Source of the DNA: Candidatus Krumholzibacteriia bacterium
GTDB lineage: Bacteria; Krumholzibacteriota; Krumholzibacteriia; LZORAL124-64-63
Direction of reading: 5' to 3'
Assembly: GCA_050174015.1 (NCBI GenBank)
Contig: JBFXKG010000005.1
Span: forward strand, 81,994 to 145,993
DNA length: 64,000 bases
Shown here: positions 1 to 64,000 of the stretch, in pieces
How the letters are laid out: each line of letters begins with the position of its first letter
Numbering within the stretch: the stretch's first letter is position 1
Program-made: the position numbers and the translations under genes
Notes under the pieces: model-generated
Database searches by the model: none
What the model saw: only the letters and a program-made list of their open reading frames with translations
Told to the model about the DNA's origin: nothing

Positions 1-85
1 TCACGGCAGAACTCCGTGGCCAGATTCCAACCGGTGGCTGCCCTGGAGAAAGCCAGACTGGTTTCCGACCCAAAGGATGGACTGA

Positions 86-2881
86 ATGGACATTTCTCAA
101 GTTCTCGATCGGGTTGAAAAAATCAGCCAGACCCTGGTGATGGCCGATCCTGGGGATCCCGACCTCCCGACGAACCTGGCCGAAAGCTTCGGCGAATTGT
201 CGGCGGTCCTGATGGAGATGGGCCGGGACCGCGAGGCGGATGCCTGCCGCCAGGCGGCCGGCGCGGCCGTGGGGATGGCTCCAGGGACGCCTGATTTCCC
301 CCAGATCATCGAATTCCTGGGAGAGATGATCAACGCCCTGCTTTCCTGCCTGAGCGGCGATTGTCGTGCTGACGACGGGTTCTTCCCGGACCCGGACGCG
401 ATCGACCGGGCCGGAGAATCGGCGCCCGTGCGGGGGGCTCCCGCCTCCTGCCCCGTGGCCGAGACCGGAGAACTGGCGGACGAGGCGATCCTGGGTGAGT
501 TCCTCTCCCGGCAGGCCGACACCCTGATCGACGTGGAGAAGGAACTCCTGAACATGGAGGCTTCGGGGGGAGCGGGAGACACCGAAGGCATCCTGCGCTA
601 CCTGCACACCCTCAAGGGCGAGTCCGCCCTGCTGGGCCTCACCGACGTCTCCGACCTCTGCCACGCCACCGAGGACCTCATCCAGAACGAGGGTTTCGCC
701 GCCTGCATCGACCGTCTCCTGGACATCAAGGACTGGCTCATCGCCCGTTTCCGGCACATGGTCGAGGGTGGGGATGCTCCCCCGCCGGCCAGGGATTTCT
801 GGGCGGCCCTGAACCATCCGCAGCCGGCCGCAGGCGGGGAATCCGCGGGCGCCGAGGAGGAACCGGCGGCGTCGGAATCCGCCGAACCGGTCGCCCCGAT
901 CACCCTCGACGAGGCTCCCCCGGTCCAGGTGCCGGATTACACCGGGAAGAACCTGCTCGAAGGCGACGTGGATCTCATCCAGGATTTCGTGGAGGAGGCC
1001 CACGAGCACCTCAACGCCTCCGAGGGCCATCTGCTGACCCTGGAGGCGGATCCCCGGGAGACCGAGGCGCTCAACGCCGTCTTCCGGGCCTTCCACACCA
1101 TCAAGGGACTGGCTGGGTTCATCGAACTGGACCACGTCAGGGACATGGCCCACAAGGCGGAGAACCTGCTGGACATGGCCCGCCGCCAGGAGATCGCCCT
1201 GGTGGGCGGGAACATGGACCTGGTGTTCGAGTCGGTCGACATGATGAAGCGGTTGATCGAGGGGGTCACCGCGGCGATGGGGGCGGACGGACACCTGGAG
1301 ACCGTGGAGACCCTGCCGACCCTCATGGGCCGGCTGGTCGCGGTCACCGAACCCGGCTTGGATGCGGCGGCCCGGGCGCAGGCCCCGGCCCCGGAACCCG
1401 AGCCGGAACCGGTGCAGGCTGCCGCGCCCGCGGCGCCGAAGACCAGCGGATTCATCCCCCTGGGCAACATGAAGAAACCCAAGGCGACGGCCACCGTGGA
1501 CAAGGCTCCGGCGGGCATGGCTCCGGCGGGGGCCGGGATCCCGACCGCGGCGGCGGCGGAGGCCCCGGATGCCCCGAATGCGCCAGGCGACGATGCGCCC
1601 AGGGCGGGGGCCGCCAAGGCGCCGGTCAAGATGAAGGAAGCGGTTCGGGTCGATGCCGACCGCCTCGACCGCCTGATCGAGACCATCGGCGAGCTGGTCA
1701 TCGCCGAGTCCATGGTCAGCCAGTCCGGGGAGCTCCAGGGCAAGCTGTCGGTCAAGCTGGCCAAGGATCTCGATCACCTGGACAAGATCTGCAGGGAGCT
1801 GCAGGAGATCGGCATGTCCCTGCGCATGGTGCCGGTCAAACCGGTGTTCCAGAAGATGGCCCGCCTGGTCCGGGACCTGTCCAAGAAGCAGGGACGGCAG
1901 GTGGAATTCGTCATGAGCGGCGAGGACACCGAGCTCGACAAGAACGTGGTGGACAAGATCGGCGATCCCCTGGTGCACATGGTCCGCAACGCGGTGGATC
2001 ACGGCATCGAGGCCGACCCCGGGGACCGCGTGGCCGCCGGCAAGCCCGAGCGCGGCCTGGTCCAGCTGCGGTCCTACCACAAGGGCGGCAACATCTGCAT
2101 CGAGATCGAGGACGACGGCAGGGGGCTGGACAAGGATGCCATCCAGGCCAAGGCCATCAGCCGCGGCCTGATCCGCGAAGGGGAGTCCCTGACCGACCGG
2201 GAGATCTTCAACCTCATCTTCGAGCCGGGCTTCTCCACGGCAAAGCAGGTCACCGAGATCTCGGGTCGCGGGGTGGGGATGGACGTCGTGCGCCGCGGCA
2301 TCGAGGAACTGAGGGGGACGGTCGACATCAGCTCGACTCCGGGCAAGGGCTCGGTCTTCAGCATCCGGCTGCCCCTGACCCTGGCCATCATCGAGGGCAT
2401 GGTGGTGATGGTCGGCGGGGAGCATTTCATCATCCCGACCCTGACCGTGGTCCGGCTGATCCGGCCCAGGCCCCAGGACATCACCTACGTGTTCGACCGC
2501 GGCGAGATGCTGGCTTTCGAGGGCCAGCTCCTGCCCCTGTTCCGGTTGAGCAACCTGTTCAGCGTGAGCGAGGTGCGGGAGCGTCCCGAAGACGCGGTCG
2601 TCGTGGTGGTCGAGGATGAGGGTCGCAAGATCGGCCTGCTGGCCGACGAATTGCTGGGCCAGCAGTCCATCGTGATCAAGAGCCTCGGCGAAAGGCTCCA
2701 GGGAACCGATGGGGTGGCCGGAGGGGCGATCATGTCCGACGGCAACGTGGCCCTGATCCTGGACATCGCCGGGATCGTGCGGGTGGCTCACGCGGTGGAT
2801 ACGACCCGCCGCCCGGGGCACCCCGCTGCGGCGGTTCTGGAAGCGGCGGCCCCGGCTCCCGAGGTTGTCCCGGCCGTCTAG
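86..2881 (+). CDS. cheA: Chemotaxis histidine kinase CheA (two Hpt domains, kinase core, C-terminal CheW-like domain)
   Basis: 931-aa ORF; Hpt motifs HTLKGESALLGL and HTIKGLAGFIELDH; HATPase G-box region (GRGVGMDVV); CheW-like C-terminus; RBS aaaggatgg upstream of ATG 86. Confidence 0.9.
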   Translation: MDISQVLDRVEKISQTLVMADPGDPDLPTNLAESFGELSAVLMEMGRDREADACRQAAGAAVGMAPGTPDFPQIIEFLGEMINALLSCLSGDCRADDGFFPDPDAIDRAGESAPVRGAPASCPVAETGELADEAILGEFLSRQADTLIDVEKELLNMEASGGAGDTEGILRYLHTLKGESALLGLTDVSDLCHATEDLIQNEGFAACIDRLLDIKDWLIARFRHMVEGGDAPPPARDFWAALNHPQPAAGGESAGAEEEPAASESAEPVAPITLDEAPPVQVPDYTGKNLLEGDVDLIQDFVEEAHEHLNASEGHLLTLEADPRETEALNAVFRAFHTIKGLAGFIELDHVRDMAHKAENLLDMARRQEIALVGGNMDLVFESVDMMKRLIEGVTAAMGADGHLETVETLPTLMGRLVAVTEPGLDAAARAQAPAPEPEPEPVQAAAPAAPKTSGFIPLGNMKKPKATATVDKAPAGMAPAGAGIPTAAAAEAPDAPNAPGDDAPRAGAAKAPVKMKEAVRVDADRLDRLIETIGELVIAESMVSQSGELQGKLSVKLAKDLDHLDKICRELQEIGMSLRMVPVKPVFQKMARLVRDLSKKQGRQVEFVMSGEDTELDKNVVDKIGDPLVHMVRNAVDHGIEADPGDRVAAGKPERGLVQLRSYHKGGNICIEIEDDGRGLDKDAIQAKAISRGLIREGESLTDREIFNLIFEPGFSTAKQVTEISGRGVGMDVVRRGIEELRGTVDISSTPGKGSVFSIRLPLTLAIIEGMVVMVGGEHFIIPTLTVVRLIRPRPQDITYVFDRGEMLAFEGQLLPLFRLSNLFSVSEVRERPEDAVVVVVEDEGRKIGLLADELLGQQSIVIKSLGERLQGTDGVAGGAIMSDGNVALILDIAGIVRVAHAVDTTRRPGHPAAAVLEAAAPAPEVVPAV

Positions 2882-2949
2882 TCGCGAGGGGATCGAACCG
2901 GGAACATCCCCGGATTTGAACGGGCGCGGAGGCGCCGAATCGGAGGTTC

Positions 2950-3453
2950 ATGATGGCAGTCGAGAGCGCAGTCGCCAGGATCGCCCAGGCGGGAAAGTAC
3001 CTGTCGTTCAAGCTGGGCGGCGAGGAGTACGGGCTGGAGATCCTCAAGGTCCAGGAGATCAACGGGATGATGGGGATCACCAGGGTGCCCCGGACTCCGG
3101 AATTCGTGCGGGGCGTCATCAACCTCAGGGGCCGGGTGATCCCCATCGTGAGTCTGAGGTCCAAGTTCCGCATGCCCCAGATCGAGGACACGGAGAAGAC
3201 CTGCATCATCGTGGTCCAGGTCCGGCACGGCGACTCGGAGATCACCATGGGCATCATCGTGGACGAGGTCTCCGAGGTCCTGAACATCTCCGAGAGCCAG
3301 ATCGAAGGCCCGCCCAGCTTCGGCGGTGGCATGGAGGACGCGAACTACATCACGGGCATGGGCAAGCTCGATGACCATGTGGTCATCCTGCTGGATCTGG
3401 ACGCCGTGCTCAGCGGTGAGGACATGGAAGGCATCGCCCAGGTCGCCCAGTAG
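2950..3453 (+). CDS. cheW: Chemotaxis coupling protein CheW
   Basis: 167 aa; typical CheW start YLSFKLGGEEYGLEILKVQEI; follows cheA. Confidence 0.9.
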   Translation: MMAVESAVARIAQAGKYLSFKLGGEEYGLEILKVQEINGMMGITRVPRTPEFVRGVINLRGRVIPIVSLRSKFRMPQIEDTEKTCIIVVQVRHGDSEITMGIIVDEVSEVLNISESQIEGPPSFGGGMEDANYITGMGKLDDHVVILLDLDAVLSGEDMEGIAQVAQ

Positions 3454-3479
3454 GGGCGGAGGGCGCCAATGCGAAGAGG

Positions 3480-4367
3480 ATGGGCGTGATTCTAACGGGT
3501 GGGAACCGGCCGGCAATGGGGCATTCGGGGGTGGCGATCCGGGGCATCGACCCGCGCCAGTTCGAGTTCATCAGGAACCGGCTCTACGAGCAGACCGGGA
3601 TCGTGTTGACCGGGCGCAAGCGGGCCCTGGTGGAGTCGCGCATCACCCAGCGTCTGCGGGTGCTGGGGCTGGAGGATTTCGCTTCCTACCTGGACTACCT
3701 GCGCCGGGACTCCGGCGGCGAGGAGCTCGTCCATCTCATCGATGTGATCTCGACCAACGTGACCCATTTCTTCCGGGAGGCCGACCACTTCCGGTTGATC
3801 AGGGGGCTCACGGAGCAATGGCTGGACCAGGGAGCGAACCGGCTCCGGTTCTGGTCGGCCGCCTGTTCCACCGGGGAGGAGCCCTATTCCCTGGCGATGG
3901 CGCTGCAGCCCTTCCTGGCCCGGGCCGGCACGGACATCAGGATCCTGGCCACGGACATCAGCACCAGGGTCCTGGCCCACGCCCGGGCGGGGGTCTTCGA
4001 CGCCGAGAGGCTGGAAACGGTGCCCGAATCCCTGCGCCGGCGCCATTTCATAAGGGAGCCGGGGAGCGCGGGGGACCGCTACGCGGTCACCGAGGATCTC
4101 AAACGGCTGGTGATGTTCCACCGGCTCAACTTCACACGGATGCCATATCCCATCAGGGGTTCCTTCGATCTGATCATGTGCCGGAACGCCATGATCTACT
4201 TCGACAGGACGCTGCGCGAGAAGATGGTGGAGGAGTTCGCGCGATTGCTGAAACCGGGCGGTTTCCTGATGGTGGGACATGCGGAGACCCTCATCGGCAT
4301 GGAGAAGTCCTTCAGGACGGTCCGCCCCTCCGTTTATCAACGCATCAGTACTGGAGAGAACGGTTGA
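3480..4367 (+). CDS. cheR: Chemotaxis protein methyltransferase CheR
   Basis: 295 aa; N-terminal CheR all-alpha domain (FEFIRNRLYEQTGIVLTGRKRALVESRI) plus SAM-methyltransferase core (RFWSAACSTGEEPYSLAM). Confidence 0.85.
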   Translation: MGVILTGGNRPAMGHSGVAIRGIDPRQFEFIRNRLYEQTGIVLTGRKRALVESRITQRLRVLGLEDFASYLDYLRRDSGGEELVHLIDVISTNVTHFFREADHFRLIRGLTEQWLDQGANRLRFWSAACSTGEEPYSLAMALQPFLARAGTDIRILATDISTRVLAHARAGVFDAERLETVPESLRRRHFIREPGSAGDRYAVTEDLKRLVMFHRLNFTRMPYPIRGSFDLIMCRNAMIYFDRTLREKMVEEFARLLKPGGFLMVGHAETLIGMEKSFRTVRPSVYQRISTGENG

Positions 4368-4417
4368 GCACCTTGACGACAACCCAGAGGACGGTGGTCC
4401 GTCCCCGGCACACCCTC

Positions 4418-4885
4418 ATGGTCGACATCAGCGACATGAAGTTGAGCCGGGATCCGGACGACGTCCTGGTGACCTACTCCCTGGGATCCTGCGTGGGCTT
4501 GACCCTGTACGATCCGGTGGCGGTGGTGGGGGGCATGATCCATTGCATGCTGCCCATGTCCAAGATCGATCCGGACAAGGCCAGGCTGAGGCCCTACATG
4601 TTCGTCGACACCGGGGTGGCGGCCATGCTGGGCGAGCTCTACGCCATGGGGGCGCAGCGCCAGAACCTCATCGCCAAGGTGGCGGGAGCAGGTTCCCCGC
4701 TGGGTCGGGAGGAGACCTTCCGCATCGGCCAGCGCAACTACACCATCCTGCGCAAGTTTTTGTGGAAGAACAACATCCTCATCGACAAGGAGGATGTCGG
4801 GGGCAGCAAGGCCCGCACGCTCTACCTCTACATGGCCGACGGCCGCACCACGGTCAAGTCGGAGGGAAAGGAGGTGGAGTTGTGA
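4418..4885 (+). CDS. cheD: Chemoreceptor glutamine deamidase CheD
   Basis: Last 156 aa of ORF 3326..4885 (the frame upstream of ATG 4418 looks like GC read-through); CheD signature VLVTYSLGSCVGLTLYDP with catalytic Cys; ATG at 4418. Confidence 0.75.
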   Translation: MVDISDMKLSRDPDDVLVTYSLGSCVGLTLYDPVAVVGGMIHCMLPMSKIDPDKARLRPYMFVDTGVAAMLGELYAMGAQRQNLIAKVAGAGSPLGREETFRIGQRNYTILRKFLWKNNILIDKEDVGGSKARTLYLYMADGRTTVKSEGKEVEL

Positions 4886-5772
4886 CGGACAAGAAGATCA
4901 TCCTGGCCAAGGTCAAGAACGTGCCCTCGTTGCCGTCGGTGGTCATCAAGCTGCGCCAGTACCTCAACGATCCGGACGTGAGCTTCGACCAGCTGGCCAA
5001 GGTCATCGAATACGATCCCGGTCTGACGGCGAACGTCCTGCAGCTGGCCAATTCCGCCTATTTCGGCTGGTCGCGCACGATCAGGACGGTCAAGGAGGCC
5101 ATCACCCGGCTGGGCACCAACCGGATCTTCCAGATGGTGCTCTGCATGTCGGTGGCCCCCCTGGTCCGCAAGCCCATCCGGGGCTACGATCTCGATTCCA
5201 CCGATCTGTGGGAGCATTCCATCGCAACGGCCATCTGCGCGGAGCAGCTGGCCCAGGCCCTCGCGCTCCGGGACGTCGAGGAGGCCTTCACCGCGGGCCT
5301 GCTGCACGACATGGGCAAGATCGTGCTGGGGACCTTCATCGAGGTGGACGACGAGCCCATCAAGGAGATCGTCGAGAAGGACCACCTGTCCTTCAACGAG
5401 GCCGAGATGATGGTGCTGGGCATCGATCACGCCGAGGTGGCCGGGGAGCTGCTGAAGGCCTGGAACCTGCCTGACGAGGTGGTCGCCGCGGCGCGCTGGC
5501 ACCACGCGCCCAGCCGCTGCGGGGAGGAGCACCAGGTCATCTGCGACCTGATCCACGTGGCCGACGTGCTCTGCCTGAACATGGGGTGGGGGCTCGGGGT
5601 GGACGGCCTCCAGTACCGGTACGACGAACGGTCCGGGTCGAGGCTCGGCATGAAATCCCAGACCGCAGAGGCGGTCATGAGCCGGGTCATGCTCGGCGTC
5701 GATGACCTCAGGACCCTGTTCCAGCCAAAGAGAGAGGGTGAGCCAAATGGCGTTCAATATTCTCATCGTTGA
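4882..5772 (+). CDS. HDOD domain signalling protein
   Basis: GTG 4882 overlaps the cheD stop (GTGA); HDOD-type features (KNVPSLPSVVIKLRQYLNDPDVSFDQLAKVIEYDPGLTANVLQLANSAYFG, LLHDMGKIVL). Confidence 0.65.
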   Translation: MTDKKIILAKVKNVPSLPSVVIKLRQYLNDPDVSFDQLAKVIEYDPGLTANVLQLANSAYFGWSRTIRTVKEAITRLGTNRIFQMVLCMSVAPLVRKPIRGYDLDSTDLWEHSIATAICAEQLAQALALRDVEEAFTAGLLHDMGKIVLGTFIEVDDEPIKEIVEKDHLSFNEAEMMVLGIDHAEVAGELLKAWNLPDEVVAAARWHHAPSRCGEEHQVICDLIHVADVLCLNMGWGLGVDGLQYRYDERSGSRLGMKSQTAEAVMSRVMLGVDDLRTLFQPKREGEPNGVQYSHR

Positions 5773-6136
5773 CGACTCGGCCACGGTTCGGGCGGTCATC
5801 AGCAAGGCCCTGAAGCTCGCCGAGGTGCCCATCAACGAGCTCTACCAGGCCGGCAACGGCCGGGAAGCCCTGGACGCCCTTCAGAAGGGCTGGATCGACC
5901 TGGTGTTCTGCGACATCAGCATGCCCGTCATGGACGGGGAACAGCTTGTGGAGGCCATGAAGGCGAACGGGATGATCGAGACCATTCCGGTGGTGATCGT
6001 CTCTTCGGCCGGCAGCGAACCGCGGGTCGCCAGGCTCAGGGAAAACGGAGTGCGCGACTACATCCAGAAACCGTTCACTCCCGAACGGATCCGGGAAGTC
6101 GTGGACCAGGTCATGGGAGCGGTTGGACATGCATAG
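5747..6136 (+). CDS. cheY: CheY-like single-domain response regulator
   Basis: MAFNILIVDDSATVR...DLVFCDISMPVMDG...KPF; receiver-domain acid pocket and conserved Lys. Confidence 0.8.
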   Translation: MAFNILIVDDSATVRAVISKALKLAEVPINELYQAGNGREALDALQKGWIDLVFCDISMPVMDGEQLVEAMKANGMIETIPVVIVSSAGSEPRVARLRENGVRDYIQKPFTPERIREVVDQVMGAVGHA

Positions 6137-6590
6137 CGACAAGCAGGACGCACTCTGCACCACCTTCCTCGAGGTGGTGGAGCACCTGACCTTCATGTTC
6201 GGGGAGATCGTGCCCAAGCAGGAGATGCCGCTGGGCGGCAGGGATTTCACGCTGGCCAGGATGTCCTTCGCCGGCGACCTGGCGGGCAGACTGGCGGTGG
6301 CCGTCCCCGCGGACATCAAGGGGGAGATCACGGCCAACATCCTGGGCCTGGATCCGGACGACCTCCAGTGCCGGACCATGATGGACGACGCCCTGGCCGA
6401 GATGCTCAACGTGGTCTGCGGGCACGTCATCATGGCGCTCGCCGGCGCCGAGGCGGATTTCAAGCTGGTGACACCGGAAACCCTGGACCTCGCCCCGGAG
6501 AACGTGGCCTCCCTGGTGGACAGCGACGATTTCGTCGGATTCATGCTGGACGACAATCCGGTGTTCCTCGGCCTCAGTCTGGAGGATTGA
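6123..6590 (+). CDS. CheX-like chemotaxis phosphatase (CheC/CheX/FliY family)
   Basis: 155 aa; position between cheY and cheB; conserved E-x2-N (LAEMLNVVCGHV) typical of the CheC-like fold. Confidence 0.6.
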   Translation: MDMHSDKQDALCTTFLEVVEHLTFMFGEIVPKQEMPLGGRDFTLARMSFAGDLAGRLAVAVPADIKGEITANILGLDPDDLQCRTMMDDALAEMLNVVCGHVIMALAGAEADFKLVTPETLDLAPENVASLVDSDDFVGFMLDDNPVFLGLSLED

Positions 6591-6591
6591 T

Positions 6592-7644
6592 GTGAAACCC
6601 ATCCGGGTCCTCATCATCGACGATTCCCCCACAGTGAGGGCCCTCATCAGGCGGGGTCTGTCGGGCGCCGAGGGCATCGAGGTGGTCGGGGTCGCTCCCA
6701 ACCCCTACGTGGCGAGGGACATGATCGTCAAGGATCCCCCCGACGTGGTCACGCTCGACCTGGAGATGCCGCGCATGGACGGGCTGACGTTCCTGCGCAA
6801 GCTCATGAGCCATTACCCCCTGCCGGTGGTGGTCATCTCGACGCTGACCCGCGCGGGCAGCCTCAAGGTCCAGGAGGCCCTCGAGGCGGGCGCCGTCGAG
6901 GTGGTCGGCAAGAACCTCACGAGCGAGGGGACCCAGGCCCTCATGCTCGAGATCGTGCGCAAGGTCCGGGCCGCCGCCGGGGCCAGGGTCCAGAGCAGGC
7001 CGCTCGGCCACCGGAGTCCCGGCGCGGAGAGTTCCCCGCGGCCCCTGGCCAGGGTGGGATGCCCCGCCGACCGCCTGCTGGCCATCGGGGCCAGCACCGG
7101 CGGAACCCAGGCGCTCACGGCCATCCTGAGCCGGTTGCCGGAGGACATCCCCGGAACCCTCATCGTCCAGCACATGCCGCCCGGTTTCACCGCCCAGTTC
7201 GCGGCGAACCTCGACCGCATCTGCCCGATGGAGGTGCGCGAGGCCAGGACGGGCGACGTCCTGCAGCCCGGTCTGGCGCTGATCGCGCCGGGCGACCGCC
7301 ACCTGCTGCTGGCCAGAAAGGGCGGACGCCTGATGGTGGAGCTGCGCAACGGGCCGCGGGTGAGCGGTCACAAGCCTTCGGTGGACGTCCTGTTCCGCAC
7401 GGCGGCCGATCACGCGGGCGGCAAGGCCCTGGGGGTCATCCTGACCGGGATGGGCAAGGACGGGGCCGAGGGGCTGAAGCTGATGCACGACCGGGGCGCC
7501 CACACCATCGCCCAGGACGAATCCAGCTGCATCGTCTACGGGATGCCGCGGGAAGCCGTCGAACTGGGAGCCGCCACCGAGATCGTGAGGCTGGACCGGA
7601 TCCCGGAGGCCATCTGCCGGGCCCTGGCCGCGGTTCCCGTCTGA
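6592..7644 (+). CDS. cheB: Chemotaxis response regulator protein-glutamate methylesterase CheB
   Basis: 350 aa; N-terminal receiver (RVLIIDDSPTVR) plus CheB methylesterase domain (LLAIGASTGGTQAL, HMPPGFT, GMGKDGAEGL). Confidence 0.9.
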   Translation: MKPIRVLIIDDSPTVRALIRRGLSGAEGIEVVGVAPNPYVARDMIVKDPPDVVTLDLEMPRMDGLTFLRKLMSHYPLPVVVISTLTRAGSLKVQEALEAGAVEVVGKNLTSEGTQALMLEIVRKVRAAAGARVQSRPLGHRSPGAESSPRPLARVGCPADRLLAIGASTGGTQALTAILSRLPEDIPGTLIVQHMPPGFTAQFAANLDRICPMEVREARTGDVLQPGLALIAPGDRHLLLARKGGRLMVELRNGPRVSGHKPSVDVLFRTAADHAGGKALGVILTGMGKDGAEGLKLMHDRGAHTIAQDESSCIVYGMPREAVELGAATEIVRLDRIPEAICRALAAVPV

Positions 7645-7715
7645 CTTCCGGAATCGTGCAGGTCGACAGGGGGGTCCGACTTCGGTCGGACCCCTTCCCT
7701 AGCCGGGAACGGTGA

Positions 7716-8198
7716 TCAGGGAGTGATGATGGTCAGGGTGGCGGTTCCGAAGTCCGTCTCCCCCACGTAGTCCACCCGCTTGCCGGGATTGCGGACCCAG
7801 CCCACGAAGTCGTCGGGTCCGGGCACCTGGTAGGGGAAGGTGGCGGTGGGGGCGACGTGAGGGTTCAGTTCGATGTTGTTGAAGAGGGTCCTCATGTTGT
7901 TGATGACCTCGGTGACGGCCTCGATCACCGGCTCGGACGCCTTGCCCGCCTTCTTCTGGTCCATCGCCGTCGCCTTGGGCAGCATGATGAGGTTGCCGCC
8001 GATGTAAAGAGTGGCCGCCAGGTCGGTCAGGACCGCCCCCTCGACCTTGTTGTCCCGCCCCTGCAGGAAGGTGATGTAGGCGCCCTTCTCGGGATTCAGC
8101 AGATCCCAGCCCTGGCCTTCCTTGAGAACCGGCTTTTCCCCGATGAGCAGTTCGACCAGGTCGAGGACTTCCTTGGGGGACGGCAACGTCAGCGTCAT
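7716..8198 (-). CDS. CheC/CheX-like protein (single domain)
   Basis: 160 aa; motif E-x2-N followed 22 residues later by P (EVINNMRTLFNNIELNPHVAPTATFP) matches the CheC-family active-site spacing; last gene of the minus-strand cheY-cheX module. Confidence 0.45.
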   Translation of the reverse strand: MTLTLPSPKEVLDLVELLIGEKPVLKEGQGWDLLNPEKGAYITFLQGRDNKVEGAVLTDLAATLYIGGNLIMLPKATAMDQKKAGKASEPVIEAVTEVINNMRTLFNNIELNPHVAPTATFPYQVPGPDDFVGWVRNPGKRVDYVGETDFGTATLTIITP

Positions 8199-8201
8199 GG
8201 C

Positions 8202-9266
8202 CTAGCCTTCCTGCCAGATGAGGATGACATGGGCCTCGAGATCGTCCGGTCCGCGAACGGTCTGGGCCATGCCCTGGATGCCGCTGGCGAAGAACTCGAT
8301 GCAGCTCCTGCCCTCCATGAACAGGGGCAGGCCGAGCTGGATCTTCTGGCCGGCGGCGGCGCGGCTGGACTTCATCACCCCGGCGGCGACGTTGGCGATC
8401 TCGCCCAGGGCGTCGGCCATGTCCTCCATGGCCGGATCCTCGTCGGACTCCATCGCGAACAGGCTCCGGGTGAGCCCCTTGCTGCCCAGCTTGTTGCACA
8501 TGACCGCGAGTTGCCAGCTGCCCGTCTCCGAGGTCAGGGCGATGCTGCTTCCGTAATCGACCTCCGCCTGGCGGGGATCCGAGGGATTGGCATCGACCTG
8601 GAGCTCGAGATCCATCTGGATGCGGCAGGTCTCCACGACGGCGTTGACGGCCTCCTGGAGCACCTCGGCCGGCACGTAGTGCCCGCTGCCGGCGACCGCG
8701 TTCTCGATAGCGTTAGACATGGGAAAGATCCCTCCGGCATCTGTGCCGTTCTGCCAGCTGAGGACGACCTGGAGTTTCCTCCCGTCAGGGGTCCTCATCG
8801 GCTGGGATACGGCGTTCACTCCTCTGGGAAAGTACTGGATCCAACCGCTGCCCCGGATGAACAGGGGCAGGCCGAGCTGGTAGTTCTCGCCTTTCGGCTC
8901 CCGCTTCGCCTTCCAGACTCCGGCCGCGACGTTGGGGATCTCGTTCATCGCATCGCCGAGATCCTCCATGGGGACGTCTGCATCGTCCTCGAGCGCGAAC
9001 AGGATCCGGGTCAGATCCCTGGCGGTCTCCTCGGGGAAGGCGCAGGCGTACTGGAAGTTGATCTTCTCGCTGGTCAGCGCCACGGTGCCGCCGAAGATGA
9101 CCCCGCCGGGGTCGGGGGCGCCGGGCATGCCGTCGAGCGCCAGGTCGATCCCGAACTGGACGGAGAAGGTTTCCCGGATGCTTTCCACGGCGTCGCGCAG
9201 GGCGTCGAGCTTGGTGCCGATGTCCTGGGGATTGGCGATGTCCCGTTTCCGCAGCAGTAGGGTCAC
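8202..9266 (-). CDS. Tandem CheC/CheX-domain protein (two phosphatase-like domains)
   Basis: Two internal repeats each containing E-x2-N (EDLGDAMNEIPNVAAGV; EDMADALGEIANVAAGV). GTG start 9266 overlaps the stop of the upstream cheY (GTGA coupling). The N-terminal 122 aa of the table ORF 8202..9632 are rejected as read-through. Confidence 0.55.
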   Translation of the reverse strand: MTLLLRKRDIANPQDIGTKLDALRDAVESIRETFSVQFGIDLALDGMPGAPDPGGVIFGGTVALTSEKINFQYACAFPEETARDLTRILFALEDDADVPMEDLGDAMNEIPNVAAGVWKAKREPKGENYQLGLPLFIRGSGWIQYFPRGVNAVSQPMRTPDGRKLQVVLSWQNGTDAGGIFPMSNAIENAVAGSGHYVPAEVLQEAVNAVVETCRIQMDLELQVDANPSDPRQAEVDYGSSIALTSETGSWQLAVMCNKLGSKGLTRSLFAMESDEDPAMEDMADALGEIANVAAGVMKSSRAAAGQKIQLGLPLFMEGRSCIEFFASGIQGMAQTVRGPDDLEAHVILIWQEG

Positions 9267-9625
9267 GATATGAAAGCCCCCAGGACCTGGCCCATGTCCT
9301 CGGCCGTGAAGGGCTTGGCCAGCAGGAACATGGCGCCGCCCTCGGTGGCCAGGTCGACCATCTCCTTGGTGCTTTCGGAGGTCACGAACCCGAAGGGGAT
9401 CTCCAGCCCCTCCGCGTTCATGGCGGCCAGGAACTCGATCCCGGTCATTTCGGGCATGTGCCAGTCCGAAAGTATCAGGTCGGGCTTCTGCGCCTTGACG
9501 ACGTCCAGGGCCTCCTTGCCGTTCTCGGCCTCGACGATCTCGTGACCCTCGAAACCGGCCTGGCGGATGGTCCTGGCGACAATGCGGCGCATGGCGCGGG
9601 AATCGTCTACGACCAGAATTTTCAT
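9263..9625 (-). CDS. CheY-like response regulator
   Basis: MKILVVDDSRAMRRIV...DLILSDWHMPEMTG...LAKPF; start placed at the internal Met of ORF 9263..9703. Confidence 0.8.
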   Translation of the reverse strand: MKILVVDDSRAMRRIVARTIRQAGFEGHEIVEAENGKEALDVVKAQKPDLILSDWHMPEMTGIEFLAAMNAEGLEIPFGFVTSESTKEMVDLATEGGAMFLLAKPFTAEDMGQVLGAFIS

Positions 9626-9787
9626 GCTCCACTCCTTGAATCCGGTTGCGTCGTCACGGCGCATCCCTGAAAGGACATCGACGGGACGGGCCGGAAGACG
9701 CATTCCTGTAGGGGATTGATCGGTCGGAGGGGCAAGAGCTTGACGATTTTCTTCGGCCTGGATCCTGCCCGGCCCATGGGGCCGGAT

Positions 9788-11029
9788 TCAGGGGGCGGGC
9801 GAGGGGCCGTCGATCCTGATCTCGGTCGCCGCCTGGGCCGCCTCCCGGACCGCGGCATCGAGGTCCATGGCCCGGGAGAAGTCCATCAGATCCCGGGGAC
9901 GGGCGGTCAGGACCGGTTTGGGGGACCGGATCGAGCAGCAGTCCCGGTAGGGGAGGATGGACGTGTCGAACAACCCCACCTTCCGGGACCAGGCGGTGAT
10001 CTCGATCTTGTCCATGCCGATCAGGGGGCGCAGGACCGGCATCCGGACGTCCGGGGCGATGGCCCCGAGGTTGTGGATGGTCTGGCTGGCCACCTGGCCC
10101 AGGCTGTCCCCGGTGACCAGGGCCTTGCACTTGTTCTGGGAGGCCAGCTTGGCGGCGGTCTTGAACATGAACCGGCGGAACATGACCATGTCGAAGCTGT
10201 CGGGCACGGCTCCGATGGCGCGCTGCTCGTAGGGGACCACCGGCACCAGGTGCAGGGCCAGGGGCCGGGGGAAGTAGCCGGCGAGGATCCTCACCAGTTC
10301 CTCGATCTTGGCGGTGTCGGCCTCGGCGGCGGTCCGGCCGGAGAAGAAGTGCACGAACTCGGGGCGGCAGCCGCGCCGCATCATGAGCCAGGCCGCCACG
10401 GGCGAGTCGATCCCGCCGGACATCAGGACCATGACCCGCCCGCTGCTGCCCGCCGGCAGCCCCCCGTAGGCGGTCTCCTTGGCGTGGAAGACCAGGGTCT
10501 GGTCCTTCATGACCAGCACGTTGATCTTCAGGTCGGGGTCCTGCATCCGGCCGGGCAGCCCGGTGTCCAGGTGTACCGCGCGGCCGACGATGCGGTTGAT
10601 GTCCGGGGAATCCAGGGGGAAGGTGCGGTCGCTGCGGCGGGTGGCGACCTTGAATGAAAGGGCCTCCCCCGGGTTCTCGCGGGCCAGGCCACAGGCCGCG
10701 TCGCAGAGCAGGGTCAACCGCGGCTCCCGTCCGGCGGCGCGGTCCGCGGCGATCTCGGCGTCCAGCTCGCCCCGGGGAACGGGAACCGCGGGAGAGACCC
10801 ACTGCAGGCCGAAAACGTCGTGCAACCTGCGGCTGACGCGGGCCGCGGAGTCGGGGTCCGTCACCTCGATCAGCAGGCGGCTCTCCACGTGCCTGATCTC
10901 ACCGAGGGGCTCGTCCTTGAGCATGGTGCGGATGTTGTTCAGGAGCTTGCGCAGGAATACCGTCCGGTTGCGCCCCTTCAGGGCGATCTCGGCGTACGTG
11001 GCCACGATGACGGGGGAGGCCTGGGTCAT
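9788..11029 (-). CDS. thiI: tRNA 4-thiouridine synthase ThiI
   Basis: THUMP-like N-terminus (VIVATYAEIALKGRNR) plus PP-loop SGGIDSPVAAW. The upstream 102 aa of the table ORF are not used. Confidence 0.8.
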   Translation of the reverse strand: MTQASPVIVATYAEIALKGRNRTVFLRKLLNNIRTMLKDEPLGEIRHVESRLLIEVTDPDSAARVSRRLHDVFGLQWVSPAVPVPRGELDAEIAADRAAGREPRLTLLCDAACGLARENPGEALSFKVATRRSDRTFPLDSPDINRIVGRAVHLDTGLPGRMQDPDLKINVLVMKDQTLVFHAKETAYGGLPAGSSGRVMVLMSGGIDSPVAAWLMMRRGCRPEFVHFFSGRTAAEADTAKIEELVRILAGYFPRPLALHLVPVVPYEQRAIGAVPDSFDMVMFRRFMFKTAAKLASQNKCKALVTGDSLGQVASQTIHNLGAIAPDVRMPVLRPLIGMDKIEITAWSRKVGLFDTSILPYRDCCSIRSPKPVLTARPRDLMDFSRAMDLDAAVREAAQAATEIRIDGPSPAP

Positions 11030-11207
11030 GCCGGCTCCTGGGACGGCCGCCGGGACGGCGGCTTTGCTTCGGGGCGAATCCGGGTTATTCTTGGCCCCCA
11101 CCGGGGGGACCGGGCGCGGATGCGTGAACCATTGAATTAAACAGGTCCCAGGGCAGGCGCAAGCGCCATCCCGGGCAGACCCCGCCTTCCGGGGCGGGAC
11201 AAGAAGG

Positions 11208-12521
11208 ATGGCGATGATCGAGCACGAAGGAATCCGTCTGGACATCAGCGGCGCCGGTGAGTATCTGCCGGCCTCCGAACTGGAGGCCCTGGAGCCCCGG
11301 GCCCTGGCCGCCCTGGCCGAGTTGCATGACGGCACCGGCCCCGGCGCCGACTACCTGGGTTGGCTGGACTTGCCGTCGTCCATCACGGCCGACGACCTGG
11401 GCGAGATCCGGGCCGAGGCCGACCGGATCGCCGCCCAGGCCGAGGTCCTGGCGGTCGTCGGCATCGGGGGTTCCTACCTGGGCGCCCGGGCGGTCCTGGC
11501 GGCCCTGGGTCTCGACGGCCGCGCCGGTTCCGGCCGCCCCGAGGTCATCTTCGCGGGCACGGGGCTGTGCGGGGCGACCCTGCAGCAGACCCTCGACCGC
11601 CTGGGCGACCGGGACGTCCACGTCTGCGTCATCTCGAAATCGGGAACGACCCTGGAACCGGCCGTCGCCTTCCGCATCCTGCGGGCGAGACTGGCGGCCC
11701 GGTACGGAGCCGGAGCCCCAAGCCGCATCACAGCGGTCACCGACGCCCGCCGCGGGGCCTTGCGACGCCTTGCCGAAGCCGAGGGATACGCGACCTTCGT
11801 GATTCCCGACGACGTCGGCGGCCGCTTCTCCGTCCTGACCCCGGTGGGCCTGGTTCCCCTGGCCGCGGCGGGCGTGGACGTCGCCGCCCTGGTGGACGGC
11901 GCCCGCTCCATGGCCGAATTCTGCCGGTCCGGCGATCTCCGCGCCAACCCCGCCCTGCTGTACGCGACGGTCCGGTACGGCCTGTACGCCAAGGGGTTCA
12001 CCACGGAGATCCTCAGCAGTTTCCACGGCGGATTGCAGCTGATGCAGGAGTGGTGGAAGCAGCTCTTCGGCGAGAGCGAGGGCAAGCAGGGCCGCGGCAT
12101 CTTCCCGGCCTCGACGGTGTTCACCACCGATCTGCACAGCCTGGGCCAGTACATCCAGGACGGCCGCCGGGTCCTCCAGGAGACCTTCCTGGCGGTGCGG
12201 GAGACGGGGACCGGTCTCGCCGTTCCTTGCGGCGCGGGGGAGGGGTCCGATCCCGACGGTCTGGACTATCTCGCCGGCCGCTCCCTCGACGAGATCAACT
12301 GGAAGGCCTACGAAGGCACGCGGACGGCCCACCTGGCCGGCGGGGTGCCCTGTCTGGGCCTGGAACTGGATCGGGTGGACGCCCGCACCCTCGGGGCCCT
12401 GATCTACATGTTCGAGCTTGCGGTGGGAGTCGGCGGCAAGCTGCTGGGAGTGAATCCCTTCGACCAGCCCGGGGTGGAGACCTACAAGAAGGAAATGTTC
12501 CGCCTTCTAGGCAAACCCTAG
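11208..12521 (+). CDS. pgi: Glucose-6-phosphate isomerase (short bacterial/archaeal-type PGI)
   Basis: 437 aa; SIS motifs VGIGGSYLGARAV and GESEGKQGRGIFP. Confidence 0.8.
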   Translation: MAMIEHEGIRLDISGAGEYLPASELEALEPRALAALAELHDGTGPGADYLGWLDLPSSITADDLGEIRAEADRIAAQAEVLAVVGIGGSYLGARAVLAALGLDGRAGSGRPEVIFAGTGLCGATLQQTLDRLGDRDVHVCVISKSGTTLEPAVAFRILRARLAARYGAGAPSRITAVTDARRGALRRLAEAEGYATFVIPDDVGGRFSVLTPVGLVPLAAAGVDVAALVDGARSMAEFCRSGDLRANPALLYATVRYGLYAKGFTTEILSSFHGGLQLMQEWWKQLFGESEGKQGRGIFPASTVFTTDLHSLGQYIQDGRRVLQETFLAVRETGTGLAVPCGAGEGSDPDGLDYLAGRSLDEINWKAYEGTRTAHLAGGVPCLGLELDRVDARTLGALIYMFELAVGVGGKLLGVNPFDQPGVETYKKEMFRLLGKP

Positions 12522-12625
12522 GCCGCAGGATATATTGTACGCCGTAAGGCACTCCGGACGGGGGACGGCCCGGTCGCGCCCCGCCCGCATCACCCGACGA
12601 TCCGGGACAACCAAGGAGAATCGCC

Positions 12626-13483
12626 TTGTCCAAACATGCGATTTTTAGCTTTCTGATGATCGGCCTGCTGGCGGTCGTCCTCGGCGCCTGCAGCGACGGC
12701 GGCGACCAGGCCGCCACCGGCGCGGCCGAATCCGCTTCCGCGACCTCTTCCGAGCATCCCGGCGCCTCCAAGGGAGCCGAGCATCCCGGGAGCGCCCCGA
12801 CGGGGATGCCCGCCGGCCAGGGTGGCTTCACCGGCGAGATCCTCGAGACCATGAACAGCGGCGGCTACACCTACGTGAAGCTGGACACGGGCAAGGAACA
12901 GGTCTGGGCCGCCGCCACCGAGACTCAGGTGGCCGTCGGTCAGAGGGTGACCGTGCCCGCGGGCATGCTCATGAAGGACTTCCCGAGCAAGACCCTCGAC
13001 CGGACGTTCCCCGAGATCTGGTTCGTGGGCGGCATCTATCCCGAGGGCCAGGCCGCGAACCAGGCCCAGGGCGGGATGCCCCCCTCCGGCATGGGCGGCA
13101 TGCCGTCGGGCGGGATGGAGCAGATGGCGAACGACGGCTCCCACAACCAGGTCCCCGACGCCGGGGTCGAGCCGGTCGCCAAGGTGGCCGGGGGCCACGA
13201 CATCGCCGGGATCTACGCCGGAGCCGCGGAGCTCGGCGGCAAGACGGTCAAGGTGCGGGGTCGTGTGGTGAAGTTCACGCCCAACATCATGGGCACCAAC
13301 TGGATCCACATCCAGGACGGATCCGGGGAAGGGCCGTCGGCCGACCTCACCGTCACCAGCAGCGGCAGCGTGAGCGTGGACGATGTGGTGGTGGTGGAAG
13401 GGGTGCTTGCGGTGGACAAGGATTTCGGTGCGGGCTACCGCTACTCGGCCATCATCGAGAACGCCAAGATCACCAAGGATTGA
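12626..13483 (+). CDS. Periplasmic lipoprotein with internally duplicated beta-rich domain and Gly/Met-rich linker
   Basis: Signal peptide plus lipobox LGAC; duplicated segments (GGYTYVKLDTGKEQVWAA.../GKTVKVRGRVVKFTPNIMGTNWIHIQDG); Met-rich stretch GMPPSGMGGMPSGGMEQM. Confidence 0.55.
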   Translation: MSKHAIFSFLMIGLLAVVLGACSDGGDQAATGAAESASATSSEHPGASKGAEHPGSAPTGMPAGQGGFTGEILETMNSGGYTYVKLDTGKEQVWAAATETQVAVGQRVTVPAGMLMKDFPSKTLDRTFPEIWFVGGIYPEGQAANQAQGGMPPSGMGGMPSGGMEQMANDGSHNQVPDAGVEPVAKVAGGHDIAGIYAGAAELGGKTVKVRGRVVKFTPNIMGTNWIHIQDGSGEGPSADLTVTSSGSVSVDDVVVVEGVLAVDKDFGAGYRYSAIIENAKITKD

Positions 13484-13562
13484 CCTTCGGAACCATCCGA
13501 GTGCCCGGCCGGACCCTGCAGGGGTAAGGTCGGGCATTCTGTCATTCCGGCAGCCCCTCCGG

Positions 13563-15047
13563 TCAGTGGATGTAGCCGAGAGATCTCAGCCGCTTCCGGG
13601 CTTCACCGCCCAGATCGTCGGCCGGGACCGGCGGCGCCGCCGACAGGGGTGAATCTTCCGCGAATACCGCAGCGAACCCGGCTCGCAGTCCATCCAGGAT
13701 GTCGGGCCGCCTGTCGGCCAGGTCATCCGTCTCCCCGGGATCTCGAGCCAGGTCGTAGAGTTCGAACCGGTCGGCATCCCCTGTCCGGAACCAGATCAGT
13801 TTCCAGTCTCCCTTGACCAGGCTCTTGCAGAAATCCCGGGGCGAGGATCCCTGTTCGCTGAACAGAGGCTCCTGGGGACCTGGCGAGATTCCTCCTGCCA
13901 GGTCGGTCAATGCAACGCCGTCCATGCCCGCGGGCGGATCAAGGTCCAGGGCGGCGAGCACCGTGGGGAGGATGTCCACCGTGGATACCCTTTCCTCGAC
14001 GGTCGAGCCGGCGAATCGGCCCCCGGGCCATTTGATCAGCAAGGGGACATGCACCGCTTCCTGGTACGGCAGGCTGTGGGTGAAGTAGAAACCGTGCTCC
14101 GTGAGGTGTTCCCCGTGGTCGGACACGACGATGATCATGGCCTCGTCGTACAGACCCAGTTGCTCGAGTCCGAGCAGGACCTGGCCGACGTGGTCATCCA
14201 CGTGGGTCACACCGGCGGCGTATTGCTTGACGGGAAATTCCCAGTCGGTGACTCCCTCCAGCCAGTCGTAGATCCGGCTGTTCCGGCTCTCCTCCAGCAA
14301 CCTGTTACGGTCCGACTTCAAGGTGGCCAGCAGGGGTTCGCCCGGTCCTTTCTCGTCACCCTCGTAGTAGAGCCGGTCGTACGGCGGGGGAGGCGTGTAG
14401 GGGGCGTGGGCGTCGAAATAATGCAGGAACAGGAAGAAGGGTTCATCCCGGTGGGCGGCGGCGAAGGCGAGGCCCCCATCGGTGACGCTGCGGGAGGCCA
14501 GGCCCTTGCCCTGGTCGAAGAAGCTCTCGGTTACGGCGAATCCCTGGGTCAGTCCGAAGATCCTGGTCAGCCAGCGGATGGTGACGAATGATGCCGTGGC
14601 GTAACCGCAACCCTGAAGGGATTCTCCCAGGGTCGTGAACTGCTCGGCGAGGCGCCCGTAATCGCCGCCGATGAACCCGTGGTGATAGGGCAGCAGACCG
14701 GTCAGGATCGATGCGAAGGAGGGACCGGTCCACGGAGCGGTACTCTGGCAGCGGCGGAACAGCACGCCGTCGGTCGCCAGGCGATCGAGGTTGGGAGTCA
14801 TGATGTCCGGGTTGCCCCAGGCATGGACGTGGTCTCCCCGCACCGTATCGATCCCGATGAGAATCACCGGCGGGCGCGGAGCCGCGACCGGGTCCTCGGG
14901 GCTGCACCCGGCCAGGACCGGGACGATCAGCAGCAACATGGGCAAAATCCAGGTTCTGATGGCGCCGGCCTCCTTTCGGGTCCCATACTGGCCCATGGAT
15001 GAGGTGGTGGCAAGGTTCCGGTCCTGGAAAAGAGGCGCCCCGGACAT
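13563..15047 (-). CDS. Sulfatase-family protein
   Basis: N-terminal region (PVILIGIDTVRGDH...STAPWTGPSFASILTGL) matches the sulfatase/alkaline-phosphatase superfamily; N-terminal TM/lipobox; exact start uncertain (14996 or 15047). Confidence 0.7.
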   Translation of the reverse strand: MSGAPLFQDRNLATTSSMGQYGTRKEAGAIRTWILPMLLLIVPVLAGCSPEDPVAAPRPPVILIGIDTVRGDHVHAWGNPDIMTPNLDRLATDGVLFRRCQSTAPWTGPSFASILTGLLPYHHGFIGGDYGRLAEQFTTLGESLQGCGYATASFVTIRWLTRIFGLTQGFAVTESFFDQGKGLASRSVTDGGLAFAAAHRDEPFFLFLHYFDAHAPYTPPPPYDRLYYEGDEKGPGEPLLATLKSDRNRLLEESRNSRIYDWLEGVTDWEFPVKQYAAGVTHVDDHVGQVLLGLEQLGLYDEAMIIVVSDHGEHLTEHGFYFTHSLPYQEAVHVPLLIKWPGGRFAGSTVEERVSTVDILPTVLAALDLDPPAGMDGVALTDLAGGISPGPQEPLFSEQGSSPRDFCKSLVKGDWKLIWFRTGDADRFELYDLARDPGETDDLADRRPDILDGLRAGFAAVFAEDSPLSAAPPVPADDLGGEARKRLRSLGYIH

Positions 15048-15103
15048 CCCGGCCCTGAGGCCAGATTTTCCGGGGCGCCGTCATTCCGGAAGAACCGACG
15101 AGC

Positions 15104-15721
15104 CTACTTGTGGTCGGACAGGTACTTGGCCACGCCCTCGGCGGTCGGGACCATGGCGTCGTCGCCCTTCTTCCAGTTCGCCGGACACACCTCACCGTGC
15201 TTCTCCAGGTGCTGCAGGGCATCCACCAGCCGAATCATCTCATCGATGTTCCGGCCCAGGCCCAGGGCGTTGACCGTGCTGTGCTGGATGACCCCGTCCT
15301 TGTCGATCAGGAAGGTGCCGCGCAGCGCCATCCCGCCCTCGAGCAGGAGGCCGTAGTCCTGGCTGATGGTCTTCTGGAAGTCGGCGACCAGGGGGTACTG
15401 GACGTTGCCGATGCCGCCGTTCTCGACCGGGGTGTTCTTCCAGGCCCAGTGGCTGAAGTGGCTGTCGGTCGAGACGCCGATGACCTCGCAGTGGCGGCTC
15501 TTGAACTCCTCCAGCTGCTTGTCGAAGGCGATGATCTCGCTCGGGCAGACGAAGGTGAAGTCCAGGGGGTAGAAGAACATGACGACGTACTTGCCGCGGT
15601 AGTCGGACAGTTTGAAGTCGTTCTTGAAGGTGTTGTCCGGCATGACGGCCGTGGCGGTGAAGTCCGGGGCCTCCCCGGCGACCAGGGGCATGGGGATGAA
15701 GTCGAAGTCCATGTTGTCCAT
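15104..15721 (-). CDS. ahpC: 2-Cys peroxiredoxin (AhpC/Prx1 type)
   Basis: FYPLDFTFVCPSEI peroxidatic Cys and resolving Cys (GEVCPANW); strong RBS aaggaga 8 nt before ATG 15721. Confidence 0.85.
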   Translation of the reverse strand: MDNMDFDFIPMPLVAGEAPDFTATAVMPDNTFKNDFKLSDYRGKYVVMFFYPLDFTFVCPSEIIAFDKQLEEFKSRHCEVIGVSTDSHFSHWAWKNTPVENGGIGNVQYPLVADFQKTISQDYGLLLEGGMALRGTFLIDKDGVIQHSTVNALGLGRNIDEMIRLVDALQHLEKHGEVCPANWKKGDDAMVPTAEGVAKYLSDHK

Positions 15722-15798
15722 TGGTGGTCGTCTCCTTGTGGTGACTGGGTTTCGGCCGCCCGGGGGCGACGCGCTCGTTTGGGAGAAGAACGGGAGGG

Positions 15799-16221
15799 TC
15801 AGTGGCCACCGGATTCGCCGGGACCGCGGGTGGCCGTCTTCCGGCATTCGGGGCAAAGACCGTAGTATTCCAGTCGATGCCCCTGGATCAGGAATCCGGC
15901 GGATTCCCGGGGCAGTTCGACCGGCGCGCTGGCGGTGGGAAGGTCCTTCACGCAGCCGCATCGCGTGCATCTGATGTGATCATGAGGTTCCATGTCCGCA
16001 TCGAACCTGGCTTCGGCGCCGGAGAATTCCAGTTTGCGGATCCGACCTTCCTGGTGCAGGACTTCCAGGTTCCGGTAGACGGTGCCCAGGGAAATCCTCG
16101 GCAATCGTGATCTCACCTTGGTGAAAAGTTCGGCGGCCGTCGGATGGCGCTTGGTGGAGCAGAGTTCCTCGAGAATCACCGATCGCTGCAATGTGTTGCG
16201 ACGGTTGGTGTTGGATCGCAT
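15799..16221 (-). CDS. perR: Fur-family transcriptional regulator, probable peroxide sensor PerR
   Basis: 140 aa; HDHIRCTRCG and C-terminal CPEC metal site; immediately upstream of ahpC on the same strand. Confidence 0.75.
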   Translation of the reverse strand: MRSNTNRRNTLQRSVILEELCSTKRHPTAAELFTKVRSRLPRISLGTVYRNLEVLHQEGRIRKLEFSGAEARFDADMEPHDHIRCTRCGCVKDLPTASAPVELPRESAGFLIQGHRLEYYGLCPECRKTATRGPGESGGH

Positions 16222-16426
16222 CCTGACTTCCTTCGGCTGCGGGTGAGGGCGAAATTCTCCGAAGCTCTAGGCCCAATTTAATAGGAATGATTATCGTTGT
16301 CAAATTTTATTCGTGACTTCTCTCCGGCATTTTGTGGATTTTATTCCGGCCTGCCTTAAACCCTCGGGCCCCGGGGATCGTCTGTCAAGACGAAGAACAC
16401 ATCCACCGGTGACGGGAGATCGGACG

Positions 16427-17041
16427 ATGATCCAGCAAATCCGCCGGGACGGGCGCCCGATGCCCGGTGCGGCCTCCGACCAGGAACTGGTCGAGGGCAG
16501 CACGGGCGGGGATCGCGCGGCCTACGAGGAGATCTACCGCCGCTACTGCGGGCGCATCCACGGACTGTGCCTGCGCCTGACGGGCGATCCGGTGGAGGCC
16601 GAGTCCCTGACGCAGGACGCCTTCGTGCGCGGCTGGTTCGCTCTGGGGGGATTCCGGGGGCAGGGAAGCCTGGCGGGCTGGCTGTCACGCCTGGCGGTGA
16701 ACCTCTGGCGGGATGGCTTGCGTTCCGGTAAGCGGATGAGGCGCCTGCAGGAAGGCCTGGCCCTCGAGGCCGGGGACGTGACGGGGGAGGGCTCCCTGGC
16801 AGCGGGCAGGAGCGGCGGCAACGTCGTGGCCCTGCTGACCGCGGTGGATCTCGAGCGCTGCCTGCCCAGGCTGCCCGAGGGGGCCCGGACGGTCTTCGTC
16901 CTTCATGACGTGGAAGGTTACACTCACCGGGAGATCGCCGGCCTGCTCGAGGTGGCCACGGGCACGGTGAAGGCCCAGTTGCACAGGGTGCGGCGGCTCT
17001 TGCGGGAAATGCTGGACGCGGACAGGGGAGTCGAATCATGA
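16427..17041 (+). CDS. ECF-type RNA polymerase sigma factor
   Basis: Sigma-70 region 2 (YEEIYRRYCGRIHGLCLRLTGD) and region 4 (VFVLHDVEGYTHREIAGLL...VKAQLHRVRRLL). Confidence 0.75.
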   Translation: MIQQIRRDGRPMPGAASDQELVEGSTGGDRAAYEEIYRRYCGRIHGLCLRLTGDPVEAESLTQDAFVRGWFALGGFRGQGSLAGWLSRLAVNLWRDGLRSGKRMRRLQEGLALEAGDVTGEGSLAAGRSGGNVVALLTAVDLERCLPRLPEGARTVFVLHDVEGYTHREIAGLLEVATGTVKAQLHRVRRLLREMLDADRGVES

Positions 17042-17475
17042 ACGAAACCGAACGCGATCCGTTGCTGCGGGCGGCGGGGGAACTGAGGCGGAGGGGGGCG
17101 GCCCCTTCCCGCGACCTGTGGCCGGACATCGTCGCGGCCATCGACCGCCTGGAAGTCGGGGGGCTCCGGCCCGCCGCTGCGTCACGGAGCGCCCGGCGCT
17201 GGCCGCATCTGGCCGCAGCCGCGGCGGTGACGGTCCTCTGCCTGATGGGTCCCCGCACCTATGGCCCCCCGGAGCATGGCGCCGGGGCGGCTCCCGCCGG
17301 GGGGCTTGCCGCCGTGGATCAGGCGCTGACCGAGGTCCTGACCGCCCTGGAACGGGACCCGGCGAATCCGAACCTGAACCATCTCGCCCGCCGACTCCAC
17401 CGGTCGAGGGCGGAGGTGTTGCTCCTGGAATCGGCGGCCCTCGGCAGGACCGCCCTGATGGATCTTGATCCCTGA
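17038..17475 (+). CDS. Putative anti-sigma factor
   Basis: ATGA overlap with the sigma-gene stop; 145 aa with a central hydrophobic segment; position typical of an anti-sigma partner. Confidence 0.45.
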   Translation: MNETERDPLLRAAGELRRRGAAPSRDLWPDIVAAIDRLEVGGLRPAAASRSARRWPHLAAAAAVTVLCLMGPRTYGPPEHGAGAAPAGGLAAVDQALTEVLTALERDPANPNLNHLARRLHRSRAEVLLLESAALGRTALMDLDP

Positions 17476-17514
17476 CGAAACCATCCGGCTCCGCCGGAAA
17501 CACCGAGGAGGACG

Positions 17515-18423
17515 ATGATGAGAAAGCATGGGATGGCCGCGGCCGGATGGGGCACGGGTCTGGCCGTGATCCTGATGATCATGACGGGCGCCGTCTTCGC
17601 CGAGGAACGGACGGTCCACAAGTCGGGGCCGGCGGATTCCGACGGCCGGGTACGGATCGAGAACATCGCCGGATCCATCGTGGTCGAAGGCTGGGACCGC
17701 GACGAGGTTCAGCTCGACGCCGTCCTGGGCGACGACGTCGAGGATCTCGAGTTCGAATCCGGGGCCGGCACCAAGATCGAGGTCATCTACCCCCGGCACG
17801 GCCGGAACATCGACGAGGGCGCGGACCTGACCATCAAGGTCCCCAGGGGAAGCAGGGTGGAGATCGACGGCGTCAGCTCCACCATCACCGTGGAGAAGGT
17901 GACCGGGGCCGTGTTCGCCGCATCGGTCAGCGGCACGGTGACCGTGTCCGGGACCCTGAAGGAGGTGTCCGCCGAGACCATCAGCGGCGACCTGGACCTG
18001 GACGTGGACTGTCCCGTGGTTTCCACCGAGTCCATCAGCGGGGAGATCCTGGTGCGGGGGCGCATCCTCAAGCTCGGCGCCTCCACGGTGTCGGGAGACC
18101 TCGACCTGGCGGCCGAGCGGTTCATCGAACTCGATCTGCAGTCGGTGACCGGGGACGTCGACGTCGCCGGGGATTTCGATCCCTCCGGTTCCTTCACCTT
18201 CGACCTGCACGGCGGGGATCTGACCCTGTCGGTGCCTGGCAGCCTGGATGCGGACCTGGAGATCGAGACCTTCACCGGGGACATCGAGGATGATTTCGGG
18301 GGCAAGGTGGAGCGGAGCAGCGAGTACGGGCCGGGCAAGGAGATGTCCCTGACGCTGGGCGCCGGCAAGGCGCGCGTCCGGATCAGCACCTTCAGCGGGG
18401 ACGTGAAGATCAACAAGCGCTGA
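17515..18423 (+). CDS. Putative beta-helical adhesin-like protein (DUF4097-like)
   Basis: Signal peptide; repeated GDL/GDV beta-strand motifs (TVSGTL, ISGDLDLDV, VSGDLDLAA, VTGDVDVAG, FSGDVKI); commonly encoded next to ECF sigma/anti-sigma pairs. Confidence 0.55.
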   Translation: MMRKHGMAAAGWGTGLAVILMIMTGAVFAEERTVHKSGPADSDGRVRIENIAGSIVVEGWDRDEVQLDAVLGDDVEDLEFESGAGTKIEVIYPRHGRNIDEGADLTIKVPRGSRVEIDGVSSTITVEKVTGAVFAASVSGTVTVSGTLKEVSAETISGDLDLDVDCPVVSTESISGEILVRGRILKLGASTVSGDLDLAAERFIELDLQSVTGDVDVAGDFDPSGSFTFDLHGGDLTLSVPGSLDADLEIETFTGDIEDDFGGKVERSSEYGPGKEMSLTLGAGKARVRISTFSGDVKINKR

Positions 18424-18502
18424 GCGACCCCTGTTCAGGAGATGAAGGAGGGCGGCCCGGCGGCCGCCCTCTCCTCTACCCGGGGGAACGGGAGGATCCG
18501 GG

Positions 18503-19090
18503 TCAGTAGGCCAGCCAGCTGATGGTGACCATCAGGTTGCTGATGCTCACCTCCATGCCCATCTCCTCGAAGACCTTCGCGTTCATGTAGGTGCCCTCGA
18601 TGATCCAGTTGCGGGCGAACTCGTAGCCGACGCCGGCGGTGAAACCGACGCCGGATTCCGATTCATCGGCCTCGCTGTCCATCAGGACGCCGAGCCCGAG
18701 GCCTCCCGAGAAGAAGAACGAGGGCGCTTCGGGTTCGAGGAAGTAGCTGACCCCCACCGCCGACATGCCGTTGATGTAGTCCGCTTCGAGGGTCGTGGGA
18801 CCGAGGAAGGGGTCGGTGTAGGTGACCTCCATGGTATGGAAAAGCGTCCGGTTGGTGTAATAGATGAGCATTTGAGGGTTGACGCCGCCCCCGATCTTGA
18901 AGTCCCCGCCGAAGCCGGTTGCATCCAGGGAGACCTCGACACCCGAGGCGGAGGCCGTCTGCTTGGCCTGCCCGAACCCGGCGCCGAGATTGAGCATGAA
19001 TCCCTGCCGGTCGCCGTCGAACCCCAGGGAGGGCGCGGCCATGGCCAGCGAGACCAGGACCACGATCGATAACGTGATTATTCTTTTCAT
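18503..19090 (-). CDS. Outer-membrane beta-barrel protein (OmpA-like barrel/OmpW-type)
   Basis: Signal peptide MKRIITLSIVVLVSLAMA; alternating hydrophobic beta-strands; C-terminal aromatic-rich end (ISWLAY). Confidence 0.55.
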   Translation of the reverse strand: MKRIITLSIVVLVSLAMAAPSLGFDGDRQGFMLNLGAGFGQAKQTASASGVEVSLDATGFGGDFKIGGGVNPQMLIYYTNRTLFHTMEVTYTDPFLGPTTLEADYINGMSAVGVSYFLEPEAPSFFFSGGLGLGVLMDSEADESESGVGFTAGVGYEFARNWIIEGTYMNAKVFEEMGMEVSISNLMVTISWLAY

Positions 19091-19228
19091 GTTATTCCTT
19101 TCCCATGATGGAATGGACATGTTCCCCGGACGGGATGGTATTCCAGGTGGAAAGGCGTTGTCATTCGAAAACATGAAAAAAACCCCGGGCCTGGGGCCCG
19201 GGGTTTGGTCGTCCCCTTCAGGAAGCGA

Positions 19229-20386
19229 CTAGAACTTCTTGATCATGCCGGTGCTGATGCCCCAGGGATCGTTGGTCGCCTCGCCGGCGTCCGCGGGGTA
19301 GGGGAACATCCGGGTGCCGTGACCCTCGCCACCCACGGGGAAGCTGGTGGTCTCGCCGTTGTTGGTCAGCACGAACTGCGTGTAGAAGGTCGTGCTCTTG
19401 TCGAAGGTGTGGTCGATGCCCATGGCGAAGAAGCTGGCGTCGTCGTCATCCATGTCGGTGTTGGGGTCGAACCCGTAGAACTGACCCTTGACGGCGTACT
19501 TCTCGTTCATGGTGTAGCGGGCGCCGATGCCCCAGGTCTGGGTGTTCAGGTCGCCGCTGACCAGGGTGCTGTTCTCCATGTAGGAGTACATCTTGCCGTT
19601 GCGGTTCTGCAGCATCTGGTACAGGGCGGCGATCTCCAGGTCGCCGGCGGTGTACTTGCCGACGAAGCGCATGCCGATGGCGTCCTCGACGTCGAAGTCG
19701 GCGGGCACGGCCGGGACCCACACGTTCTGGTACTGGTCCTGCGGCATCCAGTAGCCGGGCACCTCGGGGGTGGCGAAGTTGTTCTTCTGGATCAGCTCGT
19801 AGGCGGCTCCGAAGAAGAAGCTGTCGTTGTTGTAGGTCGCGCTGGCGCTCATGGCGCCGGTGTCGGCCATGGTGACGTCGTTCTTGAACTGGTAGGCGCC
19901 GGTCAGGGCGAAGCCGCTGTAATCGGGGGTGCCGTACATGATGACCTTGTCCATGCGGCGGTCCCAGCCGAAGGTGACCTGGCGGAAGTCGCCCAGCTCG
20001 TCCTTGAAGAAGTCGACCTTGCGGCCGATCATCTTCATGGGGGTGTCGTGGATGCCGGCCTTCATCCAGCCCCAGTCGCCCTTGAGGCCCAGGAAGGTGT
20101 TCCGGTTGGCGAGCAGCCCCTTGGTGTCCTTCACCGTCAGGTTCATGAAGCTCTCGAACTGCCAGATGAAGGTGAAGTTGTCGTTCAGTTCCTGGGCGCC
20201 CTTGATGCCGAAGCGGGACGTGTTGCTCGCCAGCACCAGCTCGGTGGAGTCGCCGTTGTTCAGGGCGTCGAGGGAGACGTGGAGATGACCATACACCGTG
20301 TAGGGCGCATCACCGGCGTTGGCGGTCATGGCGGCGAAAGCCACGAGCATGACCAGCATCATGGTAACCATCTTCTTGTTAATCAA
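19229..20386 (-). CDS. Porin-like outer-membrane beta-barrel protein
   Basis: About 385 aa; signal peptide; terminal Phe (MIKKF); TTG start 20386 preferred because aaggagg lies 6 nt upstream (ATG 20371 is the alternative). Confidence 0.55.
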   Translation of the reverse strand: MINKKMVTMMLVMLVAFAAMTANAGDAPYTVYGHLHVSLDALNNGDSTELVLASNTSRFGIKGAQELNDNFTFIWQFESFMNLTVKDTKGLLANRNTFLGLKGDWGWMKAGIHDTPMKMIGRKVDFFKDELGDFRQVTFGWDRRMDKVIMYGTPDYSGFALTGAYQFKNDVTMADTGAMSASATYNNDSFFFGAAYELIQKNNFATPEVPGYWMPQDQYQNVWVPAVPADFDVEDAIGMRFVGKYTAGDLEIAALYQMLQNRNGKMYSYMENSTLVSGDLNTQTWGIGARYTMNEKYAVKGQFYGFDPNTDMDDDDASFFAMGIDHTFDKSTTFYTQFVLTNNGETTSFPVGGEGHGTRMFPYPADAGEATNDPWGISTGMIKKF

Positions 20387-20767
20387 CTTGGACCTCCTTG
20401 AAATCCATCCATGGGATTTTCCCCGGCGAGCGAGACCGCCGGGAAATCGATCGCACCTCTCCGAACGTCGACATGTCCGCCGGATCGGAAGGATCGGCGG
20501 GACACGGAACCGCCACGGCTGTGGCACTCTCCTTAGTGTTTCGCCGCAACTTCAGCGGCCTCGAAGCGAGCCGGGCTCCCGACACAAATCACCGACCACC
20601 CGTCCGGACCGGCCGGACAGGACGAGGACGGATGATCATTCTGGTGCCAGAGCGCATCTACCTCTCACCGGACGGCAGGGTAACCCAGAGCCCCCTCCAC
20701 CGGATCGATCGAGGCCATGCCCGAAGCACGACCTGGGCCTGGATGCCATCATCTACGGAAACCAAAG

Positions 20768-20815
20768 ATCCTGTCAACCTGATCTTGATGACTCGATCCG
20801 GTCAACCTGATCTTG
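20768..20815. repeat. Direct repeat 2 x 21 nt (gatccNgtcaacctgatcttg), period 27 nt, in the 660-bp porin / M14-peptidase intergenic region
   Basis: Exact 15-nt core gtcaacctgatcttg at 20774-20788 and 20801-20815. Confidence 0.6.
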
Positions 20816-21044
20816 GGTTTCCGCAACCCGACAGGGAAACGGTATCCCAGCCCGACCAGCACCTAGATTAATGGTTGCTTTCCGCGGATCAACCCTTTTC
20901 TGCAATCCGCCCCGGCATTTTTTGGGTTGCCGGAGCCCCCCGATTTTCGGCCTGGTTCCCGGTTTTCGAGTGATTCCCTGGCCGTTGACGGTTATCCTGG
21001 TCGGCATTCCCCAGCGGATTCGTCCTCCTTCGATCGGAAGGTCC

Positions 21045-22832
21045 ATGGCGCGCCACGTTCACCTCGGGATCCTGTTCGGCCTGCTGGCGTCCTGCGCCAG
21101 GGCCGACGCCACGCCGGCCCTGCAGACGCCCTTCGAGGATTCGGGAGGCAGGGAAACGCCGACCTACGCCGAGACGGTGAGCTGGTGCAGGGATCTGGCG
21201 GAGTCCTCGCCCCTGGTCTCCTACCGGGAGTTCGGTCTCAGTCCCCAGGGGAGGGCCTTGCCCCTGGTGGTCGCCGACCGGGACGGCTTCGCCGATCCGG
21301 ACGCCTGCCGGCGGGGAGGGGATCAGGTCATCCTCCTGGTCCAGGCCTGCATCCACGCCGGGGAAAGCTGCGGCAAGGACGCCGGCATGCTCCTGCTGAA
21401 GGACCTCGCCGCCGCCGACGGTCCGGCGCGCGCCCTGCTGGACAACGTCACGCTCCTGTTCATCCCCATCTTCAACGTCGACGGCCACGAGCGGTTCGGC
21501 CCCTACAACCGCGTCAACCAGAACGGGCCCCGGGAGATGGGTTGGCGGACGACCGCGCAGAACCTCAATCTCAACCGGGATTTCCTCAAGGCCGACGCCC
21601 CGGAGATGCAGGCCTGGCTGGGACTGTGGAACGCGTGGTCGCCGGACTTCTTCATCGACGTCCACAGCACCGACGGGGCCGACTACCAGTACGCGATCAC
21701 CTACAGCCTGGAGACTCACGGGAACCTCGATGCGGGCCTGACCACCCTGGTCCAAACCTACGAAGACCGCATGAACCGGGACATGGCGGCCGACGGGTTT
21801 CCCATGATCCGCTACGTCTCCTTCCGGAACTGGCACGACCCGCGCAGCGGCCTGCAGGCGTGGGCCGCCGGTCCCCGGTTCAGCCAGGGTTACGCCGCGG
21901 TGCGCAACCGTCCGGGACTGCTGATCGAGACCCACATGCTCAAGGACTACGCCAATCGTGTGGAGACCTCGGGACTGCTGGTGAGGCACACGATGGCCTG
22001 GCTGAACGAACACGGCGCGGAACTCAGGGCCGCGGTCGAGGCCGCCGACCGGGCCGCCGCCTCGCCCGGTTTCAGGGACCGGCCGTTCCCCCTGACCTTC
22101 CAGCGGACCGATTCCTGCCGGACCATCGATTTCCTGGGAGTGGCCTACGAAACGGTGACCGGCGAGGTGACGGGGGGCGACTACAACCGCTTCGGCGCCG
22201 AGCCCGAGATCTGGAAGGTGGACTACTACGACGTCGTCGAACCGGACGAGACGGTGATCCTGCCGGCTGCGTACCTGGTGCCCCCCGAATGGACGGCGGT
22301 CCTGGAGAGACTCCGGTGGCACGGCGCGCAGTTCCGGCGTCTGGCCGCGCCGGTGGACCTGGAAGTCCGGACCTACCGCTTCGGAAGCGCGACCTGGGGG
22401 CGGCGTCCCTACGAGGGGCGCAACACGGTGGAGTTCGAGATCGCCGCGGGAACCGAAACCCTGACCTTTCCGGCGGGATCGGCCGTGGTCTCCCTGGCCC
22501 AGCCGGCGGCGCGGGCGATCGCCCACCTGCTCGAGCCGGAAGGACCCGATTCCCTGGCGCGCTGGGGATTCTTCACCGCGGTGTTCGACCGTGTGGAGTA
22601 CGTCGAGTCCTACGTCATCGAGGCCATGATCCCGCAGATGCTGGCCGAGCGCCCGGAACTCGCCGCCGAGCTGGAGGCGGCGAAGGCCGCCGATCCGGTG
22701 TGGGCGAAGGAGCCCTGGAACCTCAGGATGTGGTTCTACGAGCGCACGCCCTATTACGACGGACGCGCAGGCCTGTACCCGGTCGGCCTGCTCGACGACC
22801 CGACGGTCCTGGAATCGTTACCCCTCGACTGA
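21045..22832 (+). CDS. M14-family zinc carboxypeptidase (secreted)
   Basis: Signal peptide; Zn-binding region QACIHAGESCG and downstream FIDVHSTDG typical of M14; the upstream 58 aa of the table ORF are not used. Confidence 0.7.
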   Translation: MARHVHLGILFGLLASCARADATPALQTPFEDSGGRETPTYAETVSWCRDLAESSPLVSYREFGLSPQGRALPLVVADRDGFADPDACRRGGDQVILLVQACIHAGESCGKDAGMLLLKDLAAADGPARALLDNVTLLFIPIFNVDGHERFGPYNRVNQNGPREMGWRTTAQNLNLNRDFLKADAPEMQAWLGLWNAWSPDFFIDVHSTDGADYQYAITYSLETHGNLDAGLTTLVQTYEDRMNRDMAADGFPMIRYVSFRNWHDPRSGLQAWAAGPRFSQGYAAVRNRPGLLIETHMLKDYANRVETSGLLVRHTMAWLNEHGAELRAAVEAADRAAASPGFRDRPFPLTFQRTDSCRTIDFLGVAYETVTGEVTGGDYNRFGAEPEIWKVDYYDVVEPDETVILPAAYLVPPEWTAVLERLRWHGAQFRRLAAPVDLEVRTYRFGSATWGRRPYEGRNTVEFEIAAGTETLTFPAGSAVVSLAQPAARAIAHLLEPEGPDSLARWGFFTAVFDRVEYVESYVIEAMIPQMLAERPELAAELEAAKAADPVWAKEPWNLRMWFYERTPYYDGRAGLYPVGLLDDPTVLESLPLD

Positions 22833-22956
22833 CCAGGGGCCGGACCGGGGCGCCAGGCGGGCCGTAGAGACAGGAACCCCCGGGGAACGTTCCGAAGGGC
22901 GTCAGCCCGAAGAGTTCCCCGGGGGTTCCTGTCTCTAGGACCGATCGTGGCCCCGG

Positions 22957-24636
<1,680 letters not shown>

Positions 24637-24786
24637 GGGTACGGACACCCGCCTTTCGCGGATCGGTTGTTCCAGTCCTGGATTCGCCACGATATATTCG
24701 GTGCTCCCGCCGACTTCGGCAACCCGAATCCCCGGAAACCGTACCAAGGGGATGGGGCTGAACCCACACGAACGGGAGACGGGTAC

Positions 24787-25656
24787 ATGTCCAGCACCAC
24801 CAGGAAATGGCTCACCGGTTGCGGCATCGGTTGCGGCCTGATCCTCATCGTCCTCGGCGCCGTGGGAACCTGCGGTTACTTCGGGGTCAGGAAGATCATC
24901 GACAAGGCCGATTCGCTGGAGGCCGATTTCGCCACCCTGAACGCCGAGTTCGGGCGCCCCGGCGATTTCGTCCCCGATCCGACCGGACGCATCCCTCCCG
25001 ACCGCATGGAAACCTTCCTGGAGATCCGCGACCGGATGACGCCCCTGCGGGAGGAGGTCTCGGCCATCTTCCGGGTCCTGGACGGGAAGGACCGCCTGAG
25101 CTTCCTGGAAAAGGCCAAGGCCGGTTTCAAGCTCGTGCCGGCGATCATGGACTTCATGGCCGAGCGCAACCGGGCCGTGCTGGAGGCGGGGATGGGCGTG
25201 GGCGAGTACCAGCACATCTACTGCCTCGCCTACTACGGGTTGCTGGGGAAGGATCCGGCCGACGGGCCGGGTTTCGCCATCCGCTCCGACGACGAGGGGG
25301 ACCGGGAGGTGCAGTTCGGCTGGAAGGGTACCGGGGACGGGAAGGACGAGGAGGAGGTCAGGCGGGAACGCGCCCGCGACCTGCGCAGGATGGTCAACCG
25401 CATCCAGCGGGAGATCCTCGGCAACCAGCTGGCCGCACTCGAGGCCCGGGGTGCGCTCGAACCCGACGAGGCGGACTGGCGCGACCGGCTGGCCGCCGAG
25501 GTCGACGCCATGCGGACGGAATACCTGCGCCTGCCCTGGGAAACCGCGCTGCCCGACCGCATCCGCGAGTCCCTCGAACCCTACCGGTCCGACCTCGAGG
25601 TCACCTACGATCCCATGACCAGCATCCTGGAGATGGGGCTCGTGGATCAGGACTAG
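24787..25656 (+). CDS. Hypothetical membrane-anchored protein
   Basis: N-terminal TM helix (WLTGCGIGCGLILIVLGAV), acidic/charged C-terminal region; no recognisable family. Confidence 0.45.
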   Translation: MSSTTRKWLTGCGIGCGLILIVLGAVGTCGYFGVRKIIDKADSLEADFATLNAEFGRPGDFVPDPTGRIPPDRMETFLEIRDRMTPLREEVSAIFRVLDGKDRLSFLEKAKAGFKLVPAIMDFMAERNRAVLEAGMGVGEYQHIYCLAYYGLLGKDPADGPGFAIRSDDEGDREVQFGWKGTGDGKDEEEVRRERARDLRRMVNRIQREILGNQLAALEARGALEPDEADWRDRLAAEVDAMRTEYLRLPWETALPDRIRESLEPYRSDLEVTYDPMTSILEMGLVDQD

Positions 25657-25692
25657 GCGGACCTGGAGGCGGCGCGCCGGGTGGGACCGCCC

Positions 25693-27297
25693 TCAGGCCG
25701 GACGGGGAAGCCGGACCGCGAAGGTGCGGACGTGATGGGGCCGGCCCGCCCAAACGGGGAAGTCGAGGGGCGGGCGCAGGTCGATCACCTCGCCGAAGCA
25801 GGCCTCCAGGGCGCGGCGGTAGGCGGCGTGGTCGCCGCCGCGGTGGTTGTTGGCGAAGAAGGCGGCGCCCGAGGGCGCGAGGACCTCGGCGACCGCTGAG
25901 GCCAGCAGGGGCCACTCGTCCTCCAGGGAGAACTTCCCCCCGTCCCGGCTCGAGGCGAAGACCGGGGGATCGCAGACGACCAGGTCGAAGGCGGGATAGG
26001 CGTCGCCCAGTTCGGCCTTCCTGCGCAGCTGGCGTTTCAGCCACTTGCGGGCGTCCTCCTGGACGAACTTCCCGATGCCGCTTTCCTCCAGGCCGTTCAC
26101 CTTGAAGTTGGCCTTGCCGGTGTTGAGGCAGGGACGGGCCGTGTCCACGGAGAAGACCACCTCTGCCCGTTCGGCGGCGGCCATCACCGAGAACGAGCAG
26201 GTGAACGCGAAGAGGTTGGCGACCCGCTTGCCGGCCGCGGCCAGGGCCAGCCGCCGCCGGGTGTCGCGCTGGTCCAGGAACAACCCGGTGTGCTGGGTCT
26301 TCAGCAGGTCGATCCGGAAGGCCAGGCCGTGCTCGATCACCTGGAAGACGGGCGGCGGCGGATCCCCGATCACCAGGCGTTCGGCTGCCAGGCCTTCACC
26401 GTGGGGATTGCGGCTGTGGGCGCGCAGGACTCCGCCGCGCATCGCCCAGATGGCGGAGATCTCGTCCAGCAGGGGGCCGAGCCGGCCGTGCGCTTCGGCG
26501 AGGGGCTGCGCCTCGTCGTACCAGACGGCGTTGAACCAGGGCCCGAGGATCTCGACCGAAACGGGCAGCCCGGGAATCTCATCCCGGTGCACGATCCGGT
26601 GGGCGTCGGTCACCGCGGTCGGCCAGACCCCCCGGCGGTCCCTGCAGAGGGCCAGGTCCAGGCTCCCGGATCCTCCCTCGGCCAGCAGGCTCAGGGCCGG
26701 GGGCAGGGGCGCGACGACGGGTGCGGGGATGCCCGGCCATTCCACCTGGAGGCAGTGCAGGCAGAGGCGGGGAAAGGGCTCGCCGCCGTACTCCGGATCA
26801 CCCAGCAGGGGCACCCCCGAGGCGGCGGCGTGGCGGCGGATCTGGTGCTTGCGGCCGCGGGCGATCTCCGCCCGGTAGCGGATGGGAGGTAATGCTCCTG
26901 GTCCGGCGGTCCCGGCGGCGGGACCCAGCCGGAAGAAGCGGGTCGCGGCGGCCTTGCTGTCCAGGGGGTCCTCCCGGGACCAGGCGTCCGGCAGCCCGAG
27001 TTCGCGGGAGTCGGCCGTCGCCAGGAATTCGTACACCTTGCGGGCTTCGCCCCGCTCGTGGATGGCCTGGGCCTCGGCCGAGGCGGCGCCGTCCAGGGCC
27101 AGCAGCAGGGCTCCGCTGGTTTCGCGGTCCAGCCGGGAGACGACCTGGGCCGCGATTCCCAGATGGAGCTCCAGCCATTCGACCACGCCGAGCTCCCCGG
27201 GGCTCGCGGCGTGGGTGGCCATGCCGCACGGCTTGTTCACCACCAGCCAGCGGGGATCCCGGTGCAGGATGCAGGTGGAGCCGGCGCCCTGGAACAT
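25693..27297 (-). CDS. Fusion protein: RluA-family pseudouridine synthase (N-terminal) plus class-I SAM-dependent RNA methyltransferase (C-terminal, RlmI/RlmK-like)
   Basis: RluA catalytic motif HRLDRETSGALLLA. C-terminal half carries FAFTCSFSV (SAM motif I) and the FDLVVCDPP signature of m5C/m2G RNA methyltransferases. One continuous frame. Confidence 0.65.
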   Translation of the reverse strand: MFQGAGSTCILHRDPRWLVVNKPCGMATHAASPGELGVVEWLELHLGIAAQVVSRLDRETSGALLLALDGAASAEAQAIHERGEARKVYEFLATADSRELGLPDAWSREDPLDSKAAATRFFRLGPAAGTAGPGALPPIRYRAEIARGRKHQIRRHAAASGVPLLGDPEYGGEPFPRLCLHCLQVEWPGIPAPVVAPLPPALSLLAEGGSGSLDLALCRDRRGVWPTAVTDAHRIVHRDEIPGLPVSVEILGPWFNAVWYDEAQPLAEAHGRLGPLLDEISAIWAMRGGVLRAHSRNPHGEGLAAERLVIGDPPPPVFQVIEHGLAFRIDLLKTQHTGLFLDQRDTRRRLALAAAGKRVANLFAFTCSFSVMAAAERAEVVFSVDTARPCLNTGKANFKVNGLEESGIGKFVQEDARKWLKRQLRRKAELGDAYPAFDLVVCDPPVFASSRDGGKFSLEDEWPLLASAVAEVLAPSGAAFFANNHRGGDHAAYRRALEACFGEVIDLRPPLDFPVWAGRPHHVRTFAVRLPRPA

Positions 27298-27547
27298 GGT
27301 CAGCCTTTCCCAGCCGGGCCGGACAGGAAGGCGGCGGCCCTTTCGGCCAGCAGCTCCATGTAGCGGGCATGGTCCATGCCCGTCCCGGCACGCGGGAGGA
27401 TGTCGATCGGCAGGTTCAAGGGGCCTACCTCCTTTCTGGGGGGGATTATTCCCGATGCATGGGTGGATCACAAGCGGTGGTTGAAAGGGTCCCCGCTTGT
27501 CCGTACATTCCAACCCGTCCCGTCCACCCCCGGCTCCGGAAGGATCC

Positions 27548-29803
27548 ATGAACCGTCCCCAAAATTTCGCACCGTCCTTTCGCGTGGACGGCCGGCTCGT
27601 CCAGCCGGATCTGAACCGCATCTGCGGTCCGGAGGGGGAGGTCCAGGTGGAACCGCGGGTCATGCAGGTGCTGCTGGCCCTGTCCCGCACCCCCGGTCGG
27701 GTGGTGTCCCGCAACGACATCCTGGACGAGGTCTGGGGCGACCAGATCGTGGGCGAGGAGAACCTGACCCGGGCCATCTCGGAACTGCGCCGGATCTTCG
27801 GCGACCAGGCGCGCGAACCCCGGTACATCGAGACCATCCGCCATCACGGCTACCGGCTGATCGCCCCGGTGACGGAGCCGGAGAACGAGGCCGCAGGGGA
27901 TCCAGCCGAAGCGCCGGGTGACGAGGCCGTGAACACCCCGGACGCCACCGCCCCGGATGTCCCGGCCATTCCCTCCTCCCCGGTCGGGGGGGAGCCCCCG
28001 CGCCCCCGGAGCAGACGCCCGGGGAGGATTCCCCTCGGCGCGGTGATCATCGTGGCGATCACCGCCGTGGCCGTGAACTGGTGGCTGGATGGCCGGAGGG
28101 GGGACGCCGGCGATCCCGTCCCCGCACCTTCACCCGAGGATGTCCGGCCCCTGACCTCCTACACGGGGCGGGAGCGCCACCCGGCCCTGTCCCCGGACGG
28201 GCTCAGGGTGGCCTTCGCCTGGTCGGGCCCCGAGACGGAGGGTCCGTCGACCAGCCTGTTCATCAAGCAGCAGAACTCGGAGACCCCGCTCCAGCTGACC
28301 GATGCCGAGGGGTGGGTCGCCTGGCCGGCCTGGTCTCCCGACGGGCAGACCATCGCCTACGTCCAGGGGGGAGGGGGCCGCAGGGCCGTCCTGTGCACCA
28401 TCCCCTCCCTGGGCGGACCGGTGCGGGAGTTGGCGGCTTCGGCCGGCCTGATCGAGGGGTTGGACTGGAGTCCCGACGGGGACAGCCTGGTGTACTCCGC
28501 CCTGGACACCCTGGAGGGGATTCCCGTCCTGATGATCCTGGACCTGCCGTCCCTGACCACGACCGTGCTCGATCCCGAACGATTCGGCCCCGGACGGGCC
28601 ACCTTGCCGCGGATGTCTCCCGACGGGTCGAAGCTGGCCTGGGTCGCCTCCGACCCCGGCGGCGGGGGGGTCCTGATGGGGTCGTCCTGGCCGGATCCCG
28701 AGGGGCCGGCCAGGCGGCTGGCGGAGGGCCTGGGCGTCCTGGGCGGGCTGGCCTGGAGTCCCGACGGCCGGTCCATCGTCTTCGGCGCGGCCCCTGCGGG
28801 GGAATTCTCCCTGTGGACCGTGTCCTGGGAACGCGGAGAACCCCTGCCCCTGACGATCGGGGAGGGGATGGCCTGGAATCCCCACCTGAGCCGCCGCTCG
28901 GGGGATCTGGTCTTCGAGCAGCTGGCCATGGACCGCGACCTGTGGTGCGTCAAGGTGCTCGAATCGTCACCCTGGCGCCTGGAAAGCCGGCCTTTCGCAC
29001 CATCGACCCGCTGGGAGTTCGAGGCCGACTTCAGCCCCGACGGCGGCCGGGTGGCCTTCGTCTCGGCCCGGTCGGGCGCTCCGGAGATCTGGCTGGCCGA
29101 TTCCACGGGCGCCGACCTGACCAGACTGACCGACCTCGCCGCCGAGGCGATCACCCATCCCCGCTGGTCTCCCGACGGGACCCGCATCGGCTGCAACATC
29201 CTGCGCGGCGGCCGCTTGCTGGCGGCCGTCTGCGACGCCCGCGGAGGCGCTCCGCGCGAACTCACCACGGCCGGCGCCAACCTCCGGTTTTCGGCCTGGA
29301 CGCCCGACGGCCTCGGCGTCCTGCTCGCCGGGCCCACGGACCGCGGATGGCGCCTGCTGCGGACGTCCCTCGAAGAGGCGCCAGGAGAGACGGGCCCGGT
29401 CGACTTCCTGCCGCCCGGACTCGCCGCGGTCCAGGGGGAGTTCTCCCCCGACGGGCGCCACCTCTACTTCATCCGGCCAGGGGTCCGGGGCCTGTGGCGG
29501 GTCACCCTCGGGCCAGGGGGCGATCCCGAGGGGGACCCGCAGCTGGTCGTTGCGGAGATCGATGCGGCCCGCAGGGACAGCTGGCGGATCAGCGGCGGCC
29601 AGGTGGTCTGGGTCATGAGGGCTTCGGGCCTGGCCTACCTGGCCCTGACGGACACCGGAACGCTGGCGTCCACCCTGGTGACGGATTTGCCGGGATGGGC
29701 CGGCGAGGGCATCGCCGCGGCCCCCACCGGGAGGGCCTTCCTGTATCCCCATACCCGGAAAGTGGAGGCCGATCTGATGTGGATTCCGGGTTTCGCCCGT
29801 TGA
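27548..29803 (+). CDS. CadC/OmpR-type winged-helix DNA-binding regulator fused via a TM segment to a periplasmic TolB-like beta-propeller (PD40 repeats)
   Basis: wHTH region EVQVEPRVMQVLLALSRTPGRVVSRNDILDEVWGD...RRIFGD...IETIRHHGYRL; TM GAVIIVAITAVAVNWWL; repeats SPDGLRVAF, SPDGQTIAY, SPDGSKLAW, SPDGRSIVF, SPDGGRVAF, SPDGTRIG. Confidence 0.7.
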   Translation: MNRPQNFAPSFRVDGRLVQPDLNRICGPEGEVQVEPRVMQVLLALSRTPGRVVSRNDILDEVWGDQIVGEENLTRAISELRRIFGDQAREPRYIETIRHHGYRLIAPVTEPENEAAGDPAEAPGDEAVNTPDATAPDVPAIPSSPVGGEPPRPRSRRPGRIPLGAVIIVAITAVAVNWWLDGRRGDAGDPVPAPSPEDVRPLTSYTGRERHPALSPDGLRVAFAWSGPETEGPSTSLFIKQQNSETPLQLTDAEGWVAWPAWSPDGQTIAYVQGGGGRRAVLCTIPSLGGPVRELAASAGLIEGLDWSPDGDSLVYSALDTLEGIPVLMILDLPSLTTTVLDPERFGPGRATLPRMSPDGSKLAWVASDPGGGGVLMGSSWPDPEGPARRLAEGLGVLGGLAWSPDGRSIVFGAAPAGEFSLWTVSWERGEPLPLTIGEGMAWNPHLSRRSGDLVFEQLAMDRDLWCVKVLESSPWRLESRPFAPSTRWEFEADFSPDGGRVAFVSARSGAPEIWLADSTGADLTRLTDLAAEAITHPRWSPDGTRIGCNILRGGRLLAAVCDARGGAPRELTTAGANLRFSAWTPDGLGVLLAGPTDRGWRLLRTSLEEAPGETGPVDFLPPGLAAVQGEFSPDGRHLYFIRPGVRGLWRVTLGPGGDPEGDPQLVVAEIDAARRDSWRISGGQVVWVMRASGLAYLALTDTGTLASTLVTDLPGWAGEGIAAAPTGRAFLYPHTRKVEADLMWIPGFAR

Positions 29804-30170
29804 ACGGCCGGTCCGCCAAGATTCTTGTCGAATTTTAATTCATTGACATCAAACGAGTTGGAAACATCGGGGCCGTCTTAAGGTTTTCTTAACCTGTCCT
29901 TCAGGCGGTGGGTCGGGGATTTTCGTTCCATTCCCTTCGAACTGTCGACAATCCCGTCGGCGGGTTCGCGGTAAGAGGCCGGTCTCGGTCGTGTCTTGGA
30001 CTGGAACTGCGAGAGGGATTCCTTATTCACCTGGTCGCCAAGTGGATCCCGGCTCAGGCCAAGACCGGTGGGGCCATGCTGATGGAGCGGGTAACATGCC
30101 CCCCCGCCCAGCAGGTGGTCACTCCGGAAGCGACCGACCGGCCTTTTGCCCCTTGCCTCGTGGCCCCGTG

Positions 30171-30246
30171 AGTGGACAACCTGCCGGCGCACGTCCAGCG
30201 ACGCTCCGATCCCCCTCGTGACGAGTCCAGGACACCCGGCAGGTTT
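30171..30246 (+). terminator. Rho-independent-terminator-like hairpin (cctgccgg ... ccggcagg followed by tttttt) ending a 440-nt gene-free gap
   Basis: 8-9 bp inverted repeat around a long loop, then T6 at 30241-30246. Confidence 0.35.
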
Positions 30247-30266
30247 TTTCCCCATCCCGCTCGCCC

Positions 30267-31124
30267 TCAGCCCCTCGCCAGCTCCCCCAGGATCTCCCCC
30301 CGCGCTCCCTCCCTCAGCTTCCGCATGGCCCGGTTGCGGATCTGGCGCACCCGCTCCCGTGACAGCCGCAACCTCTGCCCGATCGACTCCAGGGACTGCG
30401 AGGGTTCCTGGCCCAGCCCGAAGTAGCTCGCCAGGACTCCCCGTTCCCGCTGATCCAGTTCGGCCATGGCCGCAGCCAGGTGCTCTTCCAGACCCTGATT
30501 CTCCAGCGCGGTCAGGGGCACTGCGGCGCCGGGGTCGGCCAGGGTCTCCGCAAGGGTGGGGCTCTCGCCGTCGCCCTGCTCGTCCAGGGGGATGTTGGGC
30601 CGCCCGGCCGCCCGGATCCGGCCGATGATCAGGGGATCGAGGCCCATTTCACGGGCGAGATCGAGGTCCTGGGTCTCGCCCATGGCGGACTGGTTCATCC
30701 GCCTTTCGATGGCGGCGATCTTTACCGCGTCGCGCGCCCGGTTGGCGGGGAGCCGCACCGTGCGGGTCTTCTCCTGCAGGGCGGTGAGGATGGTCTGGCG
30801 GATCCACCAGGCCGCGTAGGTGATGAACCGCGAATCGCGCCGCTCGTCGAACCTGCGGGCGGCGGTGATCAGGCCGACGTTGCCCTCGGCGATCAGGTCC
30901 ATCGTGCTCAGGCCCCGTCCCAGGTACCGCTTCGCCACGCTGACCACGAACCGCAGGTTGGCGTTGACCATGGCGTCGAGGGCCTCGCCGTCGCCCCCGC
31001 GGATGCGCCGTGCCAGATCCTGCTCCTGCTCGCGGCTCAGCAGGGGATACCGCCCGATGATGCGGAGATAATGTTTCAGGGCCGGATCGTTCCGGCGCTC
31101 GAGATTGCTCTCGTATTCGTGCAT
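30267..31124 (-). CDS. RNA polymerase sigma factor, sigma-70 family (group 3-like, regions 2-3-4)
   Basis: 285 aa; region 2.x (DLIAEGNVGLITAARRFDERRDSRFITYAAWWIRQ) and region 4 (SLESIGQRLRLSRERVRQIRNRAMRKL). Confidence 0.75.
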   Translation of the reverse strand: MHEYESNLERRNDPALKHYLRIIGRYPLLSREQEQDLARRIRGGDGEALDAMVNANLRFVVSVAKRYLGRGLSTMDLIAEGNVGLITAARRFDERRDSRFITYAAWWIRQTILTALQEKTRTVRLPANRARDAVKIAAIERRMNQSAMGETQDLDLAREMGLDPLIIGRIRAAGRPNIPLDEQGDGESPTLAETLADPGAAVPLTALENQGLEEHLAAAMAELDQRERGVLASYFGLGQEPSQSLESIGQRLRLSRERVRQIRNRAMRKLREGARGEILGELARG

Positions 31125-31252
31125 GACACCCTCCCGTCGGTGCGATCCGGATTCATGGAGGGCTTACGAGGATGGCGGCGGGGTGTGACCGGGAAAGGCG
31201 GGGCCCCCGCAGGGGCCCCCGGAGGGGCCCCACGGGGCGATCGCGGCGGAGA

Positions 31253-32065
31253 TCAGCTCCTGTATTCCTGTCCCTTCAGGACCTGGGTCGCGCCCCCCTC
31301 GAGGAAGTGGTAGTCGGAGTACCCGTATTCCTCAAGGTAGTACTGGAGCCACTTGATCTGCTTGCCGACCTGGTCGAAGATCAGGAGCGTCTTGTCCTGG
31401 TTCTCCTTCCGGGCCACGAAGTTGGGGATGAAGACGTCCAGGGGGATTCCCCGGGCCCCGGTGATCCCCGGCAGGTCGCCGGATTTCTGGATGTGGTCGC
31501 GGACGTCGATCACCATCGCGTTCGGTTCGGCGGCCTTGGTCTGGAACGCGGCGAAATCCAGGCACTTGCCCTGGAAGTAGGACTTCTTCAGGAGCTGCTT
31601 GTCGGGGTCGGTGATGGCCTTGCCCAGCAACAGGGTACTCTGCGGCCAGACGGAGGCCCATTCGGGGATGCCGGCATCGAAGGCGTAGACGTTGTCGAAT
31701 CCCGCGGCCATGGCTTCCTGCGCCGCCTTGTAGGATTTCAGGCAGGTGGTGCCGTTGCAGTAGAACGCGACGTTGCGGCCCGGGTTGGCGGCGACCAGAT
31801 CGGCGATCTCGCCGGCGAAGGTCTTCTGCGAGACGGCGATGTGATGGGCGCCGTCGATGTGGATGACGTCGTACTCCAGCTTGGAGCGAACGTCGACGAC
31901 CACGAATTCGCCGCTTTCCAGGCCCAGGAACAGGTCGTAGGTTTCAATGGTCTTGACATCGGGATAATCCCCGCGGTAGGGATATTTCTCGTCGGCCGAC
32001 GCCGTCACGGCGAGGCCGGCGATCAGGGCGACGGCGAGCATGGCGTGGATCTTCGAGCGGATCAT
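31253..32065 (-). CDS. Periplasmic tandem rhodanese-domain sulfurtransferase
   Basis: Signal peptide; two rhodanese-like segments, first with active-site Cys loop FYCNGTTC. Confidence 0.7.
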   Translation of the reverse strand: MIRSKIHAMLAVALIAGLAVTASADEKYPYRGDYPDVKTIETYDLFLGLESGEFVVVDVRSKLEYDVIHIDGAHHIAVSQKTFAGEIADLVAANPGRNVAFYCNGTTCLKSYKAAQEAMAAGFDNVYAFDAGIPEWASVWPQSTLLLGKAITDPDKQLLKKSYFQGKCLDFAAFQTKAAEPNAMVIDVRDHIQKSGDLPGITGARGIPLDVFIPNFVARKENQDKTLLIFDQVGKQIKWLQYYLEEYGYSDYHFLEGGATQVLKGQEYRS

Positions 32066-32164
32066 GGGGCTCCTCCTCCGGATGGTGCCTGGGTTCGTTC
32101 CTGGTTTGTGGTATTCGGATGGAATCCCATCGACAGTGTGGGGATTTTCTTGAGGAGGAATCCC

Positions 32165-32668
32165 ATGGATGTGGTGCGCAGGGGGAAAACGGGCGGGACC
32201 ATGCTGCTCATGGCCCTGGTCCTGGTGGCGATCGGCGCCCTGGCCCTGGGGGCCGGGGAGAAGATGAGCGTCCAGGTCAAGACCGGCCAGCTCCGGGCCA
32301 AGGCCTCGTTCCTGGGGGCGCTGACGGGCGAGGTCGGGTACGGGACGCGGGTGGACGTGGTGGCCCGGCAGGGGGCCTGGGTCAAGGTGTCCGGGGCGGG
32401 CAAGGAGGGCTGGATCCACGAATCCGCCCTGACCCCCAAGGTCGTGGTCATGAAGGCGGGGGACGCGCCGGTCGGGACGGGCGCCGGCGGCGACGAGGTC
32501 GCCCTCGCCGGCAAGGGATTCAACTCCCAGGTCGAGGAGGAATACCGCAAGGAGAACAGGGAGGTCGACTTCGCCTGGGTCGACCGCATGGAGAAGTTCG
32601 TGATCACCCCCCGGCAGGCAGCCGACTTCCTCGCCGAAGGCTCCGTCGGAACCGAAGGGGGGAACTGA
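32165..32668 (+). CDS. Secreted SH3b-like domain protein
   Basis: Signal/TM MLLMALVLVAIGALALGA; SH3b-like segment GYGTRVDVVARQGAWVKVSGAGKEGWIHESAL; start 32165 or 32201. Confidence 0.45.
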   Translation: MDVVRRGKTGGTMLLMALVLVAIGALALGAGEKMSVQVKTGQLRAKASFLGALTGEVGYGTRVDVVARQGAWVKVSGAGKEGWIHESALTPKVVVMKAGDAPVGTGAGGDEVALAGKGFNSQVEEEYRKENREVDFAWVDRMEKFVITPRQAADFLAEGSVGTEGGN

Positions 32669-32669
32669 C

Positions 32670-33596
32670 ATGAAGACCTTCGGCACGACGATCCGGACCG
32701 TACTGGTGATCCTGGCCCTGGCCGCCCTGGCGGCCGGCTGCGCCTCGGTGGCCAAGATGGCCACCCAGGTGGGCCAGGGGACCGGGGCCATCACCGAGGA
32801 CCAGGCCCAGTCCCTGAACCGCAGCATCGACGCGGTGGAGAAGACCTTCACCGACATCACGCCCGAGCAGGAGTACTACCTGGGCCGCGCCGTGGCGGCC
32901 AACCTGCTGACCGACCAGCGGGCCCTGGACGATGCGGCGGCCAACGCCTACCTGAACCGCCTGGGCCAGACCCTGGCCATGGCCTCGGACCGCCCGGAGA
33001 CCTTCGGCGGATACCACTTCCTGCTGCTGGATTCGGACGAGATCAACGCCTTCGCCGCGCCCGGCGGCCTGATCCTGGTCACCCGGGGCATGGTGCGGCT
33101 TTGCGGGACCGAGGACGAACTGGCGGCGGTCCTCGCGCACGAGATCGGGCACATCCAGGGCAAGCACGGCCTGCGGGCCATCAAGAACAGCCGGCTGACC
33201 GGCGCCCTGACGGTCCTGGCGGCCGAGGGCGCGCGCCAGTTCGGCGGGCAGGACCTCAAGAATCTGGTCGAGGCCTACGAGGGCAGCATCAGCGACATCA
33301 CCGGGACCCTGGTGACAAGCGGTTACTCCCGCGGCCTGGAACAGGAAGCCGACCGGGCGGCGGTGGCCATCCTGGAGCGGGTGGGCTACGACCCGCACGC
33401 GCTGGTCACGATGCTGACCCGCATGAAGGAGCGGCTCGAGCCCGGCGGGCTGGATTTCGCCAAGACCCATCCCGACCCGGGCGACCGGATCGCCGACATC
33501 AAGCCCCTGATGACCAGGGCGCCGGCGGCGGCCGAACCGGCTGCGCGCCACCGGAGGTTCATCGGGGCGGTGGGCGGACTGCTCGCCGGGTCATGA
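32670..33596 (+). CDS. M48-family Zn metallopeptidase lipoprotein (BepA/YcaL-like)
   Basis: Lipobox LAAGCAS; HEIGHIQGKHG zinc motif and downstream E (LEQEADRAAV). Confidence 0.8.
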   Translation: MKTFGTTIRTVLVILALAALAAGCASVAKMATQVGQGTGAITEDQAQSLNRSIDAVEKTFTDITPEQEYYLGRAVAANLLTDQRALDDAAANAYLNRLGQTLAMASDRPETFGGYHFLLLDSDEINAFAAPGGLILVTRGMVRLCGTEDELAAVLAHEIGHIQGKHGLRAIKNSRLTGALTVLAAEGARQFGGQDLKNLVEAYEGSISDITGTLVTSGYSRGLEQEADRAAVAILERVGYDPHALVTMLTRMKERLEPGGLDFAKTHPDPGDRIADIKPLMTRAPAAAEPAARHRRFIGAVGGLLAGS

Positions 33597-35698
33597 CCTC
33601 CCTGCGGAGCAAGGCGGGCCAGGGGGCGCTCCTGGGTCTGGGAGCGACGGCCCTGGCCTGCCTGCTGTGGTGGTCCGGGGCGCTGGAGCGGGCCGAGAAC
33701 GTGACCTGGGACTGGCGGGTCCGCCTCACCGCGGGGGCCGATTCGCGGACGGCCGCGTTCGCAGCGGATTCCCTGGCGGTCATCCTGCTCGACCAGGCCA
33801 GCCTGGACTGGGGCCAGGAGACCAGCGGCTGGTCCTGGCCGTGGCCGCGCGAGGTCTACGGGGCCGTCATCGGGTTCTGCAAGCAGGCGGGCGCCGCCAC
33901 CCTGGCCTTCGACGTCCTGTTCACCGAGCCGTCGGTCTACGGCATGGCCGACGACGAGGCCCTGGCCGAGGCCATGGCCGACTTCGGTCCCTTCGTCGGG
34001 GCCCTGTTCGTTCACGAGGCATCGGCGGGGAACGCCCCCGACCGGGCCGGAGGCGACGGGCCTGCGCCGTCGCCCATCACCCTGCCCATCCCCGAGGTGG
34101 CGGCCGCCGCCGCCGTGCTGGGCAACGTGGCGGACGTTCCGGACGCCGACGGCATCTTCCGCCGCGCCTCGCTCGTTCGCCTCTCGCCGGATCCCGATCT
34201 TCTCAATCGCCGCATCCCCTCGCTGGGTTACGCCCAGTTCGAACTCGCGCGGCCTGGCGCTTCAGCCGGTCTCACGTCCGTGGTGATCGACGGCGATCCG
34301 GTGCTCGGCTCCAGGGCGCCCCGGCCTGTCCTGAGGTACGTGGCCCCCGATCGGGCCTGGCCCCAGTACGGCGCCGCGGCGGTGATCCGGTCCTACCTGC
34401 AGATGATGGAGGGTTCCGAGCCTACCCTCGACCCTGCGTCGCTGCGGGGGAGGCACGTGCTGTTCGGGTTCAGCGCTCCGGGCCTGCTCGACCTGCGGCC
34501 CACGCCCCTGAGTCGCGTGGCCCCGGGGGTGACCGTCCACGCCACGGTGCTGGCCGACCTGATGACCGACGGATTCATCGCCGGCACCCCGCCGGCCGCG
34601 GCGGTCCTCGTCCACGCGTTGCTGGCTGTGCTTACGGCCGGTCTGCTGCTGGGGGCCCGCAGGTCGTGGCAGACCGGCCTGGTGCTGCTGGGCGGGGTGG
34701 CGATCCTGCTGGTCTGGGCCTGGGCGCAGGCGTCGGCCGGTCGGTGGTGGCCGGTGGTTCCGGGGCTCGGCGGACAGGTCCTGGCCATGGCCGGGGCCCT
34801 GGTGCTGGCCTGGTCCACGGAGGGCCGCAAGAAGCGCTTCATCAGCCAGGCGTTCGGGCACTACCTCAGCCCCGCGGTGATCGCGGCGATCATGGAGGAT
34901 CCCGACAGGCTTCAACTCGGCGGAGAGAGGCGCGAGCTGACCATCTTCTTCTCCGACCTGGCCGGATTCACCGGCATCAGCGAGAAGCTCGACCCGAAGG
35001 ATCTGGTGGTCCTGCTGAACGAGTACCTGTCCGACATGACGGACATCATCCTGCAGGAGCAGGGCACGCTGGACAAATACGAGGGGGATGCGATCATCGC
35101 CTTCTGGAACGCGCCGCTGGACCAGCCGGACCATGCCGCGCGGGCGTGCCGCACGGCGGTGCTTTGCCAGCGCCGGCTGGCCGATCGCCGCGCCGGGTTC
35201 AAGGAGCGCTTCGGCGTCGATCTGCACATGCGCATCGGCCTGCACACCGGTCCGGTGACCGTGGGCAACATGGGTTCCCAGGACCGCTTCGATTACACGG
35301 TGCTCGGGGACGCCGCCAACCTGGCCTCGCGGCTGGAAGGCGCCAACAAGGTGTTCGGGACCGCCGTGATGGCGTCGCAGACGACGGTCGAGGCGGCCGC
35401 CGGGGCGGTCATCGCGCGCGAACTCGGCGACCTGCAGGTCGTCGGCCGCCAGACCGCGGTGACGGTCGCGGAGATCACCGGCCTCGCCGGCGATCCGGCC
35501 CCGGGTCACTGGCCCGAGTACGCCCGGGCCCTGGAACTGTGCCGCGGGGGCCGTCCCCAGGACGCCTTGCCGGTGTTCGCGGGGCTTGGCTCCGGGCCGG
35601 CTGCGGATCCTGCAGCGGCCGCCTGGGCCGAGCGCCTGCAGTCCGAAGCGGCCGAGCCGGAAGCCTTCGCTGCGGTCTGGAGCCTCAAGGGGAAGTAG
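33593..35698 (+). CDS. CHASE2 sensor-domain adenylate/guanylate cyclase (class III)
   Basis: ATGA overlap with the M48 stop; periplasmic CHASE2-like region between TM segments; cyclase core FFSDLAGFTGISEKL...GDAIIAFWNAP...RIGLHTGPVTVGNMGS...YTVLGDAANLASRLE. Confidence 0.8.
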   Translation: MTSLRSKAGQGALLGLGATALACLLWWSGALERAENVTWDWRVRLTAGADSRTAAFAADSLAVILLDQASLDWGQETSGWSWPWPREVYGAVIGFCKQAGAATLAFDVLFTEPSVYGMADDEALAEAMADFGPFVGALFVHEASAGNAPDRAGGDGPAPSPITLPIPEVAAAAAVLGNVADVPDADGIFRRASLVRLSPDPDLLNRRIPSLGYAQFELARPGASAGLTSVVIDGDPVLGSRAPRPVLRYVAPDRAWPQYGAAAVIRSYLQMMEGSEPTLDPASLRGRHVLFGFSAPGLLDLRPTPLSRVAPGVTVHATVLADLMTDGFIAGTPPAAAVLVHALLAVLTAGLLLGARRSWQTGLVLLGGVAILLVWAWAQASAGRWWPVVPGLGGQVLAMAGALVLAWSTEGRKKRFISQAFGHYLSPAVIAAIMEDPDRLQLGGERRELTIFFSDLAGFTGISEKLDPKDLVVLLNEYLSDMTDIILQEQGTLDKYEGDAIIAFWNAPLDQPDHAARACRTAVLCQRRLADRRAGFKERFGVDLHMRIGLHTGPVTVGNMGSQDRFDYTVLGDAANLASRLEGANKVFGTAVMASQTTVEAAAGAVIARELGDLQVVGRQTAVTVAEITGLAGDPAPGHWPEYARALELCRGGRPQDALPVFAGLGSGPAADPAAAAWAERLQSEAAEPEAFAAVWSLKGK

Positions 35699-35703
35699 GT
35701 CCG

Positions 35704-36543
35704 ATGAAGCTGTTCCTCGCAGGCGTGCGCGGGTCGCGCCCGGTCACCGGGTCGCAGGTGGCGCGCTACGGCGGAGACACCACCAGCGTCCTGGTCACCG
35801 GCCGGGCGGGCGAAACCGTGGTCATCGACGCCGGATCGGGACTGGCGGCCATCGAGCCGCGCCTGGGGGGACCCGCCCAGGACGTCCTTCTGCTCTTGAC
35901 GCACCTGCATCTCGACCACCTGCAGGGACTGCCGGGATTCGGGCCGTTCTGGCAGGCCGGGCGCAGGATCGTCGTCCTCGGTCCGCTCGGCAGCCGGGAT
36001 GCGGCATGCGGTCTCGTCGGCCCGCCCTACTGGCCCCTGAGTCTCGTGGACGCCCCGGCGGACGTCGCCTTCACCGAGGGCGACCCCGCGGCGGTCGTCT
36101 GGGGCGGCCTGCGGATCAGCAGCTTCCCGGTGGCGCATCCGGGGGGGAGCCTGGCCTATCGCATCGACGAACCGGCTACGAACCGGTCTCTGGTGTTCGC
36201 CACCGACGTCGAGTGGGAGTCGATGGACGCGTCCGCCCGGAGGGATTTCGCGGCCTTCTGCCGGACCCCGGCGCCGGTGGATCTGCTGCTGATGGACGGG
36301 CACCTGACCCCCGCCAACGCCCCCGACCGCAGGGGCTGGGGACACAGTTCGTACGAGGAGGTGGCGGCCGCCGGCGAGGCGGCCGGGGCGGGCCGGGTAC
36401 TCGTCATCCACCACGATCCGGATCATGACGACGGGCAGCTCGACCGCCTGGCGGCCGACCTGGAGGCCCACGTGGCGCAGAGGGGGTACGCCTTCACGGC
36501 CGCCCTCGCAAGGCAAGGGGACGAGGAGGATCTCGGCGGATGA
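35704..36543 (+). CDS. MBL-fold metallo-hydrolase (candidate cyclic-nucleotide phosphodiesterase)
   Basis: HxHxDH motif LTHLHLDHLQG plus downstream His/Asp ligands; 5 nt after the cyclase gene. Confidence 0.6.
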   Translation: MKLFLAGVRGSRPVTGSQVARYGGDTTSVLVTGRAGETVVIDAGSGLAAIEPRLGGPAQDVLLLLTHLHLDHLQGLPGFGPFWQAGRRIVVLGPLGSRDAACGLVGPPYWPLSLVDAPADVAFTEGDPAAVVWGGLRISSFPVAHPGGSLAYRIDEPATNRSLVFATDVEWESMDASARRDFAAFCRTPAPVDLLLMDGHLTPANAPDRRGWGHSSYEEVAAAGEAAGAGRVLVIHHDPDHDDGQLDRLAADLEAHVAQRGYAFTAALARQGDEEDLGG

Positions 36544-38144
36544 ACCAGTATGCACCGTTGATCATCGAGCTGGGAATCATGGCGGCCGTGTGGCTGCTCG
36601 GGGCGGGGTTCGCCTCGGTGTTCCACCGGAAGTCGCGGACCGAACACGGGAGCCGGGGCCGCCCCCGCAACCTGGGGACGCTGCTGGCCTACCTGGCCCT
36701 GCCGGTCTTCGTGCTGGTCCTGTCCTTCGGGGCCGAACGGGCCGCCGGGCTGTTCCCGCAGGCTGCGGCCTGGCTCGACGGCCACGGCAACCACGTCTCG
36801 GCCTGGCTTCTGTTCTGGCTGGGAGTGGGGCTGATCCTGCTGGTCGAGGGAATCCTCCATCTGGTCTACGCCTCCCGCGGGCGGAACTTCCCGGTCCCGG
36901 ACCTGCTGCTGGACATCCTGAGGCTGCTGCTGATCCTGGCGGTGGCTTTCGGTGTCCTGAGGTTCGAACTCGGACTGAACATCGGGCCCCTCCTGGCGTC
37001 CACCGCCCTGATCACGGCCGTGGTCGGCTTCGCCTTGCAGGGCGTGCTGGGGAACCTGCTGGCGGGCATGTCCCTGCACATCTCGCGGTCCATGGTGCCG
37101 GGAGACTGGATCGATCTGGGCGGGACCACGGGCAAGGTCGTCGAGACCAACTGGCGCGAGACCCGGGTGCGGACCAACGACGGCCACATGATCATCGTGC
37201 CCAACAGCAAGGTGGCCGACGCGGTCATCCACAACATGGTGCGGCCCAATTCCACCCGCCGCCATCAGGTCAACGTCGGTGCCAGCTACGCCGATGCTCC
37301 CGACGCCGTGATCGCCGCCCTGGTCGAGGCGGCGCTCGAGGTGCCCGAGGTCCTGCGCAACCCCGCCCCGGACGCCTTCGTCACCGCCTACCAGGATTAC
37401 GGCATCAACTACGTGCTGCGGTTCTGGTCGAAGGAGTACCACCGCCGGCTGGTCATCGAGGGTCACGTCAACCGGATGATCTGGTACAAGTTCAAGCGGC
37501 GGGGCATCGAGATCCCCTTCCCCATGTCCGACAAGCTGCTGTACGACTTCATGGAGGTGGTTCAGACCCAGGGACGCAAGCCCGCGCCTGCCGCCGAGCT
37601 GAGCCGCATCACCGAACTGCTGGCCGGCAGCGACCTCGTCCGCACCCTGGCGACCGATCTCCAGGGCGCGCCGCTGCTGACGCGGGAGCATCTGGCGGAA
37701 CTCGCCCCTCACGTGCGCCGCGTCCTGTACACCCGGGGGGAGACCCTGTGCCGCCAGGGGGATCAGGGCGATTCCTGTTTCCTGGTGGTGAGCGGGCAGC
37801 TTTCCGGGCGGGTCCGCAACGAACAGGGACAGGAGATCGCCGCCTTCGATCTGGGGCCGGGGGCCCTGGTGGGCGAGATGAGCCTGATGCTGGGGGTTCC
37901 CCGTTCGGCGGAGATCACCCTGCCCGAGGGGGCCGAGTTGATCGAGATCGGCCCGGAGGCGTTCAAGGTGCTCCTGGGCCTGCATCCGGAGGTCCCCGAA
38001 TCCCTGGCGAGACTGGCCGAGGACCGGGCCAAGGCCAACCGGGCGGCCCTGGAGGCCTGGGCCGGCGCCCGGAACGGAAACGAGGGGATCGAGTTGAACG
38101 CCAAGGGATTCCTGCATCGGTTCCTGAAGATCCTGGGCCGCTGA
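36540..38144 (+). CDS. MscS-family mechanosensitive channel with C-terminal cyclic-nucleotide-binding (cNMP) domain
   Basis: ATGA overlap with the upstream stop; MscS TM3/beta-domain (GVLGNLLAGMSLHISRSMVPGDWIDLGGTTGKVVETNWRETRVRTNDGHMIIVPNS); C-terminal cNMP fold (GETLCRQGDQGDSCFLVVSGQLSG...GEMSLMLGVPRSAEITL). Confidence 0.8.
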   Translation: MNQYAPLIIELGIMAAVWLLGAGFASVFHRKSRTEHGSRGRPRNLGTLLAYLALPVFVLVLSFGAERAAGLFPQAAAWLDGHGNHVSAWLLFWLGVGLILLVEGILHLVYASRGRNFPVPDLLLDILRLLLILAVAFGVLRFELGLNIGPLLASTALITAVVGFALQGVLGNLLAGMSLHISRSMVPGDWIDLGGTTGKVVETNWRETRVRTNDGHMIIVPNSKVADAVIHNMVRPNSTRRHQVNVGASYADAPDAVIAALVEAALEVPEVLRNPAPDAFVTAYQDYGINYVLRFWSKEYHRRLVIEGHVNRMIWYKFKRRGIEIPFPMSDKLLYDFMEVVQTQGRKPAPAAELSRITELLAGSDLVRTLATDLQGAPLLTREHLAELAPHVRRVLYTRGETLCRQGDQGDSCFLVVSGQLSGRVRNEQGQEIAAFDLGPGALVGEMSLMLGVPRSAEITLPEGAELIEIGPEAFKVLLGLHPEVPESLARLAEDRAKANRAALEAWAGARNGNEGIELNAKGFLHRFLKILGR

Positions 38145-38170
38145 AACGGGTTTTCAATAAATTTTCCACA

Positions 38171-38209
38171 ACGGCATGGACAATTCCGGAACCAATACTA
38201 TAGTATTTT
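38171..38209 (+). promoter_or_regulatory. Sigma-70-like promoter (TGGACA-N18-TAGTAT) overlapping a near-perfect palindrome ccaatactatagtatt(tt)gg in an AT-rich island
   Basis: Hexamers read directly; the palindrome spans the spacer and -10; about 100 nt upstream of the Cys-rich repeat-protein gene. Confidence 0.45.
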
Positions 38210-38311
38210 GGTATGACTTGAATCCGTAGCCACCGACACGGAGAACCAACGGGACCGTTCCCTTGATTTCATCGCCCGGCGCTCTCGTTGCCGGGCTGAA
38301 AGGAAGCTGCA

Positions 38312-38905
38312 ATGAAGCGCACCACGACCACCCTGATCGCCATGCTGGCCATCCTCGCCCTGTCCGCCACCCTGGCCATGGCGGGGGACGACTGCGGAGC
38401 CAAGAAGGCCGCCGCCAAGGGCGCCTGCGCGGACAAGGCCGCCGCCTGCGCCGACAAGGCCGGCGCGACCGCTCTGGAAGCCTCAGCCAAGGGCGCCTGC
38501 GCGGACAAGGCCGCCGCCTGTGCGGACAAGGCCGGAGCGACCGCCATGGAAGCCTCCGCCAAGGGCGCCTGCGCGGACAAGGCTGCCGCCTGCGCCACCA
38601 AGGCCGGCTCGTGCCCTGATCAGGCCGCCTGCGACGCCGTCAAGGCCGCCATGCACAAGTGTTGCGCCGAGGCCATGGCCGCGGGCAACGGCTGCTGCGG
38701 CAAGGACGCCGCCGGCCTGAAGGCCGACTTCACTCAGAAGGTCGCCTCCCACAAGGCCGCCATGGCCGTGAAGGCCGACATGCACAAGTGCTGCGCCGAG
38801 GCCCTCGACGCGGGCAAGGGCTGCTGCGGCAAGGACGCCGCCGGTCTGAAGGCCGACTTCGACAAGAAGGTCGCCGGGGTCGAGAAGAAGGTCGCCTCGA
38901 TGTAA
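38312..38905 (+). CDS. Secreted Ala/Cys-rich tandem-repeat protein (candidate metal-binding periplasmic protein)
   Basis: Signal peptide; 3 x 24-aa repeat AKGACADKAAACADKAGATA(L/M)EAS (72-nt DNA period from 38415); 2 x about 43-aa repeat MHKCCAEA..G.GCCGKDAAGLKADF; 14 Cys in 197 aa. Confidence 0.6.
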   Translation: MKRTTTTLIAMLAILALSATLAMAGDDCGAKKAAAKGACADKAAACADKAGATALEASAKGACADKAAACADKAGATAMEASAKGACADKAAACATKAGSCPDQAACDAVKAAMHKCCAEAMAAGNGCCGKDAAGLKADFTQKVASHKAAMAVKADMHKCCAEALDAGKGCCGKDAAGLKADFDKKVAGVEKKVASM

Positions 38906-39080
38906 TCCCCCGGTGCCAGCCTGACCACACACCGGGACGGACCCCGGCTCCCTGCGAGCCGGGGTCTTTTCCATGTCACCGGGTATCCATGCCTGCGTAT
39001 TATCCCCTGTCGCCACCGGGCCGGGCATCCGTGCCGGTCCGGAGCGGGCAAGCGATCGGCGCCGATTTTCTTGCGAGGAC

Positions 39081-39713
39081 GTGTCATTGAACCTGAGAAC
39101 CGCGTGGCGTGACCGCAGGCACGGGATCCTGCTCCGGCTGGCCCGGCGCGGTCACGAGGACTCCTTCACCAGGCTTTACCAGGAGCTGTACGCCCCGGTG
39201 ACGGCTTTCGTCGCAAGCCGGGTCAGGAATCGCGAGGACGCCGAGGACGTCGTGTCCCAGGTCTTCCAGCGCTTCCTGGCGGGCATGGACGGGTTCGATG
39301 GCCGGCGCGGGAGCGTGCTCGGCTGGACCCTGGCCATGGCCCGACACGCAGTCATCGACCGCGCCCGGCGCCAGGCCGCCCACGGGGGCGCCCGGCGGTG
39401 GGTGGGGGACGTGGACGGCATGGCGGAGGTGCTGCCGTCCCCGGTCCCGGATGCCCTTGCGGCCCTGGTGGCGGACGAGGATCTGGCCAGGCTGGCCCGG
39501 CTGCTGGACATGCAGCCGGCGGAGATCCGGGAGATGTTCGAGCTGCGCTTCGGCCAGGGCCTGGCCCTGAAGGACGTGGCCGGGGTGCTGGACCTGAGCG
39601 AGGACGCCGTCAAGCAGCGTTTCGCCCGGGCCACGCGGAAGCTGCGGGAACAATGGCGAGGCGACGTGAATCCGGCGGGCAAGGGAGGCAAGACATGCAC
39701 GGCGACGGACTAG
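39081..39713 (+). CDS. ECF-type sigma factor
   Basis: Region 2 (FTRLYQELYAPVTAFVASRV...DVVSQVFQRF) and region 4 (LDMQPAEIREMFELRFGQGLALKDVAGVLDLSEDAVKQRFARATRKL); GTG/TTG start around 39081-39088. Confidence 0.65.
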   Translation: MSLNLRTAWRDRRHGILLRLARRGHEDSFTRLYQELYAPVTAFVASRVRNREDAEDVVSQVFQRFLAGMDGFDGRRGSVLGWTLAMARHAVIDRARRQAAHGGARRWVGDVDGMAEVLPSPVPDALAALVADEDLARLARLLDMQPAEIREMFELRFGQGLALKDVAGVLDLSEDAVKQRFARATRKLREQWRGDVNPAGKGGKTCTATD

Positions 39714-40423
39714 AACGCAGGCTCGAACAGCTGCACAGACGCGCCACGGAGGAGGCCGGAGGAAGCGGACCGTCCGCGGACCACCGCCGATCCCTGCAGG
39801 CCGACCTCGTGACCCGCTATCGCCAGAAGTATCCCCGCCATCGGAGGTGGCTCATGCTGCTCAGTCCCTACACGCGCACCGGTCGTTTCGCCATGGCCCT
39901 GCTGGCCATGGCCGTCCTCAGCGTCGGCGCCTGCTCGACGTCCACCACCACCCAGGTCGAGATGGGCCGGAAGGTCAGCATCGGACTGACCGACAAGGCC
40001 GCATCGATTCCCGACATCGACGCCCGGCTCGGCGAGTTCTTCGCCACGGTCCCGGGCATCGAGAACCTCAACATCAACATCCAGAAGTTCACCGACGGCC
40101 AGGTGGTCTTCGACCTGATGGTGTGGGGCCAGGATCTGGACGGCGAGCAGCTGATCGCCGACCTGCGCCGGGAGATCCCCGAGTTGTCCGACGCCGCCAT
40201 CACCACCGAGGCCCTGACCGGCACCATCGAGGAATCCCTGGTGGACAAGTGGAAGCGCGAGATCTTCCAGATGGAAGTGGACGGGGCGACCGAGGAGGAG
40301 ATCCGCGCCCAGATCCTTGCCCAGCTCGCGGAGCAGGGAGCGGACGACGCCCAGGTCGAGGTCCGCATGGAGGACGGCAAGACGGAGATCAAGGTGATGG
40401 TGACGGAGGACGTGGAGGATTAG
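39695..40423 (+). CDS. Putative anti-sigma factor / membrane protein
   Basis: RBS aagggagg before ATG 39695; overlaps the sigma-gene 3' end; single TM (FAMALLAMAVLSVGA) then an acidic extracytoplasmic domain. Confidence 0.45.
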   Translation: MHGDGLERRLEQLHRRATEEAGGSGPSADHRRSLQADLVTRYRQKYPRHRRWLMLLSPYTRTGRFAMALLAMAVLSVGACSTSTTTQVEMGRKVSIGLTDKAASIPDIDARLGEFFATVPGIENLNINIQKFTDGQVVFDLMVWGQDLDGEQLIADLRREIPELSDAAITTEALTGTIEESLVDKWKREIFQMEVDGATEEEIRAQILAQLAEQGADDAQVEVRMEDGKTEIKVMVTEDVED

Positions 40424-40531
40424 TCCGGCTCCATTCCGGGATGAAGGAACGGCTCCTCGCGAAACGGGGGGCTGTTTTTTCTGCCGTTGCGAGTTATCCT
40501 CCGGAAATGGGCCGATTCAGGAGAGGAATCG

Positions 40532-41296
40532 ATGACCTGCAGCAATGGCCTCGTACTCGACCGCCCCCGCGGCCGCACCATCGTGGTCGGCGACATCCAC
40601 GGCTGCTGGGACGAGTTCGCTACGCTCCTGGATGGCCTGGGCTTCGACGCCGGCGACCTCGTGCTGTGCGTGGGCGACCTCATCGACCGCGGCCCCGACA
40701 CCTGGCGGGTGGCCCGCTTCTTCCGCAAGACCCCCAACGCCCACACCGCCCTGGGCAACCATGAGCGGTTGCTGGCCTGCCACATCCTGGAAAACGGTCC
40801 GGCCGCCTGGTCGCAGCAGCACGCCCTGGCGCAGCTGCCCCGAGAACAGTGGGAAGACTGGGCCCGCTGGCTCCTCGACCGTCCCGCGGTGATCGCCACG
40901 CCCGACGTGGTGGTGACGCACGCCAGGCTGGATCCGGTCGTTCCCCTTGCAGACCAGGATCCCATCCACACCTGCGCCATTGGTGACCCCAACGAATGGA
41001 TCGAGCAGGATCCCGCCGGCGTCCCCCTGTGGATCAGGTCGTGGCAGGACCCGCGTCCGGTTTGCATGGGCCACCTCGTCTACCCGCAAGTCGAACTCGT
41101 ACCCCGCCGGCTGTACGCCCTGGACACCGGTTGCTGCCGCGGGGGAGCGCTGACCGCCCTGGTCCTGCCGGACTTCGGGATCGTCGCCGAACCTGCCCGC
41201 GCCAACCACGCCCTCCTGTCCCGCAAGGCCTGGGAGGCTCAGGCGCCCGGCGAACCGGGAACCGGACAGGACGGATCCCCGGCTGGAACCCCCTAG
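40532..41296 (+). CDS. ApaH-like metallophosphoesterase (Ser/Thr phosphatase / diadenosine tetraphosphatase family)
   Basis: GDIHGC ... GDLIDRG ... GNHE calcineurin-like motifs. Confidence 0.7.
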   Translation: MTCSNGLVLDRPRGRTIVVGDIHGCWDEFATLLDGLGFDAGDLVLCVGDLIDRGPDTWRVARFFRKTPNAHTALGNHERLLACHILENGPAAWSQQHALAQLPREQWEDWARWLLDRPAVIATPDVVVTHARLDPVVPLADQDPIHTCAIGDPNEWIEQDPAGVPLWIRSWQDPRPVCMGHLVYPQVELVPRRLYALDTGCCRGGALTALVLPDFGIVAEPARANHALLSRKAWEAQAPGEPGTGQDGSPAGTP

Positions 41297-41386
41297 CCCG
41301 ATGCCTCGAGGACACGAAGGTTGCGGAACTTAAGGCCATCCTGGATGATATGACCAGTGCACAATGACCACCGAAGGGATCACCAC

Positions 41387-42787
41387 ATGCAACTGACCTT
41401 CCACGGCGCCGCCGGCACCGTCACCGGCTCGCGGCACCTGCTCGAGGCCGCCGGCCAGCGCGTCCTCATCGATTGCGGCCTGTTCCAGGGGCTCAAGCAG
41501 CTGCGGCGGATGAACTGGGATACCCCGGGTTTCGAACCCGGGTTCCTCGATCGCGTCGTCCTGACCCACGCCCACATCGACCACACGGGTTACACCCCCC
41601 GCTTGCTGCAGTACGGGTTCAAAGGGCCGGTCCACTGCACCGAGCCTACCGCCGAACTGCTGGAACTGATGCTCATGGATTCGGCGCACCTGCAGGAGGA
41701 GGACGCGGCCTGGGCGAACAAGAAGGGGTTCTCCAAGCACGATCCCGCCGAACCGCTCTACACGTCGGTGGACGCCCTCAGGACGCTCAAGCTGATCCGG
41801 CCCGAACCGTTCCAGCGCTGGATCGCGTGTTCGGAGGGGATGCGCATGCGCTACCACAATTCCGGACACATCCTCGGCGCGGGTTTCGTGGAGTTCCGCA
41901 TCAAGGCCGACCGGCCCGACACGGTGAATCCGGGCGAGCTGACGGTGATCTTCAGCGGGGACGTCGGCCGCTACGACGTGCCCCTCCACCTCGACCCCGA
42001 GCCCCTGCCCGCCTGCGACGTCCTGATCATCGAATCGACCTACGGCAACCGCACCCACGACCACGAGCCCGTGCTGGAGCAGATCGGCGAGGAGTTCAGG
42101 CGCACGGTGCACAAGCGGGGGGTCATCCTCATCCCGGCGTTCGCGGTCGGACGCACCCAACTGGTGGGCCTGATCCTCCGCGGCCTGATGACCCAGGGCG
42201 ACCTGGCCGAGGTCCCCATCCACATCGACAGTCCCATGGCCATCGACGCGACCCTGATCTACTCGCGCCACCTCTACGACGACAACCTGGACGAGGGCGT
42301 CACGGCCGACGACCGCAGCCGCCTGTTCCCCCGCAACGTGAAGCTGCATCGCACCGTCCACGAGTCCAAGCAGCTCAACACCCTGAAGGGGCCACGGGTG
42401 ATCATCGCGGCCAGCGGGATGATGACCGGGGGGCGCATCCTCCACCATCTCATCCGGCGCCTGCCCGACCATCACAACCTGATCCTGCTGTCGGGCTACC
42501 AGGCGCAGGGTACGCGGGGCCGGTCGCTGCAGGACGGCGCCGACCATCTGCGCATGCACGGCCAGAACGTGCCGGTCCACGCCAAGGTGGCGACCATCGA
42601 TGGACTCAGCAGCCACGCCGACATGAACGAGCTGATGCGCTGGGTCTCCACGGCTCCGCAGCCGCCGAAGCGGGTGTTCGTCGTCCATGGGGAAGAGGAG
42701 CAGTCGAGCCACCTGGCGGGGCTCATTCGTACGGCGACGGGGGCGGAGGTGACCGTTCCGGGTCTGAAGGATTCCTTCGCCTTGTGA
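41387..42787 (+). CDS. MBL-fold beta-CASP ribonuclease (RNase J/CPSF-like)
   Basis: LTHAHIDHTG motif II, beta-CASP region, C-terminal RNA-metabolising MBL motifs (HADMNELMRW, HGEEE). Confidence 0.7.
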   Translation: MQLTFHGAAGTVTGSRHLLEAAGQRVLIDCGLFQGLKQLRRMNWDTPGFEPGFLDRVVLTHAHIDHTGYTPRLLQYGFKGPVHCTEPTAELLELMLMDSAHLQEEDAAWANKKGFSKHDPAEPLYTSVDALRTLKLIRPEPFQRWIACSEGMRMRYHNSGHILGAGFVEFRIKADRPDTVNPGELTVIFSGDVGRYDVPLHLDPEPLPACDVLIIESTYGNRTHDHEPVLEQIGEEFRRTVHKRGVILIPAFAVGRTQLVGLILRGLMTQGDLAEVPIHIDSPMAIDATLIYSRHLYDDNLDEGVTADDRSRLFPRNVKLHRTVHESKQLNTLKGPRVIIAASGMMTGGRILHHLIRRLPDHHNLILLSGYQAQGTRGRSLQDGADHLRMHGQNVPVHAKVATIDGLSSHADMNELMRWVSTAPQPPKRVFVVHGEEEQSSHLAGLIRTATGAEVTVPGLKDSFAL

Positions 42788-42801
42788 CCGGATCCGGGAT
42801 A

Positions 42802-42865
42802 GGGGTCATACCTGATCCCGTCGCTCCGAAAGGCAGGTAGTCGCTCCGGAATCAGGTATGACCCC
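42802..42865. repeat. Palindromic element A: 15-bp perfect inverted repeat (ggggtcatacctgat / atcaggtatgacccc) around a 34-nt loop that carries the shared core in reverse orientation (cgctccgaaaggcaggtagtcgc)
   Basis: Read directly; 15 nt downstream of the RNase gene stop. Confidence 0.7.
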
Positions 42866-42990
42866 CATTCCCGCCGGCGCACATGGCGAAGGCCTTCCTG
42901 CCATTCCCGAAACAGCCGCCTCCGCTCGGATCGCCCCGACAGGGGGCCTACCTCAACGGCCTTGTACGGGGGATGTCCTGCTGGAGCATC

Positions 42991-43060
42991 GGAGATACAA
43001 ACGAAGGCCCCGACGCGACTATCTGCCTTTCGGAGCGTCGGGGCCTTCGTTTGTATCTCC
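42991..43060. repeat. Palindromic element B: 25-bp perfect inverted repeat (ggagatacaaacgaaggccccgacg / rc) with a 19-nt loop gactatctgcctttcggag
   Basis: Perfect complementarity over 25 bp. Confidence 0.75.
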
Positions 43061-43078
43061 AGGGATCCTGTCAGGCAT

Positions 43079-43116
43079 CCCCCGGCGCGACTGTTTGCCT
43101 TTCGGAGCGCCGGGGG
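43079..43116. repeat. Palindromic element C: 10-bp inverted repeat (cccccggcgc / gcgccggggg) with loop gactgtttgcctttcgga, near-identical to the loop of B
   Basis: Loop conserved while the stem sequence differs (compensatory). Confidence 0.7.
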
Positions 43117-43164
43117 CCCTGTCTGTTCATCTACTGCCGCCCAAGGTGAGAGCGACCCGCGGCC

Positions 43165-44631
43165 TCAATCCTGGTTCACGTCGGAGTAGGCGTTCTTCAG
43201 CTCATACCGCGAAACCCCGCGTTTCTTGTCCGGATCGCCCTCGTAGCCCAGGGCCTTCCAGTCGATGCGCCCCTGGCCTTCCTTGGGATGGCAGTCGACG
43301 CACTTCAGGGCGTACTGGGCGGGAGCGACCATGTGGTTGATCTTCCAGTAGGCCGAGGTCTCGGCGAAGCCGTACTCGCCGCCGTACTCCAGGCCCACCG
43401 CCTCCATGCCCTGCTTCATGGCGCTGTCCCAGTCCCACCCGTTCTTCCAGTAGCCGGTCTTGCCGAAGAGCTTGGGCACGGCCAGGATCCGGGCCTGCTT
43501 GTCGTAGGGCTGCTTGCCGCGCATGACCTTGAACGGGTAGATCTTGGCCTTGGGGTCGAGGCGGTTGCCCTGGAGCCAGTTCAGGTGGGTCACGCCGTCG
43601 GGGTTCATCGCATCGCCCAGGGTGTACTGGCCGCTGACCCCGTTGTACCACGCGTAGGTGGGGACGACGTTCTTCTCCCATTTGAAGGAGCCCTTCTTGA
43701 TGTCGTAGACGGGCATCCCGAATTCGTCCACGGTCGCTTCGATGTTCTGGCCGGCGGTGGACCAGTCCCACCAGGTCTTGGTGGGATTGGCGCGGGCGAA
43801 CTGGGGGATGTGGCAGGTCTGGCAGGCCACGGTCTTGTTGTGCCAGTTCAGGATCCGCTTGGCGTGCAGATCCTCGTCGTGGCAGCTGGTGCACTCGAGG
43901 TGGTTGGTGCCCCCGGGCGAATCGAACATGGCGTTGCCCGCGATGTCGTGGTCGGTGGTGGTGTGGCACTCCTGGCAGGTGAAGTCCTGGCCTTCGGGGC
44001 TCATGTGGACGTCGATGGCCAGCGGGGGTTCGGCCAGGGCCTTTTCCAGGTCGCCGTGCTTGACGTTGTTGCCGCCGCCGCCGTAGAAGTGGCAGGCGCC
44101 GCAGTTCTCGCGGCTGGGCATTCCGGCGCTGCGGGCGATGCTGGCCAGGTCCAGGGGCTCCCAGATCTTGCCCTCCCACTCGGTGGGCTCGTAGACGGGA
44201 TGGCCCGCCCCGGTGGGGAACTTCCGGTAGGAGCCGGTCTGGTCATGGCAGACCAGGCAGTCGATGTTCCCGGGGTTGTCGAAGTCGAAGGTTGCGTCCT
44301 TCCAGCCGTAGCCCGCATGGCAGCTGGTGCACCGCGGCCAGTTGGAATCCAGGGCGATGCAGAAATTGTTCAGGGCGTTCTTCTTGCCGAGGGGGACCTG
44401 GCCCTTGCCCACGACGTCCTGGAGGGGCATCCAGGTCCAGTGGGACGTCTTCATGAAGTCGTGGGCGGCGTCGTCATGGCATTCCAGGCAGACCGCGGTC
44501 ACGGCGGGGCCGTTTTCGAAGGGACCTTCGATGTCCTGGTGATCGGGGACCACGTTCAGGGCGAGGGCCTGACCGCAGGCGGCGGCCAGGACCAAGGCCA
44601 GGATGGTCTGGAATTGGGAAACTCGGCGCAT
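43165..44631 (-). CDS. Octaheme c-type cytochrome (octaheme tetrathionate-reductase-like family)
   Basis: Signal peptide MRRVSQFQTILALVLAAACGQALA; eight CxxCH motifs (CLECH, CTSCH, CLVCH, CGACH, CQECH, CTSCH, CQTCH, CVDCH); ggagg RBS; 488 aa. Confidence 0.8.
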   Translation of the reverse strand: MRRVSQFQTILALVLAAACGQALALNVVPDHQDIEGPFENGPAVTAVCLECHDDAAHDFMKTSHWTWMPLQDVVGKGQVPLGKKNALNNFCIALDSNWPRCTSCHAGYGWKDATFDFDNPGNIDCLVCHDQTGSYRKFPTGAGHPVYEPTEWEGKIWEPLDLASIARSAGMPSRENCGACHFYGGGGNNVKHGDLEKALAEPPLAIDVHMSPEGQDFTCQECHTTTDHDIAGNAMFDSPGGTNHLECTSCHDEDLHAKRILNWHNKTVACQTCHIPQFARANPTKTWWDWSTAGQNIEATVDEFGMPVYDIKKGSFKWEKNVVPTYAWYNGVSGQYTLGDAMNPDGVTHLNWLQGNRLDPKAKIYPFKVMRGKQPYDKQARILAVPKLFGKTGYWKNGWDWDSAMKQGMEAVGLEYGGEYGFAETSAYWKINHMVAPAQYALKCVDCHPKEGQGRIDWKALGYEGDPDKKRGVSRYELKNAYSDVNQD

Positions 44632-44860
44632 GGACGTTGCCTCCGTGTGGAGCCCCCGATCCGTCACGTTCCCCCTGTCAGGGACCGGGTCGGAGCGCTG
44701 TGAAATCATTAACCCTGCCTCAAAATTCACCCAGCCCGGGGGTATAATCAAGAAATTTCATGACAAATTGATGACATAAAGGAGATTGGAACCGTCCGAT
44801 ATTCGTTCTGGGAAGTAAATCAAGAGAGCATTCTGCCGACAAAGAGGGCAGGAGGTCGCC

Positions 44861-45265
44861 ATGATCCAGAGATTCTGCCCCCACCTCGAGGAATACGGGG
44901 TCCAGTTCACGAAGACAGCCGCGTCATACGAGGCGTTCAACGCCCACATGGACCGGTTCATCGAGGAAGGTCGCCCGCCGGAACTGGTCGAGGTCCTGAA
45001 TCAGACGCTCGAGGAGTGGCGCAAGGAGAACAGGACCCTGCGGGCCATGTTTCTGGAACTGTACGAAAACGGCAGGATCCTGCTGCCCAAGGGAGCTCTG
45101 CGGCAGGCGCGCCGACACGACCATCAGGTCCACGGGAAGGCCAAATGCAGCGATTGCTTCCGGGAGGTCCCGCGCCTGGTCTTCGGCGAATGGCAGCTGG
45201 CCCACAACGGGATGGTCAACTTCCGCGGCCGGGAACTTCCCCAGGGGACGGGAGCGGGAGTCTGA
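44861..45265 (+). CDS. Hypothetical protein
   Basis: 134 aa; strong RBS aggaggtcgcc before ATG; no recognised domain. Confidence 0.45.
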   Translation: MIQRFCPHLEEYGVQFTKTAASYEAFNAHMDRFIEEGRPPELVEVLNQTLEEWRKENRTLRAMFLELYENGRILLPKGALRQARRHDHQVHGKAKCSDCFREVPRLVFGEWQLAHNGMVNFRGRELPQGTGAGV

Positions 45266-45268
45266 CCC

Positions 45269-45664
45269 TCAGGCTCCGAAGAAGTTCGTCTTGCCCAGGT
45301 TGTCGACGTCCTCGCCGAAGGCCATGACCTCGTCCTCGCTGATCACGAAGGTCGCATGCTGGCCGTAGACCCGGCTGAATTCCACGGACTTGTTCCTGGC
45401 GCCGGGGACCACCAGAGTCAACCGCGCGAAGTTCTTGTTGCTGGGTGAGGTCAGATCCTCGTGGCAGACGGGGCAACAGAACTTCACGGCCTCGCCGGTC
45501 TTCAGGCAGGTCTCGAGCTTCTCGTCGCAGATGAACTTGAAGTTGCCGGGCTGGGGACTGAGCAGGATGAGCCCTCGATTCTTCCTGCACCCGATGGTGA
45601 GGAGGATCTTCACGCTCGGGTTGAGGACGGCGTCGCAGTGGGGACAGATGTAGACTTTCTTCAT
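45269..45664 (-). CDS. Small Zn-ribbon-like protein (CxxC ... CxxC)
   Basis: MKKVYICPHCDAV ... CCPVCHED; 131 aa. Confidence 0.45.
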   Translation of the reverse strand: MKKVYICPHCDAVLNPSVKILLTIGCRKNRGLILLSPQPGNFKFICDEKLETCLKTGEAVKFCCPVCHEDLTSPSNKNFARLTLVVPGARNKSVEFSRVYGQHATFVISEDEVMAFGEDVDNLGKTNFFGA

Positions 45665-46080
45665 TTCCCTACCTCTGGGCACGGAAGCAACGGGAACCCG
45701 GCGCAAGCACCGCAAGCCCGGATCCTATCACATCAGGAACGGGAATCATCCCTCTTTTCCTCTCCGCCGGAGAGGAGGCTCCAGCCGAAGGCCCCGCCCA
45801 TCAGGACCATCAGGACCGGGTTGGAGGTGAGGCTTCAGCCACCCCCGTTGCAGGCGATCCAGCGGTTGGCGAGGAAGCCTGCGGCGGCGCCCAGCCCGGC
45901 CCCCAGGATGGGTCTCGATCGTTTCCAGTTCATGCGGTCCTCCTTGGATTCCTCCAATATCCCATGCGGGAGGGATTTTGCCAGGATCAAATGCCGGATT
46001 CCGATCATTCCCGGGATAAAATATGACCAATGTGGTGAATTTTTATTATGCTTAAAGTCATTCTGGATGGAAAAATCCGG

Positions 46081-46109
46081 TTGACATTTCCTTGTTTTTT
46101 CGATAAACT
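46081..46109 (+). promoter_or_regulatory. Sigma-70-like promoter TTGACA-N17-TAAACT in an AT-rich island upstream of paralogue pair 1
   Basis: Hexamers read directly; surrounding 300 nt are markedly AT-rich compared with the window. Confidence 0.5.
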
Positions 46110-46159
46110 GAATGCATTGAATGTATTCGCAGCGCCAGGGGACGCAGTGCAATCAACCA

Positions 46160-46174
46160 GGAAAAATTCCTGAT
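46160..46174 (+). promoter_or_regulatory. Conserved motif GGAAAAATTCCTGAT (dyad GGAA-AAA-TTCC), copy 1 of 3
   Basis: Same 14-15-mer at 47738 and 49334, each 110-145 nt upstream of an A-type paralogue start. Confidence 0.5.
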
Positions 46175-46313
46175 AACATTTCCCGGTCATGCCCAGGGAA
46201 TCGGGTAAGACCCGGGAAATCCTGGAAACAATTCGCAAGGCATCGGTTTGTGATCGCTCAAAGCGGACATGAATCATCGGAATTGAACACCAAGAACTTC
46301 TGGGGGTCACACC

Positions 46314-46976
46314 ATGATCAGTTTGGTCAAGAAAATGTCCCTGGCGTTGGTCCTGGCAGCGGTGCTGTCCGTGCCGGCCTTCGCCCAGGTCGCTTCCATC
46401 GATTATATCGGATTCGGGTACGAGACCGGAGGCATCTTCCCCAGCGATCCGGGGGATGAACTGGTGGTCGCCGCCATCGCCGACTGGGTCGACGCTGAGT
46501 TCGGCGTCGATCTCGGCGCGGATGAGCTGACCTTCCACGTCTACGGCCTGATCAGCACCGGCCAGTTCAGCTCCGGCGGCAACACCGTGGTCGGCTACAC
46601 GGGCGGCGTCCTGGAGATCTACCAGGATTCCGGCAAGAACGCCGACTGGGGCGTCAATCCCCCCAACGCCACCTCTCCCGGCACCTTCTCCGACGGAACC
46701 CTCTTCTTCCAGGGCTCGTTCAACGACTTCACGCTCTTCTTCACGCCCGACGGCAACGGGGCCTTCGAGGGCTCCCTCGACGCCCTGGGCGGAACGATGA
46801 TCGACGGCAGCTGCGCCGGGTGCGTGTACACCTGGGGCGGGGCGTTCACCCGTGATGCCGGGGCGCTGATTCCAGGGGGTTACGACCTCCAGATCGACGG
46901 CGTGTTCCAGATCGACGCCACCGTTTCCAGCGAGACCAGCAACTGGGGATCCGTCAAGGCCCTGTTCAACAACTAG
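46314..46976 (+). CDS. Secreted paralogue A1 (type-A, CxxC-containing; C-terminal SWGSVKALFNN)
   Basis: Signal peptide; conserved SIDYIGFGYETGG, ELTFHVYGLIS, LEIYQD, DGSCAGCVYTWGGAF; about 65% identity to A2 and A3. Confidence 0.75.
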   Translation: MISLVKKMSLALVLAAVLSVPAFAQVASIDYIGFGYETGGIFPSDPGDELVVAAIADWVDAEFGVDLGADELTFHVYGLISTGQFSSGGNTVVGYTGGVLEIYQDSGKNADWGVNPPNATSPGTFSDGTLFFQGSFNDFTLFFTPDGNGAFEGSLDALGGTMIDGSCAGCVYTWGGAFTRDAGALIPGGYDLQIDGVFQIDATVSSETSNWGSVKALFNN

Positions 46977-47026
46977 GAAGATCAGCCCGGGCCGTGACAG
47001 GCCTGGGATTCCGGGAGGAATACAGC

Positions 47027-47647
47027 ATGAAGAAGAGGATCATGGTTCTGCTGGTCGCCGCCGCCTCGGTCCTGGTTCCCATGACCGCCCAGGCCCAGCA
47101 GCTTTTCGATTTCAACGGCCAGACCGACCTGCCGGACATGGTGGGATCCGACCTGACGATGTACAGCCGGATGTTCGACGCCTCTCCGGCGGTTCCGCCC
47201 ATCCCCCTTGACTTCGCCAACTACGAGTTCACCCTGGTGGTGACCGGGCTCGAACTGGTGACCGACGGGAATCCCCAGGCTTACGCCGGGGGCACCGTGA
47301 TCATCTACCAGGATGACGCCACGCCGGCGGATTACGCCAACACCGGGACCTTCACCGACGGCACCGCCATCCTGGTGGGCAGCCTGGTCAGCCTGAACCG
47401 GACCATGTTCACCTCGTCCCTGGGCTCCGTCCTGGGCACCGTGGACTGGACCGGGGGGACCCGCCTGGACGACATCGCCCCCGAGGATCAGGACGGCTGG
47501 GCCTTCCTGTCGGGTACGATCAACCGGGCCGATTCCGTCGAACCCGGCTTCGATGAGGCCTGGGACGGGAAGGTCGAACCGCAGGAGCCCATCGTGGACG
47601 ATCAGAACAGCAGCTGGGGATCCGTGAAGGCTCTTTTCAGTCGCTAG
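47027..47647 (+). CDS. Secreted paralogue B1 (type-B, Cys-free; C-terminal SWGSVKALFSR)
   Basis: Signal peptide MKKRIMVLLVAAASVLVPMTAQA; conserved QQLFDFNGQ, PIPLDFANYEFTLVV, GGTVIIYQDD, VDWTGGTRLDDIAPEDQDGWAFLSG. Confidence 0.75.
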   Translation: MKKRIMVLLVAAASVLVPMTAQAQQLFDFNGQTDLPDMVGSDLTMYSRMFDASPAVPPIPLDFANYEFTLVVTGLELVTDGNPQAYAGGTVIIYQDDATPADYANTGTFTDGTAILVGSLVSLNRTMFTSSLGSVLGTVDWTGGTRLDDIAPEDQDGWAFLSGTINRADSVEPGFDEAWDGKVEPQEPIVDDQNSSWGSVKALFSR

Positions 47648-47671
47648 CCGCCATGCGAGGCTTGAGGCGCA

Positions 47672-47703
47672 GGGGCCCCGACCAGGTTCGGGGCCCTTTT
47701 TTG
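47672..47703 (+). terminator. Rho-independent terminator after B1 (ggggccccg-accaggtt-cggggccc + T7)
   Basis: GC stem followed by a T-run. Confidence 0.7.
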
Positions 47704-47737
47704 ATAGGTGGCGTCATTTTCCCGCCCTGGTCATTTA

Positions 47738-47752
47738 GGAAAAATTCCTAAT
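47738..47752 (+). promoter_or_regulatory. Conserved motif GGAAAAATTCCTAAT, copy 2; followed by candidate promoter TTGAAA-N17-TAGGAT (47753-47781)
   Basis: Read directly. Confidence 0.5.
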
Positions 47753-47889
47753 ATTGTTGAAATCGTTCGGGAAATGGCGTAGGATTTTTCACAGACGATT
47801 CAAAATTGATGACATAGGGTGCCGGAGATGATGGGAATCACAACGGACGATCCCGGCCGTGATGCGGCCCGGATCCTGGGGGTACGACG

Positions 47890-48558
47890 ATGAAGAGAAC
47901 CTATGTTCCGAAGGTGCTGGTGGGCGCCTTGCTTCCGGCCCTGTTCGCGGTCCCAGCCCTGGGACAGGTCTATTCGATCGATTACTTGGGCTATGCCTGG
48001 GAAACCGGCGGGATCCTGCCCAGCGATGCGGGCGACGAACTGGTCATCGTCAGCGTCGCGGACAACGTCGATCCCGCCTTCGGGGTCGATCTGGGCACCG
48101 ATGAGCTGACCTTCCACGTCTACGGCCTGATCAGCGGCGGCGAGACGGATTTCCTCGGCAACACCATGATCAACTATTCCGGCGGCTACCTGGAGATCTA
48201 CCAGGATCCTTCGCGGAACGCCGATTGGGGCGTCGATCCCCCCAATGCGACCGCGCCCGGCTCCTTCACCGAGGGCAGCCTGTTCTTCCGTGGCGCCTTC
48301 ACGGCGTTCACCCTGTTCTTCGATCCCAGCGGCAGTTACGGTTCCTTCGAGGGGACTCTCGACGGCCTCGCGGGATCGATCATCGACGATGTCTGCTCCG
48401 ACTGCGTGTACACGTGGGGCGGGGCGTTCACCCTGGATGCCGGCGCCCAGATTCCGCAGGGCTATGACCTCCAGATCGACGGCGTCTTCGAGATCGACGC
48501 GGCCGTGTCCTCGGAATCCGCGAGCTGGGGTTCGGTGAAGGCGCTCTTCAACAATTGA
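47890..48558 (+). CDS. Secreted paralogue A2 (C-terminal SWGSVKALFNN)
   Basis: Signal peptide; SIDYLGYAWETGG ... DDVCSDCVYTWGGAF. Confidence 0.75.
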   Translation: MKRTYVPKVLVGALLPALFAVPALGQVYSIDYLGYAWETGGILPSDAGDELVIVSVADNVDPAFGVDLGTDELTFHVYGLISGGETDFLGNTMINYSGGYLEIYQDPSRNADWGVDPPNATAPGSFTEGSLFFRGAFTAFTLFFDPSGSYGSFEGTLDGLAGSIIDDVCSDCVYTWGGAFTLDAGAQIPQGYDLQIDGVFEIDAAVSSESASWGSVKALFNN

Positions 48559-48605
48559 GGTTTGCATCGCTCCGCGGGGGGCTTGTGACATCTGGAGGTT
48601 GCAAC

Positions 48606-49226
48606 ATGAGATTCACGGTAAAGATCCTGCTGGCCGTCCTGGCGCTGGCTTCGCTTCCGGTGGCCGTGCAGGCCCAGCAGCTGTTCGACTTCAACGGTCA
48701 GGCGGTCCTGCCCGCCGGAACGGGCGGGACCCTGACCATGCACAGCATCGTTTACGACGCGGCTCCCGCCGTGACGCCGATTCCCCTGGATTTCGCGAAC
48801 TTCGAGTTCACGATCGTCGTGGAGAACCTGATCCTGGATGTGGACGGGAATCCGCAGACGTACTCCGGAGGCACGGTCACCCTGTACCAGGACGCTGCGA
48901 CGGCCGCGGACTTCGGGGACCTCTCGACCTTCACGGACGGGACGGCGATCCTGATCGGGACCATCACCACCCTGAACCGGACGCTGTTCACGGCGACCCT
49001 GGGGTCGGTGCTGGGTTCGGTGGACTGGACCGGCGGGACCCGCCTGGACGACATCGCACCCTGGGATCAGGGTGGCTGGGCGTTCCTGAGCGGCCTGACC
49101 AATCGGGTGGATTCGGTGGTGCCGGGATTCGACGAGGCCTGGGACGGGAAGATCGAACCGTCCGAGCCCATCGTCGCCGGCGAGGCGAGTTCCTGGGGTT
49201 CGGTCAAGGCCCTGTTCAATCGTTGA
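48606..49226 (+). CDS. Secreted paralogue B2 (C-terminal SWGSVKALFNR)
   Basis: Signal peptide MRFTVKILLAVLALASLPVAVQA; QQLFDFNGQ ... VDWTGGTRLDDIAPWDQGGWAFLSG. Confidence 0.75.
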   Translation: MRFTVKILLAVLALASLPVAVQAQQLFDFNGQAVLPAGTGGTLTMHSIVYDAAPAVTPIPLDFANFEFTIVVENLILDVDGNPQTYSGGTVTLYQDAATAADFGDLSTFTDGTAILIGTITTLNRTLFTATLGSVLGSVDWTGGTRLDDIAPWDQGGWAFLSGLTNRVDSVVPGFDEAWDGKIEPSEPIVAGEASSWGSVKALFNR

Positions 49227-49243
49227 CCGCCTCCCGTTCATCT

Positions 49244-49276
49244 GCGAGCCCCGGCCTGCGGGGCTCGCAGTTTTTT
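49244..49276 (+). terminator. Rho-independent terminator after B2 (gcgagccccg-gcct-gcggggctcgc + agtttttt)
   Basis: Perfect 10-bp GC stem plus T6. Confidence 0.75.
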
Positions 49277-49333
49277 GACCACATGTGCTCGAATTTGGTA
49301 TATCGTTGCCATCATTGAAGTTGGTGAAAGATA

Positions 49334-49348
49334 AGAAAAATTCCTAAT
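49334..49348 (+). promoter_or_regulatory. Conserved motif AGAAAAATTCCTAAT, copy 3; followed by candidate promoter TTGCAT-N17-TAGTCT (49351-49379)
   Basis: Read directly. Confidence 0.5.
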
Positions 49349-49459
49349 TCCATTGCATTTTCTGGCCGGCCGTGCTAGTCTCACCCTGAAATCGCCCACC
49401 AATTAAAACTCAATTCGATATATGCGACCCGCAACTCGAGTTCAGCTGGAGGGAAGATC

Positions 49460-50122
49460 ATGAAGAAAACCTTCACCCCTTGCGCCCTGGTGAGCCTGCT
49501 GCTCGCTTTCGTTCTGGCGGTGCCGGCGCTGGGGCAGGTGTATTCCGTCGATTATCTCGGTTATGGCTGGGAGCAGGGCGGCCCCCTGAAGGCCGCCGGT
49601 GATGAACTGATCATCACGGCCACGTCGACCTACGTGCATCCTGCCTTCGGCGTCGATCTCGGAACCGAGGAATTGACCTTCTACGTCTCGAGCTTGATCA
49701 GCAACGGCCCGACGGACTACTTCGGCAACACCCAGATCAACTACACCGGCGGCATTCTCGAGATCTATCAGGATCCCCTGATGAACGCGGACTGGGGAGT
49801 CAATCCTCCCAACGCCACCTCACCGGGCAGCTTCCAGGAAGGCAGCCTGTTCTTCGCGGGGGCGTTCACCGCCTTCACCATGTTCTTCGATCCTTCCGGG
49901 TCCTACGGTTCGTTCGAGGGGACCCTCGACGGGGTGGCCGGCTCCATCATCGACGGGGTCTGCTCCGATTGCGTCTACACCTGGGGTGGCGCCTTCCAGA
50001 CCGGTTCCGGGGCCCAGATTCCCGAGGGGTACTGGATCCAGGTCGATGGCGTGTTCGAGATCGATGCCGCCGTATCTTCGGAGGCCGCCAGCTGGGGCTC
50101 CGTCAAAGCACTTTTCAACTAG
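49460..50122 (+). CDS. Secreted paralogue A3 (C-terminal SWGSVKALFN)
   Basis: Signal peptide; SVDYLGYGWEQGG ... DGVCSDCVYTWGGAF. Confidence 0.75.
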   Translation: MKKTFTPCALVSLLLAFVLAVPALGQVYSVDYLGYGWEQGGPLKAAGDELIITATSTYVHPAFGVDLGTEELTFYVSSLISNGPTDYFGNTQINYTGGILEIYQDPLMNADWGVNPPNATSPGSFQEGSLFFAGAFTAFTMFFDPSGSYGSFEGTLDGVAGSIIDGVCSDCVYTWGGAFQTGSGAQIPEGYWIQVDGVFEIDAAVSSEAASWGSVKALFN

Positions 50123-50167
50123 TCCGGTAGGATTCGCCGCGACGCCCTGCGGCATGGGAGGACGGAA

Positions 50168-50776
50168 ATGAAGAACGCAATCAAGGGAATGCTGATCGTC
50201 CTGGCGGTGGTTGCCTTGCCCCTGTCCGCCTCGGCGCAACAGTTGTTCGACTTCAACGGCCAGGCCATGGTGCCTGCGGTGGTCGGCGGCACGCTGAGCA
50301 TGTACAGCGTGATGTACGATCCCGCCCCGCAGACCACGCCCCTCCCGCTGGACTTCGACAACTTCGAATACACGCTGGTGGTTTCGGGAGCGACCCTCGA
50401 CGTCAACGGCAATCCCCAGTCCTACGTCGGCGGCGTGCTGACGATCTACGAGGACGCGGGTACGGCGGCCGACTTCGCCAACACCGCGACGTTCACCGAC
50501 GGCACGGCCATCCTGGTGGGGAGCTTCACCTCCCTCAACCGGATCGTCTTCCTGAGCACGGGTTCGGTCCAGGGCTACCTGGACTGGAACGGAGGCGCCT
50601 GGCTGAACGACATCGCGCCCGAGGATCAGACCGGCTGGGCCTTCCTTGCCGGCACCAACAGCCGCAGCCCCGAACCCGGATATTCGGAGACCTGGGACGG
50701 CAAGGTGGAGCCGCCGACGGTCATCGTCGACGACCACGTCTCCTCCTTCGGCTCGGTCAAGGCGCTGTTCAAGTAG
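50168..50776 (+). CDS. Secreted paralogue B3 (C-terminal SFGSVKALFK)
   Basis: Signal peptide; QQLFDFNGQ ... LDWNGGAWLNDIAPEDQTGWAFLAG. Confidence 0.75.
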   Translation: MKNAIKGMLIVLAVVALPLSASAQQLFDFNGQAMVPAVVGGTLSMYSVMYDPAPQTTPLPLDFDNFEYTLVVSGATLDVNGNPQSYVGGVLTIYEDAGTAADFANTATFTDGTAILVGSFTSLNRIVFLSTGSVQGYLDWNGGAWLNDIAPEDQTGWAFLAGTNSRSPEPGYSETWDGKVEPPTVIVDDHVSSFGSVKALFK

Positions 50777-50800
50777 CCGTTTCCGCCGGCCGGACAGAAT

Positions 50801-50834
50801 GACGGACCGCCCTTCGGGGCGGTCCGTTCATTCA
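50801..50834. terminator. Hairpin gacggaccgccc-ttcg-gggcggtccgt between convergent genes (B3 / lipoprotein)
   Basis: 12-bp stem, UUCG loop; weak T tract; could serve both strands. Confidence 0.5.
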
Positions 50835-50855
50835 TGCCCAAGGGTGCGGCGCCGG

Positions 50856-52658
50856 CTACTCGGCCGGCAGGACCGTCACGGTGATGGCGTCCTGGACGAC
50901 GTCATCCCCGGTCCCCGCCCTCGCCAGGATGGTGATCTCCGTGGCCTCGGTCACCGCGGGAGTCCGCCAGGTGGCCGACCAGATCTCCAGCCCCTCCACC
51001 GCCTGCGGCTCCGATCCCGCCATGAGATCGACGAACGAAAGCGGGGCCCCTCCAAGGATGCCGGAGGCCGTCCCGGCGATGGTCACGTCGGTGTCGGCCT
51101 GCACCTGGGCTCCGTCGAGGGGTTCGGCGATGGCCACGAGCAGCTGGGAAACGGTGACGTCGATGATGGCCGTGGCGGAATCGGCGCCGGCCCACGCGCG
51201 GGCTCGCAGGACCCGCGGGGTGTCGGCGGCGAAGAGGGGGACGTTCCAATCGAAGGACCAGGCTTCCAGGCCGTCCGCGGCCACGAATCCCGCGCCGTCG
51301 CCCACGTCCACCTTGACCGAATCGATGGAGGTCTCCCCGGCGTTGCCGCTGCCCTGCACCATCAGAGGAACGCCGCCGAGCACCACGTCACCGTTGCGGG
51401 GGGCCAGGAAGTTGACCGAGACCGGCTGCTGGACGCGGATGACCGAGGCCGTCAGGATCCTGGAATCCGCCCAGTCGTTGCGGTACTGGGCGTAGACCGT
51501 GATCTCGCCCTCATCCGCTCCGAGGTCGATCGCGGCCGAGTCGGCATAGGCCTGCCACCCGGTGCCGCGGAAGTCGGGACTGAGGGAAAAGCGCATCAAG
51601 GTGGCCACCGCGCCGGAGATCCCGATCACCGTGCTCGCGCCGGTGACGCCGGAGGGCACGTCCAGCTCGAAGGTCGCCTCCTGGAGCAGATCGGGGCTGA
51701 CGTCCCAGTCGGTGACGGCGGTGAACCCGAAGTCACCCTGGAATTCCCCGAAGATCGTCTGGGGAGAGGCGGAATCCGCCAGCTGGAAGCCGCCGACCGT
51801 CTCGGCCGGATCCCGCCACTCGGCGGAGGCGAGGGCCTCGGAGCTGGCGGCGAAACGCATGGCCGTGACCCCTTCGGTGGCGACGGTCAGATCGACCAGC
51901 CGGGTGGCGACGCTCGCGGGTTTTCCGGCTACGGAGAAATCAGGTTCGAAATCCACGGTCAGGGTCTTCGACCCGACGGCGGAGGCGGAACCGGCGGTAT
52001 AACCCTTGGCGAAGATCCTGACCGTGTCGCCGTTCTGGGAGGCGGGACCGAAATCCCAGGGGATGGTCTGGGCGACTCCAGGCGTCACGACGGGATAGCT
52101 CACCGCCCCGGTGAAGTCCTCGACGGCTGCCACCACGAAACTGTCCTGCATGTTGACGGTGATCTCGACCTCCTGGTGGCGGGAGGCGACGGTCTTGCGA
52201 GCCGAATCGTTCCCCACCACGATGCGAGGCAGGGACAGGGCCGAGGCCGGGACTTGGTAGGAGAGGAGGGTGAAGTCGCCGCCCTCGTTGAAGGCCTGCA
52301 CCTGGAAGAAGTGCATCCGGGTGGGGGACGGGTTGGGGTACAGGTACTGGTTGGACGGGGCGGTGGTCGCATCGACCGTCGCCACGTATTCGTACCCCGT
52401 TCCCGAACTGAAGCTGTGGTTGACGTCGTAGGTGGTGATGCCCAGTCCCTGGGGCTGGTCCCACATCAGCAGGATGAACGTGTCGCTGGCCGTGGCGCGC
52501 AGGTTCAGCGGACCGCCGCCGGCGAGCCCCGCGGGGTCGAAGGGGTTGTCGAACTCCGGAGCGGCGGGTTTGCTCTCGCAGCCGGCGAGGACGGCGCCCA
52601 GGGCGATGGCTCCGCAGGCGAGGAAGAAGATCAGGCGGATGATCCGGCGGTCGGACAT
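50856..52658 (-). CDS. Large lipoprotein with fibronectin-III-like and Ig-like beta-sandwich domains
   Basis: Lipobox LAGCES; FN3-like segment (LNLRATASDTFILLMWDQP...YEYVATV...FFQVQAFNEGG); 600 aa. Confidence 0.55.
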   Translation of the reverse strand: MSDRRIIRLIFFLACGAIALGAVLAGCESKPAAPEFDNPFDPAGLAGGGPLNLRATASDTFILLMWDQPQGLGITTYDVNHSFSSGTGYEYVATVDATTAPSNQYLYPNPSPTRMHFFQVQAFNEGGDFTLLSYQVPASALSLPRIVVGNDSARKTVASRHQEVEITVNMQDSFVVAAVEDFTGAVSYPVVTPGVAQTIPWDFGPASQNGDTVRIFAKGYTAGSASAVGSKTLTVDFEPDFSVAGKPASVATRLVDLTVATEGVTAMRFAASSEALASAEWRDPAETVGGFQLADSASPQTIFGEFQGDFGFTAVTDWDVSPDLLQEATFELDVPSGVTGASTVIGISGAVATLMRFSLSPDFRGTGWQAYADSAAIDLGADEGEITVYAQYRNDWADSRILTASVIRVQQPVSVNFLAPRNGDVVLGGVPLMVQGSGNAGETSIDSVKVDVGDGAGFVAADGLEAWSFDWNVPLFAADTPRVLRARAWAGADSATAIIDVTVSQLLVAIAEPLDGAQVQADTDVTIAGTASGILGGAPLSFVDLMAGSEPQAVEGLEIWSATWRTPAVTEATEITILARAGTGDDVVQDAITVTVLPAE

Positions 52659-52680
52659 GCCAGGCTACTCCTTGGATCGG

Positions 52681-53430
52681 TCAAAAACTCAGACGCAAGC
52701 CGGCGTGGACCGCCGGCTGCCAGGTCGTGGCCATCGCCCGGTCCGCAGGGGCGGCTGCGGCCCGGACGGGTGTTTCGCCTGTTCCCGCGGTGACGGCGGG
52801 GAATGAGAGGTAAGCGTCCAGGATGCTCACCAGCACGGCGCCGGCCGCGACGGCGAGGCCCGTGTTGCGCAGGGATTCCATGTCCTCCATGTCGGCATAG
52901 GCCTGGTCGGCCGCCGCCCGCAGCTCCGCCAGCCTGTCGGCGTTGATCGTCCGGTCGTACTCGTCCTGCAGCAGGAGGAAGTCGCGGCGCTCGTTGCTGC
53001 GCTGGATCTCCCCGGCCAGGGCGGCCAGGAGCCCGCCGATTTCCGCTGCGGAATAGACGAAACCCCGGGTCCGGTGGCCGAGATACTGCTGGCCGAGCCC
53101 GGCGAGCAGGAGGTTGCTGCCCAGGGCCGTGCGGCGGCTCAGGGGTTGCATCCTCACCTGGAGGCGCACCACGGCACCCGGTCCGTCGAGGACGATCTCC
53201 TGGCGGTAGTCGACGTGCCCCGGGAGTTCGCAAAGGAGCTCGTGGCGTCCGGGTTCCAGCTCGAGCGCCGCGTCCAGCGGGAAGAATCCCAGGGGACGGC
53301 CGTCGAGGATCACGGCGGCGCCCGGGGGGCCGGCGAGTTCGAGGGTGGCGGCTCCGGTCGCGGAGGCCGGGCCCGGAAAGGCCGGACCCAGCAAAAGAAC
53401 GACCAGCAGAATGAAAGGCGTACGCGTCAT
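52681..53430 (-). CDS. PEGA-domain secreted protein
   Basis: Signal peptide; PEGA-like segment LELAGPPGAAVILDGRPLGFFPLDAALELEPGRHELLCELPGHVDYRQEIVL; 23 nt upstream of the lipoprotein gene on the same strand. Confidence 0.55.
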   Translation of the reverse strand: MTRTPFILLVVLLLGPAFPGPASATGAATLELAGPPGAAVILDGRPLGFFPLDAALELEPGRHELLCELPGHVDYRQEIVLDGPGAVVRLQVRMQPLSRRTALGSNLLLAGLGQQYLGHRTRGFVYSAAEIGGLLAALAGEIQRSNERRDFLLLQDEYDRTINADRLAELRAAADQAYADMEDMESLRNTGLAVAAGAVLVSILDAYLSFPAVTAGTGETPVRAAAAPADRAMATTWQPAVHAGLRLSF

Positions 53431-53616
53431 GGTGCCAGCTTTCCCGTCTTCGAACCTGTGGCTGGGGGATTCCGGCCTCGACCGGCCTCGGCCTTGCGGT
53501 CCCCTTCCTCGAGGACGGACAAGGCGCGGTCATTATAGGACAGACCCTCGATCTTGACCCCCCAAAAAAAGGAGAGGGGTGTCCCGGGAAGTCCCTGATC
53601 GGACTGCGGTTGGAGG

Positions 53617-54051
53617 TCAGGCCCGGTGATAGGGCTTGCCCGCCAGGATCGTCAGGCCCCGATAGACCTGCTCCAGAAGCAAGACCCTCGCCATCTCGTG
53701 GGTCAAGGTCAAGCTTGAAAGTCGCAGGAAGCGGTGGGCCCGCCCGCGGGTACCGGGCCCCAGACCGTCGGGGCCGCCGATCACGAAGGTGACCGACCCG
53801 TGGGCGCCCAGCAGTCGGGCGAGGCTCATGCTGTCGAGGTCTTCCCCTCGTTCGTCCAGGGCCACGACGATCCCGCTGCCCTGGTCCGATCCCAGCAGGG
53901 CGGCGATCTCCCGGTCTTCCCTGTCGGGTCGCGAATCCTTGATCTCCCTGATTTCGAGGCGGGCCATGCCGCGTGCGCGCTGGAGATAAGTCTCCGCAAG
54001 CTGTCCGAGGTTGCGGTCCTTCATCCTGCCGACGGCGATGATCCTGATCAC
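53617..54051 (-). CDS. rlmH: 23S rRNA (pseudouridine1915-N3)-methyltransferase RlmH (SPOUT)
   Basis: About 144 aa from GTG 54051; motifs IRIIAVGRMKD, VVALDERGE, VTFVIGGPDGL, LSSLTLTHEMARV; the upstream part of the table ORF is not used. Confidence 0.7.
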   Translation of the reverse strand: MIRIIAVGRMKDRNLGQLAETYLQRARGMARLEIREIKDSRPDREDREIAALLGSDQGSGIVVALDERGEDLDSMSLARLLGAHGSVTFVIGGPDGLGPGTRGRAHRFLRLSSLTLTHEMARVLLLEQVYRGLTILAGKPYHRA

Positions 54052-54189
54052 GGTCGCGGTTCCCTTTCCAGGGGCCAGGAGGCCCGAGATACAAGACCAA
54101 AAAGATACCCATTGGATTCGTGTAACTGCATGTAAGGTAACACACCTTTCCAGATTCCGTTCTTCATAATCAATCACTTCAACAAGTCC

Positions 54190-54247
54190 TTGACACTCCA
54201 CGGAACGGAATATGAAATTGGCCCCGGTGGCTGTCATAAAAATGACA
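54190..54247 (+). promoter_or_regulatory. Candidate nuo promoter (TTGACA 54190, -10 TATGAA/ATGAAA) followed by a perfect dyad TGTCAT-AAAA-ATGACA (54232-54247)
   Basis: Read directly; 120 nt upstream of nuoA; dyad architecture TGTCA-N6-TGACA resembles CRP/FNR-family sites. Confidence 0.4.
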
Positions 54248-54366
54248 TGCCCCCTCCGGGCCCCCGAGCGGGTTCGTTTCCCGGCCGGATCGCACCCTGC
54301 ATCCGTGTCACAGAGCGGCGTCAGCCCGGGCCTGCCCGGGCGTCAACGAAATCCGGGATCCCTCTT

Positions 54367-54848
54367 ATGAATCTCCTTCTTTCGCCAGGGACCGCGACCC
54401 CCAGCCACGTCGCCGATTACGCCACGGTCCTCATCTTCATCCTGGTCGGGTTCGTGTTCGCGGGAATCGCCCTCGGTGTGGCGAAGCTCCTGCGGCCAAG
54501 CAAACCCAGCCCCGCCAAGCTGACCACCTACGAGTGCGGCGAGCTGCCCACCGGATCCTCATGGGTGCGCTTCAACGTCCGGTTCTACCTCGTCGCCCTG
54601 TTCTTCATCGTCTTCGACGTCGAAGTCATCTTCCTGTATCCCTGGGCGGTCGTGTTCAAGCAGTTGTATCCCGTGCCCCAGCTGGGAGCCCTGGTCTTCT
54701 GGGAGATGATCATCTTCCTGGCCATCCTGAGCGTGGGCCTGGCCTACGTCTGGGTCAAGGGCGACCTGGCCTGGGTCAAGAAGCTGGTGGACCGGACCCC
54801 GGCCGAATCGGCCACTCCCGCCGTCCTCGAGGAGGAGGTTTCCGCTCC

Positions 54849-54852
<4 letters not shown>
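54367..54852 (+). CDS. nuoA: NADH-quinone oxidoreductase subunit A
   Basis: Three TM helices; conserved YECGE motif. Confidence 0.8.
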
Positions 54853-55463
<611 letters not shown>

Positions 55464-55475
55464 AGGCGGAAGGTC

Positions 55476-56129
55476 ATGGAACAGAAGGCCATCTACGATT
55501 TGCTCGCCGGCAAGCTGGGGGAGGGCGCGGTCGCCTTCCACGAGGACGGGATCGAACCCTGGGCCGAGATCGCCGCGGGTGCGGTCGCCGAGGCCTGCGG
55601 GTACCTCAGGCGCGAGCCCTCCCTGGACTTCGACCAGCTGATGTGCCTGTCGGGGATCGACTGGGACGGGTTCGACGAGTCGGGCAAGGGCAAGTCCGCG
55701 GGCATCCTGGGTTACACCGACGACGGCAGGCCCGAGACCAGCGATCGCAAGGCCGAGGGCGATCTGGGCGTCGCCTACCACCTCTACAGCCACGCCCTGG
55801 ACCACAAGTTCACCCTGCGGATCCGCCTGCCCCGGGACCGGGCCGAAGCGCCCACCGTCTCGGGCGTGTGGCCGACGGCGAGCTGGCACGAGCGCGAAGC
55901 CTGGGACCTGCTCGGCATCCGGTTCACCGGCCATCCGGACCTGCGGCGGATGCTGCTGGACGAGAAGTGGGTGGGCCATCCCCTGCGCAAGGACTACGTG
56001 ATGCCCGATCGCTGGGAGGGCGTGCCCATGGACGGCAGGCCCTATAGCGCGAATCCTTTCCCTGCAACCGAGGAACCACCGGCCGGGGGGCCCAGGCCCG
56101 ACGGCGACACCCCCCCGGCGGAGGCTTGA
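55476..56129 (+). CDS. nuoC: NADH-quinone oxidoreductase subunit C
   Basis: 217 aa; 30-kDa-subunit motifs (WHEREAWDLLGIRFTGHPDLRR). Confidence 0.8.
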   Translation: MEQKAIYDLLAGKLGEGAVAFHEDGIEPWAEIAAGAVAEACGYLRREPSLDFDQLMCLSGIDWDGFDESGKGKSAGILGYTDDGRPETSDRKAEGDLGVAYHLYSHALDHKFTLRIRLPRDRAEAPTVSGVWPTASWHEREAWDLLGIRFTGHPDLRRMLLDEKWVGHPLRKDYVMPDRWEGVPMDGRPYSANPFPATEEPPAGGPRPDGDTPPAEA

Positions 56130-56130
56130 G

Positions 56131-57306
56131 ATGGCGATGGATACCAAGAAGACCAACGGCTGGGCCGACCAGGACGACGTCCCGGAGATCAAGAGCGAGC
56201 TCCTGGAACTCAACATGGGACCCCAGCACCCGGCCACCCACGGCGTGCTGCGGCTGCTGCTGAAGACCGACGGCGAGATCGTCTACCAGGTCACCCCCGT
56301 GCTGGGCTACCTGCACCGCTGCGCCGAGAAGATCGCCGAGGGCGTCAACTACAAGCAGTGGGTGGTCTACACCGACCGGTTCGACTACCTGGCGCCCATG
56401 TGCTGCAACCACGCCTACGTGACGGCGGTGGAGAAGCTGATGCAGCAGGAGGTGCCCGAGCGAGCGGAGCACATCCGCGTCGTGGTGGCCGAGCTGTCCC
56501 GCATCGCCAGCCACCTGATCGCCCTGGCCACCTTCGGCCTGGACATGGGGGCCTGGACCCCGCTGCTGTACTGCTTCCGCGAGCGGGAGGAGATCCTCAA
56601 CCTGCTCGAGCGGATCTCCGGCGGGCGCATGCTCTACAACTACATGGTGCCGGGCGGGGTGCGCTACGACGTTCCCGAGGACGGCTGGGTGAAGGACGTC
56701 CTGTCCTTCATCACCATGCTCGAGACCAAGAAGATCAAGGACTACAACCAGCTGCTCACCTACAACAAGATCTTCATCGAGCGGACGGCCGACGTGGGCG
56801 TCATCAGCAAGGAGGACGCCTTCGCCTACGCCTGCACCGGACCGGTGCTGCGGGGATCGGGGGTGAAGTTCGACTGCCGGCGCAACGATCCCTATTCGGC
56901 GTATCCCAAGTTCGACTTCGAGATTCCGGTGGGCCTGGGCGAGATGGGCACGGTCGGGGACTGCTGGGACCGCTACATGGTCCGCGTCCGGGAGATCGAG
57001 CAGTCCTGCCGCATCATCCGGCAGGCCCTGGACACCCTGCCCGAGGGGCCCTACCAGGCCATCGAACTGCACAAGCCCGTCAAGGTGCCCGCGGGGGCGG
57101 CCTACACCCGCACCGAGAGCGCCAAGGGCGAGATCGGGCACTACATCATCTCCGACGGCGGCCAGACCGCCTTCCGCAACAAGGTCCGTTCACCCTCCTT
57201 CTGCAACCTGCAGGTCGTCGAGAAGGTCGGAGTCGGCCAGATGGTTTCGGACCTCGTGGCCCTGGTCGGGTCGCTGGACATCGTACTCGGGGAGATTGAC
57301 CGCTGA
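56131..57306 (+). CDS. nuoD: NADH-quinone oxidoreductase subunit D
   Basis: 391 aa; ELNMGPQHPATHGVLRL, 49-kDa-subunit signature. Confidence 0.9.
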   Translation: MAMDTKKTNGWADQDDVPEIKSELLELNMGPQHPATHGVLRLLLKTDGEIVYQVTPVLGYLHRCAEKIAEGVNYKQWVVYTDRFDYLAPMCCNHAYVTAVEKLMQQEVPERAEHIRVVVAELSRIASHLIALATFGLDMGAWTPLLYCFREREEILNLLERISGGRMLYNYMVPGGVRYDVPEDGWVKDVLSFITMLETKKIKDYNQLLTYNKIFIERTADVGVISKEDAFAYACTGPVLRGSGVKFDCRRNDPYSAYPKFDFEIPVGLGEMGTVGDCWDRYMVRVREIEQSCRIIRQALDTLPEGPYQAIELHKPVKVPAGAAYTRTESAKGEIGHYIISDGGQTAFRNKVRSPSFCNLQVVEKVGVGQMVSDLVALVGSLDIVLGEIDR

Positions 57307-58361
57307 TGGAAATTCTCACCGCTTGGCTGCAAGGATTGCCCGGAATGGGCGGAATGTCGGACCAGGGGCTGTACGTCACCGGGGCCGCCCTGATGGCCAC
57401 CCTAATGTTCACGGTCATGGCCCTGTGCGCCATCGTCTTCACCTGGATGGAGCGCAAGGTCGCGGGCTTCATCCAGAGCCGCTACGGCCCCATGTACACC
57501 GGCCGCTGGCAGGGCTGGGCCCAGGCCGTCGCCGACATGCTGAAGATCCTGGGCAAGGAGGACATCATCCCCGCCCAGGCGGACAAGGGCCTGTTCGTGT
57601 TCGCTCCGATCCTGGTCCTGCTGGGCTCGCTGCTGGCCTGGGCGGCGATCCCCTGGTCGCCGGGCTTCATCGCGGCCGACCTCGACCTGGGTCTGTTCTA
57701 CATCTTCGCCGTCAGCAGCATGGTGGTCATCGGCATCCTCATGGCCGGCTGGGCCTCGAACAACAAGTGGGCCCTCTACGGGGCGGCCCGCGGTGCGGCC
57801 CAGATGGTCAGCTACGAGATCCCGCTGGCCCTGGCGACCATCCCGGTGATCCTGAACGTCGGCTCGCTGAACACCCAGGACATCGTCATCGCCCAGCAGG
57901 GCGGGATGTTCAACTGGTTCGTGTTCCACGATCCCTTCCTGTTCATCGCCTTCTGGATGTACTTCATCGCCTCGATCGCCGAGACCAACCGCGGCCCCTT
58001 CGACATGCCGGAGACGGAGTCGGAGCTGGTGGCCGGCTACCACACCGAGTACACCGGCATGCGGTTCGCCTTCTTCTTCCTGGCCGAGTACGCCAACCTG
58101 TTCCTGGTGGCGATCATCGCCTCGGTGGTGTTCCTGGGCGGCTGGTGGGCCCCGATTCCGGGCCTGGACTTCGCGCCGGCGCTGACGCTGGTGATCAAGG
58201 GCGTGCTGCTGGTCTTCCTGAACATGTGGGTGCGCTGGACCCTGCCGCGCGTCCGCGTGGACCAGCTGATGCACCTGTGCTGGAAAGTGATGATCCCCGT
58301 GACCCTGCTGTGCATCGTGGGTTCGGGACTGTGGATGATCCTGTCGGGCGAGCTCGGGTAA
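57306..58361 (+). CDS. nuoH: NADH-quinone oxidoreductase subunit H
   Basis: TGATG overlap with nuoD; motifs ERKVAGFIQSRYGP, GWASNNKWALYGAARGAAQMVSYEI. Confidence 0.9.
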   Translation: MEILTAWLQGLPGMGGMSDQGLYVTGAALMATLMFTVMALCAIVFTWMERKVAGFIQSRYGPMYTGRWQGWAQAVADMLKILGKEDIIPAQADKGLFVFAPILVLLGSLLAWAAIPWSPGFIAADLDLGLFYIFAVSSMVVIGILMAGWASNNKWALYGAARGAAQMVSYEIPLALATIPVILNVGSLNTQDIVIAQQGGMFNWFVFHDPFLFIAFWMYFIASIAETNRGPFDMPETESELVAGYHTEYTGMRFAFFFLAEYANLFLVAIIASVVFLGGWWAPIPGLDFAPALTLVIKGVLLVFLNMWVRWTLPRVRVDQLMHLCWKVMIPVTLLCIVGSGLWMILSGELG

Positions 58362-58432
58362 CGGTAACGAGCGGGCCTGTTGGCCGCGCCGCGGACGCCG
58401 GGCGCCTGCGGCAAACAAGCGGAGAATAGCCG

Positions 58433-58936
58433 ATGGTCCAGTATTTCCAAGACATCTACTCGGCGGTCAGTTCGGCCCTGGTGGGGATGACCATCACCAT
58501 CAAGCACATCTGGAAGAAGCCGGTGACCCTCCAGTTCCCGGACGAACGCCAGGTGATGCCCCAGCGCTTCCGCGGCTTCGTGCACAACGACACCACCAAG
58601 TGCGACGCCTGCAACATCTGCGCGAAGCTGTGCCCGGTGGACTGCATCTACATCGAGACCGACGGCAAGGGCAAGGACCGGTACATGACCCGGTACGCCA
58701 TCGACTACAACAAGTGCATCTGGTGCTCCCTGTGCACCGAGAACTGCCATACCGGATCGATCACCATGAGCCACGACTACGACCACGCCGTCTACGACCG
58801 CCGGTCGCTGGTCTACGAGTTCATGGATCCCACCGAAGGGAAGGTTCCCTGCCACCGCGCCACGCGGATCGAGCTGGGCTGGTGGGTCGAACCCAAGGAA
58901 GACAAGTCCGACGGGGACAAAGGAGCGGAATCGTGA
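58433..58936 (+). CDS. nuoI: NADH-quinone oxidoreductase subunit I (2x[4Fe-4S])
   Basis: CDACNICAKLCP and CIWCSLCTENCP ferredoxin motifs. Confidence 0.9.
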   Translation: MVQYFQDIYSAVSSALVGMTITIKHIWKKPVTLQFPDERQVMPQRFRGFVHNDTTKCDACNICAKLCPVDCIYIETDGKGKDRYMTRYAIDYNKCIWCSLCTENCHTGSITMSHDYDHAVYDRRSLVYEFMDPTEGKVPCHRATRIELGWWVEPKEDKSDGDKGAES

Positions 58937-59475
58937 CCGGTGACCTGATCTTCATCCTGCTGGCCCTGCTCACCGTGGTGCCCGCAGTCTGGGTGGTCTC
59001 CAGCCGGAACATCGTGCACGCCGGTTTCGGCCTGCTGTTCACGCTGTTCGGGGCCGCGGGCCTGTACGCCTACATGGGCGCGGACTTCATCGCCGTCACC
59101 CAGCTGATGGTCTACATCGGCGGGGTCCTCGTCCTCGTCCTGTTCACGGTGATGATGACCAGGGTGCCGTCCGGCGGCCGGCGGACCCACGGACTGGACC
59201 GCTACGTCCCGGCCGGGGTGTTCGCCGCGCTGGTGTTCGGCGTCCTCTACAAGACCATCACCTCGGTGGAGTGGGGGGGCTCCGAACAGCCGGCCATGCC
59301 CACGATCGCCGAGATCGGGACCAACTTCATGACCAGCTACATCTTTCCCTTCGAGTACGTCTCGCTGGTGTTGCTGGCCGCGCTGATCGGGGCGGCCATC
59401 CTGATCCGGGAACGCCGGGACGGGCAGCCCACCGACGGTGAGAACGGGACCGCCGAACGGGAGGTGCAGCAGTGA
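58933..59475 (+). CDS. nuoJ: NADH-quinone oxidoreductase subunit J
   Basis: GTGA overlap with nuoI; five-TM membrane subunit between nuoI and nuoK. Confidence 0.75.
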   Translation: MTGDLIFILLALLTVVPAVWVVSSRNIVHAGFGLLFTLFGAAGLYAYMGADFIAVTQLMVYIGGVLVLVLFTVMMTRVPSGGRRTHGLDRYVPAGVFAALVFGVLYKTITSVEWGGSEQPAMPTIAEIGTNFMTSYIFPFEYVSLVLLAALIGAAILIRERRDGQPTDGENGTAEREVQQ

Positions 59476-59780
59476 ACGTCGGGTTGCCTCATTTCCTGAC
59501 CGTGGCGGCCGTCCTGTTCTGCCTGGGCCTCTACGCCGTGATGTCCCGGCGCAACGCCGTCGGGATCCTCATGGGCGTCGAGCTGATGCTCAACGCGGCC
59601 AACCTCAACTTCGTGGCCTTTTCCCGCTACGTCCAGCACGGCATCGACGGCCAGATCATGGCCGCCTTCGTCATCGTGCTGGCGGCGGCGGAAGCGGCCG
59701 TGGCCCTGGCCATCGTTCTGGCGATGTTCCGCAATTTCGGCACGGTCCACGCGGACACCGTCCAAAGCCTGAAGCGATAA
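59472..59780 (+). CDS. nuoK: NADH-quinone oxidoreductase subunit K
   Basis: 102 aa, three TM helices; motif GVELMLNAANLNFVAF. Confidence 0.85.
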   Translation: MNVGLPHFLTVAAVLFCLGLYAVMSRRNAVGILMGVELMLNAANLNFVAFSRYVQHGIDGQIMAAFVIVLAAAEAAVALAIVLAMFRNFGTVHADTVQSLKR

Positions 59781-59793
59781 GGGAGTCGAACCG

Positions 59794-61956
59794 GTGATGA
59801 GCGACACCACGGTCCTGTATTCCGCGCTGGCCATCCTGGGGCTGCCCCTGGCCTCCTACGCGCTCACCTTCTTCTTCGGGAAGAAGCTGCCGCGCCGGGG
59901 GGACTTCATCGGGGTCGGGTTCATGGGGATCGCCGAGCTCCTGGCGCTGGGGATCTTCATCCACTTCTGGCGGGTGGGGGATCCGACCTACCGCGTCGAG
60001 GCGGCCTTCAACTGGGTGGACCTGGGCGGTTTCCGCATCGATGCGGGCATCCTGGTCGACGGCATGACCTCGGTGATGCTGATGGTGGTCTGCACCATCA
60101 GCTTCCTGGTCCATCTCTACTCGACCGGCTACATGCACGGGGACCGGCGCTACGAGCGGTTCTTCGCCTTCCTGGGTTTCTTCACCTTCTCCATGCTGGG
60201 CATCGTGCTGGCGAACAACCTGTTCTTCCTGTACGTGTTCTGGGAGCTGGTGGGCCTGTCCAGCTACCTGCTGATCGGGTTCTTCTTCCACAAGCACTCG
60301 GCCGCGAACGCCAACAAGAAGGCGTTCCTGACCAACCGGGTCGGCGACTGGGGCTTCTGGCTGGGCATCCTGGCCTTCTTCACGGCCACCGGCACGCTGA
60401 ACTACTTCGAGCTGTTCGCCCACGTCGAGGCCGGGACCATCAAGGGCGCCCTGCTCTCGTGGGCGGGCGTCGGCCTGTTCATGGGCTGCGTCGGCAAGTC
60501 GGCCCAGATGCCGCTGCACATCTGGCTCCCCGACGCCATGGAGGGCCCGACCCCCGTTTCGGCCCTGATCCACGCCGCCACCATGGTGGCCGCCGGCGTC
60601 TACATGGTCGCCCGGCTGGCGCCCCTGTTCGGGGCGGACGCCATGATGGTGATCCTCTACGTGGGGGCGATCACCGCCTTCATCCCCGCCACCATCGCCC
60701 TGGTCAAGACTGACCTCAAACGGGTGCTGGCCTTCTCGACGCTCAGCCAGCTGGGATACATGGTCATGGCCCTGGGCGCGGGGGACTCCCCCAACGCCAT
60801 GTTCCACCTGACCACCCACGCCATGTTCAAGGCCCTGCTCTTCCTCGGGGCCGGGTCGGTGATCCACGCCGTCCACTCCCAGGAGATCCCGGACATGGGC
60901 GGCCTGCGCAAGAAGATGCCCATCACCTTCGTGACCTTCCTGGTCGGGACGCTGGCGCTGGCCGGCGTGCCCTTCTTCGCGGGCTTCTACTCCAAGGACG
61001 GCATCCTGGGTTCGGCCCTGGCCTTCGGCATGACCAGCGGCCACTACCTGCCCTTCATCCTGGGCATCATGGCGGCGGTTCTGACGCCGTTCTACATGTT
61101 CAGGCTGGTCTTCCTGACCTTCTTCGGCAAGCCACGCGACCAGCACAGGTACGACCACGCCCACGAGTCGGGCCTGACCATGACCATTCCCCTGATGATC
61201 CTGGGAGTCCTGTCGTTCTGCGCTGCCGGCTGGCAGACGGCCGACAAGGGCTGGTTCAGCCGGTTCACGGTGCCCTACGACGTGCCCGCCATCGCCGCGG
61301 AGTTCCACCTGGCGGCTCCGGACCACGCCGACCCCGCCTTCGACACCCAGGGCGGGCACCCCGTCCAGGCGGAGGCCGACCACGGGGACGCCCACGCGGA
61401 CGCCGGCCACGCCGAACCCGCCCCCGGCGGGGACGCCCATGGGGAACAGGCCCACGGGGAAGCCGCTCACGGGGGCGGCCATCACGACGTCGCCCACACG
61501 GCCCACCTGAGGGCGATGGTCATGTCCATCATCATGGTGATCGTCGGCATCGCCGGCGCCTACTGGGTCTACTTCCTGCGCAAGGTCGATACCCCCGCCA
61601 TCCAGCGACGGCTGTCCGGGGCCTACGAGACGCTGCAGGGACAGTATTTCTTCGATGAGCTGTACGCGGCGACCCTCTACCGGTTCACCCTGTGGTGGGC
61701 CATGATGTGCGCCGCCTTCGATCGCATCGTCATCGACGGCATCGTCAACGGCACCGGCTACCTGACCCGCTCGGTGAGCTGGATCTCGGGCCTGGCCGAC
61801 AAGTACATCGTCGACGGCGCGGTGAACGGCATCGCCACCGTCCTGCAGGGCGCCGGCGAAGGCATCCGTCGTCTGCAAACAGGCCGGATCCAGACCTACC
61901 TGGCGTACACCAGCGCTTCGGTCCTGATCCTGATCCTGGTCTACAAGGTTCTGTAA
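59794..61956 (+). CDS. nuoL: NADH-quinone oxidoreductase subunit L, with a His-rich insertion
   Basis: Antiporter-like subunit (WLPDAMEGPTPVSALIHAATMV); 720 aa including a roughly 65-aa His/Asp/Ala/Gly-rich insert (about 61300-61510). Confidence 0.85.
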   Translation: MMSDTTVLYSALAILGLPLASYALTFFFGKKLPRRGDFIGVGFMGIAELLALGIFIHFWRVGDPTYRVEAAFNWVDLGGFRIDAGILVDGMTSVMLMVVCTISFLVHLYSTGYMHGDRRYERFFAFLGFFTFSMLGIVLANNLFFLYVFWELVGLSSYLLIGFFFHKHSAANANKKAFLTNRVGDWGFWLGILAFFTATGTLNYFELFAHVEAGTIKGALLSWAGVGLFMGCVGKSAQMPLHIWLPDAMEGPTPVSALIHAATMVAAGVYMVARLAPLFGADAMMVILYVGAITAFIPATIALVKTDLKRVLAFSTLSQLGYMVMALGAGDSPNAMFHLTTHAMFKALLFLGAGSVIHAVHSQEIPDMGGLRKKMPITFVTFLVGTLALAGVPFFAGFYSKDGILGSALAFGMTSGHYLPFILGIMAAVLTPFYMFRLVFLTFFGKPRDQHRYDHAHESGLTMTIPLMILGVLSFCAAGWQTADKGWFSRFTVPYDVPAIAAEFHLAAPDHADPAFDTQGGHPVQAEADHGDAHADAGHAEPAPGGDAHGEQAHGEAAHGGGHHDVAHTAHLRAMVMSIIMVIVGIAGAYWVYFLRKVDTPAIQRRLSGAYETLQGQYFFDELYAATLYRFTLWWAMMCAAFDRIVIDGIVNGTGYLTRSVSWISGLADKYIVDGAVNGIATVLQGAGEGIRRLQTGRIQTYLAYTSASVLILILVYKVL

Positions 61957-61998
61957 CGTCCGGGTCGATTCGGAGAACCCCCGAGAGGAGCGCCACGC

Positions 61999-63495
61999 AT
62001 GGGTGAGCACATTCTATCCTGGATGACTTTCTTCCCGGTCATCGGGGCGGCTGTGATCGCTTTCATTCCGTCGGAGCGGAAAGAGATCATCAAGACGGTG
62101 GCGGCGGCCGCGGCGGCCGTGCCCCTGATCCTCGCCGTGCAGCTGTTCATGAACTTCGACCGGGGGACCTCGGCCTTCCAGTTCGTCGAGCACTACACCT
62201 GGATCAAGAGCTTCAACATCGAGTACTTCATGGGGATCGACGGCCTCAGTATCCCGATGGTGTTGCTGACGGCGCTCCTGTCCTTCCTGTGCGTGATCGC
62301 GTCCTGGGGCATCGAGAAGGCCGTCAAGGGCTACTTCTCGCTGTTCCTGGTCCTTGAAGCGGGCATGTTCGGTGTGTTCTGCGCCCTGGACTTCTTCCTG
62401 TTCTACGTGTTCTGGGAAGTGATGCTGCTGCCGATGTACTTCCTGATCGGCATCTGGGGCGGACCGCGCCGCGAGTACGCCGCCATCAAGTTCTTCCTGT
62501 ACACCCTGGCCGGTTCGGTGCTGATGCTGCTGGCGATGATCGCCTTCTACCTGAACACGGTGGACCCGGTCACCGGCGGCCACACCTTCAACATGCTGCA
62601 CATGTTCGACCAGGCCAACCACAACAGCTGGCTGCAGCTGACCAACGTCCGCCACCTGCTGTGGCTGGGCCTGTTCATCGGCTTCGCCATCAAGGTGCCC
62701 ATCTTCCCGTTCCACACCTGGTTGCCCGACGCCCACGTCGAGGCTCCCACCGCCGTGTCCGTCATCCTGGCCGGCGTGCTGCTGAAGATGGGAACCTACG
62801 GCATCCTGCGCATCAGCTATCCCATGCTGCCGGACCAGGCGCTGTGGTTCAGCTATCCGCTGGCGATCCTCGGCGCCATCAACATCCTCTACGGCGCCTA
62901 CTGCGCCATGGCCCAGTCGGACATGAAGAAGCTGGTGGCCTACTCGTCCGTTTCGCACATGGGCTACGTGCTGCTGGGCATGGCCGCCTTCACCGAGGCG
63001 GGCATCAACGGCGCCGTGCTGCAGATGTTCAACCACGGCACCATCACCGCCATGATGTTCCTCTGCGTGGGCGTGGTCTACGACCGGGCCCACACCCGCG
63101 AGATCAACGGCTTCGGCGGCCTGATGACCCAGATGCCCGTCTACGGCACCGTGTTCTCCTTCGCCCTCTTCGCCGCCCTGGGCCTGCCCGGGCTGAGCGG
63201 CTTCGTGAGCGAGGCAATGATCTTCATGGGCGCCTTCCCCGTGTACCGGACGGTGGCCATGATCAGCGCCCTGGGCATCATCGTCGGCGCCGCCTACGTG
63301 CTCTGGATGCTGCAGCGGGTGTTCCTCGGTCCCAAGAACGAGAAGTGGGATTCGCTGCCCGACATCAACACGCGGGAGATGTTCACCCTGGTGCCCATCG
63401 GCGTCATCGTTCTGCTGCTGGGCGTGTACCCCATGCCGGTGCTGAACCTGATGAAGGTGTCCCTGAACAACCTGATCAAGGTGGTGGCCGGCTGA
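61999..63495 (+). CDS. nuoM: NADH-quinone oxidoreductase subunit M
   Basis: Antiporter-like subunit; motif FPFHTWLPDAHVEAPTAVSVILAGVLLKMG. Confidence 0.9.
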   Translation: MGEHILSWMTFFPVIGAAVIAFIPSERKEIIKTVAAAAAAVPLILAVQLFMNFDRGTSAFQFVEHYTWIKSFNIEYFMGIDGLSIPMVLLTALLSFLCVIASWGIEKAVKGYFSLFLVLEAGMFGVFCALDFFLFYVFWEVMLLPMYFLIGIWGGPRREYAAIKFFLYTLAGSVLMLLAMIAFYLNTVDPVTGGHTFNMLHMFDQANHNSWLQLTNVRHLLWLGLFIGFAIKVPIFPFHTWLPDAHVEAPTAVSVILAGVLLKMGTYGILRISYPMLPDQALWFSYPLAILGAINILYGAYCAMAQSDMKKLVAYSSVSHMGYVLLGMAAFTEAGINGAVLQMFNHGTITAMMFLCVGVVYDRAHTREINGFGGLMTQMPVYGTVFSFALFAALGLPGLSGFVSEAMIFMGAFPVYRTVAMISALGIIVGAAYVLWMLQRVFLGPKNEKWDSLPDINTREMFTLVPIGVIVLLLGVYPMPVLNLMKVSLNNLIKVVAG

Positions 63496-63523
63496 ACCGG
63501 CCCTGCATGAGGAGTGCTCCTCG

Positions 63524-64000
63524 ATGGAACTGTTGAACGTGAACATTCCCAGCTGGTCGGATCTGGGCTACTGGATTCCCGAGGCGGTGCTGTGCGGCAC
63601 GTTCCTGGTCGCCTTGATCGCCGATCTGATCGTGCGCGGCCGCCGGCCCTGGCTGCCGTTCGCGGTCTCGGTCTTCGGCCTGATCACCGCCGGCAGCTAC
63701 GCGGTGGCCGCCCTCCTGCCCGCCGATCCGACGGCGCGCACGATCATGGGCGATCTGGTGGTGGTCGACGGCCTGGCCGGATTCTTCCGTCTGCTGTTCA
63801 TCTTCGCCGGCCTGATGACCGTGCTCTTCGCCTGGACCAGCGAGGAGATCATGGGCCGCAAGCGGGAGAACAAGGGCGAATTCTACGCCCTGACCGTCCT
63901 GATGACCGCGGCCATGTGCGTCATGGCCGAGGCCCGGGACCTGCTGATGCTCTACCTGTCCATGGAGGCGGTGGGCCTGATCAGCTACGTCATGGCCGGC
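63524..64000 (+). CDS. nuoN: NADH-quinone oxidoreductase subunit N (5' partial, runs off the window end)
   Basis: MELLNVNIPSWSDLGYWIPEAVLCGTF... polytopic; follows nuoM. Confidence 0.7.
   Translation, partial: MELLNVNIPSWSDLGYWIPEAVLCGTFLVALIADLIVRGRRPWLPFAVSVFGLITAGSYAVAALLPADPTARTIMGDLVVVDGLAGFFRLLFIFAGLMTVLFAWTSEEIMGRKRENKGEFYALTVLMTAAMCVMAEARDLLMLYLSMEAVGLISYVMAG

Follow-up and report, generated by a model that had tools for sequence, protein, structure and literature searches.

We analyzed a 64-kb window (the whole stretch of 64,000 nucleotides of the Krumholzibacteriia contig) and found that five genes form a unit at 32165-38144 on the plus strand, encoding in order an SH3b protein, an M48 lipoprotein, a CHASE2 cyclase, an MBL-fold hydrolase and an MscS channel with a C-terminal cNMP-binding domain (Table 1). 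The spacing read from the sequence was 1, -4, 5 and -4 nt in cassette order: the SH3b gene ends 1 nt ahead of the M48 start, the cyclase ATG (33593-33595) overlaps the M48 stop codon (TGA, 33594-33596), a gap of 5 nt lies between the cyclase stop codon (TAG, 35696-35698) and the MBL ATG at 35704, and the channel ATG (36540-36542) overlaps the MBL stop codon (TGA, 36541-36543). An earlier sequence-only reading had described the last three genes as a compact module, coupled to one another by ATGA overlaps at 33593 and 36540, with the M48 gene also coupled upstream. All three named genes are real, with coordinates taken from the sequence and every domain call backed by Pfam, and both overlaps are present. 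However, the 4-nt ATG/TGA overlap at 33593 belongs to the M48/cyclase junction, which bears out the coupling of the protease gene but falls outside the three named genes, and instead of an overlap the cyclase and MBL genes are separated by the gap described above. The module was also drawn too small: the upstream M48 gene had been recognized, but the unit comprises five genes and the SH3b gene had been missed.

At the 5' side of the cassette, a rhodanese gene on the minus strand starts at 32065. The start of the SH3b gene was placed at the ATG at 32165 because of an upstream ribosome-binding site (GAGGAGGA, 32152-32159), which lies inside the divergent intergenic region; no sigma-70-like consensus was detected in this region. 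Elsewhere within the 64-kb window, we found no other cyclase or cNMP-domain genes.

Table 1. Features of the five-gene cassette and its upstream region (positions refer to the window; figures after a family name are those of the match).
Feature	Position	Strand	Evidence
Divergent intergenic region 5' of the cassette, probable promoter region	32066..32164	+	
Small secreted or membrane-anchored SH3b protein, 167 aa	32165..32668	+	Pfam SH3_3, 5.4e-09
M48 zinc metalloprotease lipoprotein, 308 aa	32670..33596	+	Pfam Peptidase_M48 (PF01435), 1.1e-32
CHASE2 receptor, predicted adenylate cyclase, 701 aa	33593..35698	+	Pfam, hydropathy, PDB matches
CHASE2 extracytoplasmic sensor domain, cyclase residues 19-346	33647..34630	+	Pfam PF05226, 2e-41
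Class-III nucleotidyl cyclase catalytic domain, residues 448-623	34934..35461	+	Pfam PF00211 (Guanylate_cyc), 1.5e-19
Cytoplasmic MBL-fold binuclear metallohydrolase, 279 aa, probable cAMP phosphodiesterase	35704..36543	+	Lactamase_B_2 (PF12706), 2.8e-14
MscS channel with C-terminal cNMP-binding domain, bCNG-type architecture	36540..38144	+	Pfam, PDB matches, hydropathy
MscS pore helix (TM3 equivalent), beta and alpha-beta domains, residues 148-325	36981..37514	+	PF00924, PF21082
cNMP-binding domain, channel residues 396-479	37725..37976	+	PF00027, 3.5e-16

The first two proteins carry export signals. In the SH3b protein, a hydrophobic N-terminal segment precedes the SH3b barrel, which a disordered linker joins to a bundle of three helices at the C-terminus; in the AlphaFold2 model of this protein the barrel had a pLDDT above 90 and the linker (residues 93-118) below 50. 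An alignment of 42 sequences revealed an invariant E-x-ALAGKGFN motif in the linker (residues 111-120). In the M48 protein, the active-site motif H157-E158-x-x-H161 is followed further along by a Glu and the lipobox LAAGC is present, and the HEIGH, E-x-x-A-D and L-A-A-G-C signatures are kept in its orthologues. By NCBIfam it resembles BepA and LoiP and scores under both equivalog cut-offs; thus, it should be regarded as a member of the M48 family (LoiP/YcaL/BepA-like) and not as an orthologue of these proteins.

The third protein is the CHASE2-sensor class-III nucleotidyl cyclase that had been proposed from the sequence, as both of its domain matches indicate. It contains a first transmembrane helix (residues 13-31), a periplasmic CHASE2 domain bracketed by hydrophobic transmembrane segments in the hydropathy profile, three transmembrane helices (335-406) and the class-III catalytic domain. 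This architecture (transmembrane helix, CHASE2, three transmembrane helices, transducer element and class-III cyclase) is common to Sinorhizobium meliloti CyaD1, CyaD2 and CyaK and to Synechocystis Cya2, the last of which is also the best solved relative (2w01 and 6fht; 2.7e-31 and 3.9e-38, respectively). The residues characteristic of class III are all present, namely the metal-binding D455 and D499, the transition-state N576 and R580, and the adenine-specifying K495 and T569, and all six were invariant in 27 cyclase orthologues. K495 is aligned with Glu488 of Cya2, a guanylate cyclase with a Glu/Gly pair on which the E488K substitution confers adenylate cyclase activity; T569 we take to be the Thr of the Lys/Thr pair, based on manual alignment to mammalian and CyaC cyclases. 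Thus, in contrast with Cya2, these residues indicate a predicted adenylate cyclase of the Lys/Thr subtype.

The conservation of the gene order was analyzed from two independent anchors. Among 80 genome loci anchored on the MBL gene, the CHASE2 cyclase was directly upstream in 26, the channel was downstream in 19 of the 22 assessable loci, and the SH3b and M48 genes were upstream in 19-21; these loci belong to Krumholzibacteria, Verrucomicrobiota, Kiritimatiellae, Planctomycetota, Fibrobacteraceae, Aminicenantes and others. The cyclase-MBL-channel order whose conservation in relatives the sequence-only reading had suggested checking is therefore kept across phyla. In the metagenome loci anchored on the SH3b gene, M48 came next in all 55, the cyclase was present in 38 of 39, the MBL gene in 13 of 31 (~40%) and the channel in 9 of 25 (~35%). 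These counts show that SH3b-M48-cyclase is an invariant sensory core, in which the MBL and channel genes are nested add-ons. The complete five-gene set was also recovered in a Latescibacteria MAG by independent gene calls and Pfam, and the five proteins co-diverge, with pairwise-identity correlations of r = 0.89-0.96. The five-gene operon is thus conserved across many uncultured bacterial phyla; other phyla contribute dozens of loci with this gene order, far beyond what chance would produce. No further conserved neighbour was found, the best other cluster reaching 4 of 27 loci when clusters that overlap the cassette genes out of frame or antisense were set aside. On the other hand, approximately 58% of the SH3b-M48-cyclase cores were without MBL and 64% without the channel, and a search for alternative conserved effectors 3' of cyclases without MBL yielded none. 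The fact that each add-on is absent from the majority of cores implies that other targets of the cyclase must exist and that the channel is an optional output. The linkage between cyclase and MBL was strong but not absolute, since the closest MBL relative outside the lineage (P0003, 51% identity) has no cyclase neighbour.

The MBL protein has no hydrophobic segment by hydropathy, and its predicted metal ligands (H67, H69, D71, H72, H145, D168, H214 and H236) are all invariant columns of the family alignment. The sequence-only reading had assigned it to a fold used by class-II cAMP phosphodiesterases on the basis of HxHxDH; the fold and the motif hold (THLHLDH, in which H67-L-H-L-D-H72 fits HxHLDH), but the classical class-II family does not. 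A classical class-II enzyme such as yeast PDE1 or Vibrio CpdP was considered and rejected: at E <= 0.01 the protein had no match to PF02112 despite the HxHLDH motif, a homologue (P0005) scored 13 bits, under the cut-off, and yeast PDE1 (4ojv) was distant both by profile (1.3e-4) and by Foldseek (rank 19). Instead, the protein falls by sequence in the RNase Z/YhfI-like branch, which includes the 'atypical class-II' phosphodiesterases. Its profile matches included RNase Z (2cbn, 2.3e-15), BA1088 (1zkp, 3.8e-12) and YhfI (6kns, 3.8e-10). Foldseek with the AlphaFold2 model (pLDDT 97) likewise placed 1y44 (RNase Z) first, with RNase Z, BA1088 and YhfI on top and yeast PDE1 and Apyc1 lower; the matches to RNase Z and YhfI were equivalent, with TM-scores of 0.70-0.82 against YhfI. 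At the family level, TIGR02651 (RNase Z) matched all 42 members (best 8.6e-21) and NF041851 (cyclic-nucleotide phosphodiesterase) was best at 1.3e-13, both under the curated cut-offs.

Within this branch, the atypical class-II cAMP phosphodiesterases Rv1339, CpdA and YhfI (Bacillus subtilis) are defined by PF12706 and [T/S]HxHxDH, and Rv1339 (Mycobacterium tuberculosis) and CpdA (Corynebacterium glutamicum) are validated cAMP phosphodiesterases (PMC9293780). The cassette protein has in common with them PF12706, the motif and a small soluble form, Rv1339 and CpdA being compared here by their described features. However, it represents a separate subfamily with its own invariant G-x-R-G-S...Y-G-G-x-T-T (N-terminal) and GWGHS motifs, and its gene is locked genetically to one specific cyclase. 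When the MBL tree was read as an unrooted split, midpoint rooting being uninformative, all 39 cyclase-linked MBLs fell on one side, and relatives across the split were coupled to a PAS-only protein, which suggests that the family as a whole is signalling-associated. Since by sequence the protein is at least as close to RNase Z as to these phosphodiesterases, the phosphodiesterase role follows mainly from gene context, and on these grounds the protein is probably a cAMP phosphodiesterase.

The strongest competing view is that the MBL protein has only the operon in common with the signalling genes, and is a nuclease of the RNase Z/ELAC type or hydrolyzes some other phosphodiester (e.g. 2',3'-cNMP), cAMP being cleared by another enzyme or by export. 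It would account for the fact that the best sequence and fold matches were to RNase Z, for the GHS[ST] motif common to both, and for the many cores that operate without MBL. However, the protein is far under the RNase Z equivalog cut-off (36.7 vs 293 bits), the segment corresponding to the tRNA-binding arm is ~30 residues shorter (162-197 vs 155-221 in RNase Z, alignment coordinates), and no protruding arm appears among the secondary-structure elements of the compact 279-aa model. Furthermore, a housekeeping tRNA enzyme is not expected to stay fixed next to a receptor cyclase at 39 loci that make up one side of the tree, coupling to a PAS sensor protein is seen in the sister clade, and Rv1339, CpdA and YhfI occupy the same RNase Z-like branch and also carry the motif. 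We therefore regard this alternative as unlikely, and favor the cAMP phosphodiesterase.

The last gene encodes an MscS-family channel with a canonical cNMP-binding domain, in agreement with the first assignment (MS_channel_2nd PF00924, 1.3e-16; MS_channel_3rd PF21082, 2.2e-13; cNMP_binding PF00027). Five transmembrane segments are predicted by hydropathy; E. coli MscS structures (2vv5, 1.3e-21) match residues 79-331, and the cAMP-binding cNMP domains of PKA-R, MloK1 and CRP match residues 380-500. The phosphate-binding cassette reads G445-E446...R455-S456-A457, and its GEMSL...PR[ST]A motif is kept in the complete channel orthologues, the Ser/Thr being replaced in two. The nucleotide contacts, whose loss had been named as refuting the circuit, are thus retained in the orthologues (Gly-Glu and Arg-Ser/Thr-Ala). 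A C-terminal cNMP-binding domain placed after the MscS pore helix and the vestibule domains of the cytoplasm is the architecture of the bCNG channels (Caldwell et al., 2010, and Malcolm et al., 2012, summarized in a 2026 review, PMC13591265). Most members described so far come from cyanobacteria, according to this review, and each was studied apart from any partner; their physiological role, structure and the effect of nucleotide on gating are not established, and the studied channels gave E. coli no protection from osmotic down-shock. In contrast, the cassette channel lies in an operon with a presumptive source and sink of cAMP, and it is found in many mostly uncultured lineages (e.g. Krumholzibacteria, Verrucomicrobiota, Planctomycetota and Aminicenantes).

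It could still be argued that the channel serves as an ordinary safety valve for osmotic release, with a vestigial or structural cNMP domain and an adjacency that reflects co-regulation only, considering that the MscS core is well conserved, including the Q-G hinge, Asn and Gly of TM3 kept in the orthologues, and that Ss-bCNGa, one characterized member, is gated by membrane tension (cited in PMC13591265). However, the cNMP contact residues are kept between phyla although overall identity is only 35-55%, a pattern that speaks for selection on ligand binding. Moreover, the channel follows the cyclase only in MBL-bearing cassettes (8 of the 9 channel matches from the SH3b anchor; the ninth, an MscS of 30% identity, precedes the SH3b gene), and it co-diverges with the cyclase (r = 0.96). 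Such a passive role thus seems very unlikely, and a ligand-responsive channel is preferred.

A Pycsar-like abortive infection system, in which infection would trigger a cyclic nucleotide and a cNMP-domain membrane protein would kill or depolarize the cell, is highly improbable: the common logic (a cyclase of class-III type, a membrane effector with a cNMP domain and a cyclic-nucleotide phosphodiesterase of MBL fold, with the phage anti-Pycsar enzyme Apyc1 listed among the Foldseek matches of the MBL model) and the PADLOC matches (PycC models to the cyclase, 6.2e-33; PycTIR/effector models to the cNMP domain, 1e-10) are outweighed by the facts that these matches are confined to generic cyclase and cNMP domains with none for the SH3b, M48 or MBL proteins, that all 27 cyclase orthologues have the Lys-Thr purine/adenine specificity pair, that the cyclase has a periplasmic CHASE2 sensor with periplasmic partners, that a phosphodiesterase encoded in cis would oppose the system's own signal, that most cores are without any effector, and that the neighbours are unrelated housekeeping genes and form no defence island.

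We consider it fairly probable that 32165-38144 is one operon encoding a full pathway in which a receptor acts on a channel by way of a second messenger. As for the input, the adjacency and topology suggest that the SH3b protein and the M48 lipoprotease act in the periplasm together with the CHASE2 domain; judging from its residues, the cyclase would then synthesize cAMP in the cytoplasm, where the soluble MBL hydrolase may remove it, shaping or ending the signal. Finally, cAMP bound at the cNMP domain could alter the gating of an MscS-like heptameric channel, so that an envelope or extracellular cue would be converted to ion or solute flux over the inner membrane. The predicted topology, with export signals on the SH3b and M48 proteins, CHASE2 flanked by transmembrane segments, and cytoplasmic positions for the cyclase catalytic domain, the MBL protein and the cNMP domain, fits this pathway. 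The circuit of synthase, putative degrader and cNMP-binding channel with an extracytoplasmic sensor, as envisaged in the sequence-only reading, is thus supported by comparative genomics. A partial precedent is found in S. meliloti, where CHASE2 cyclases respond to a protein signal via an envelope partner, the outer-membrane protein NsrA. However, in the cassette an SH3b protein and an M48 lipoprotein stand in place of an NsrA-type barrel, and the output is a dedicated channel and not a CRP-type regulator such as Clr.

A more specific version, which is possible but somewhat doubtful, is that SH3b, M48 and CHASE2 constitute a proteolysis-gated periplasmic switch, and that the resulting MBL-bounded pulse of cAMP opens the MscS-type channel. 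The disordered E-x-ALAGKGFN segment of the SH3b protein might be a cleavage site for M48 or a binding site for CHASE2, and the cyclase would be activated once this segment is removed or released. The CpxA-CpxP-DegP system of envelope stress likewise combines a membrane sensor, a small periplasmic modulator and a periplasmic protease able to remove the modulator. This likeness is a hypothetical functional analogy only, as the cassette proteins are not homologous to that system and their output would be cAMP rather than phosphorylation.

Every part of the cassette belongs to a known family, and the conserved combination appears to be undescribed in the searchable literature. CHASE2 is a widespread extracytoplasmic sensor domain whose mechanism of perception is only partly known, and the near-obligate partnership observed here, in which the SH3b gene is followed by M48 at 55 of 55 loci and accompanied by the cyclase at 38 of 39, points to specific candidate partners. 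The cassette also offers bCNG channels a natural ligand source and a probable sink; thus, the full pathway could be reconstituted with five genes. If the proposed functions are true, the MBL proteins would form a new, context-defined subfamily of the recently recognized MBL-type cAMP phosphodiesterases, and the operon would represent a rare case of bacterial cAMP acting directly on membrane conductance and not on transcription. If the periplasmic switch is also true, it would be the first activation mechanism for a CHASE2 domain and would give bCNG channels their first physiological role, and it would reveal in bacteria a cascade from receptor through messenger to ion channel whose logic is analogous to that of eukaryotic sensory transduction.

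The cyclase, the MBL-fold hydrolase (MBL) and the MscS-type channel with a cyclic-nucleotide-binding (cNMP) domain were found to lie within a unit of five genes (32165-38144), which occupies 5.98 kb and in which no intergenic gap exceeds 5 nt. The sequence-only reading had described a three-gene cAMP module with ATGA overlaps at 33593 and 36540 and a coupled M48 lipoprotein gene upstream, and its domain identities for these four proteins were each borne out by Pfam. Both overlaps are present: the ATG at 33593 overlaps the M48 stop codon (TGA, 33594-33596), as claimed for the M48 gene, and the ATG at 36540 overlaps the MBL stop (36541-36543). However, the cyclase and MBL genes are separated by a gap of 5 nt (TAG at 35696-35698, ATG at 35704). 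Moreover, the M48 gene is preceded, at a distance of 1 nt, by an ORF for a protein with a bacterial SH3 domain (SH3b), and the unit therefore consists of five genes. Thus, the module interpretation is supported, but its extent was wrong, as the fifth gene had been overlooked and the system is larger and more modular. The channel gene is followed by an A+T-richer spacer of ~170 nt, which contains the region's only good sigma-70-like match; G+C content of the window is 65-72%.

Coordinates of the five-gene unit and nearby features in the window
Feature	Position	Strand	Description
768-aa protein gene	27497-29803	+	OmpR/CadC-type winged helix (Trans_reg_C) fused to PD40/TolB-like beta-propeller
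Rhodanese gene	31253-32065	-	Divergent from SH3b gene
SH3b gene	32165-32668	+	167-aa ORF, preceded by GAGGAGGA; SH3_3 (5.4e-09)
M48 lipoprotein gene	32670-33596	+	Peptidase_M48
Cyclase gene	33593-35698	+	CHASE2, Guanylate_cyc
Cyclase C-terminal extension	35483-35695	+	Residues ~631-701
MBL gene	35704-36543	+	Lactamase_B_2
Channel gene	36540-38144	+	MS_channel_2nd, MS_channel_3rd, cNMP_binding
197-aa protein gene	38312-38905	+	Secreted, Ala/Lys/Cys-rich
ECF sigma factor gene	38973-39713		Directly after 197-aa protein gene
Calcineurin-like metallophosphoesterase gene	40487-41296	+	GDxHG...GDxxDRG...GNHE; adjoins beta-CASP/RMMBL gene
Second MBL-fold gene	41357-42787	+	beta-CASP/RMMBL, RNA-metabolising type
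Multihaem c-type cytochrome gene	43165-44751	-	~527 aa; Cytochrome_cB (8.8e-63); several CxxCH motifs

Conservation of gene order was analyzed from two independent anchors. First, scanning one genome per species with an alignment of MBL homologues retrieved 80 loci, against which each window protein was run by tblastn. A full-length CHASE2 cyclase was encoded directly upstream of MBL on the same strand in 26 loci, and the channel gene was present in 19 of the 22 loci that extend far enough downstream (missing from L005, L010 and L019), showing that the three-gene synteny is conserved in relatives. The SH3 and M48 genes were found upstream in 19-21 loci, nearly all of those whose contig extends that far; one locus with the cyclase-MBL pair (L018) had neither at a detectable level in 4.9 kb upstream. 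The loci were labeled as Krumholzibacteriia, Verrucomicrobiota, Kiritimatiellae, Pirellulales, Phycisphaerales, Sedimentisphaerales, Fibrobacteraceae, Aminicenantes, and 'PVC group' and 'Eubacteriales' bins. Clustering of all ORFs in the cyclase-bearing loci revealed no sixth conserved gene. Insertions were seen between M48 and cyclase in a Fibrobacteraceae MAG (L004, 1960-4727; ~2.7 kb) and between cyclase and MBL in L007 and L013 (0.65-0.9 kb).

Second, metagenomes were scanned with an alignment of the SH3 protein, an anchor independent of MBL and the channel, for which at least 454 cluster representatives were found (127-189 aa for all among the 120 listed). Wherever a locus offered 1 kb or more of downstream sequence, M48 followed (55 of 55), and the CHASE2 cyclase followed in 38 of 39; in one SH3-M48 locus (L152), the 8 kb downstream yielded no cyclase. 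MBL followed in 13 of 31 loci and the channel was present in 9 of 25, with MBL also present in eight of these nine; a channel downstream of the cyclase occurred in this set only where MBL was also present. In independent gene calls with precomputed Pfam annotation, a Latescibacteria MAG carried all five genes, a Lentisphaerae contig carried four (the channel being absent) and a Desulfobacterales MAG carried only the SH3-M48-cyclase trio, with intergenic distances of at most 42 nt. No conserved gene was found downstream of cores lacking MBL. SH3, M48 and the CHASE2 cyclase are thus the invariant sensory core, which is often extended by MBL. When loci were compared pair by pair, the identities of the five proteins were correlated (r = 0.89-0.96), so the five genes diverged together as a unit. 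The cassette is far more widespread than was apparent from the sequence alone.

Hydropathy places the CHASE2 domain of the cyclase in the periplasm, between TM1 and a set of three TM helices, with the catalytic domain after these in the cytoplasm. Among proteins of known structure, the closest relatives of the cyclase are the Cya2 catalytic domain of Synechocystis (2w01, 6fht), which is natively CHASE2-linked, and P. aeruginosa CyaB. The Lys of D-K-Y-E-G-D aligns with Glu488 of wild-type Cya2, and Cya2 carrying the E488K change shows adenylate cyclase activity. Residues D455, K495, D499, T569, N576 and R580 were invariant in 27 of 27 orthologues, and by manual alignment the Lys/Thr pair corresponds to that of CyaC-type and soluble adenylate cyclases. 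The product is predicted to be cAMP. The catalytic domain is followed by an extension of ~70 aa with no Pfam match, the last residue of which is reached by most full-length orthologue alignments; the native C-terminus of Cya2 has been noted as a distinct element (PMC5995499).

Within this reading, the role of the MBL protein is the least secure. Its AlphaFold2 model is very confident (pLDDT 97), hydropathy revealed no hydrophobic segment, and H67, H69, D71, H72, H145, D168, H214 and H236 were invariant in 42 homologues, as were the family-specific motifs G-x-R-G (N-terminal), Y-G-G-x-T-T, P-x-W-P, D-x-E-W and G-W-G-H-S. With its THLHLDH motif, it fits the definition of the 'atypical class-II PDEs' Rv1339, CpdA and YhfI (PF12706 with [T/S]HxHxDH, RNase Z-related), among which Rv1339 hydrolyses cAMP (Thomson et al., PMC9293780). 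An RNase Z-like enzyme is the alternative to be weighed here: RNase Z (1y44) is among the top structural matches together with BA1088 (1zkp) and B. subtilis YhfI (6kns, 6knt; TM-scores 0.70-0.82), with ELAC1, ZiPD, yeast PDE1, PhnP and Apyc1 anti-Pycsar phosphodiesterases ranking lower, and profile searches brought the protein no nearer to YhfI or to the NCBIfam model of cyclic-nucleotide PDEs than to RNase Z, with scores below the curated cut-offs of both models. However, it scores far under the cut-off of the RNase Z model, it is ~30 residues shorter in the segment that bears the tRNA-binding arm in RNase Z, and its genetic linkage to a receptor cyclase is not what one would expect of a housekeeping enzyme. 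In an unrooted tree, all 39 cyclase-linked MBLs fell on one side alongside 8 unlinked sequences, and Actinomycetota supplied most of the 47 sequences on the other side. Directly upstream of MBL, 42 of the 55 loci outside the cassette set showed a conserved small ORF, PAS-only where checked, and thus the wider family looks like a regulated signalling enzyme. We consider cAMP phosphodiesterase activity the probable function of the MBL protein. Among Actinomycetota and Chloroflexi (L029-L081), relatives 32-38% identical are translationally coupled to a PAS-only protein of ~140 aa encoded directly upstream, in what looks like an undescribed two-gene signalling pair; in one such locus (L032; coupled genes at 6591-7004 and 7001-7840), PAS was confirmed by Pfam and a UPF0047 protein gene follows.

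Over residues 79-331 the channel matches E. coli MscS structures (~1e-21), and over residues 380-500 it aligns with cAMP-binding domains, namely those of PKA-R, MloK1 and CRP. In TM3, the Q-G hinge, an Asn and a Gly are conserved among orthologues. The phosphate-binding cassette G-E-M-S-L...P-R-[ST]-A is kept in orthologues (Ser/Thr replaced in two), and therefore the loss of Arg/Glu nucleotide contacts that would have spoken against the proposed module was not seen. The channel has the architecture of bCNG channels, MscS-like proteins with a C-terminal cNMP domain that are mostly cyanobacterial (PMC13591265). According to the same 2026 review, bCNG channels gave E. coli no protection from down-shock, and their structure and physiological role are not established (PMC13591265). 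A plain osmotic valve is a rival reading of the channel.

On the periplasmic side, the M48 protein is BepA- or LoiP-like, scoring under the equivalog cut-offs of both, and its lipobox, HExxH and downstream Glu are kept in all orthologues. The SH3b protein has a single N-terminal hydrophobic segment, and its structure model shows an SH3 barrel predicted with confidence, a linker of low confidence (93-118) and a small three-helix bundle. The absolutely invariant E-x-A-L-A-G-K-G-F-N sits in the linker, and such invariance within a disordered segment suggests a candidate partner-binding or cleavage site. CHASE2 cyclases of S. meliloti sense a protein signal via the envelope protein NsrA, which makes a protein or peptide input plausible for the cassette.

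Several neighboring genes were also observed. The 197-aa protein, with internal repeats (KGACADKAAACADKAGATA..EASA twice; MHKCCAEA..AG.GCCGKDAAGLKADF twice), has no match in Pfam, is 88% conserved in a sister MAG locus (L002), and may be an ECF-controlled, metal- or redox-related envelope protein. The architecture of the 768-aa protein is that of a ToxR-like one-component membrane regulator. The second MBL-fold gene, 3 kb downstream, is unrelated to the cassette, and neither it nor the calcineurin-like gene is kept beside the cassette in other loci. A Pycsar-like defence system, to which PADLOC matches with the PycC and PycTIR models would point, is disfavored because these matches cover generic cyclase and cNMP domains only, and by the adenine-type cyclase residues, the extracytoplasmic sensor, the predicted PDE encoded in cis, the many cores without an effector and the housekeeping neighbors.

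Full-text searches, with most subscription journals outside their scope, found no relevant paper linking CHASE2 with M48, SH3 (in this sense), MscS or cNMP channels and no described operon of this kind, so 'undescribed' is provisional; the one paper that mentioned CHASE2 and M48 together proved unrelated. Every component belongs to a known family, and it is the conserved cassette that is provisionally a new system architecture. Its five genes open both the activation of CHASE2 receptors and the part played by bCNG channels to direct testing.

Follow-up and report, generated by a model that had tools for sequence, protein, structure and literature searches.

The ORF at 38312 to 38905 of the window, the 64,000-nucleotide stretch of Candidatus Krumholzibacteriia DNA analyzed here, encodes a member of a small undescribed protein family that is almost confined to the candidate phylum Krumholzibacteriota. 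We define the family by a signal peptide and at least one 43-aa module with an invariant CC-x9-CCG motif, and the window protein carries the signal peptide and two modules. We infer that this Sec-exported, mostly alpha-helical protein is abundant in the periplasm and buffers metal there like a sponge, holding the ions through cysteine thiolates. This is the best explanation we have, and a tentative one that falls a little short of probable.

The first-pass annotation had recognized no family for this secreted cysteine-rich protein, and database searches bear this out. A scan of Pfam-A and NCBIfam with hmmscan (E ≤ 1) gave nothing but a subthreshold match to DUF1889 (12 bits), and a PDB sequence search found no match with either the single protein or a 27-sequence profile. 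A Foldseek search of the AlphaFold2 model against the PDB likewise gave no match; the best E value was 0.69, and only designed Protein-A repeat proteins appeared. A sequence search yielded 38 matches, the only names among them being two of “MAG: hypothetical protein” and one evidently spurious PilW. The exact window protein was absent from the assembly collection searched. Few relatives turned up: 54 cluster representatives out of 1.84 billion clusters, and 51 loci in a set of 185,579 species genomes. By label, 22 of these loci belong to taxa whose names begin with Krumholzibacteri, 12 to Fibrobacteraceae or Fibrobacter MAGs, 16 are unclassified, and 1 is a short Actinomycetota contig. The family is known from MAGs only, and a literature search for Krumholzibacteria together with cysteine-rich found no paper. 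The window protein is 40 to 67% identical to the aligned family members; its identity to L008 is 93%, or 88% over the best segment.

The N-terminus, MKRTTTTLIAMLAILALSATLAMA followed by GDD after the predicted cleavage site, reads as the n-region, h-region, and A-x-A order of a Sec signal peptide, and this layout was found in 91 of 91 full-length relatives examined, in agreement with the signal peptide proposed at first pass. The window protein's signal peptide has KR and no twin-arginine motif. We also considered a lipoprotein and rejected it: in most relatives, the first cysteine lies 3 to 5 residues beyond A-x-A, and there is no lipobox. The mature protein has 173 residues rather than the 175 given earlier, and the cysteines number 17, not 14. 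Ala, Lys, Gly, Cys, and Asp make up 77% of the mature composition. The tandem repeat with a 72-nt period that had been pointed out is real and has a 21-nt subperiod, but it holds 2.7 copies instead of three full 24-aa repeats, the third being partial. Cysteines encoded by this array are spaced i, i + 7 (C-x6-C). In relatives, the corresponding linker ranges from 0 to 126 aa, with 32% Ala, 12% Lys, and 8.7% Cys, and is always rich in Cys or His; [DE]KAAC units, HCGxCG, and His-rich ends of the GHDHGKK type recur, and several relatives have His-rich N-termini. L008 differs from the window protein by deletion of a 7-aa repeat unit, with the loss of one Cys. Judged by this comparison of sequences, the 24-aa Ala/Cys repeats are part of a fast-changing linker.

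The conserved core of the family is the 43-aa module, present in 1 to 3 copies per protein. The two longer repeats with vicinal cysteines described at first pass are its two copies in the window protein, and CC-x9-CCG occurs nowhere else in the window. The consensus is A-D-M-[H/G]-K-C-C-[AVI]-x-[AS]-x-x-A-G-K-G-C-C-G-K-D-A-x-x-[LV]-K-A-x-[YF]-x-K-K-V. Conservation across 101 repeats in 39 proteins is position specific, and the CC...CCG residues are invariant. Ahead of the first CC, Met is found in 88 of 96 cases, followed by His in 53 or Gly in 36 of the 96. Among 235 modules from 132 distinct sequences, 229 have CCCC at the four cysteine positions and 6 have CCCH, the latter in at least three different sequence contexts; there is no other substitution at these positions. 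Metal ligands typically interchange between Cys and His, whereas disulfide partners would not be expected to. Replacement by His alone therefore favors metal ligation. Together with the Met and His before the CC and the Cys/His-rich linkers, it lends support to the metal or metalloid binding that the first-pass annotation had suggested, alongside a redox-active disulfide-rich protein.

AlphaFold2 models residues 103 to 197 at pLDDT 89 to 98 as helix, CCG turn, and long helix, twice, and shows the same pattern three times in a homologue (P0024). Each module is thus predicted to have a short helix that opens with the first Cys pair, then a turn rich in Gly with the second pair (CCG), and a long amphipathic helix. 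Vicinal CC pairs serve as soft-metal ligands in desulforedoxin, ArsD, and MerA. In the window protein, the four thiolates of each module, aided by the preceding Met and His, would ligate soft metal ions, with Cu(I) the most likely ligand metal and Zn, Cd, Hg, or As(III) as possibilities. The variable Ala/Lys/Cys linker may supply extra thiols.

The cysteines could instead make disulfides. A helical periplasmic protein might be stapled by them within each module or act in thiol redox, its Cys pairs locking the helix-turn-helix hairpin or cycling as a sacrificial thiol buffer, in a structural or chaperone-like envelope stress role like that of Spy, CpxP, or ZraP and with no metal store. The all-alpha hairpins predicted for the repeats do look like the helical hairpins known from small periplasmic stress proteins, and Sec export leads to a compartment that permits disulfides. 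There is no metal gene in the neighborhood, and ECF sigma/anti-sigma neighbors, which often handle envelope stress, are present in 13 loci. However, His is the sole replacement tolerated at a module cysteine (6 of 235), and in a disulfide model it would deprive the other cysteine of its partner. Furthermore, disulfides between vicinal cysteines are strained and rare, the first CC is flanked by Met and His, the N-termini of several relatives are rich in His, and there is no Pfam match to LTXXQ/CpxP/Spy. We regard this explanation as unlikely.

We then considered how the gene may be expressed. Its AT-rich upstream island had been noted at first pass and is present (Table 1). TGGACA-N18-TAGTAT, proposed as the promoter within it, can be found, but its −10 is not conserved; the conserved pair is TGGACA-N16-TATAGT, whose −10 lies 2 nt further left. 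With 10 of 12 matches, this is the best hexamer pair, and it is evolutionarily conserved, giving this monocistronic gene a near-consensus promoter of the sigma-70 type. The composite motif GGAAC-N6-TATAnT-N6-GTA[GT]GA is exact in 27 of the 51 loci examined. It has a single copy in each of these loci and in the window, against a chance expectation of 0. Its GGAAC box often forms the right arm of an imperfect dyad, GTTyy-GGAAC, the window version being TTCCGGAA (38184 to 38191); the box may serve as an ECF-type −35 or bind a regulator. The GTAGGA box probably marks the transcript 5′ end, or else is an ECF-like −10 (GGAAC-N18-GTA). Promoters that depend on ECF sigma factors have GGAAC/AAC at −35 and (C)GT at −10, about 16 to 18 nt apart. 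Since GGAAC-N18-GTA[G/T]GA, exact in the 27 loci, overlaps an equally conserved sigma-70-type −35/−10, either or both promoters may function, and the two boxes may add control through an overlapping ECF-type promoter or a regulator site. Sigma-54, RpoH-type, and SigB-type promoters were dropped by eye, as their spacings do not fit.

The leader hairpins just before the Shine-Dalgarno sequence are stabler than shuffled sequences in every one of 27 loci, with a mean z of −1.5, and consistent excess stability is confined to the region immediately 5′ of the Shine-Dalgarno sequence. No whole-leader fold is individually significant (z −0.2 to −2.0). RNAalifold predicted no consensus pairs on a MAFFT alignment of 25 leaders, because the hairpins are too different in sequence and length to align, and Rfam at E ≤ 10 over 38100 to 39100 gave chance-level matches only. 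Downstream of the gene, a hairpin and T-run are present in every relative inspected. The promoter, conserved structured leader, strong Shine-Dalgarno sequence, and strong terminator together suggest high expression.

Table 1. Features of the cysteine-rich gene and its surroundings (window positions unless residues are stated)
Feature	Position	Strand	Remarks
AT-rich promoter island	38145..38225	+	37% GC vs 66.5% in the window
−35-like hexamer TGGACA	38177..38182	+	Relatives at the same place: TGGCT/TTGAC/TTGCA/TAGCA
GGAAC box in spacer, 6 nt upstream of −10	38188..38192	+	Exact in 27/27 full-motif loci
14-bp perfect palindrome AATACTATAGTATT, centered on −10	38194..38207	+	Lineage specific: window and L008 only
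−10 hexamer TATAGT, 16 nt after TGGACA	38199..38204	+	TATAnT in 27/27 full-motif loci
GTATGA (“GTAGGA box”), 6 nt after −10	38211..38216	+	GTA[G/T]GA in 27 loci
Leader, ~100 nt	38211..38311	+	
CCACCGACA..GG element in leader	38230-38241	+	
GC hairpin GGGACCGTTCCC in leader	38251-38262	+	
Hairpin GCCCGGCG..TGCCGGGC in leader	38274-38296	+	
Shine-Dalgarno GAAAGGA	38298-38304	+	
CDS, exported Ala/Lys/Cys-rich repeat protein, 197 aa, 17 Cys	38312..38905	+	ORF confirmed
Sec-type signal peptide, 24 aa, predicted cleavage between AMA and GDD	38312..38383	+	Sequence features common to all relatives
72-nt tandem repeat, 2.7 copies, 90% matches, encoding KGACADKAAACADKAGATA.EASA units	38414..38608	+	Variable low-complexity Cys linker, pLDDT 40-58
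129-nt repeat, 1.9 copies, 90% matches, encoding two conserved 43-aa MHKCC-x9-CCG modules	38636..38875	+	Residues ~112-197, pLDDT 89-98
Two modules of the window protein	residues 112-154 and 155-197		
Intrinsic terminator, 11-12-bp GC stem, −25.7 kcal/mol, then TTTT	38940..38970	+	
Conserved TGTCAC-N15/16-GCGTAT upstream of ECF sigma gene, candidate promoter	38974..39002	+	Unlike the GGAAC motif
ECF sigma factor, probable start GTG 39081 or TTG 39087	39081..39713	+	Homologues 207 aa
242-aa single-pass membrane protein overlapping sigma gene end, putative anti-sigma by position and topology	39695..40423	+	No family match

The neighborhood gave few clues to function. Recurring neighbors are a beta-CASP nuclease, a group-2 sigma factor, a Trans_reg_C/PD40 protein, and the ECF pair, and no metal-efflux, chaperone, or metal-sensor gene recurs beside the Cys-rich gene across loci. 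The first-pass annotation had advised a search of the genome for MerR/ArsR-family genes. In the window, a scan of ~35 ORFs between 15.1 and 59.5 kb turned up neither a MerR/ArsR/CsoR gene nor one for metal efflux; the sole metal-type regulator it found belongs to the Fur family and lies 22 kb away, next to ahpC. The ECF sigma gene that had been placed immediately downstream is confirmed, but its anti-sigma partner is assigned by position and topology, with no family match.

This pair adjoins the Cys-rich gene in 13 loci including the window, 11 of them directly, or about a quarter of loci. The Cys-rich protein might be a periplasmic sensor or partner of the pair, binding a metal or an oxidant and modulating the anti-sigma factor, in the way that CnrX works with CnrY/CnrH. 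The order of Cys-rich gene, ECF sigma, and membrane protein does recur in 11 loci and in the window, with the sigma gene 160 to 230 bp downstream, and GGAAC-N18-GTA looks ECF-type when judged against the SigR/SigH/SigE-type consensus. In most loci, however, the gene and its promoter motif are kept with no ECF pair nearby. Three loci (L007, L024, and L043) have no ECF gene within 4 kb, and in L012, L025, and L055 a beta-CASP gene directly follows the Cys-rich gene. A strong terminator separates the Cys-rich gene from the sigma gene, and nothing in family searches backs the anti-sigma label of the membrane protein. Upstream of the ECF gene we found TGTCAC-N15/16-GCGTAT and not GGAAC..GTAGGA, which gives no sign of autoregulation through the latter, and a second ECF gene (16313 to 17041) also lacks GGAAC upstream. 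As with CnrX/CnrY/CnrH and Spy/CpxP/ZraP, a small helical periplasmic protein is, in some of the loci, encoded next to an ECF sigma factor and a membrane protein; unlike those systems, it has its own terminator, the adjacency is limited to 13 loci, the ECF motif differs, and there is no homology. A role as partner of the ECF pair is improbable.

We give about as little credence to a carrier of sulfane sulfur, polysulfide, or a thiophilic metalloid (arsenite or thioarsenate) in the periplasm of cells from sulfidic anoxic habitats, with the thiols holding persulfide or polysulfide chains or As(III). In favor, cysteine is very frequent in the protein and includes vicinal pairs, and it is at such pairs that ArsD binds As(III). 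According to published reports, Krumholzibacteriota come from anoxic and sulfur-cycling settings. Furthermore, a secreted rhodanese-domain protein adjoins a divergent sigma gene in ~8 loci, including the window (31253 to 32860). Yet the rhodanese is missing from most loci, and in L001 and L004, where it is directly adjacent, its single rhodanese domain has Asp at the position of the catalytic Cys; the replacement and the patchy presence weaken the link. No ars or sulfur metabolism genes recur among the neighbors.

The first-pass annotation had also read the promoter as one induced by metal, with a MerR-family activator bound to a dyad in an overlong spacer. MerR-type promoters have a 19- to 20-bp spacer, a dyad operator in it, and a regulator gene nearby that is usually divergent. 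The window does share an AT-rich promoter and a dyad overlapping the spacer and −10, the perfect 14-bp palindrome AATACTATAGTATT, of which the window has one copy where chance predicts 0, but the comparative data largely refute this very improbable model: the conserved hexamers of 27 loci have a 16-bp spacer, 25 of the 27 orthologous promoters lack the palindrome and have inverted repeats of only 2 to 6 bp per arm at varying positions, and no MerR-family gene is among the ~35 ORFs scanned.

A periplasmic thiolate buffer for metals would have few precedents. To our knowledge, Cys-rich metal stores that are exported are seldom found in bacteria, and Csp1 is the main example. Csp proteins bind many Cu(I) ions per monomer. 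The ligands of PcoE and SilE are Met and His, not Cys, and their genes lie in pco/sil operons on plasmids, controlled by copper-responsive two-component systems. Twin Cx9C (CHCH) hairpins such as Cox17 carry two cysteines per helix, in disulfides, in the mitochondrial intermembrane space. Periplasmic copper sponges and stores are established for PcoE/SilE and Csp1, and the Csp1 type of Methylosinus trichosporium consists of exported four-helix bundles lined with Cys that store or buffer Cu(I) outside the cytoplasm (PMC7558416). The window protein resembles Csp1 in being exported, all-alpha, and ~10% Cys, with cysteines along its helices and Met/His near the thiolate sites (PMC7558416), and the proposed function, Cu(I) buffering or storage outside the cytoplasm, is the same. 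Unlike Csp1, it uses Sec rather than Tat export, and it places vicinal pairs at the helix N-terminus and turn instead of CxxxC/CxxC along a bundle core. It is built from modular repeats and a disordered linker, and AlphaFold2 predicts helix-CCG turn-long helix and not a four-helix bundle. Neither Pfam and NCBIfam at E ≤ 1 nor the PDB sequence and profile searches link the two. With PcoE/SilE, it would share the character of a small, abundant, partly disordered periplasmic protein with repeated ligand motifs, proposed to act in first-line sequestration (PMC7558416). The Cys-rich gene differs in being chromosomal, monocistronic, and without metal resistance neighbors, and there is no homology. 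The likeness to CHCH/Cox17, by analogy, would be Cys pairs separated by ~9 to 10 residues in a helix-turn-helix; in the window protein, the x9 spacer runs across a Gly-rich turn, and there is no Pfam CHCH match. Profile membership (Pfam-A and NCBIfam, E ≤ 1) was absent for SmtA-type bacterial metallothionein, PcoE/SilE, CHCH, CpxP/Spy/ZraP, and CnrX.

A more specific proposal, which we consider somewhat unlikely, is that the module is a new extracytoplasmic metal-thiolate site and the protein a modular “periplasmic metallothionein.” Its two vicinal Cys pairs, with Met and His, would form mono- or polynuclear Cu(I)/Zn/Cd clusters. The protein would be highly expressed across the phylum from a dual (housekeeping and ECF-type) promoter with a structured leader, and the [DE]KAAC linker, through rapid expansion and contraction, would tune capacity.

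If the cysteines are structural disulfides, the finding shrinks to a lineage-specific hypothetical protein. If the protein binds metal, the known metal-binding motifs gain a compact new repeat module with four Cys, and the 43-aa module may serve as a small, genetically encodable thiolate site. Krumholzibacteriota is an uncultured phylum of anoxic, often sulfidic or metal-rich sediments. Metal binding would open a first route to the function of an abundant envelope protein in this phylum, and the promoter and leader would be among the first defined expression signals for Krumholzibacteriota.

The Cys-rich protein begins with a Sec signal peptide layout (MKRTTTTLIAMLAILALSATLAMA followed by GDD), and the N-terminal pattern of M-K-[KR], a hydrophobic core and A-x-A is common to 91/91 full-length relatives examined. 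The first-pass annotation, made from the sequence alone, had proposed this reading frame and signal peptide, and both were borne out. Its description was essentially correct save for two details. It counted 14 Cys, and the mature protein (173 aa, 77% A+K+G+C+D) has 17; it reported three 24-aa repeats, of which the tandem array and 72-nt period are real and the third copy is only partial. In the linker, which joins the signal peptide to the first module, Cys residues stand 7 and 17 apart, and in each C-terminal module their spacing is 1-10-1. The family had not been recognised, and our searches agree: no Pfam or NCBIfam family matched at E<=1, sequence and profile searches of the PDB gave no match, and neither did Foldseek with the predicted model (best E 0.69).

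Features of the window discussed in the text
Feature	Position	Strand	Details
Fur-family regulator and AhpC/1-Cys peroxiredoxin genes	15802-16221 and 15104-15970	- / -	
Second ECF sigma gene	16313-17041		next come a 145-aa ORF and a gene for a DUF4097 "toastrack" protein (span 16313-18423)
Group-2 sigma factor gene	30267-31124	-	284 aa
Rhodanese-domain gene	31253-32860	-	beside group-2 sigma gene
AT-rich intergenic island	38145-38225		37% GC vs 66.5% in window
Perfect palindrome	38194-38207		14 bp, AATACTATAGTATT; single copy in window
Conserved 5' leader	38211-38311		~100 nt, GTAGGA box to start codon; equivalent regions in family loci L001-L053
Cys-rich gene CDS	38312-38905	+	197 aa
72-nt tandem repeat	38414-38608		2.7 copies, 90% matches, internal 21-nt sub-period (Tandem Repeats Finder)
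129-nt tandem repeat	38636-38875		1.9 copies, 90% matches (Tandem Repeats Finder)
Intrinsic terminator, strong	38940-38970		-25.7 kcal/mol; equivalent in every relative inspected
TGTCAC-N15/16-GCGTAT(A/T)C motif	38974-39002		upstream of ECF sigma gene
Beta-CASP nuclease gene	41357-42787		
Six tandem secreted-protein genes	46314-50776		

A search of 5.8 billion sequences returned 38 relatives, none with a useful name, 1.84 billion clusters, searched exhaustively with a profile, gave 54 representatives, and 185,579 species, one genome apiece, yielded 51 loci. Twenty-two of the 51 are labelled Krumholzibacteriota or Krumholzibacteriia; the other 29 are in unclassified MAGs, MAGs labelled Fibrobacteraceae or Fibrobacter, and a single contig of 2.3 kb binned as Actinomycetota. 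The synteny and promoter motif of the labelled loci are also present in many unlabelled ones. L008 is 93% identical to the window in DNA across 10.5 kb. By this identity and the recurring gene blocks described below, the window most probably belongs to Krumholzibacteriota.

The conserved unit of the family is a 43-aa module with the consensus A-D-M-[H/G]-K-C-C-[AVI]-x-[AS]-x-x-A-G-K-G-C-C-G-K-D-A-x-x-[LV]-K-A-x-[YF]-x-K-K-V; 39 proteins contain 101 copies of it, as a rule three apiece, and the window protein has two. All four Cys are kept in 229 modules (132 distinct sequences); the fourth is His in six modules, which represent three or more distinct sequence contexts, and no module Cys is replaced by any other residue among the 132 distinct sequences. 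AlphaFold2 predicted residues 103-197 of the window protein, the two modules, at pLDDT 89-98, with a short helix from the first CC, a tight turn at CCG and a long helix; this helix-turn-helix pattern was predicted three times in a homologue with three modules. Linker residues 25-100 were poorly predicted (pLDDT 40-58). Among relatives, the linker is 0 to 126 aa long and of low complexity (32% A, 12% K, 8.7% C); it has expanded independently in many lineages, nearly always with [DE]KAAC-like units, HCGxCG or His-rich ends such as GHDHGKK. The 24-aa Ala/Cys repeats as such are not a family-wide feature. Repeat number does vary between close relatives, a check that had been suggested: the L008 protein lacks one 7-aa unit and hence has one Cys fewer.

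We infer a function for the family from these features, and our tentative first choice is a periplasmic thiolate-based binder or buffer of soft metals. The module Cys are invariant, with only Cys-to-His permitted; a conserved Met and His stand right before the first CC; and the linkers, however much their sequences differ, are always rich in Cys or His. The protein is also helical, exported and ~10% Cys, as is Csp1, and periplasmic metal sponges and stores, for example PcoE/SilE and Csp1, are an established class (PMC7558416). Its mode of action may resemble that of Csp1 or PcoE/SilE, but the Cys-rich protein belongs to neither family. Profile tests for membership in Csp1, PcoE/SilE, metallothionein, CHCH, CpxP/Spy/ZraP and CnrX were all negative; this is therefore a new family with a new Cys4 module, doing a probably familiar job. 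A disulfide-stapled, redox-buffering or chaperone-like protein is an unlikely but serious alternative, and a sulfur or metalloid carrier is a distinctly poor one.

We give similarly little credence to the protein being a partner of the ECF module. The ECF sigma gene does lie immediately downstream, as first annotated and borne out by a family match, and together with the gene for a 242-aa membrane protein it occurs in 13 loci including the window, and in 11 of these it directly adjoins the Cys-rich gene. However, in L012, L025 and L055 the beta-CASP gene comes right after the Cys-rich gene and the ECF pair is absent. Across loci, a beta-CASP metallo-beta-lactamase nuclease is downstream in 19, a Trans_reg_C/PD40 protein upstream in 19, a group-2 (RpoS/RpoD-like) sigma factor divergent in at least 17, an FG-GAP/HATPase protein nearby in 17 and an MscS-cNMP channel upstream in 8; blocks such as CHASE2-cyclase/MBL/MscS-cNMP/Cys-rich gene recur in Krumholzibacteriia MAGs at ~53% protein identity. 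The gene order suggests synteny inherited from an ancestor and interrupted by insertions in particular lineages, rather than a functional operon. Among the neighbours, no gene for metal resistance or metal sensing recurs, which counts against the metal-binding reading.

The beta-CASP gene is the most constant downstream neighbour; its best NCBIfam hit, type VII CRISPR Cas14, is well below cut-off (318 bits vs 800), as is archaeal aCPSF1 (268 vs 580). The group-2 sigma gene is often only 250-520 bp from the Cys-rich gene, and in some clades a secreted rhodanese-domain gene lies between them; in L001 and L004 the rhodanese is a single domain with its catalytic Cys replaced by Asp. Elsewhere in the window, the six tandem genes form three A-B pairs (A vs A 60-75% identity, B vs B 59-66%, A vs B ~30%); their products are secreted, ~202-223 aa long and without a Pfam match. 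The last residues are SWGSVKALF in five of these proteins and SFGSVKALF in the other, and this C-terminal ending might serve as a sorting or beta-barrel signal.

MerR control, proposed from TGGACA-N18-TAGTAT, the AT-rich island and the palindrome, is very improbable: all three exist as sequence features, but the model fails its defining tests, since the spacer is 16 bp (TGGACA-N16-TATAGT scores 10/12, the N18 pair 9/12), the dyad occurs only in the window and L008, with nothing comparable in the other 25 promoters, and ~35 ORFs scanned at 15.1-59.5 kb include no MerR, ArsR or CsoR gene. The sole metal-type regulator among them, 22 kb away, is of the Fur family (Pfam FUR, E 1e-25), has CxxC pairs and lies directly upstream of the AhpC gene, a PerR-ahpC-like oxidative-stress pair.

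Orthologue upstream regions are strikingly conserved. Of 51 loci examined, 27 match GGAAC-N6-TATAnT-N6-GTA[G/T]GA exactly, at one copy per locus (0 expected by chance), and GGAAC-N6-TAT is kept in several more; the window holds a single copy even with 2 mismatches, again with 0 expected. The -35-like hexamer 16 nt upstream of TATAnT is TGGACA in the window and TGGCT, TTGAC, TTGCA or TAGCA elsewhere. The GGAAC in the spacer is invariant and commonly forms the right-hand arm of an imperfect dyad (GTTyy-GGAAC); the GTAGGA box is invariant too. GGAAC-N18-GTA resembles ECF-type promoters, so an overlapping ECF promoter or regulator site is plausible. However, the conserved motif before the adjacent ECF gene, TGTCAC-N15/16-GCGTAT, is unlike GGAAC..GTAGGA; it is a candidate autoregulated ECF promoter distinct from it. 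The TGTCAC motif is also found downstream in L001, L004, L006, L009, L015, L018, L027, L028, L033 and L038, which include distant relatives. The second ECF gene has no GGAAC motif upstream.

The layout of the leader is conserved and comprises a CCACCGnCA element, a pair of GC hairpins that keep their positions although their sequences differ among clades, and an invariant Shine-Dalgarno GAAAGGA. Its hairpin region is stabler than dinucleotide shuffles in 27/27 loci (mean z -1.5); the leader had no Rfam match, and sequence-based alignment gave no consensus structure. It could have a stabilising or regulatory role. A strong terminator follows the gene here and in the inspected relatives, so the gene is monocistronic. 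Together, its signals appear typical of high expression. In its uncultured hosts, the Cys-rich family is a genuine, well-delimited and uncharacterised one with unusually well conserved expression signals.

Follow-up and report, generated by a model that had tools for sequence, protein, structure and literature searches.

A conserved hairpin apex on stems that resemble inverted copies of neighbouring DNA: a candidate REP/BIME-like family at a Krumholzibacteriia gene junction

What makes, and what keeps, a set of hairpins that are alike at their tips and unrelated in their stems? The question is raised by an intergenic cluster in the window, a 64,000-nucleotide stretch of a Candidatus Krumholzibacteriia contig (JBFXKG010000005.1), where three palindromic elements (A, B and C) occupy the gap between the stop codons of two convergent genes. 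These neighbours are as the initial annotation described them: a beta-CASP RNase gene on the + strand, ending at 42787, whose product is 100% identical to P0001 (Pfam domains PF00753/PF10996/PF07521), and a PF11783 cytochrome gene on the - strand, ending at 43165, which also has cytochrome c7/c3/c554 matches. Together, the cluster and the cytochrome gene form a ~2.07-kb segment (42788-44860) that is missing from some relatives, in which the RNase gene is directly followed by a 136-aa ORF. The ORFs predicted across the elements fail the GC3 test and are non-coding, in line with the earlier view of them as spurious. The features are as follows, with a strand where one applies.

41387-42787, + strand: beta-CASP/RMMBL metallo-hydrolase gene (RNase J/CPSF-like), from its ORF and translation
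42743-42925: extended palindrome A, ~80-nt arms (left 42743-42821, right 42846-42925)
42796-42871: inner hairpin A, 25-nt arms at 88% complementarity, 15 bp perfect
42822-42844, - strand: core copy A (GCGACTACCTGCCTTTCGGAGCG), inside the 40-nt centre 42815-42854
42949-43045: 97-nt segment (B left arm and core), missing at the orthologous L018, flanked by the direct repeat GGGGCC
42967-43084: hairpin B, 50-nt arms at 82%, inner 26 bp perfect Watson-Crick, z -10.3
43015-43037, + strand: core copy B (GCGACTATCTGCCTTTCGGAGCG), from the core search
43079-43116: hairpin C, 10-bp stem, 18-nt loop, z -2.7
43085-43159: 75-nt indel that takes in core C, the 3' arm of C and a 39-nt tail; lacking in L018 and L039, with the direct repeat CCCG at its borders
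43087-43109, + strand: core copy C (GCGACTGTTTGCCTTTCGGAGCG), from the core search
43165-44751, - strand: multihaem (octahaem-type) cytochrome c gene, Pfam PF11783, 8.8e-63

The shared part of the elements is the 23-nt core GCGACTNNYTGCCTTTCGGAGCG, which was matched in the 64 kb only at the three listed sites, compared to 0.00 matches expected (up to 3 mismatches; 100 dinucleotide shuffles). Searching with a 13-nt sub-core returned the same three sites, and a covariance model run over the window found no further copy beyond the cluster. At their cores, A and B match each other as inverted repeats of 33 nt (88%). Each core copy tips a strong hairpin, confirming that these are three related palindromes with a conserved apex, and the 23-mer itself is real, but the symmetry axis lies one base off from it. 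Hairpins A (15-bp perfect stem, 42802-42816 paired with 42851-42865, around a 34-nt loop) and C were measured correctly in the initial annotation; the long perfect stem of B is 26 bp with an 18-nt loop, rather than 25 bp with 19 nt. For A, the inner stem was right but the size of the palindrome was underreported, as its arms run to ~80 nt and reach into coding sequence, with a generic long-hairpin model aligning across 42741-42927. Inner hairpin A folds at -55.4 kcal/mol on the - strand (z -6.5) versus -47.4 on the + strand, and folding z-scores for A and B range from -4.9 to -10.3. The stems are indeed unrelated in sequence, and they remain paired. As a separate observation, a comparison of C with a long hairpin at 22860-22942 gave p~0.008 before correction for six tests, and a tolerant motif search stayed at chance level.

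On the strand reading GCGACT, the conserved unit is 5'-GAGCGAC-URYY-(12-nt loop or variable mini-hairpin)-GGAGCGA-3', and it is this apical module, not the stems, that defines the family. The two halves can pair by way of two tandem G·A mismatches (G·A, A·G, G-C, C-G, G·A, A·G, C-G), and as they are able to zip together, the element has a preferred folding strand when single-stranded, be it RNA or DNA. Of 18 distinct elements, 17 are more stable when folded on the GCGACT strand (by a mean of 9.2 kcal/mol), and with the apex clamped this strand is also lower with RNA parameters (-11.6 vs -7.5 kcal/mol). It carries 14 G·U cells versus 3 on the other strand, an asymmetry resting on roughly 7 independent events versus 3, and its tandem G·A pairs turn into U·C/C·U on the GAAA strand. 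The initial annotation had instead placed a GNRA-type (GAAA) mini-hairpin on the minus strand, nested inside the larger hairpins; this is not supported, as the GAAA strand is the disfavoured one in those 17 of 18 elements and the strand best for pairing is the GCGACT strand. Nor is the GAAA "tetraloop" conserved. At L043, two elements at the homologous position (covariance-model matches, E 4.5e-4 and 3e-3) keep the frame GAGCGACU...GGAGCGA around apical mini-hairpins that differ, with unrelated mini-hairpins bearing GCA triloops where the tetraloop would be. In B and C, Watson-Crick pairs take the place of the outer G·A pairs (G·A to A-T/G-C). The apex alone has no unusual predicted stability with RNA parameters (z ~0), and folding it with DNA parameters gave no stable fold and nothing special. 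A kink-turn was considered and rejected on sequence grounds, as bulge and G·A pairs follow each other in the opposite order in a K-turn.

The origin of the stems is most readily seen in A, where the left arm (42743-42821) has been copied, inverted and since diverged, into the right arm (42846-42925). The ~80 nt mirrored in this way take in the RNase stop codon and the final ~45 nt of the gene. Local alignment of the reverse-complemented left arm to the right arm scored 56, a value reached in 0 of 2000 shuffles, and the outer part of the arms alone was equalled in 5 of 2000; identity is 86% over the first 20 nt and about 70% out to 80 nt. As the RNase C-terminus (...VTVPxLKDSFxL) is kept across almost all of the 120 homologues listed, the coding sequence is the original and the right arm the copy. 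An arm that is an inverted copy of the coding 3' end is also present in L039 and L043, and while the window arm mirrors a TGA stop codon, the right arm of L043 mirrors its own TAG. The long stems are inverted copies of the DNA beside the module and not inherited parts of a mobile unit. At only ~70% complementarity of the outer arms, the large duplication must be old; signs of recent copying are confined to the inner 20-30 bp.

Comparison between related Krumholzibacteriota MAGs shows arms that differ yet co-vary, so that both sides of a palindrome evolve in concert. Inner stems are purely Watson-Crick over 26, 27 and 32 bp, 14 of 17 pairs change on both sides, and 96.3% of cells in the stems are paired, compared to 65% in shuffled and 35-47% in slid controls; the covariation score of 0.85 (0.26 shuffled) was matched in 0 of 500 shuffles. 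Between the arms of the window ("W") and of L039/L040 ("K") there are 22 differing aligned columns, 12 of them mirrored in both right arms and 6 in one, and identity to the own arm is 0.66-0.68 versus 0.48 between the W and K right arms. The genes of the compared lineages are 91-93% identical, and the arms mirror lineage-specific synonymous changes, with mirrored synonymous and stop-codon states reaching 45-50 nt from the tip. The 40-nt centre, 42815-42854, differs between related lineages by 1-2 substitutions, which fall only at a variable NNN triplet. Compensatory stems had been taken to suggest selection on structure; this reading is not supported, as the arms repeat adjacent DNA, even coding sequence, in inverted form and with perfect Watson-Crick pairing, which points to copying at the DNA level at least as much as to selection.

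The same relatives reveal how unstable the locus is. The 97-nt segment that carries the left arm and core of B was lost by deletion in L018, as B is present in L039, L042 and the window. The 75-nt indel at C ends 5 nt from the cytochrome stop codon, and its absence from L018 and L039, which are sisters on the C side (98.7%), fits gain or loss; the junction repeats GGGGCC and CCCG fit deletion as well as insertion. L018 also contains a 44-nt tandem duplication, L018 and L042 are hybrids joined at the apex, with the lineages forming mosaics, and three independent assemblies break inside the palindromes.

In order to place the elements more widely, the core was sought beyond the window. In a gammaproteobacterial MAG (OY970244.1), 6 exact cores plus variants were detected at 5 loci, as near-identical ~90-nt copies downstream of unrelated genes, clustered in alternating orientation. 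Copies of the gammaproteobacterial type lie behind housekeeping genes, FHA, DUF885 and nadC among them, and in two cases between convergent genes. The 26-nt apex is identical in two phyla. The core forms a dispersed family in that gammaproteobacterial MAG; none is apparent in the lineage of the window, whose species-representative MAG has one core match at a single locus. Adjacent element pairs are divergent (-,+) in all 8 cases: the window, L039, L043, L004, L019, L022, L034 and L036. A scan of a genome collection returned 33 loci, with ~69 chance matches expected (17 specified bases, 2 x 596 Gb), and as inspection of the singleton loci showed no hairpin and chance alone could account for them, these were discarded. 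Two core matches in viral contigs, neither in a hairpin, were judged to be chance. The plasmid database gave no match to a gammaproteobacterial-type element, and a literature search for the core as a string returned only unrelated primer sequences.

We consider it probable, if by no great measure, that the cluster represents a previously undescribed REP/BIME-like family in which the apex is conserved while template switching at replication creates and refreshes the stems. Such switching, taking place within one strand and nucleated by the apex, would build the stems, lengthen them and restore their perfect pairing time and again, which would leave them unrelated between copies, Watson-Crick perfect near the tip and decaying outward, and would produce a right arm of A that mirrors the RNase 3' end and stop codon. 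The palindromes would in turn favour both the loss of DNA between short direct repeats and illegitimate joining at the apex, rendering the locus hypervariable between strains. Template switching is the copying mechanism that we infer; as the apex alone lacks unusual predicted stability, we do no more than suggest that it may nucleate the process. By analogy with REP hairpins, which serve as 3'UTR terminators or stabilisers, convergent gene pairs included (bioRxiv 10.64898/2026.03.23.713779), the elements may act as 3'-end barrier or stabiliser structures for both convergent transcripts. Several observations weigh against the template-switching reading, among them the ~70% complementarity of the outer arms and the few independent events behind the G·U asymmetry. 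Covariation of the arms could also reflect selection for pairing or recombination between strain alleles, and L018/L042 are clearly recombinant. Template switching leaves the identical 26-nt apex in two phyla unexplained, and the single locus seen in the Krumholzibacteriota lineage is unlike a REP family.

Much of the same evidence can be read differently. The elements could be functional RNA structures of 3'-UTRs (factor-dependent or bidirectional terminators, barriers to exonucleases, sites for RNase III or an apex that binds protein), in which selection keeps the pairing and no special DNA copying is involved. Their position directly after both stop codons of the convergent pair, their presence in 2 of 2 lineages with a convergent neighbour of the RNase gene and 0 of 5 with a tandem neighbour, the strong stem covariation, a strand bias in G·U and tandem G·A pairs of the kind usual in RNA, and the REP precedent all speak for such a role. 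We nevertheless hold it to be possible but rather doubtful, as the pairs are always divergent and the favoured strand is therefore antisense to the adjacent gene for every gene-proximal element, as there are no U-tracts and no Rfam family, and as the inner stems, perfect over 26-32 bp and nearly free of G·U, together with the mirrored synonymous and stop-codon states, go far beyond the needs of RNA selection; between genes that are 91-93% identical, point mutation would hardly produce them. Hairpins that are incidental to a double-stranded DNA site, with the conserved GGAGCGA direct repeat bound by a dimeric or tandem-binding regulator, would account for the GAGCGA half-sites that stand as direct repeats 20 bp apart in the standard core. 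At L043, however, the spacings are 21 and 30 nt, and the inserted mini-hairpin juxtaposes the halves only when folded; the Watson-Crick replacements in B and C alter one "half-site", and the elements lie at 3' ends and not at promoters, making this explanation very improbable. That the palindromes are fold-back chimeras of assembly or amplification is scarcely credible. Such palindromes are classic artefacts in MDA and some long-read libraries, and several contigs do end inside them, but A and B recur with lineage-specific differences in independent NCBI, ENA, JGI and Logan assemblies, and the arms are diverged and not perfect over their full length.

Mobility is the other line of explanation. 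In a REPIN/MITE-type miniature element, the divergent cores would serve as terminal inverted repeats delimiting a unit of ~230 bp, mobilised in trans by an enzyme such as a RAYT or another HUH or structure-specific nuclease, and the arms would belong to subfamilies of the element. The near-identical gammaproteobacterial copies behind unrelated genes fit this account, as do the inverted-repeat cores of A and B, the uniformly divergent pairs, the 4-bp direct repeat at the C indel junctions, an apex shared by two phyla, which suggests horizontal spread, the GTAG adjoining the inner stem in gammaproteobacterial-type copies, and a conserved loop on a variable stem, which is the logic of HUH nick sites. 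Against it, the outer arms in the window lineage are host DNA, namely a conserved coding 3' end; the species-representative MAG has its one core locus and the window no further copy; no transposase, RAYT or integrase gene is present in the window or L039; the Krumholzibacteriota copies have no GTAG, which is placed 3' rather than 5' of the hairpin where it does occur; and there is no plasmid match, with viral-contig matches only at chance. On balance such an element appears unlikely. A further proposal, which we think quite unlikely, is that a structure-specific process would recognise the G·A-zippered apex or nucleate there, growing palindromes from adjacent DNA and marking gene-insertion junctions, as an attC-like or hairpin-end-like recombination module acting on folded single strands and spread horizontally between phyla. 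It fits a cluster that lies exactly at the junction of the 2.07-kb cytochrome insertion, with L043 at the junction of a different gene set, and it fits the inner arm of each divergent-pair element mirroring host DNA outside the pair and the hybrid alleles joining precisely at the apex.

If the template-switching reading is true, the locus documents with unusual clarity how long perfect hairpins come about in nature and are kept, in that a small apex stays fixed while neighbouring DNA rewrites the stems, even to the point of mirroring a stop codon. It would bear on how much "compensatory" covariation can say about functional RNA structure, on where REP-like elements come from, and on the reasons for which such loci are hotspots of recombination and assembly. 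The motif common to the two phyla, GAGCGAC...GGAGCGA at hairpin tips, is defined well enough to be searched for.

Comparison with known systems sets several classes aside. An intrinsic terminator combines a GC-rich hairpin, its loop 3-8 nt long, with a U-tract behind it; in 42000-44000 there are 0 terminator-like sites and no U-tracts or T runs, and the loops here are 18-34 nt, so that canonical bidirectional terminators, one of the functions first proposed, do not describe the elements. A promoter scan found none, scans for tRNA/tmRNA and tandem repeats were likewise empty, and Rfam gave 0 matches in the window at gathering thresholds and, at E<=10, only generic long-hairpin (miRNA precursor) models far below those thresholds. 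CRISPR repeats, retrons, DGR hairpins, dif/Xer sites and hammerheads were each considered and rejected, as no matching motifs or associated genes were present. MITE copies share terminal inverted repeats and their full-length sequence and carry target-site duplications; the elements do not match this description, with outer arms in the window lineage that are host DNA and junction repeats that are ambiguous. Integron attC sites resemble the elements in being strand-preferring folded single strands with structure kept and sequence largely free, and in sitting at junctions of inserted genes, here the lineage-specific cytochrome insertion and, at L043, a different gene set. Yet attC conserves the hairpin base (R/L boxes, GTTRRRY) and varies the apex, the opposite of the cluster, and there is no attI nearby, no same-orientation cassette array, and no integrase or recombinase Pfam match among the genes of the window or L039. 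HUH endonuclease substrates include the origins of CRESS-DNA viruses and rolling-circle plasmids as well as the substrates of IS200/IS605 and RAYT enzymes. HUH nick sites likewise set a conserved loop or apex on sequence-variable stems and are acted on in one ssDNA strand; unlike such sites, the cluster has no Rep or RAYT gene found with it and its 12-nt loop is replaceable, as in L043, so that the conserved part is the G·A-paired neck rather than a loop nick motif.

The closest known kind is that of the REP/BIME-like extragenic palindromes, a possibility named in the initial annotation and supported by the dispersed, alternating-orientation family of the gammaproteobacterial MAG. REPs, BIMEs and REPINs are described from Enterobacteria and Pseudomonas (PMC3116915). 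Like them, the elements are extragenic just past gene 3' ends, often between convergent genes, form imperfect stem-loop palindromes that fold in ssDNA or mRNA, stand in alternating clusters and vary between strains in the presence of copies. The conserved stem with a 5' GTAG head and variable spacer of REP/REPIN is reversed here, with a conserved apex and free stems; GTAG occurs only in gammaproteobacterial-type copies, 3' of the inner stem. The element of the window lineage also differs in the single locus seen, in arms copied from host flanks, coding sequence included, in the lack of a RAYT gene in the window or L039 (the compared loci being 8-21 kb long), and in stems that are much longer, with 26-32 bp perfect and arms up to 80 nt. 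For the making of such stems, quasi-palindrome mutations in E. coli are a known case of hairpin creation and repair by template switching. Template switching makes reverse-complement repeats and repairs stems in one event (PMC8794818), and such mutations are described as a generic process at arbitrary inverted repeats (PMC8794818, PMC5453318). Here, too, one arm is the reverse complement of adjacent pre-existing sequence, clustered multi-base "compensatory" changes appear together and are mirrored in both arms between close relatives, stems are perfectly Watson-Crick, and loop-adjacent mismatches are converted to pairs, as in B and C. Unlike the generic process, it would recur around one conserved apex, in several lineages, with arms of up to 80 nt.

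The three palindromic elements A, B and C fill the space between the stop codons of two convergent genes, and each is an inverted repeat that carries a copy of the 23-nt core GCGACTNNYTGCCTTTCGGAGCG at its tip.

Features of the palindrome locus (window positions)
41387-42787, + strand: beta-CASP/RMMBL metallo-hydrolase (RNase) gene
42822-42844, - strand: core of hairpin A (arms of 25 nt, 88% complementarity; 15 bp perfect; 34-nt loop)
43015-43037, + strand: core of hairpin B (arms of 50 nt, 82% complementarity; inner 26 bp perfect; 18-nt loop)
43087-43109, + strand: core of hairpin C (10-bp stem; 18-nt loop)
43165-44751, - strand: multihaem cytochrome gene

Searching the 64-kb window with up to three mismatches yielded no fourth core site (shuffle expectation 0.00), and a sub-core search returned the same three. 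Compared with shuffled sequences, A and B folded with z-scores of -4.9 to -10.3, and C with a modest -2.7. The palindrome cluster is a real, statistically solid feature, and the three hairpins with a conserved core described in the initial annotation were recovered, small details aside, by core search, inverted-repeat analysis and folding. Rfam gave no match at gathering thresholds and only generic long-hairpin (miRNA precursor) models at permissive ones, and scans for sigma-70-like promoters, U-tract terminators, tRNAs and tandem repeats returned none. The RNase protein is 100% identical to an NCBI protein labelled as from a Candidatus Krumholzibacteriota MAG.

The window was compared with the orthologous loci L039, L040/L041, L042 and L018, whose RNase genes and that of the window are 91-97% identical pairwise. 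The 40-nt centre of A (GATCCCGTCGCTCCGAAAGGCAGGTAGTCGCTCCGGAATC) is the same in all of them save one or two substitutions at a variable NNN triplet, and the arms beside it are of two very different types, W (GGGGTCATACCTGAT, in the window) and K (GGGGGCCTGGTGCATGCGTGAT, in L039/L040), and both types pair perfectly with their respective partner arms. About 80 nt on the left of A, which include the last ~45 nt and the stop codon of the RNase gene, recur on its right side, in every lineage, as an inverted copy that has since diverged. None of 2000 shuffles reached the right/left similarity seen in the window, and only 5 of 2000 did so for the part beyond the obvious stem; arm identity starts at 86-95% (first 20 nt) and is about 70% as far out as 80 nt. 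As the RNase C-terminus (...VTVPxLKDSFxL) is retained in almost all of the 120 homologues listed, down to 62% identity, the coding arm must be the original and the non-coding arm its copy. Of the 22 aligned columns at which the W and K left arms differ, 12 have their mirror state in both right arms and another 6 in a single one. A right arm resembles its own left arm (0.66-0.68) more than the right arm of the other lineage (0.48). Five shared derived states nevertheless establish a common origin of the two right arms. These sequence comparisons show that the arms of A evolve in concert.

The locus has also been rearranged repeatedly. L018 and L042 are hybrids, with a W left arm that runs into a complete K element at the apex (after …GATCCCGTCG), and L018 carries a 44-nt tandem duplication. 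The duplication is visible as a perfect 42-nt direct repeat (5853-5894 and 5897-5938, period ~44 nt) next to the apex of A. The repeat covers the left arm and the displaced gene end, both of K type, and has TGA microhomology at its junction, which adds to the evidence for slippage here. Element B is found in the window, L039 and L042, while in L018 a deletion of 97 nt between GGGGCC direct repeats has taken away the left arm and core of B. Element C and its tail form a 75-nt indel between CCCG repeats that is present, among the compared orthologues, in the window only; with L018 and L039 being sisters on this side of the locus, it may be a gain or a loss. Three independent assemblies end inside the palindromes: L040 at 11481 and L041 at 11326, within A and 80 nt past the RNase gene, and L042 at 4230, within the core of B. 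These breaks argue that the structures are real and troublesome rather than an artefact of one assembly, and MAGs probably under-report elements of this kind.

The initial annotation had placed the nested mini-hairpin on the strand that reads GAAA, an assignment that the folding reverses, with the GCGACT strand more stable in 17 of 18 distinct elements by a mean of 9.2 kcal/mol. When a common 17-pair structure was scored on an ungapped alignment of 16 sequences, 96.3% of cells were paired on the GCGACT strand (14 G·U cells, from roughly seven independent events) versus 92.3% on the GAAA strand (3 G·U cells, three events). With the apex clamped, the GCGACT strand adopts the proposed fold at -11.6 kcal/mol, whereas the GAAA strand reaches -7.5 kcal/mol in a different structure. 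The apex alone was not more stable than shuffles, and DNA parameters predicted no stable apex on either strand. Stem covariation is very strong, with both sides changed in 14 of the 17 pairs and a score of 0.85 versus 0.26 that none of 500 shuffles reached; slid controls were 35-47% paired. Since one arm is demonstrably a copy of the other, such covariation does not on its own argue for selection on RNA, and the earlier reading of the compensatory stems as selection on structure does not follow from them.

A distant relative, L043, narrows down what is conserved. Its RNase gene has 81% nucleotide identity to that of the window, its convergent neighbour is instead a CHASE8 hybrid histidine kinase gene, and two divergent elements with perfect stems of 27 bp and 32 bp, unrelated in sequence, fill the intergenic space. 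The right arm of the first mirrors the coding 3' end of the L043 RNase gene itself, including the TAG stop codon. Both apices retain GAGCGACU(R)UU... and ...(C)GGAGCGA, with mini-hairpins closed by GCA triloops in place of the 12-nt loop, so the GAAA tetraloop is not conserved. These variants define a family frame, 5'-GAGCGAC-URYY-(loop or mini-hairpin)-GGAGCGA-3', in which antiparallel pairing of GAGCGAC with GGAGCGA gives G·A, A·G, G-C, C-G, G·A, A·G and C-G, that is, two tandem G·A motifs flanking a GC step. Self-pairing of d(…GAGCGA…) through tandem G·A mismatches was reportedly described as a stable DNA motif by Li, Zon and Wilson in 1991. A linear duplex binding site is disfavoured by the altered spacing of the half-sites in L043, which argues for a folded form.

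Scanning one genome per species for the 17 specified bases of the core returned 33 loci against ~69 chance matches expected by our own arithmetic; on inspection most were not within hairpins, and two sources are real. One is L018 (= L035), a syntenic orthologue whose identity to the window is 90-94%. The other, a gammaproteobacterial MAG (chromosome OY970244.1), holds six exact cores plus variants at five loci. The copies are hairpins of ~90 nt that form two or three subtypes at least and are near-identical within each. They are grouped in clusters of alternating orientation, 3' of unrelated housekeeping genes (FHA protein, DUF885, nadC, ferritin, COX3, trpD) and in two cases between convergent genes. 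Two metagenome contigs also carry elements of this type. A third, more degenerate subtype with apex GAGCGAGUCUGGCUUGCGGAGCGA was observed in clusters of the gammaproteobacterial type at L004 (~1950-2050), L032 (~7130-7230) and L019 (7661-7820), its loop different and the family frame retained. Viral contigs gave chance matches only, plasmids gave none, and a covariance model built from 16 elements found no additional copy in the window or related loci. The core thus forms a dispersed family in the gammaproteobacterial MAG; in the species-representative MAG of the window lineage, the core scan found it at this locus only. Across the two phyla, 26 nt of the apex are identical.

Elsewhere in the window, a long hairpin at 22860-22942, between a peptidase M14 gene and the next + strand gene, has 29-nt arms (93% complementarity), GTAG at the 5' end of its left arm and a 25-nt apex, GTTCCGAAGGGCGTCAGCCCGAAGA, containing its own mini-hairpin. 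Its apex half GCCCUUCGGAAC is similar to the core GCCUUUCGGAGC, as is the arm of this hairpin to the 3' tail of C (p~0.008, uncorrected for multiple tests), but the counts from a tolerant motif search were at chance level. The ~1.3 kb at 11336-12625 has no ORF past the GC3 filter, no Rfam match and no tRNA.

Adjacent elements are divergent by the GCGACT strand in 8 of 8 cases (window, L039, L043, L004, L019, L022, L034 and L036; about seven independent loci). Sense transcripts of the adjacent gene thus carry the weaker GAAA strand of each gene-proximal element, and the stronger strand falls to transcripts arriving from the opposite side, antisense or read-through. At homologous RNase loci, elements occur in 2 of 2 with a convergent neighbour and in 0 of 5 with a tandem one (Fisher p ~0.05), these five having a same-strand gene directly 3' of the RNase gene. 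In three of these relatives, L044, L048 and L051, the RNase gene is followed by a 136-137-aa ORF and an array of ~220-aa paralogues, whose window counterparts lie past the cytochrome gene at 54% (the ORF, 44861-45265) and 66% identity. Since the RNase gene abuts the ORF in relatives, 42788-44860 (~2.07 kb, palindromes plus cytochrome gene) is a lineage-specific insertion with the palindrome cluster at one junction. In L043, where a different convergent gene set comes after the RNase gene, the junction likewise has a pair of divergent elements. The window array (46314-50776) consists of six paralogous ORFs in tandem (~200-223 aa, none matching Pfam) and is conserved in relatives 3' of the RNase gene; the N-terminal stretch of the first ORF may be a signal peptide. 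The remaining genes of the window include those for chemotaxis, complex I and other housekeeping functions, and none is a mobile-element gene.

Template switching during replication is the best mechanistic account of the stems: it generates copies of neighbouring sequence in reverse complement and mends a stem by one event that changes several bases (PMC8794818). It would explain the perfect Watson-Crick inner stems of 26-32 bp and the outward decay of complementarity, as well as the mirrored synonymous and stop-codon states, the Watson-Crick pairs replacing outer G·A positions in B and C, and the accompanying deletions between short direct repeats. The apex is essentially invariant across strains, for which a protein or nuclease recognising the folded neck, a role in fold nucleation and recent horizontal transfer are candidate explanations. 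The locus offers a clear example in nature of the proposed hairpin growth by template switching, and it defines a motif, common to two phyla, whose partner and any mobilising activity are putative.

The closest known kind is the REP/BIME/REPIN class, which the elements resemble in extragenic 3'-end position, palindromic fold, clusters of alternating orientation and strain-variable presence (PMC3116915), and, in the gammaproteobacterial MAG, in dispersed near-identical copies. REPs act in 3'UTRs as terminators or stabilisers (bioRxiv 10.64898/2026.03.23.713779), and by analogy we infer a 3'-end hairpin function for the cluster. In contrast to the REP class, which conserves a stem with a GTAG head, the conserved part here is the apex, and in the window lineage the element is at a single locus with arms made of host DNA. 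What is new is the architecture, REP-like extragenic palindromes with a conserved apex and arms templated by the flanks.
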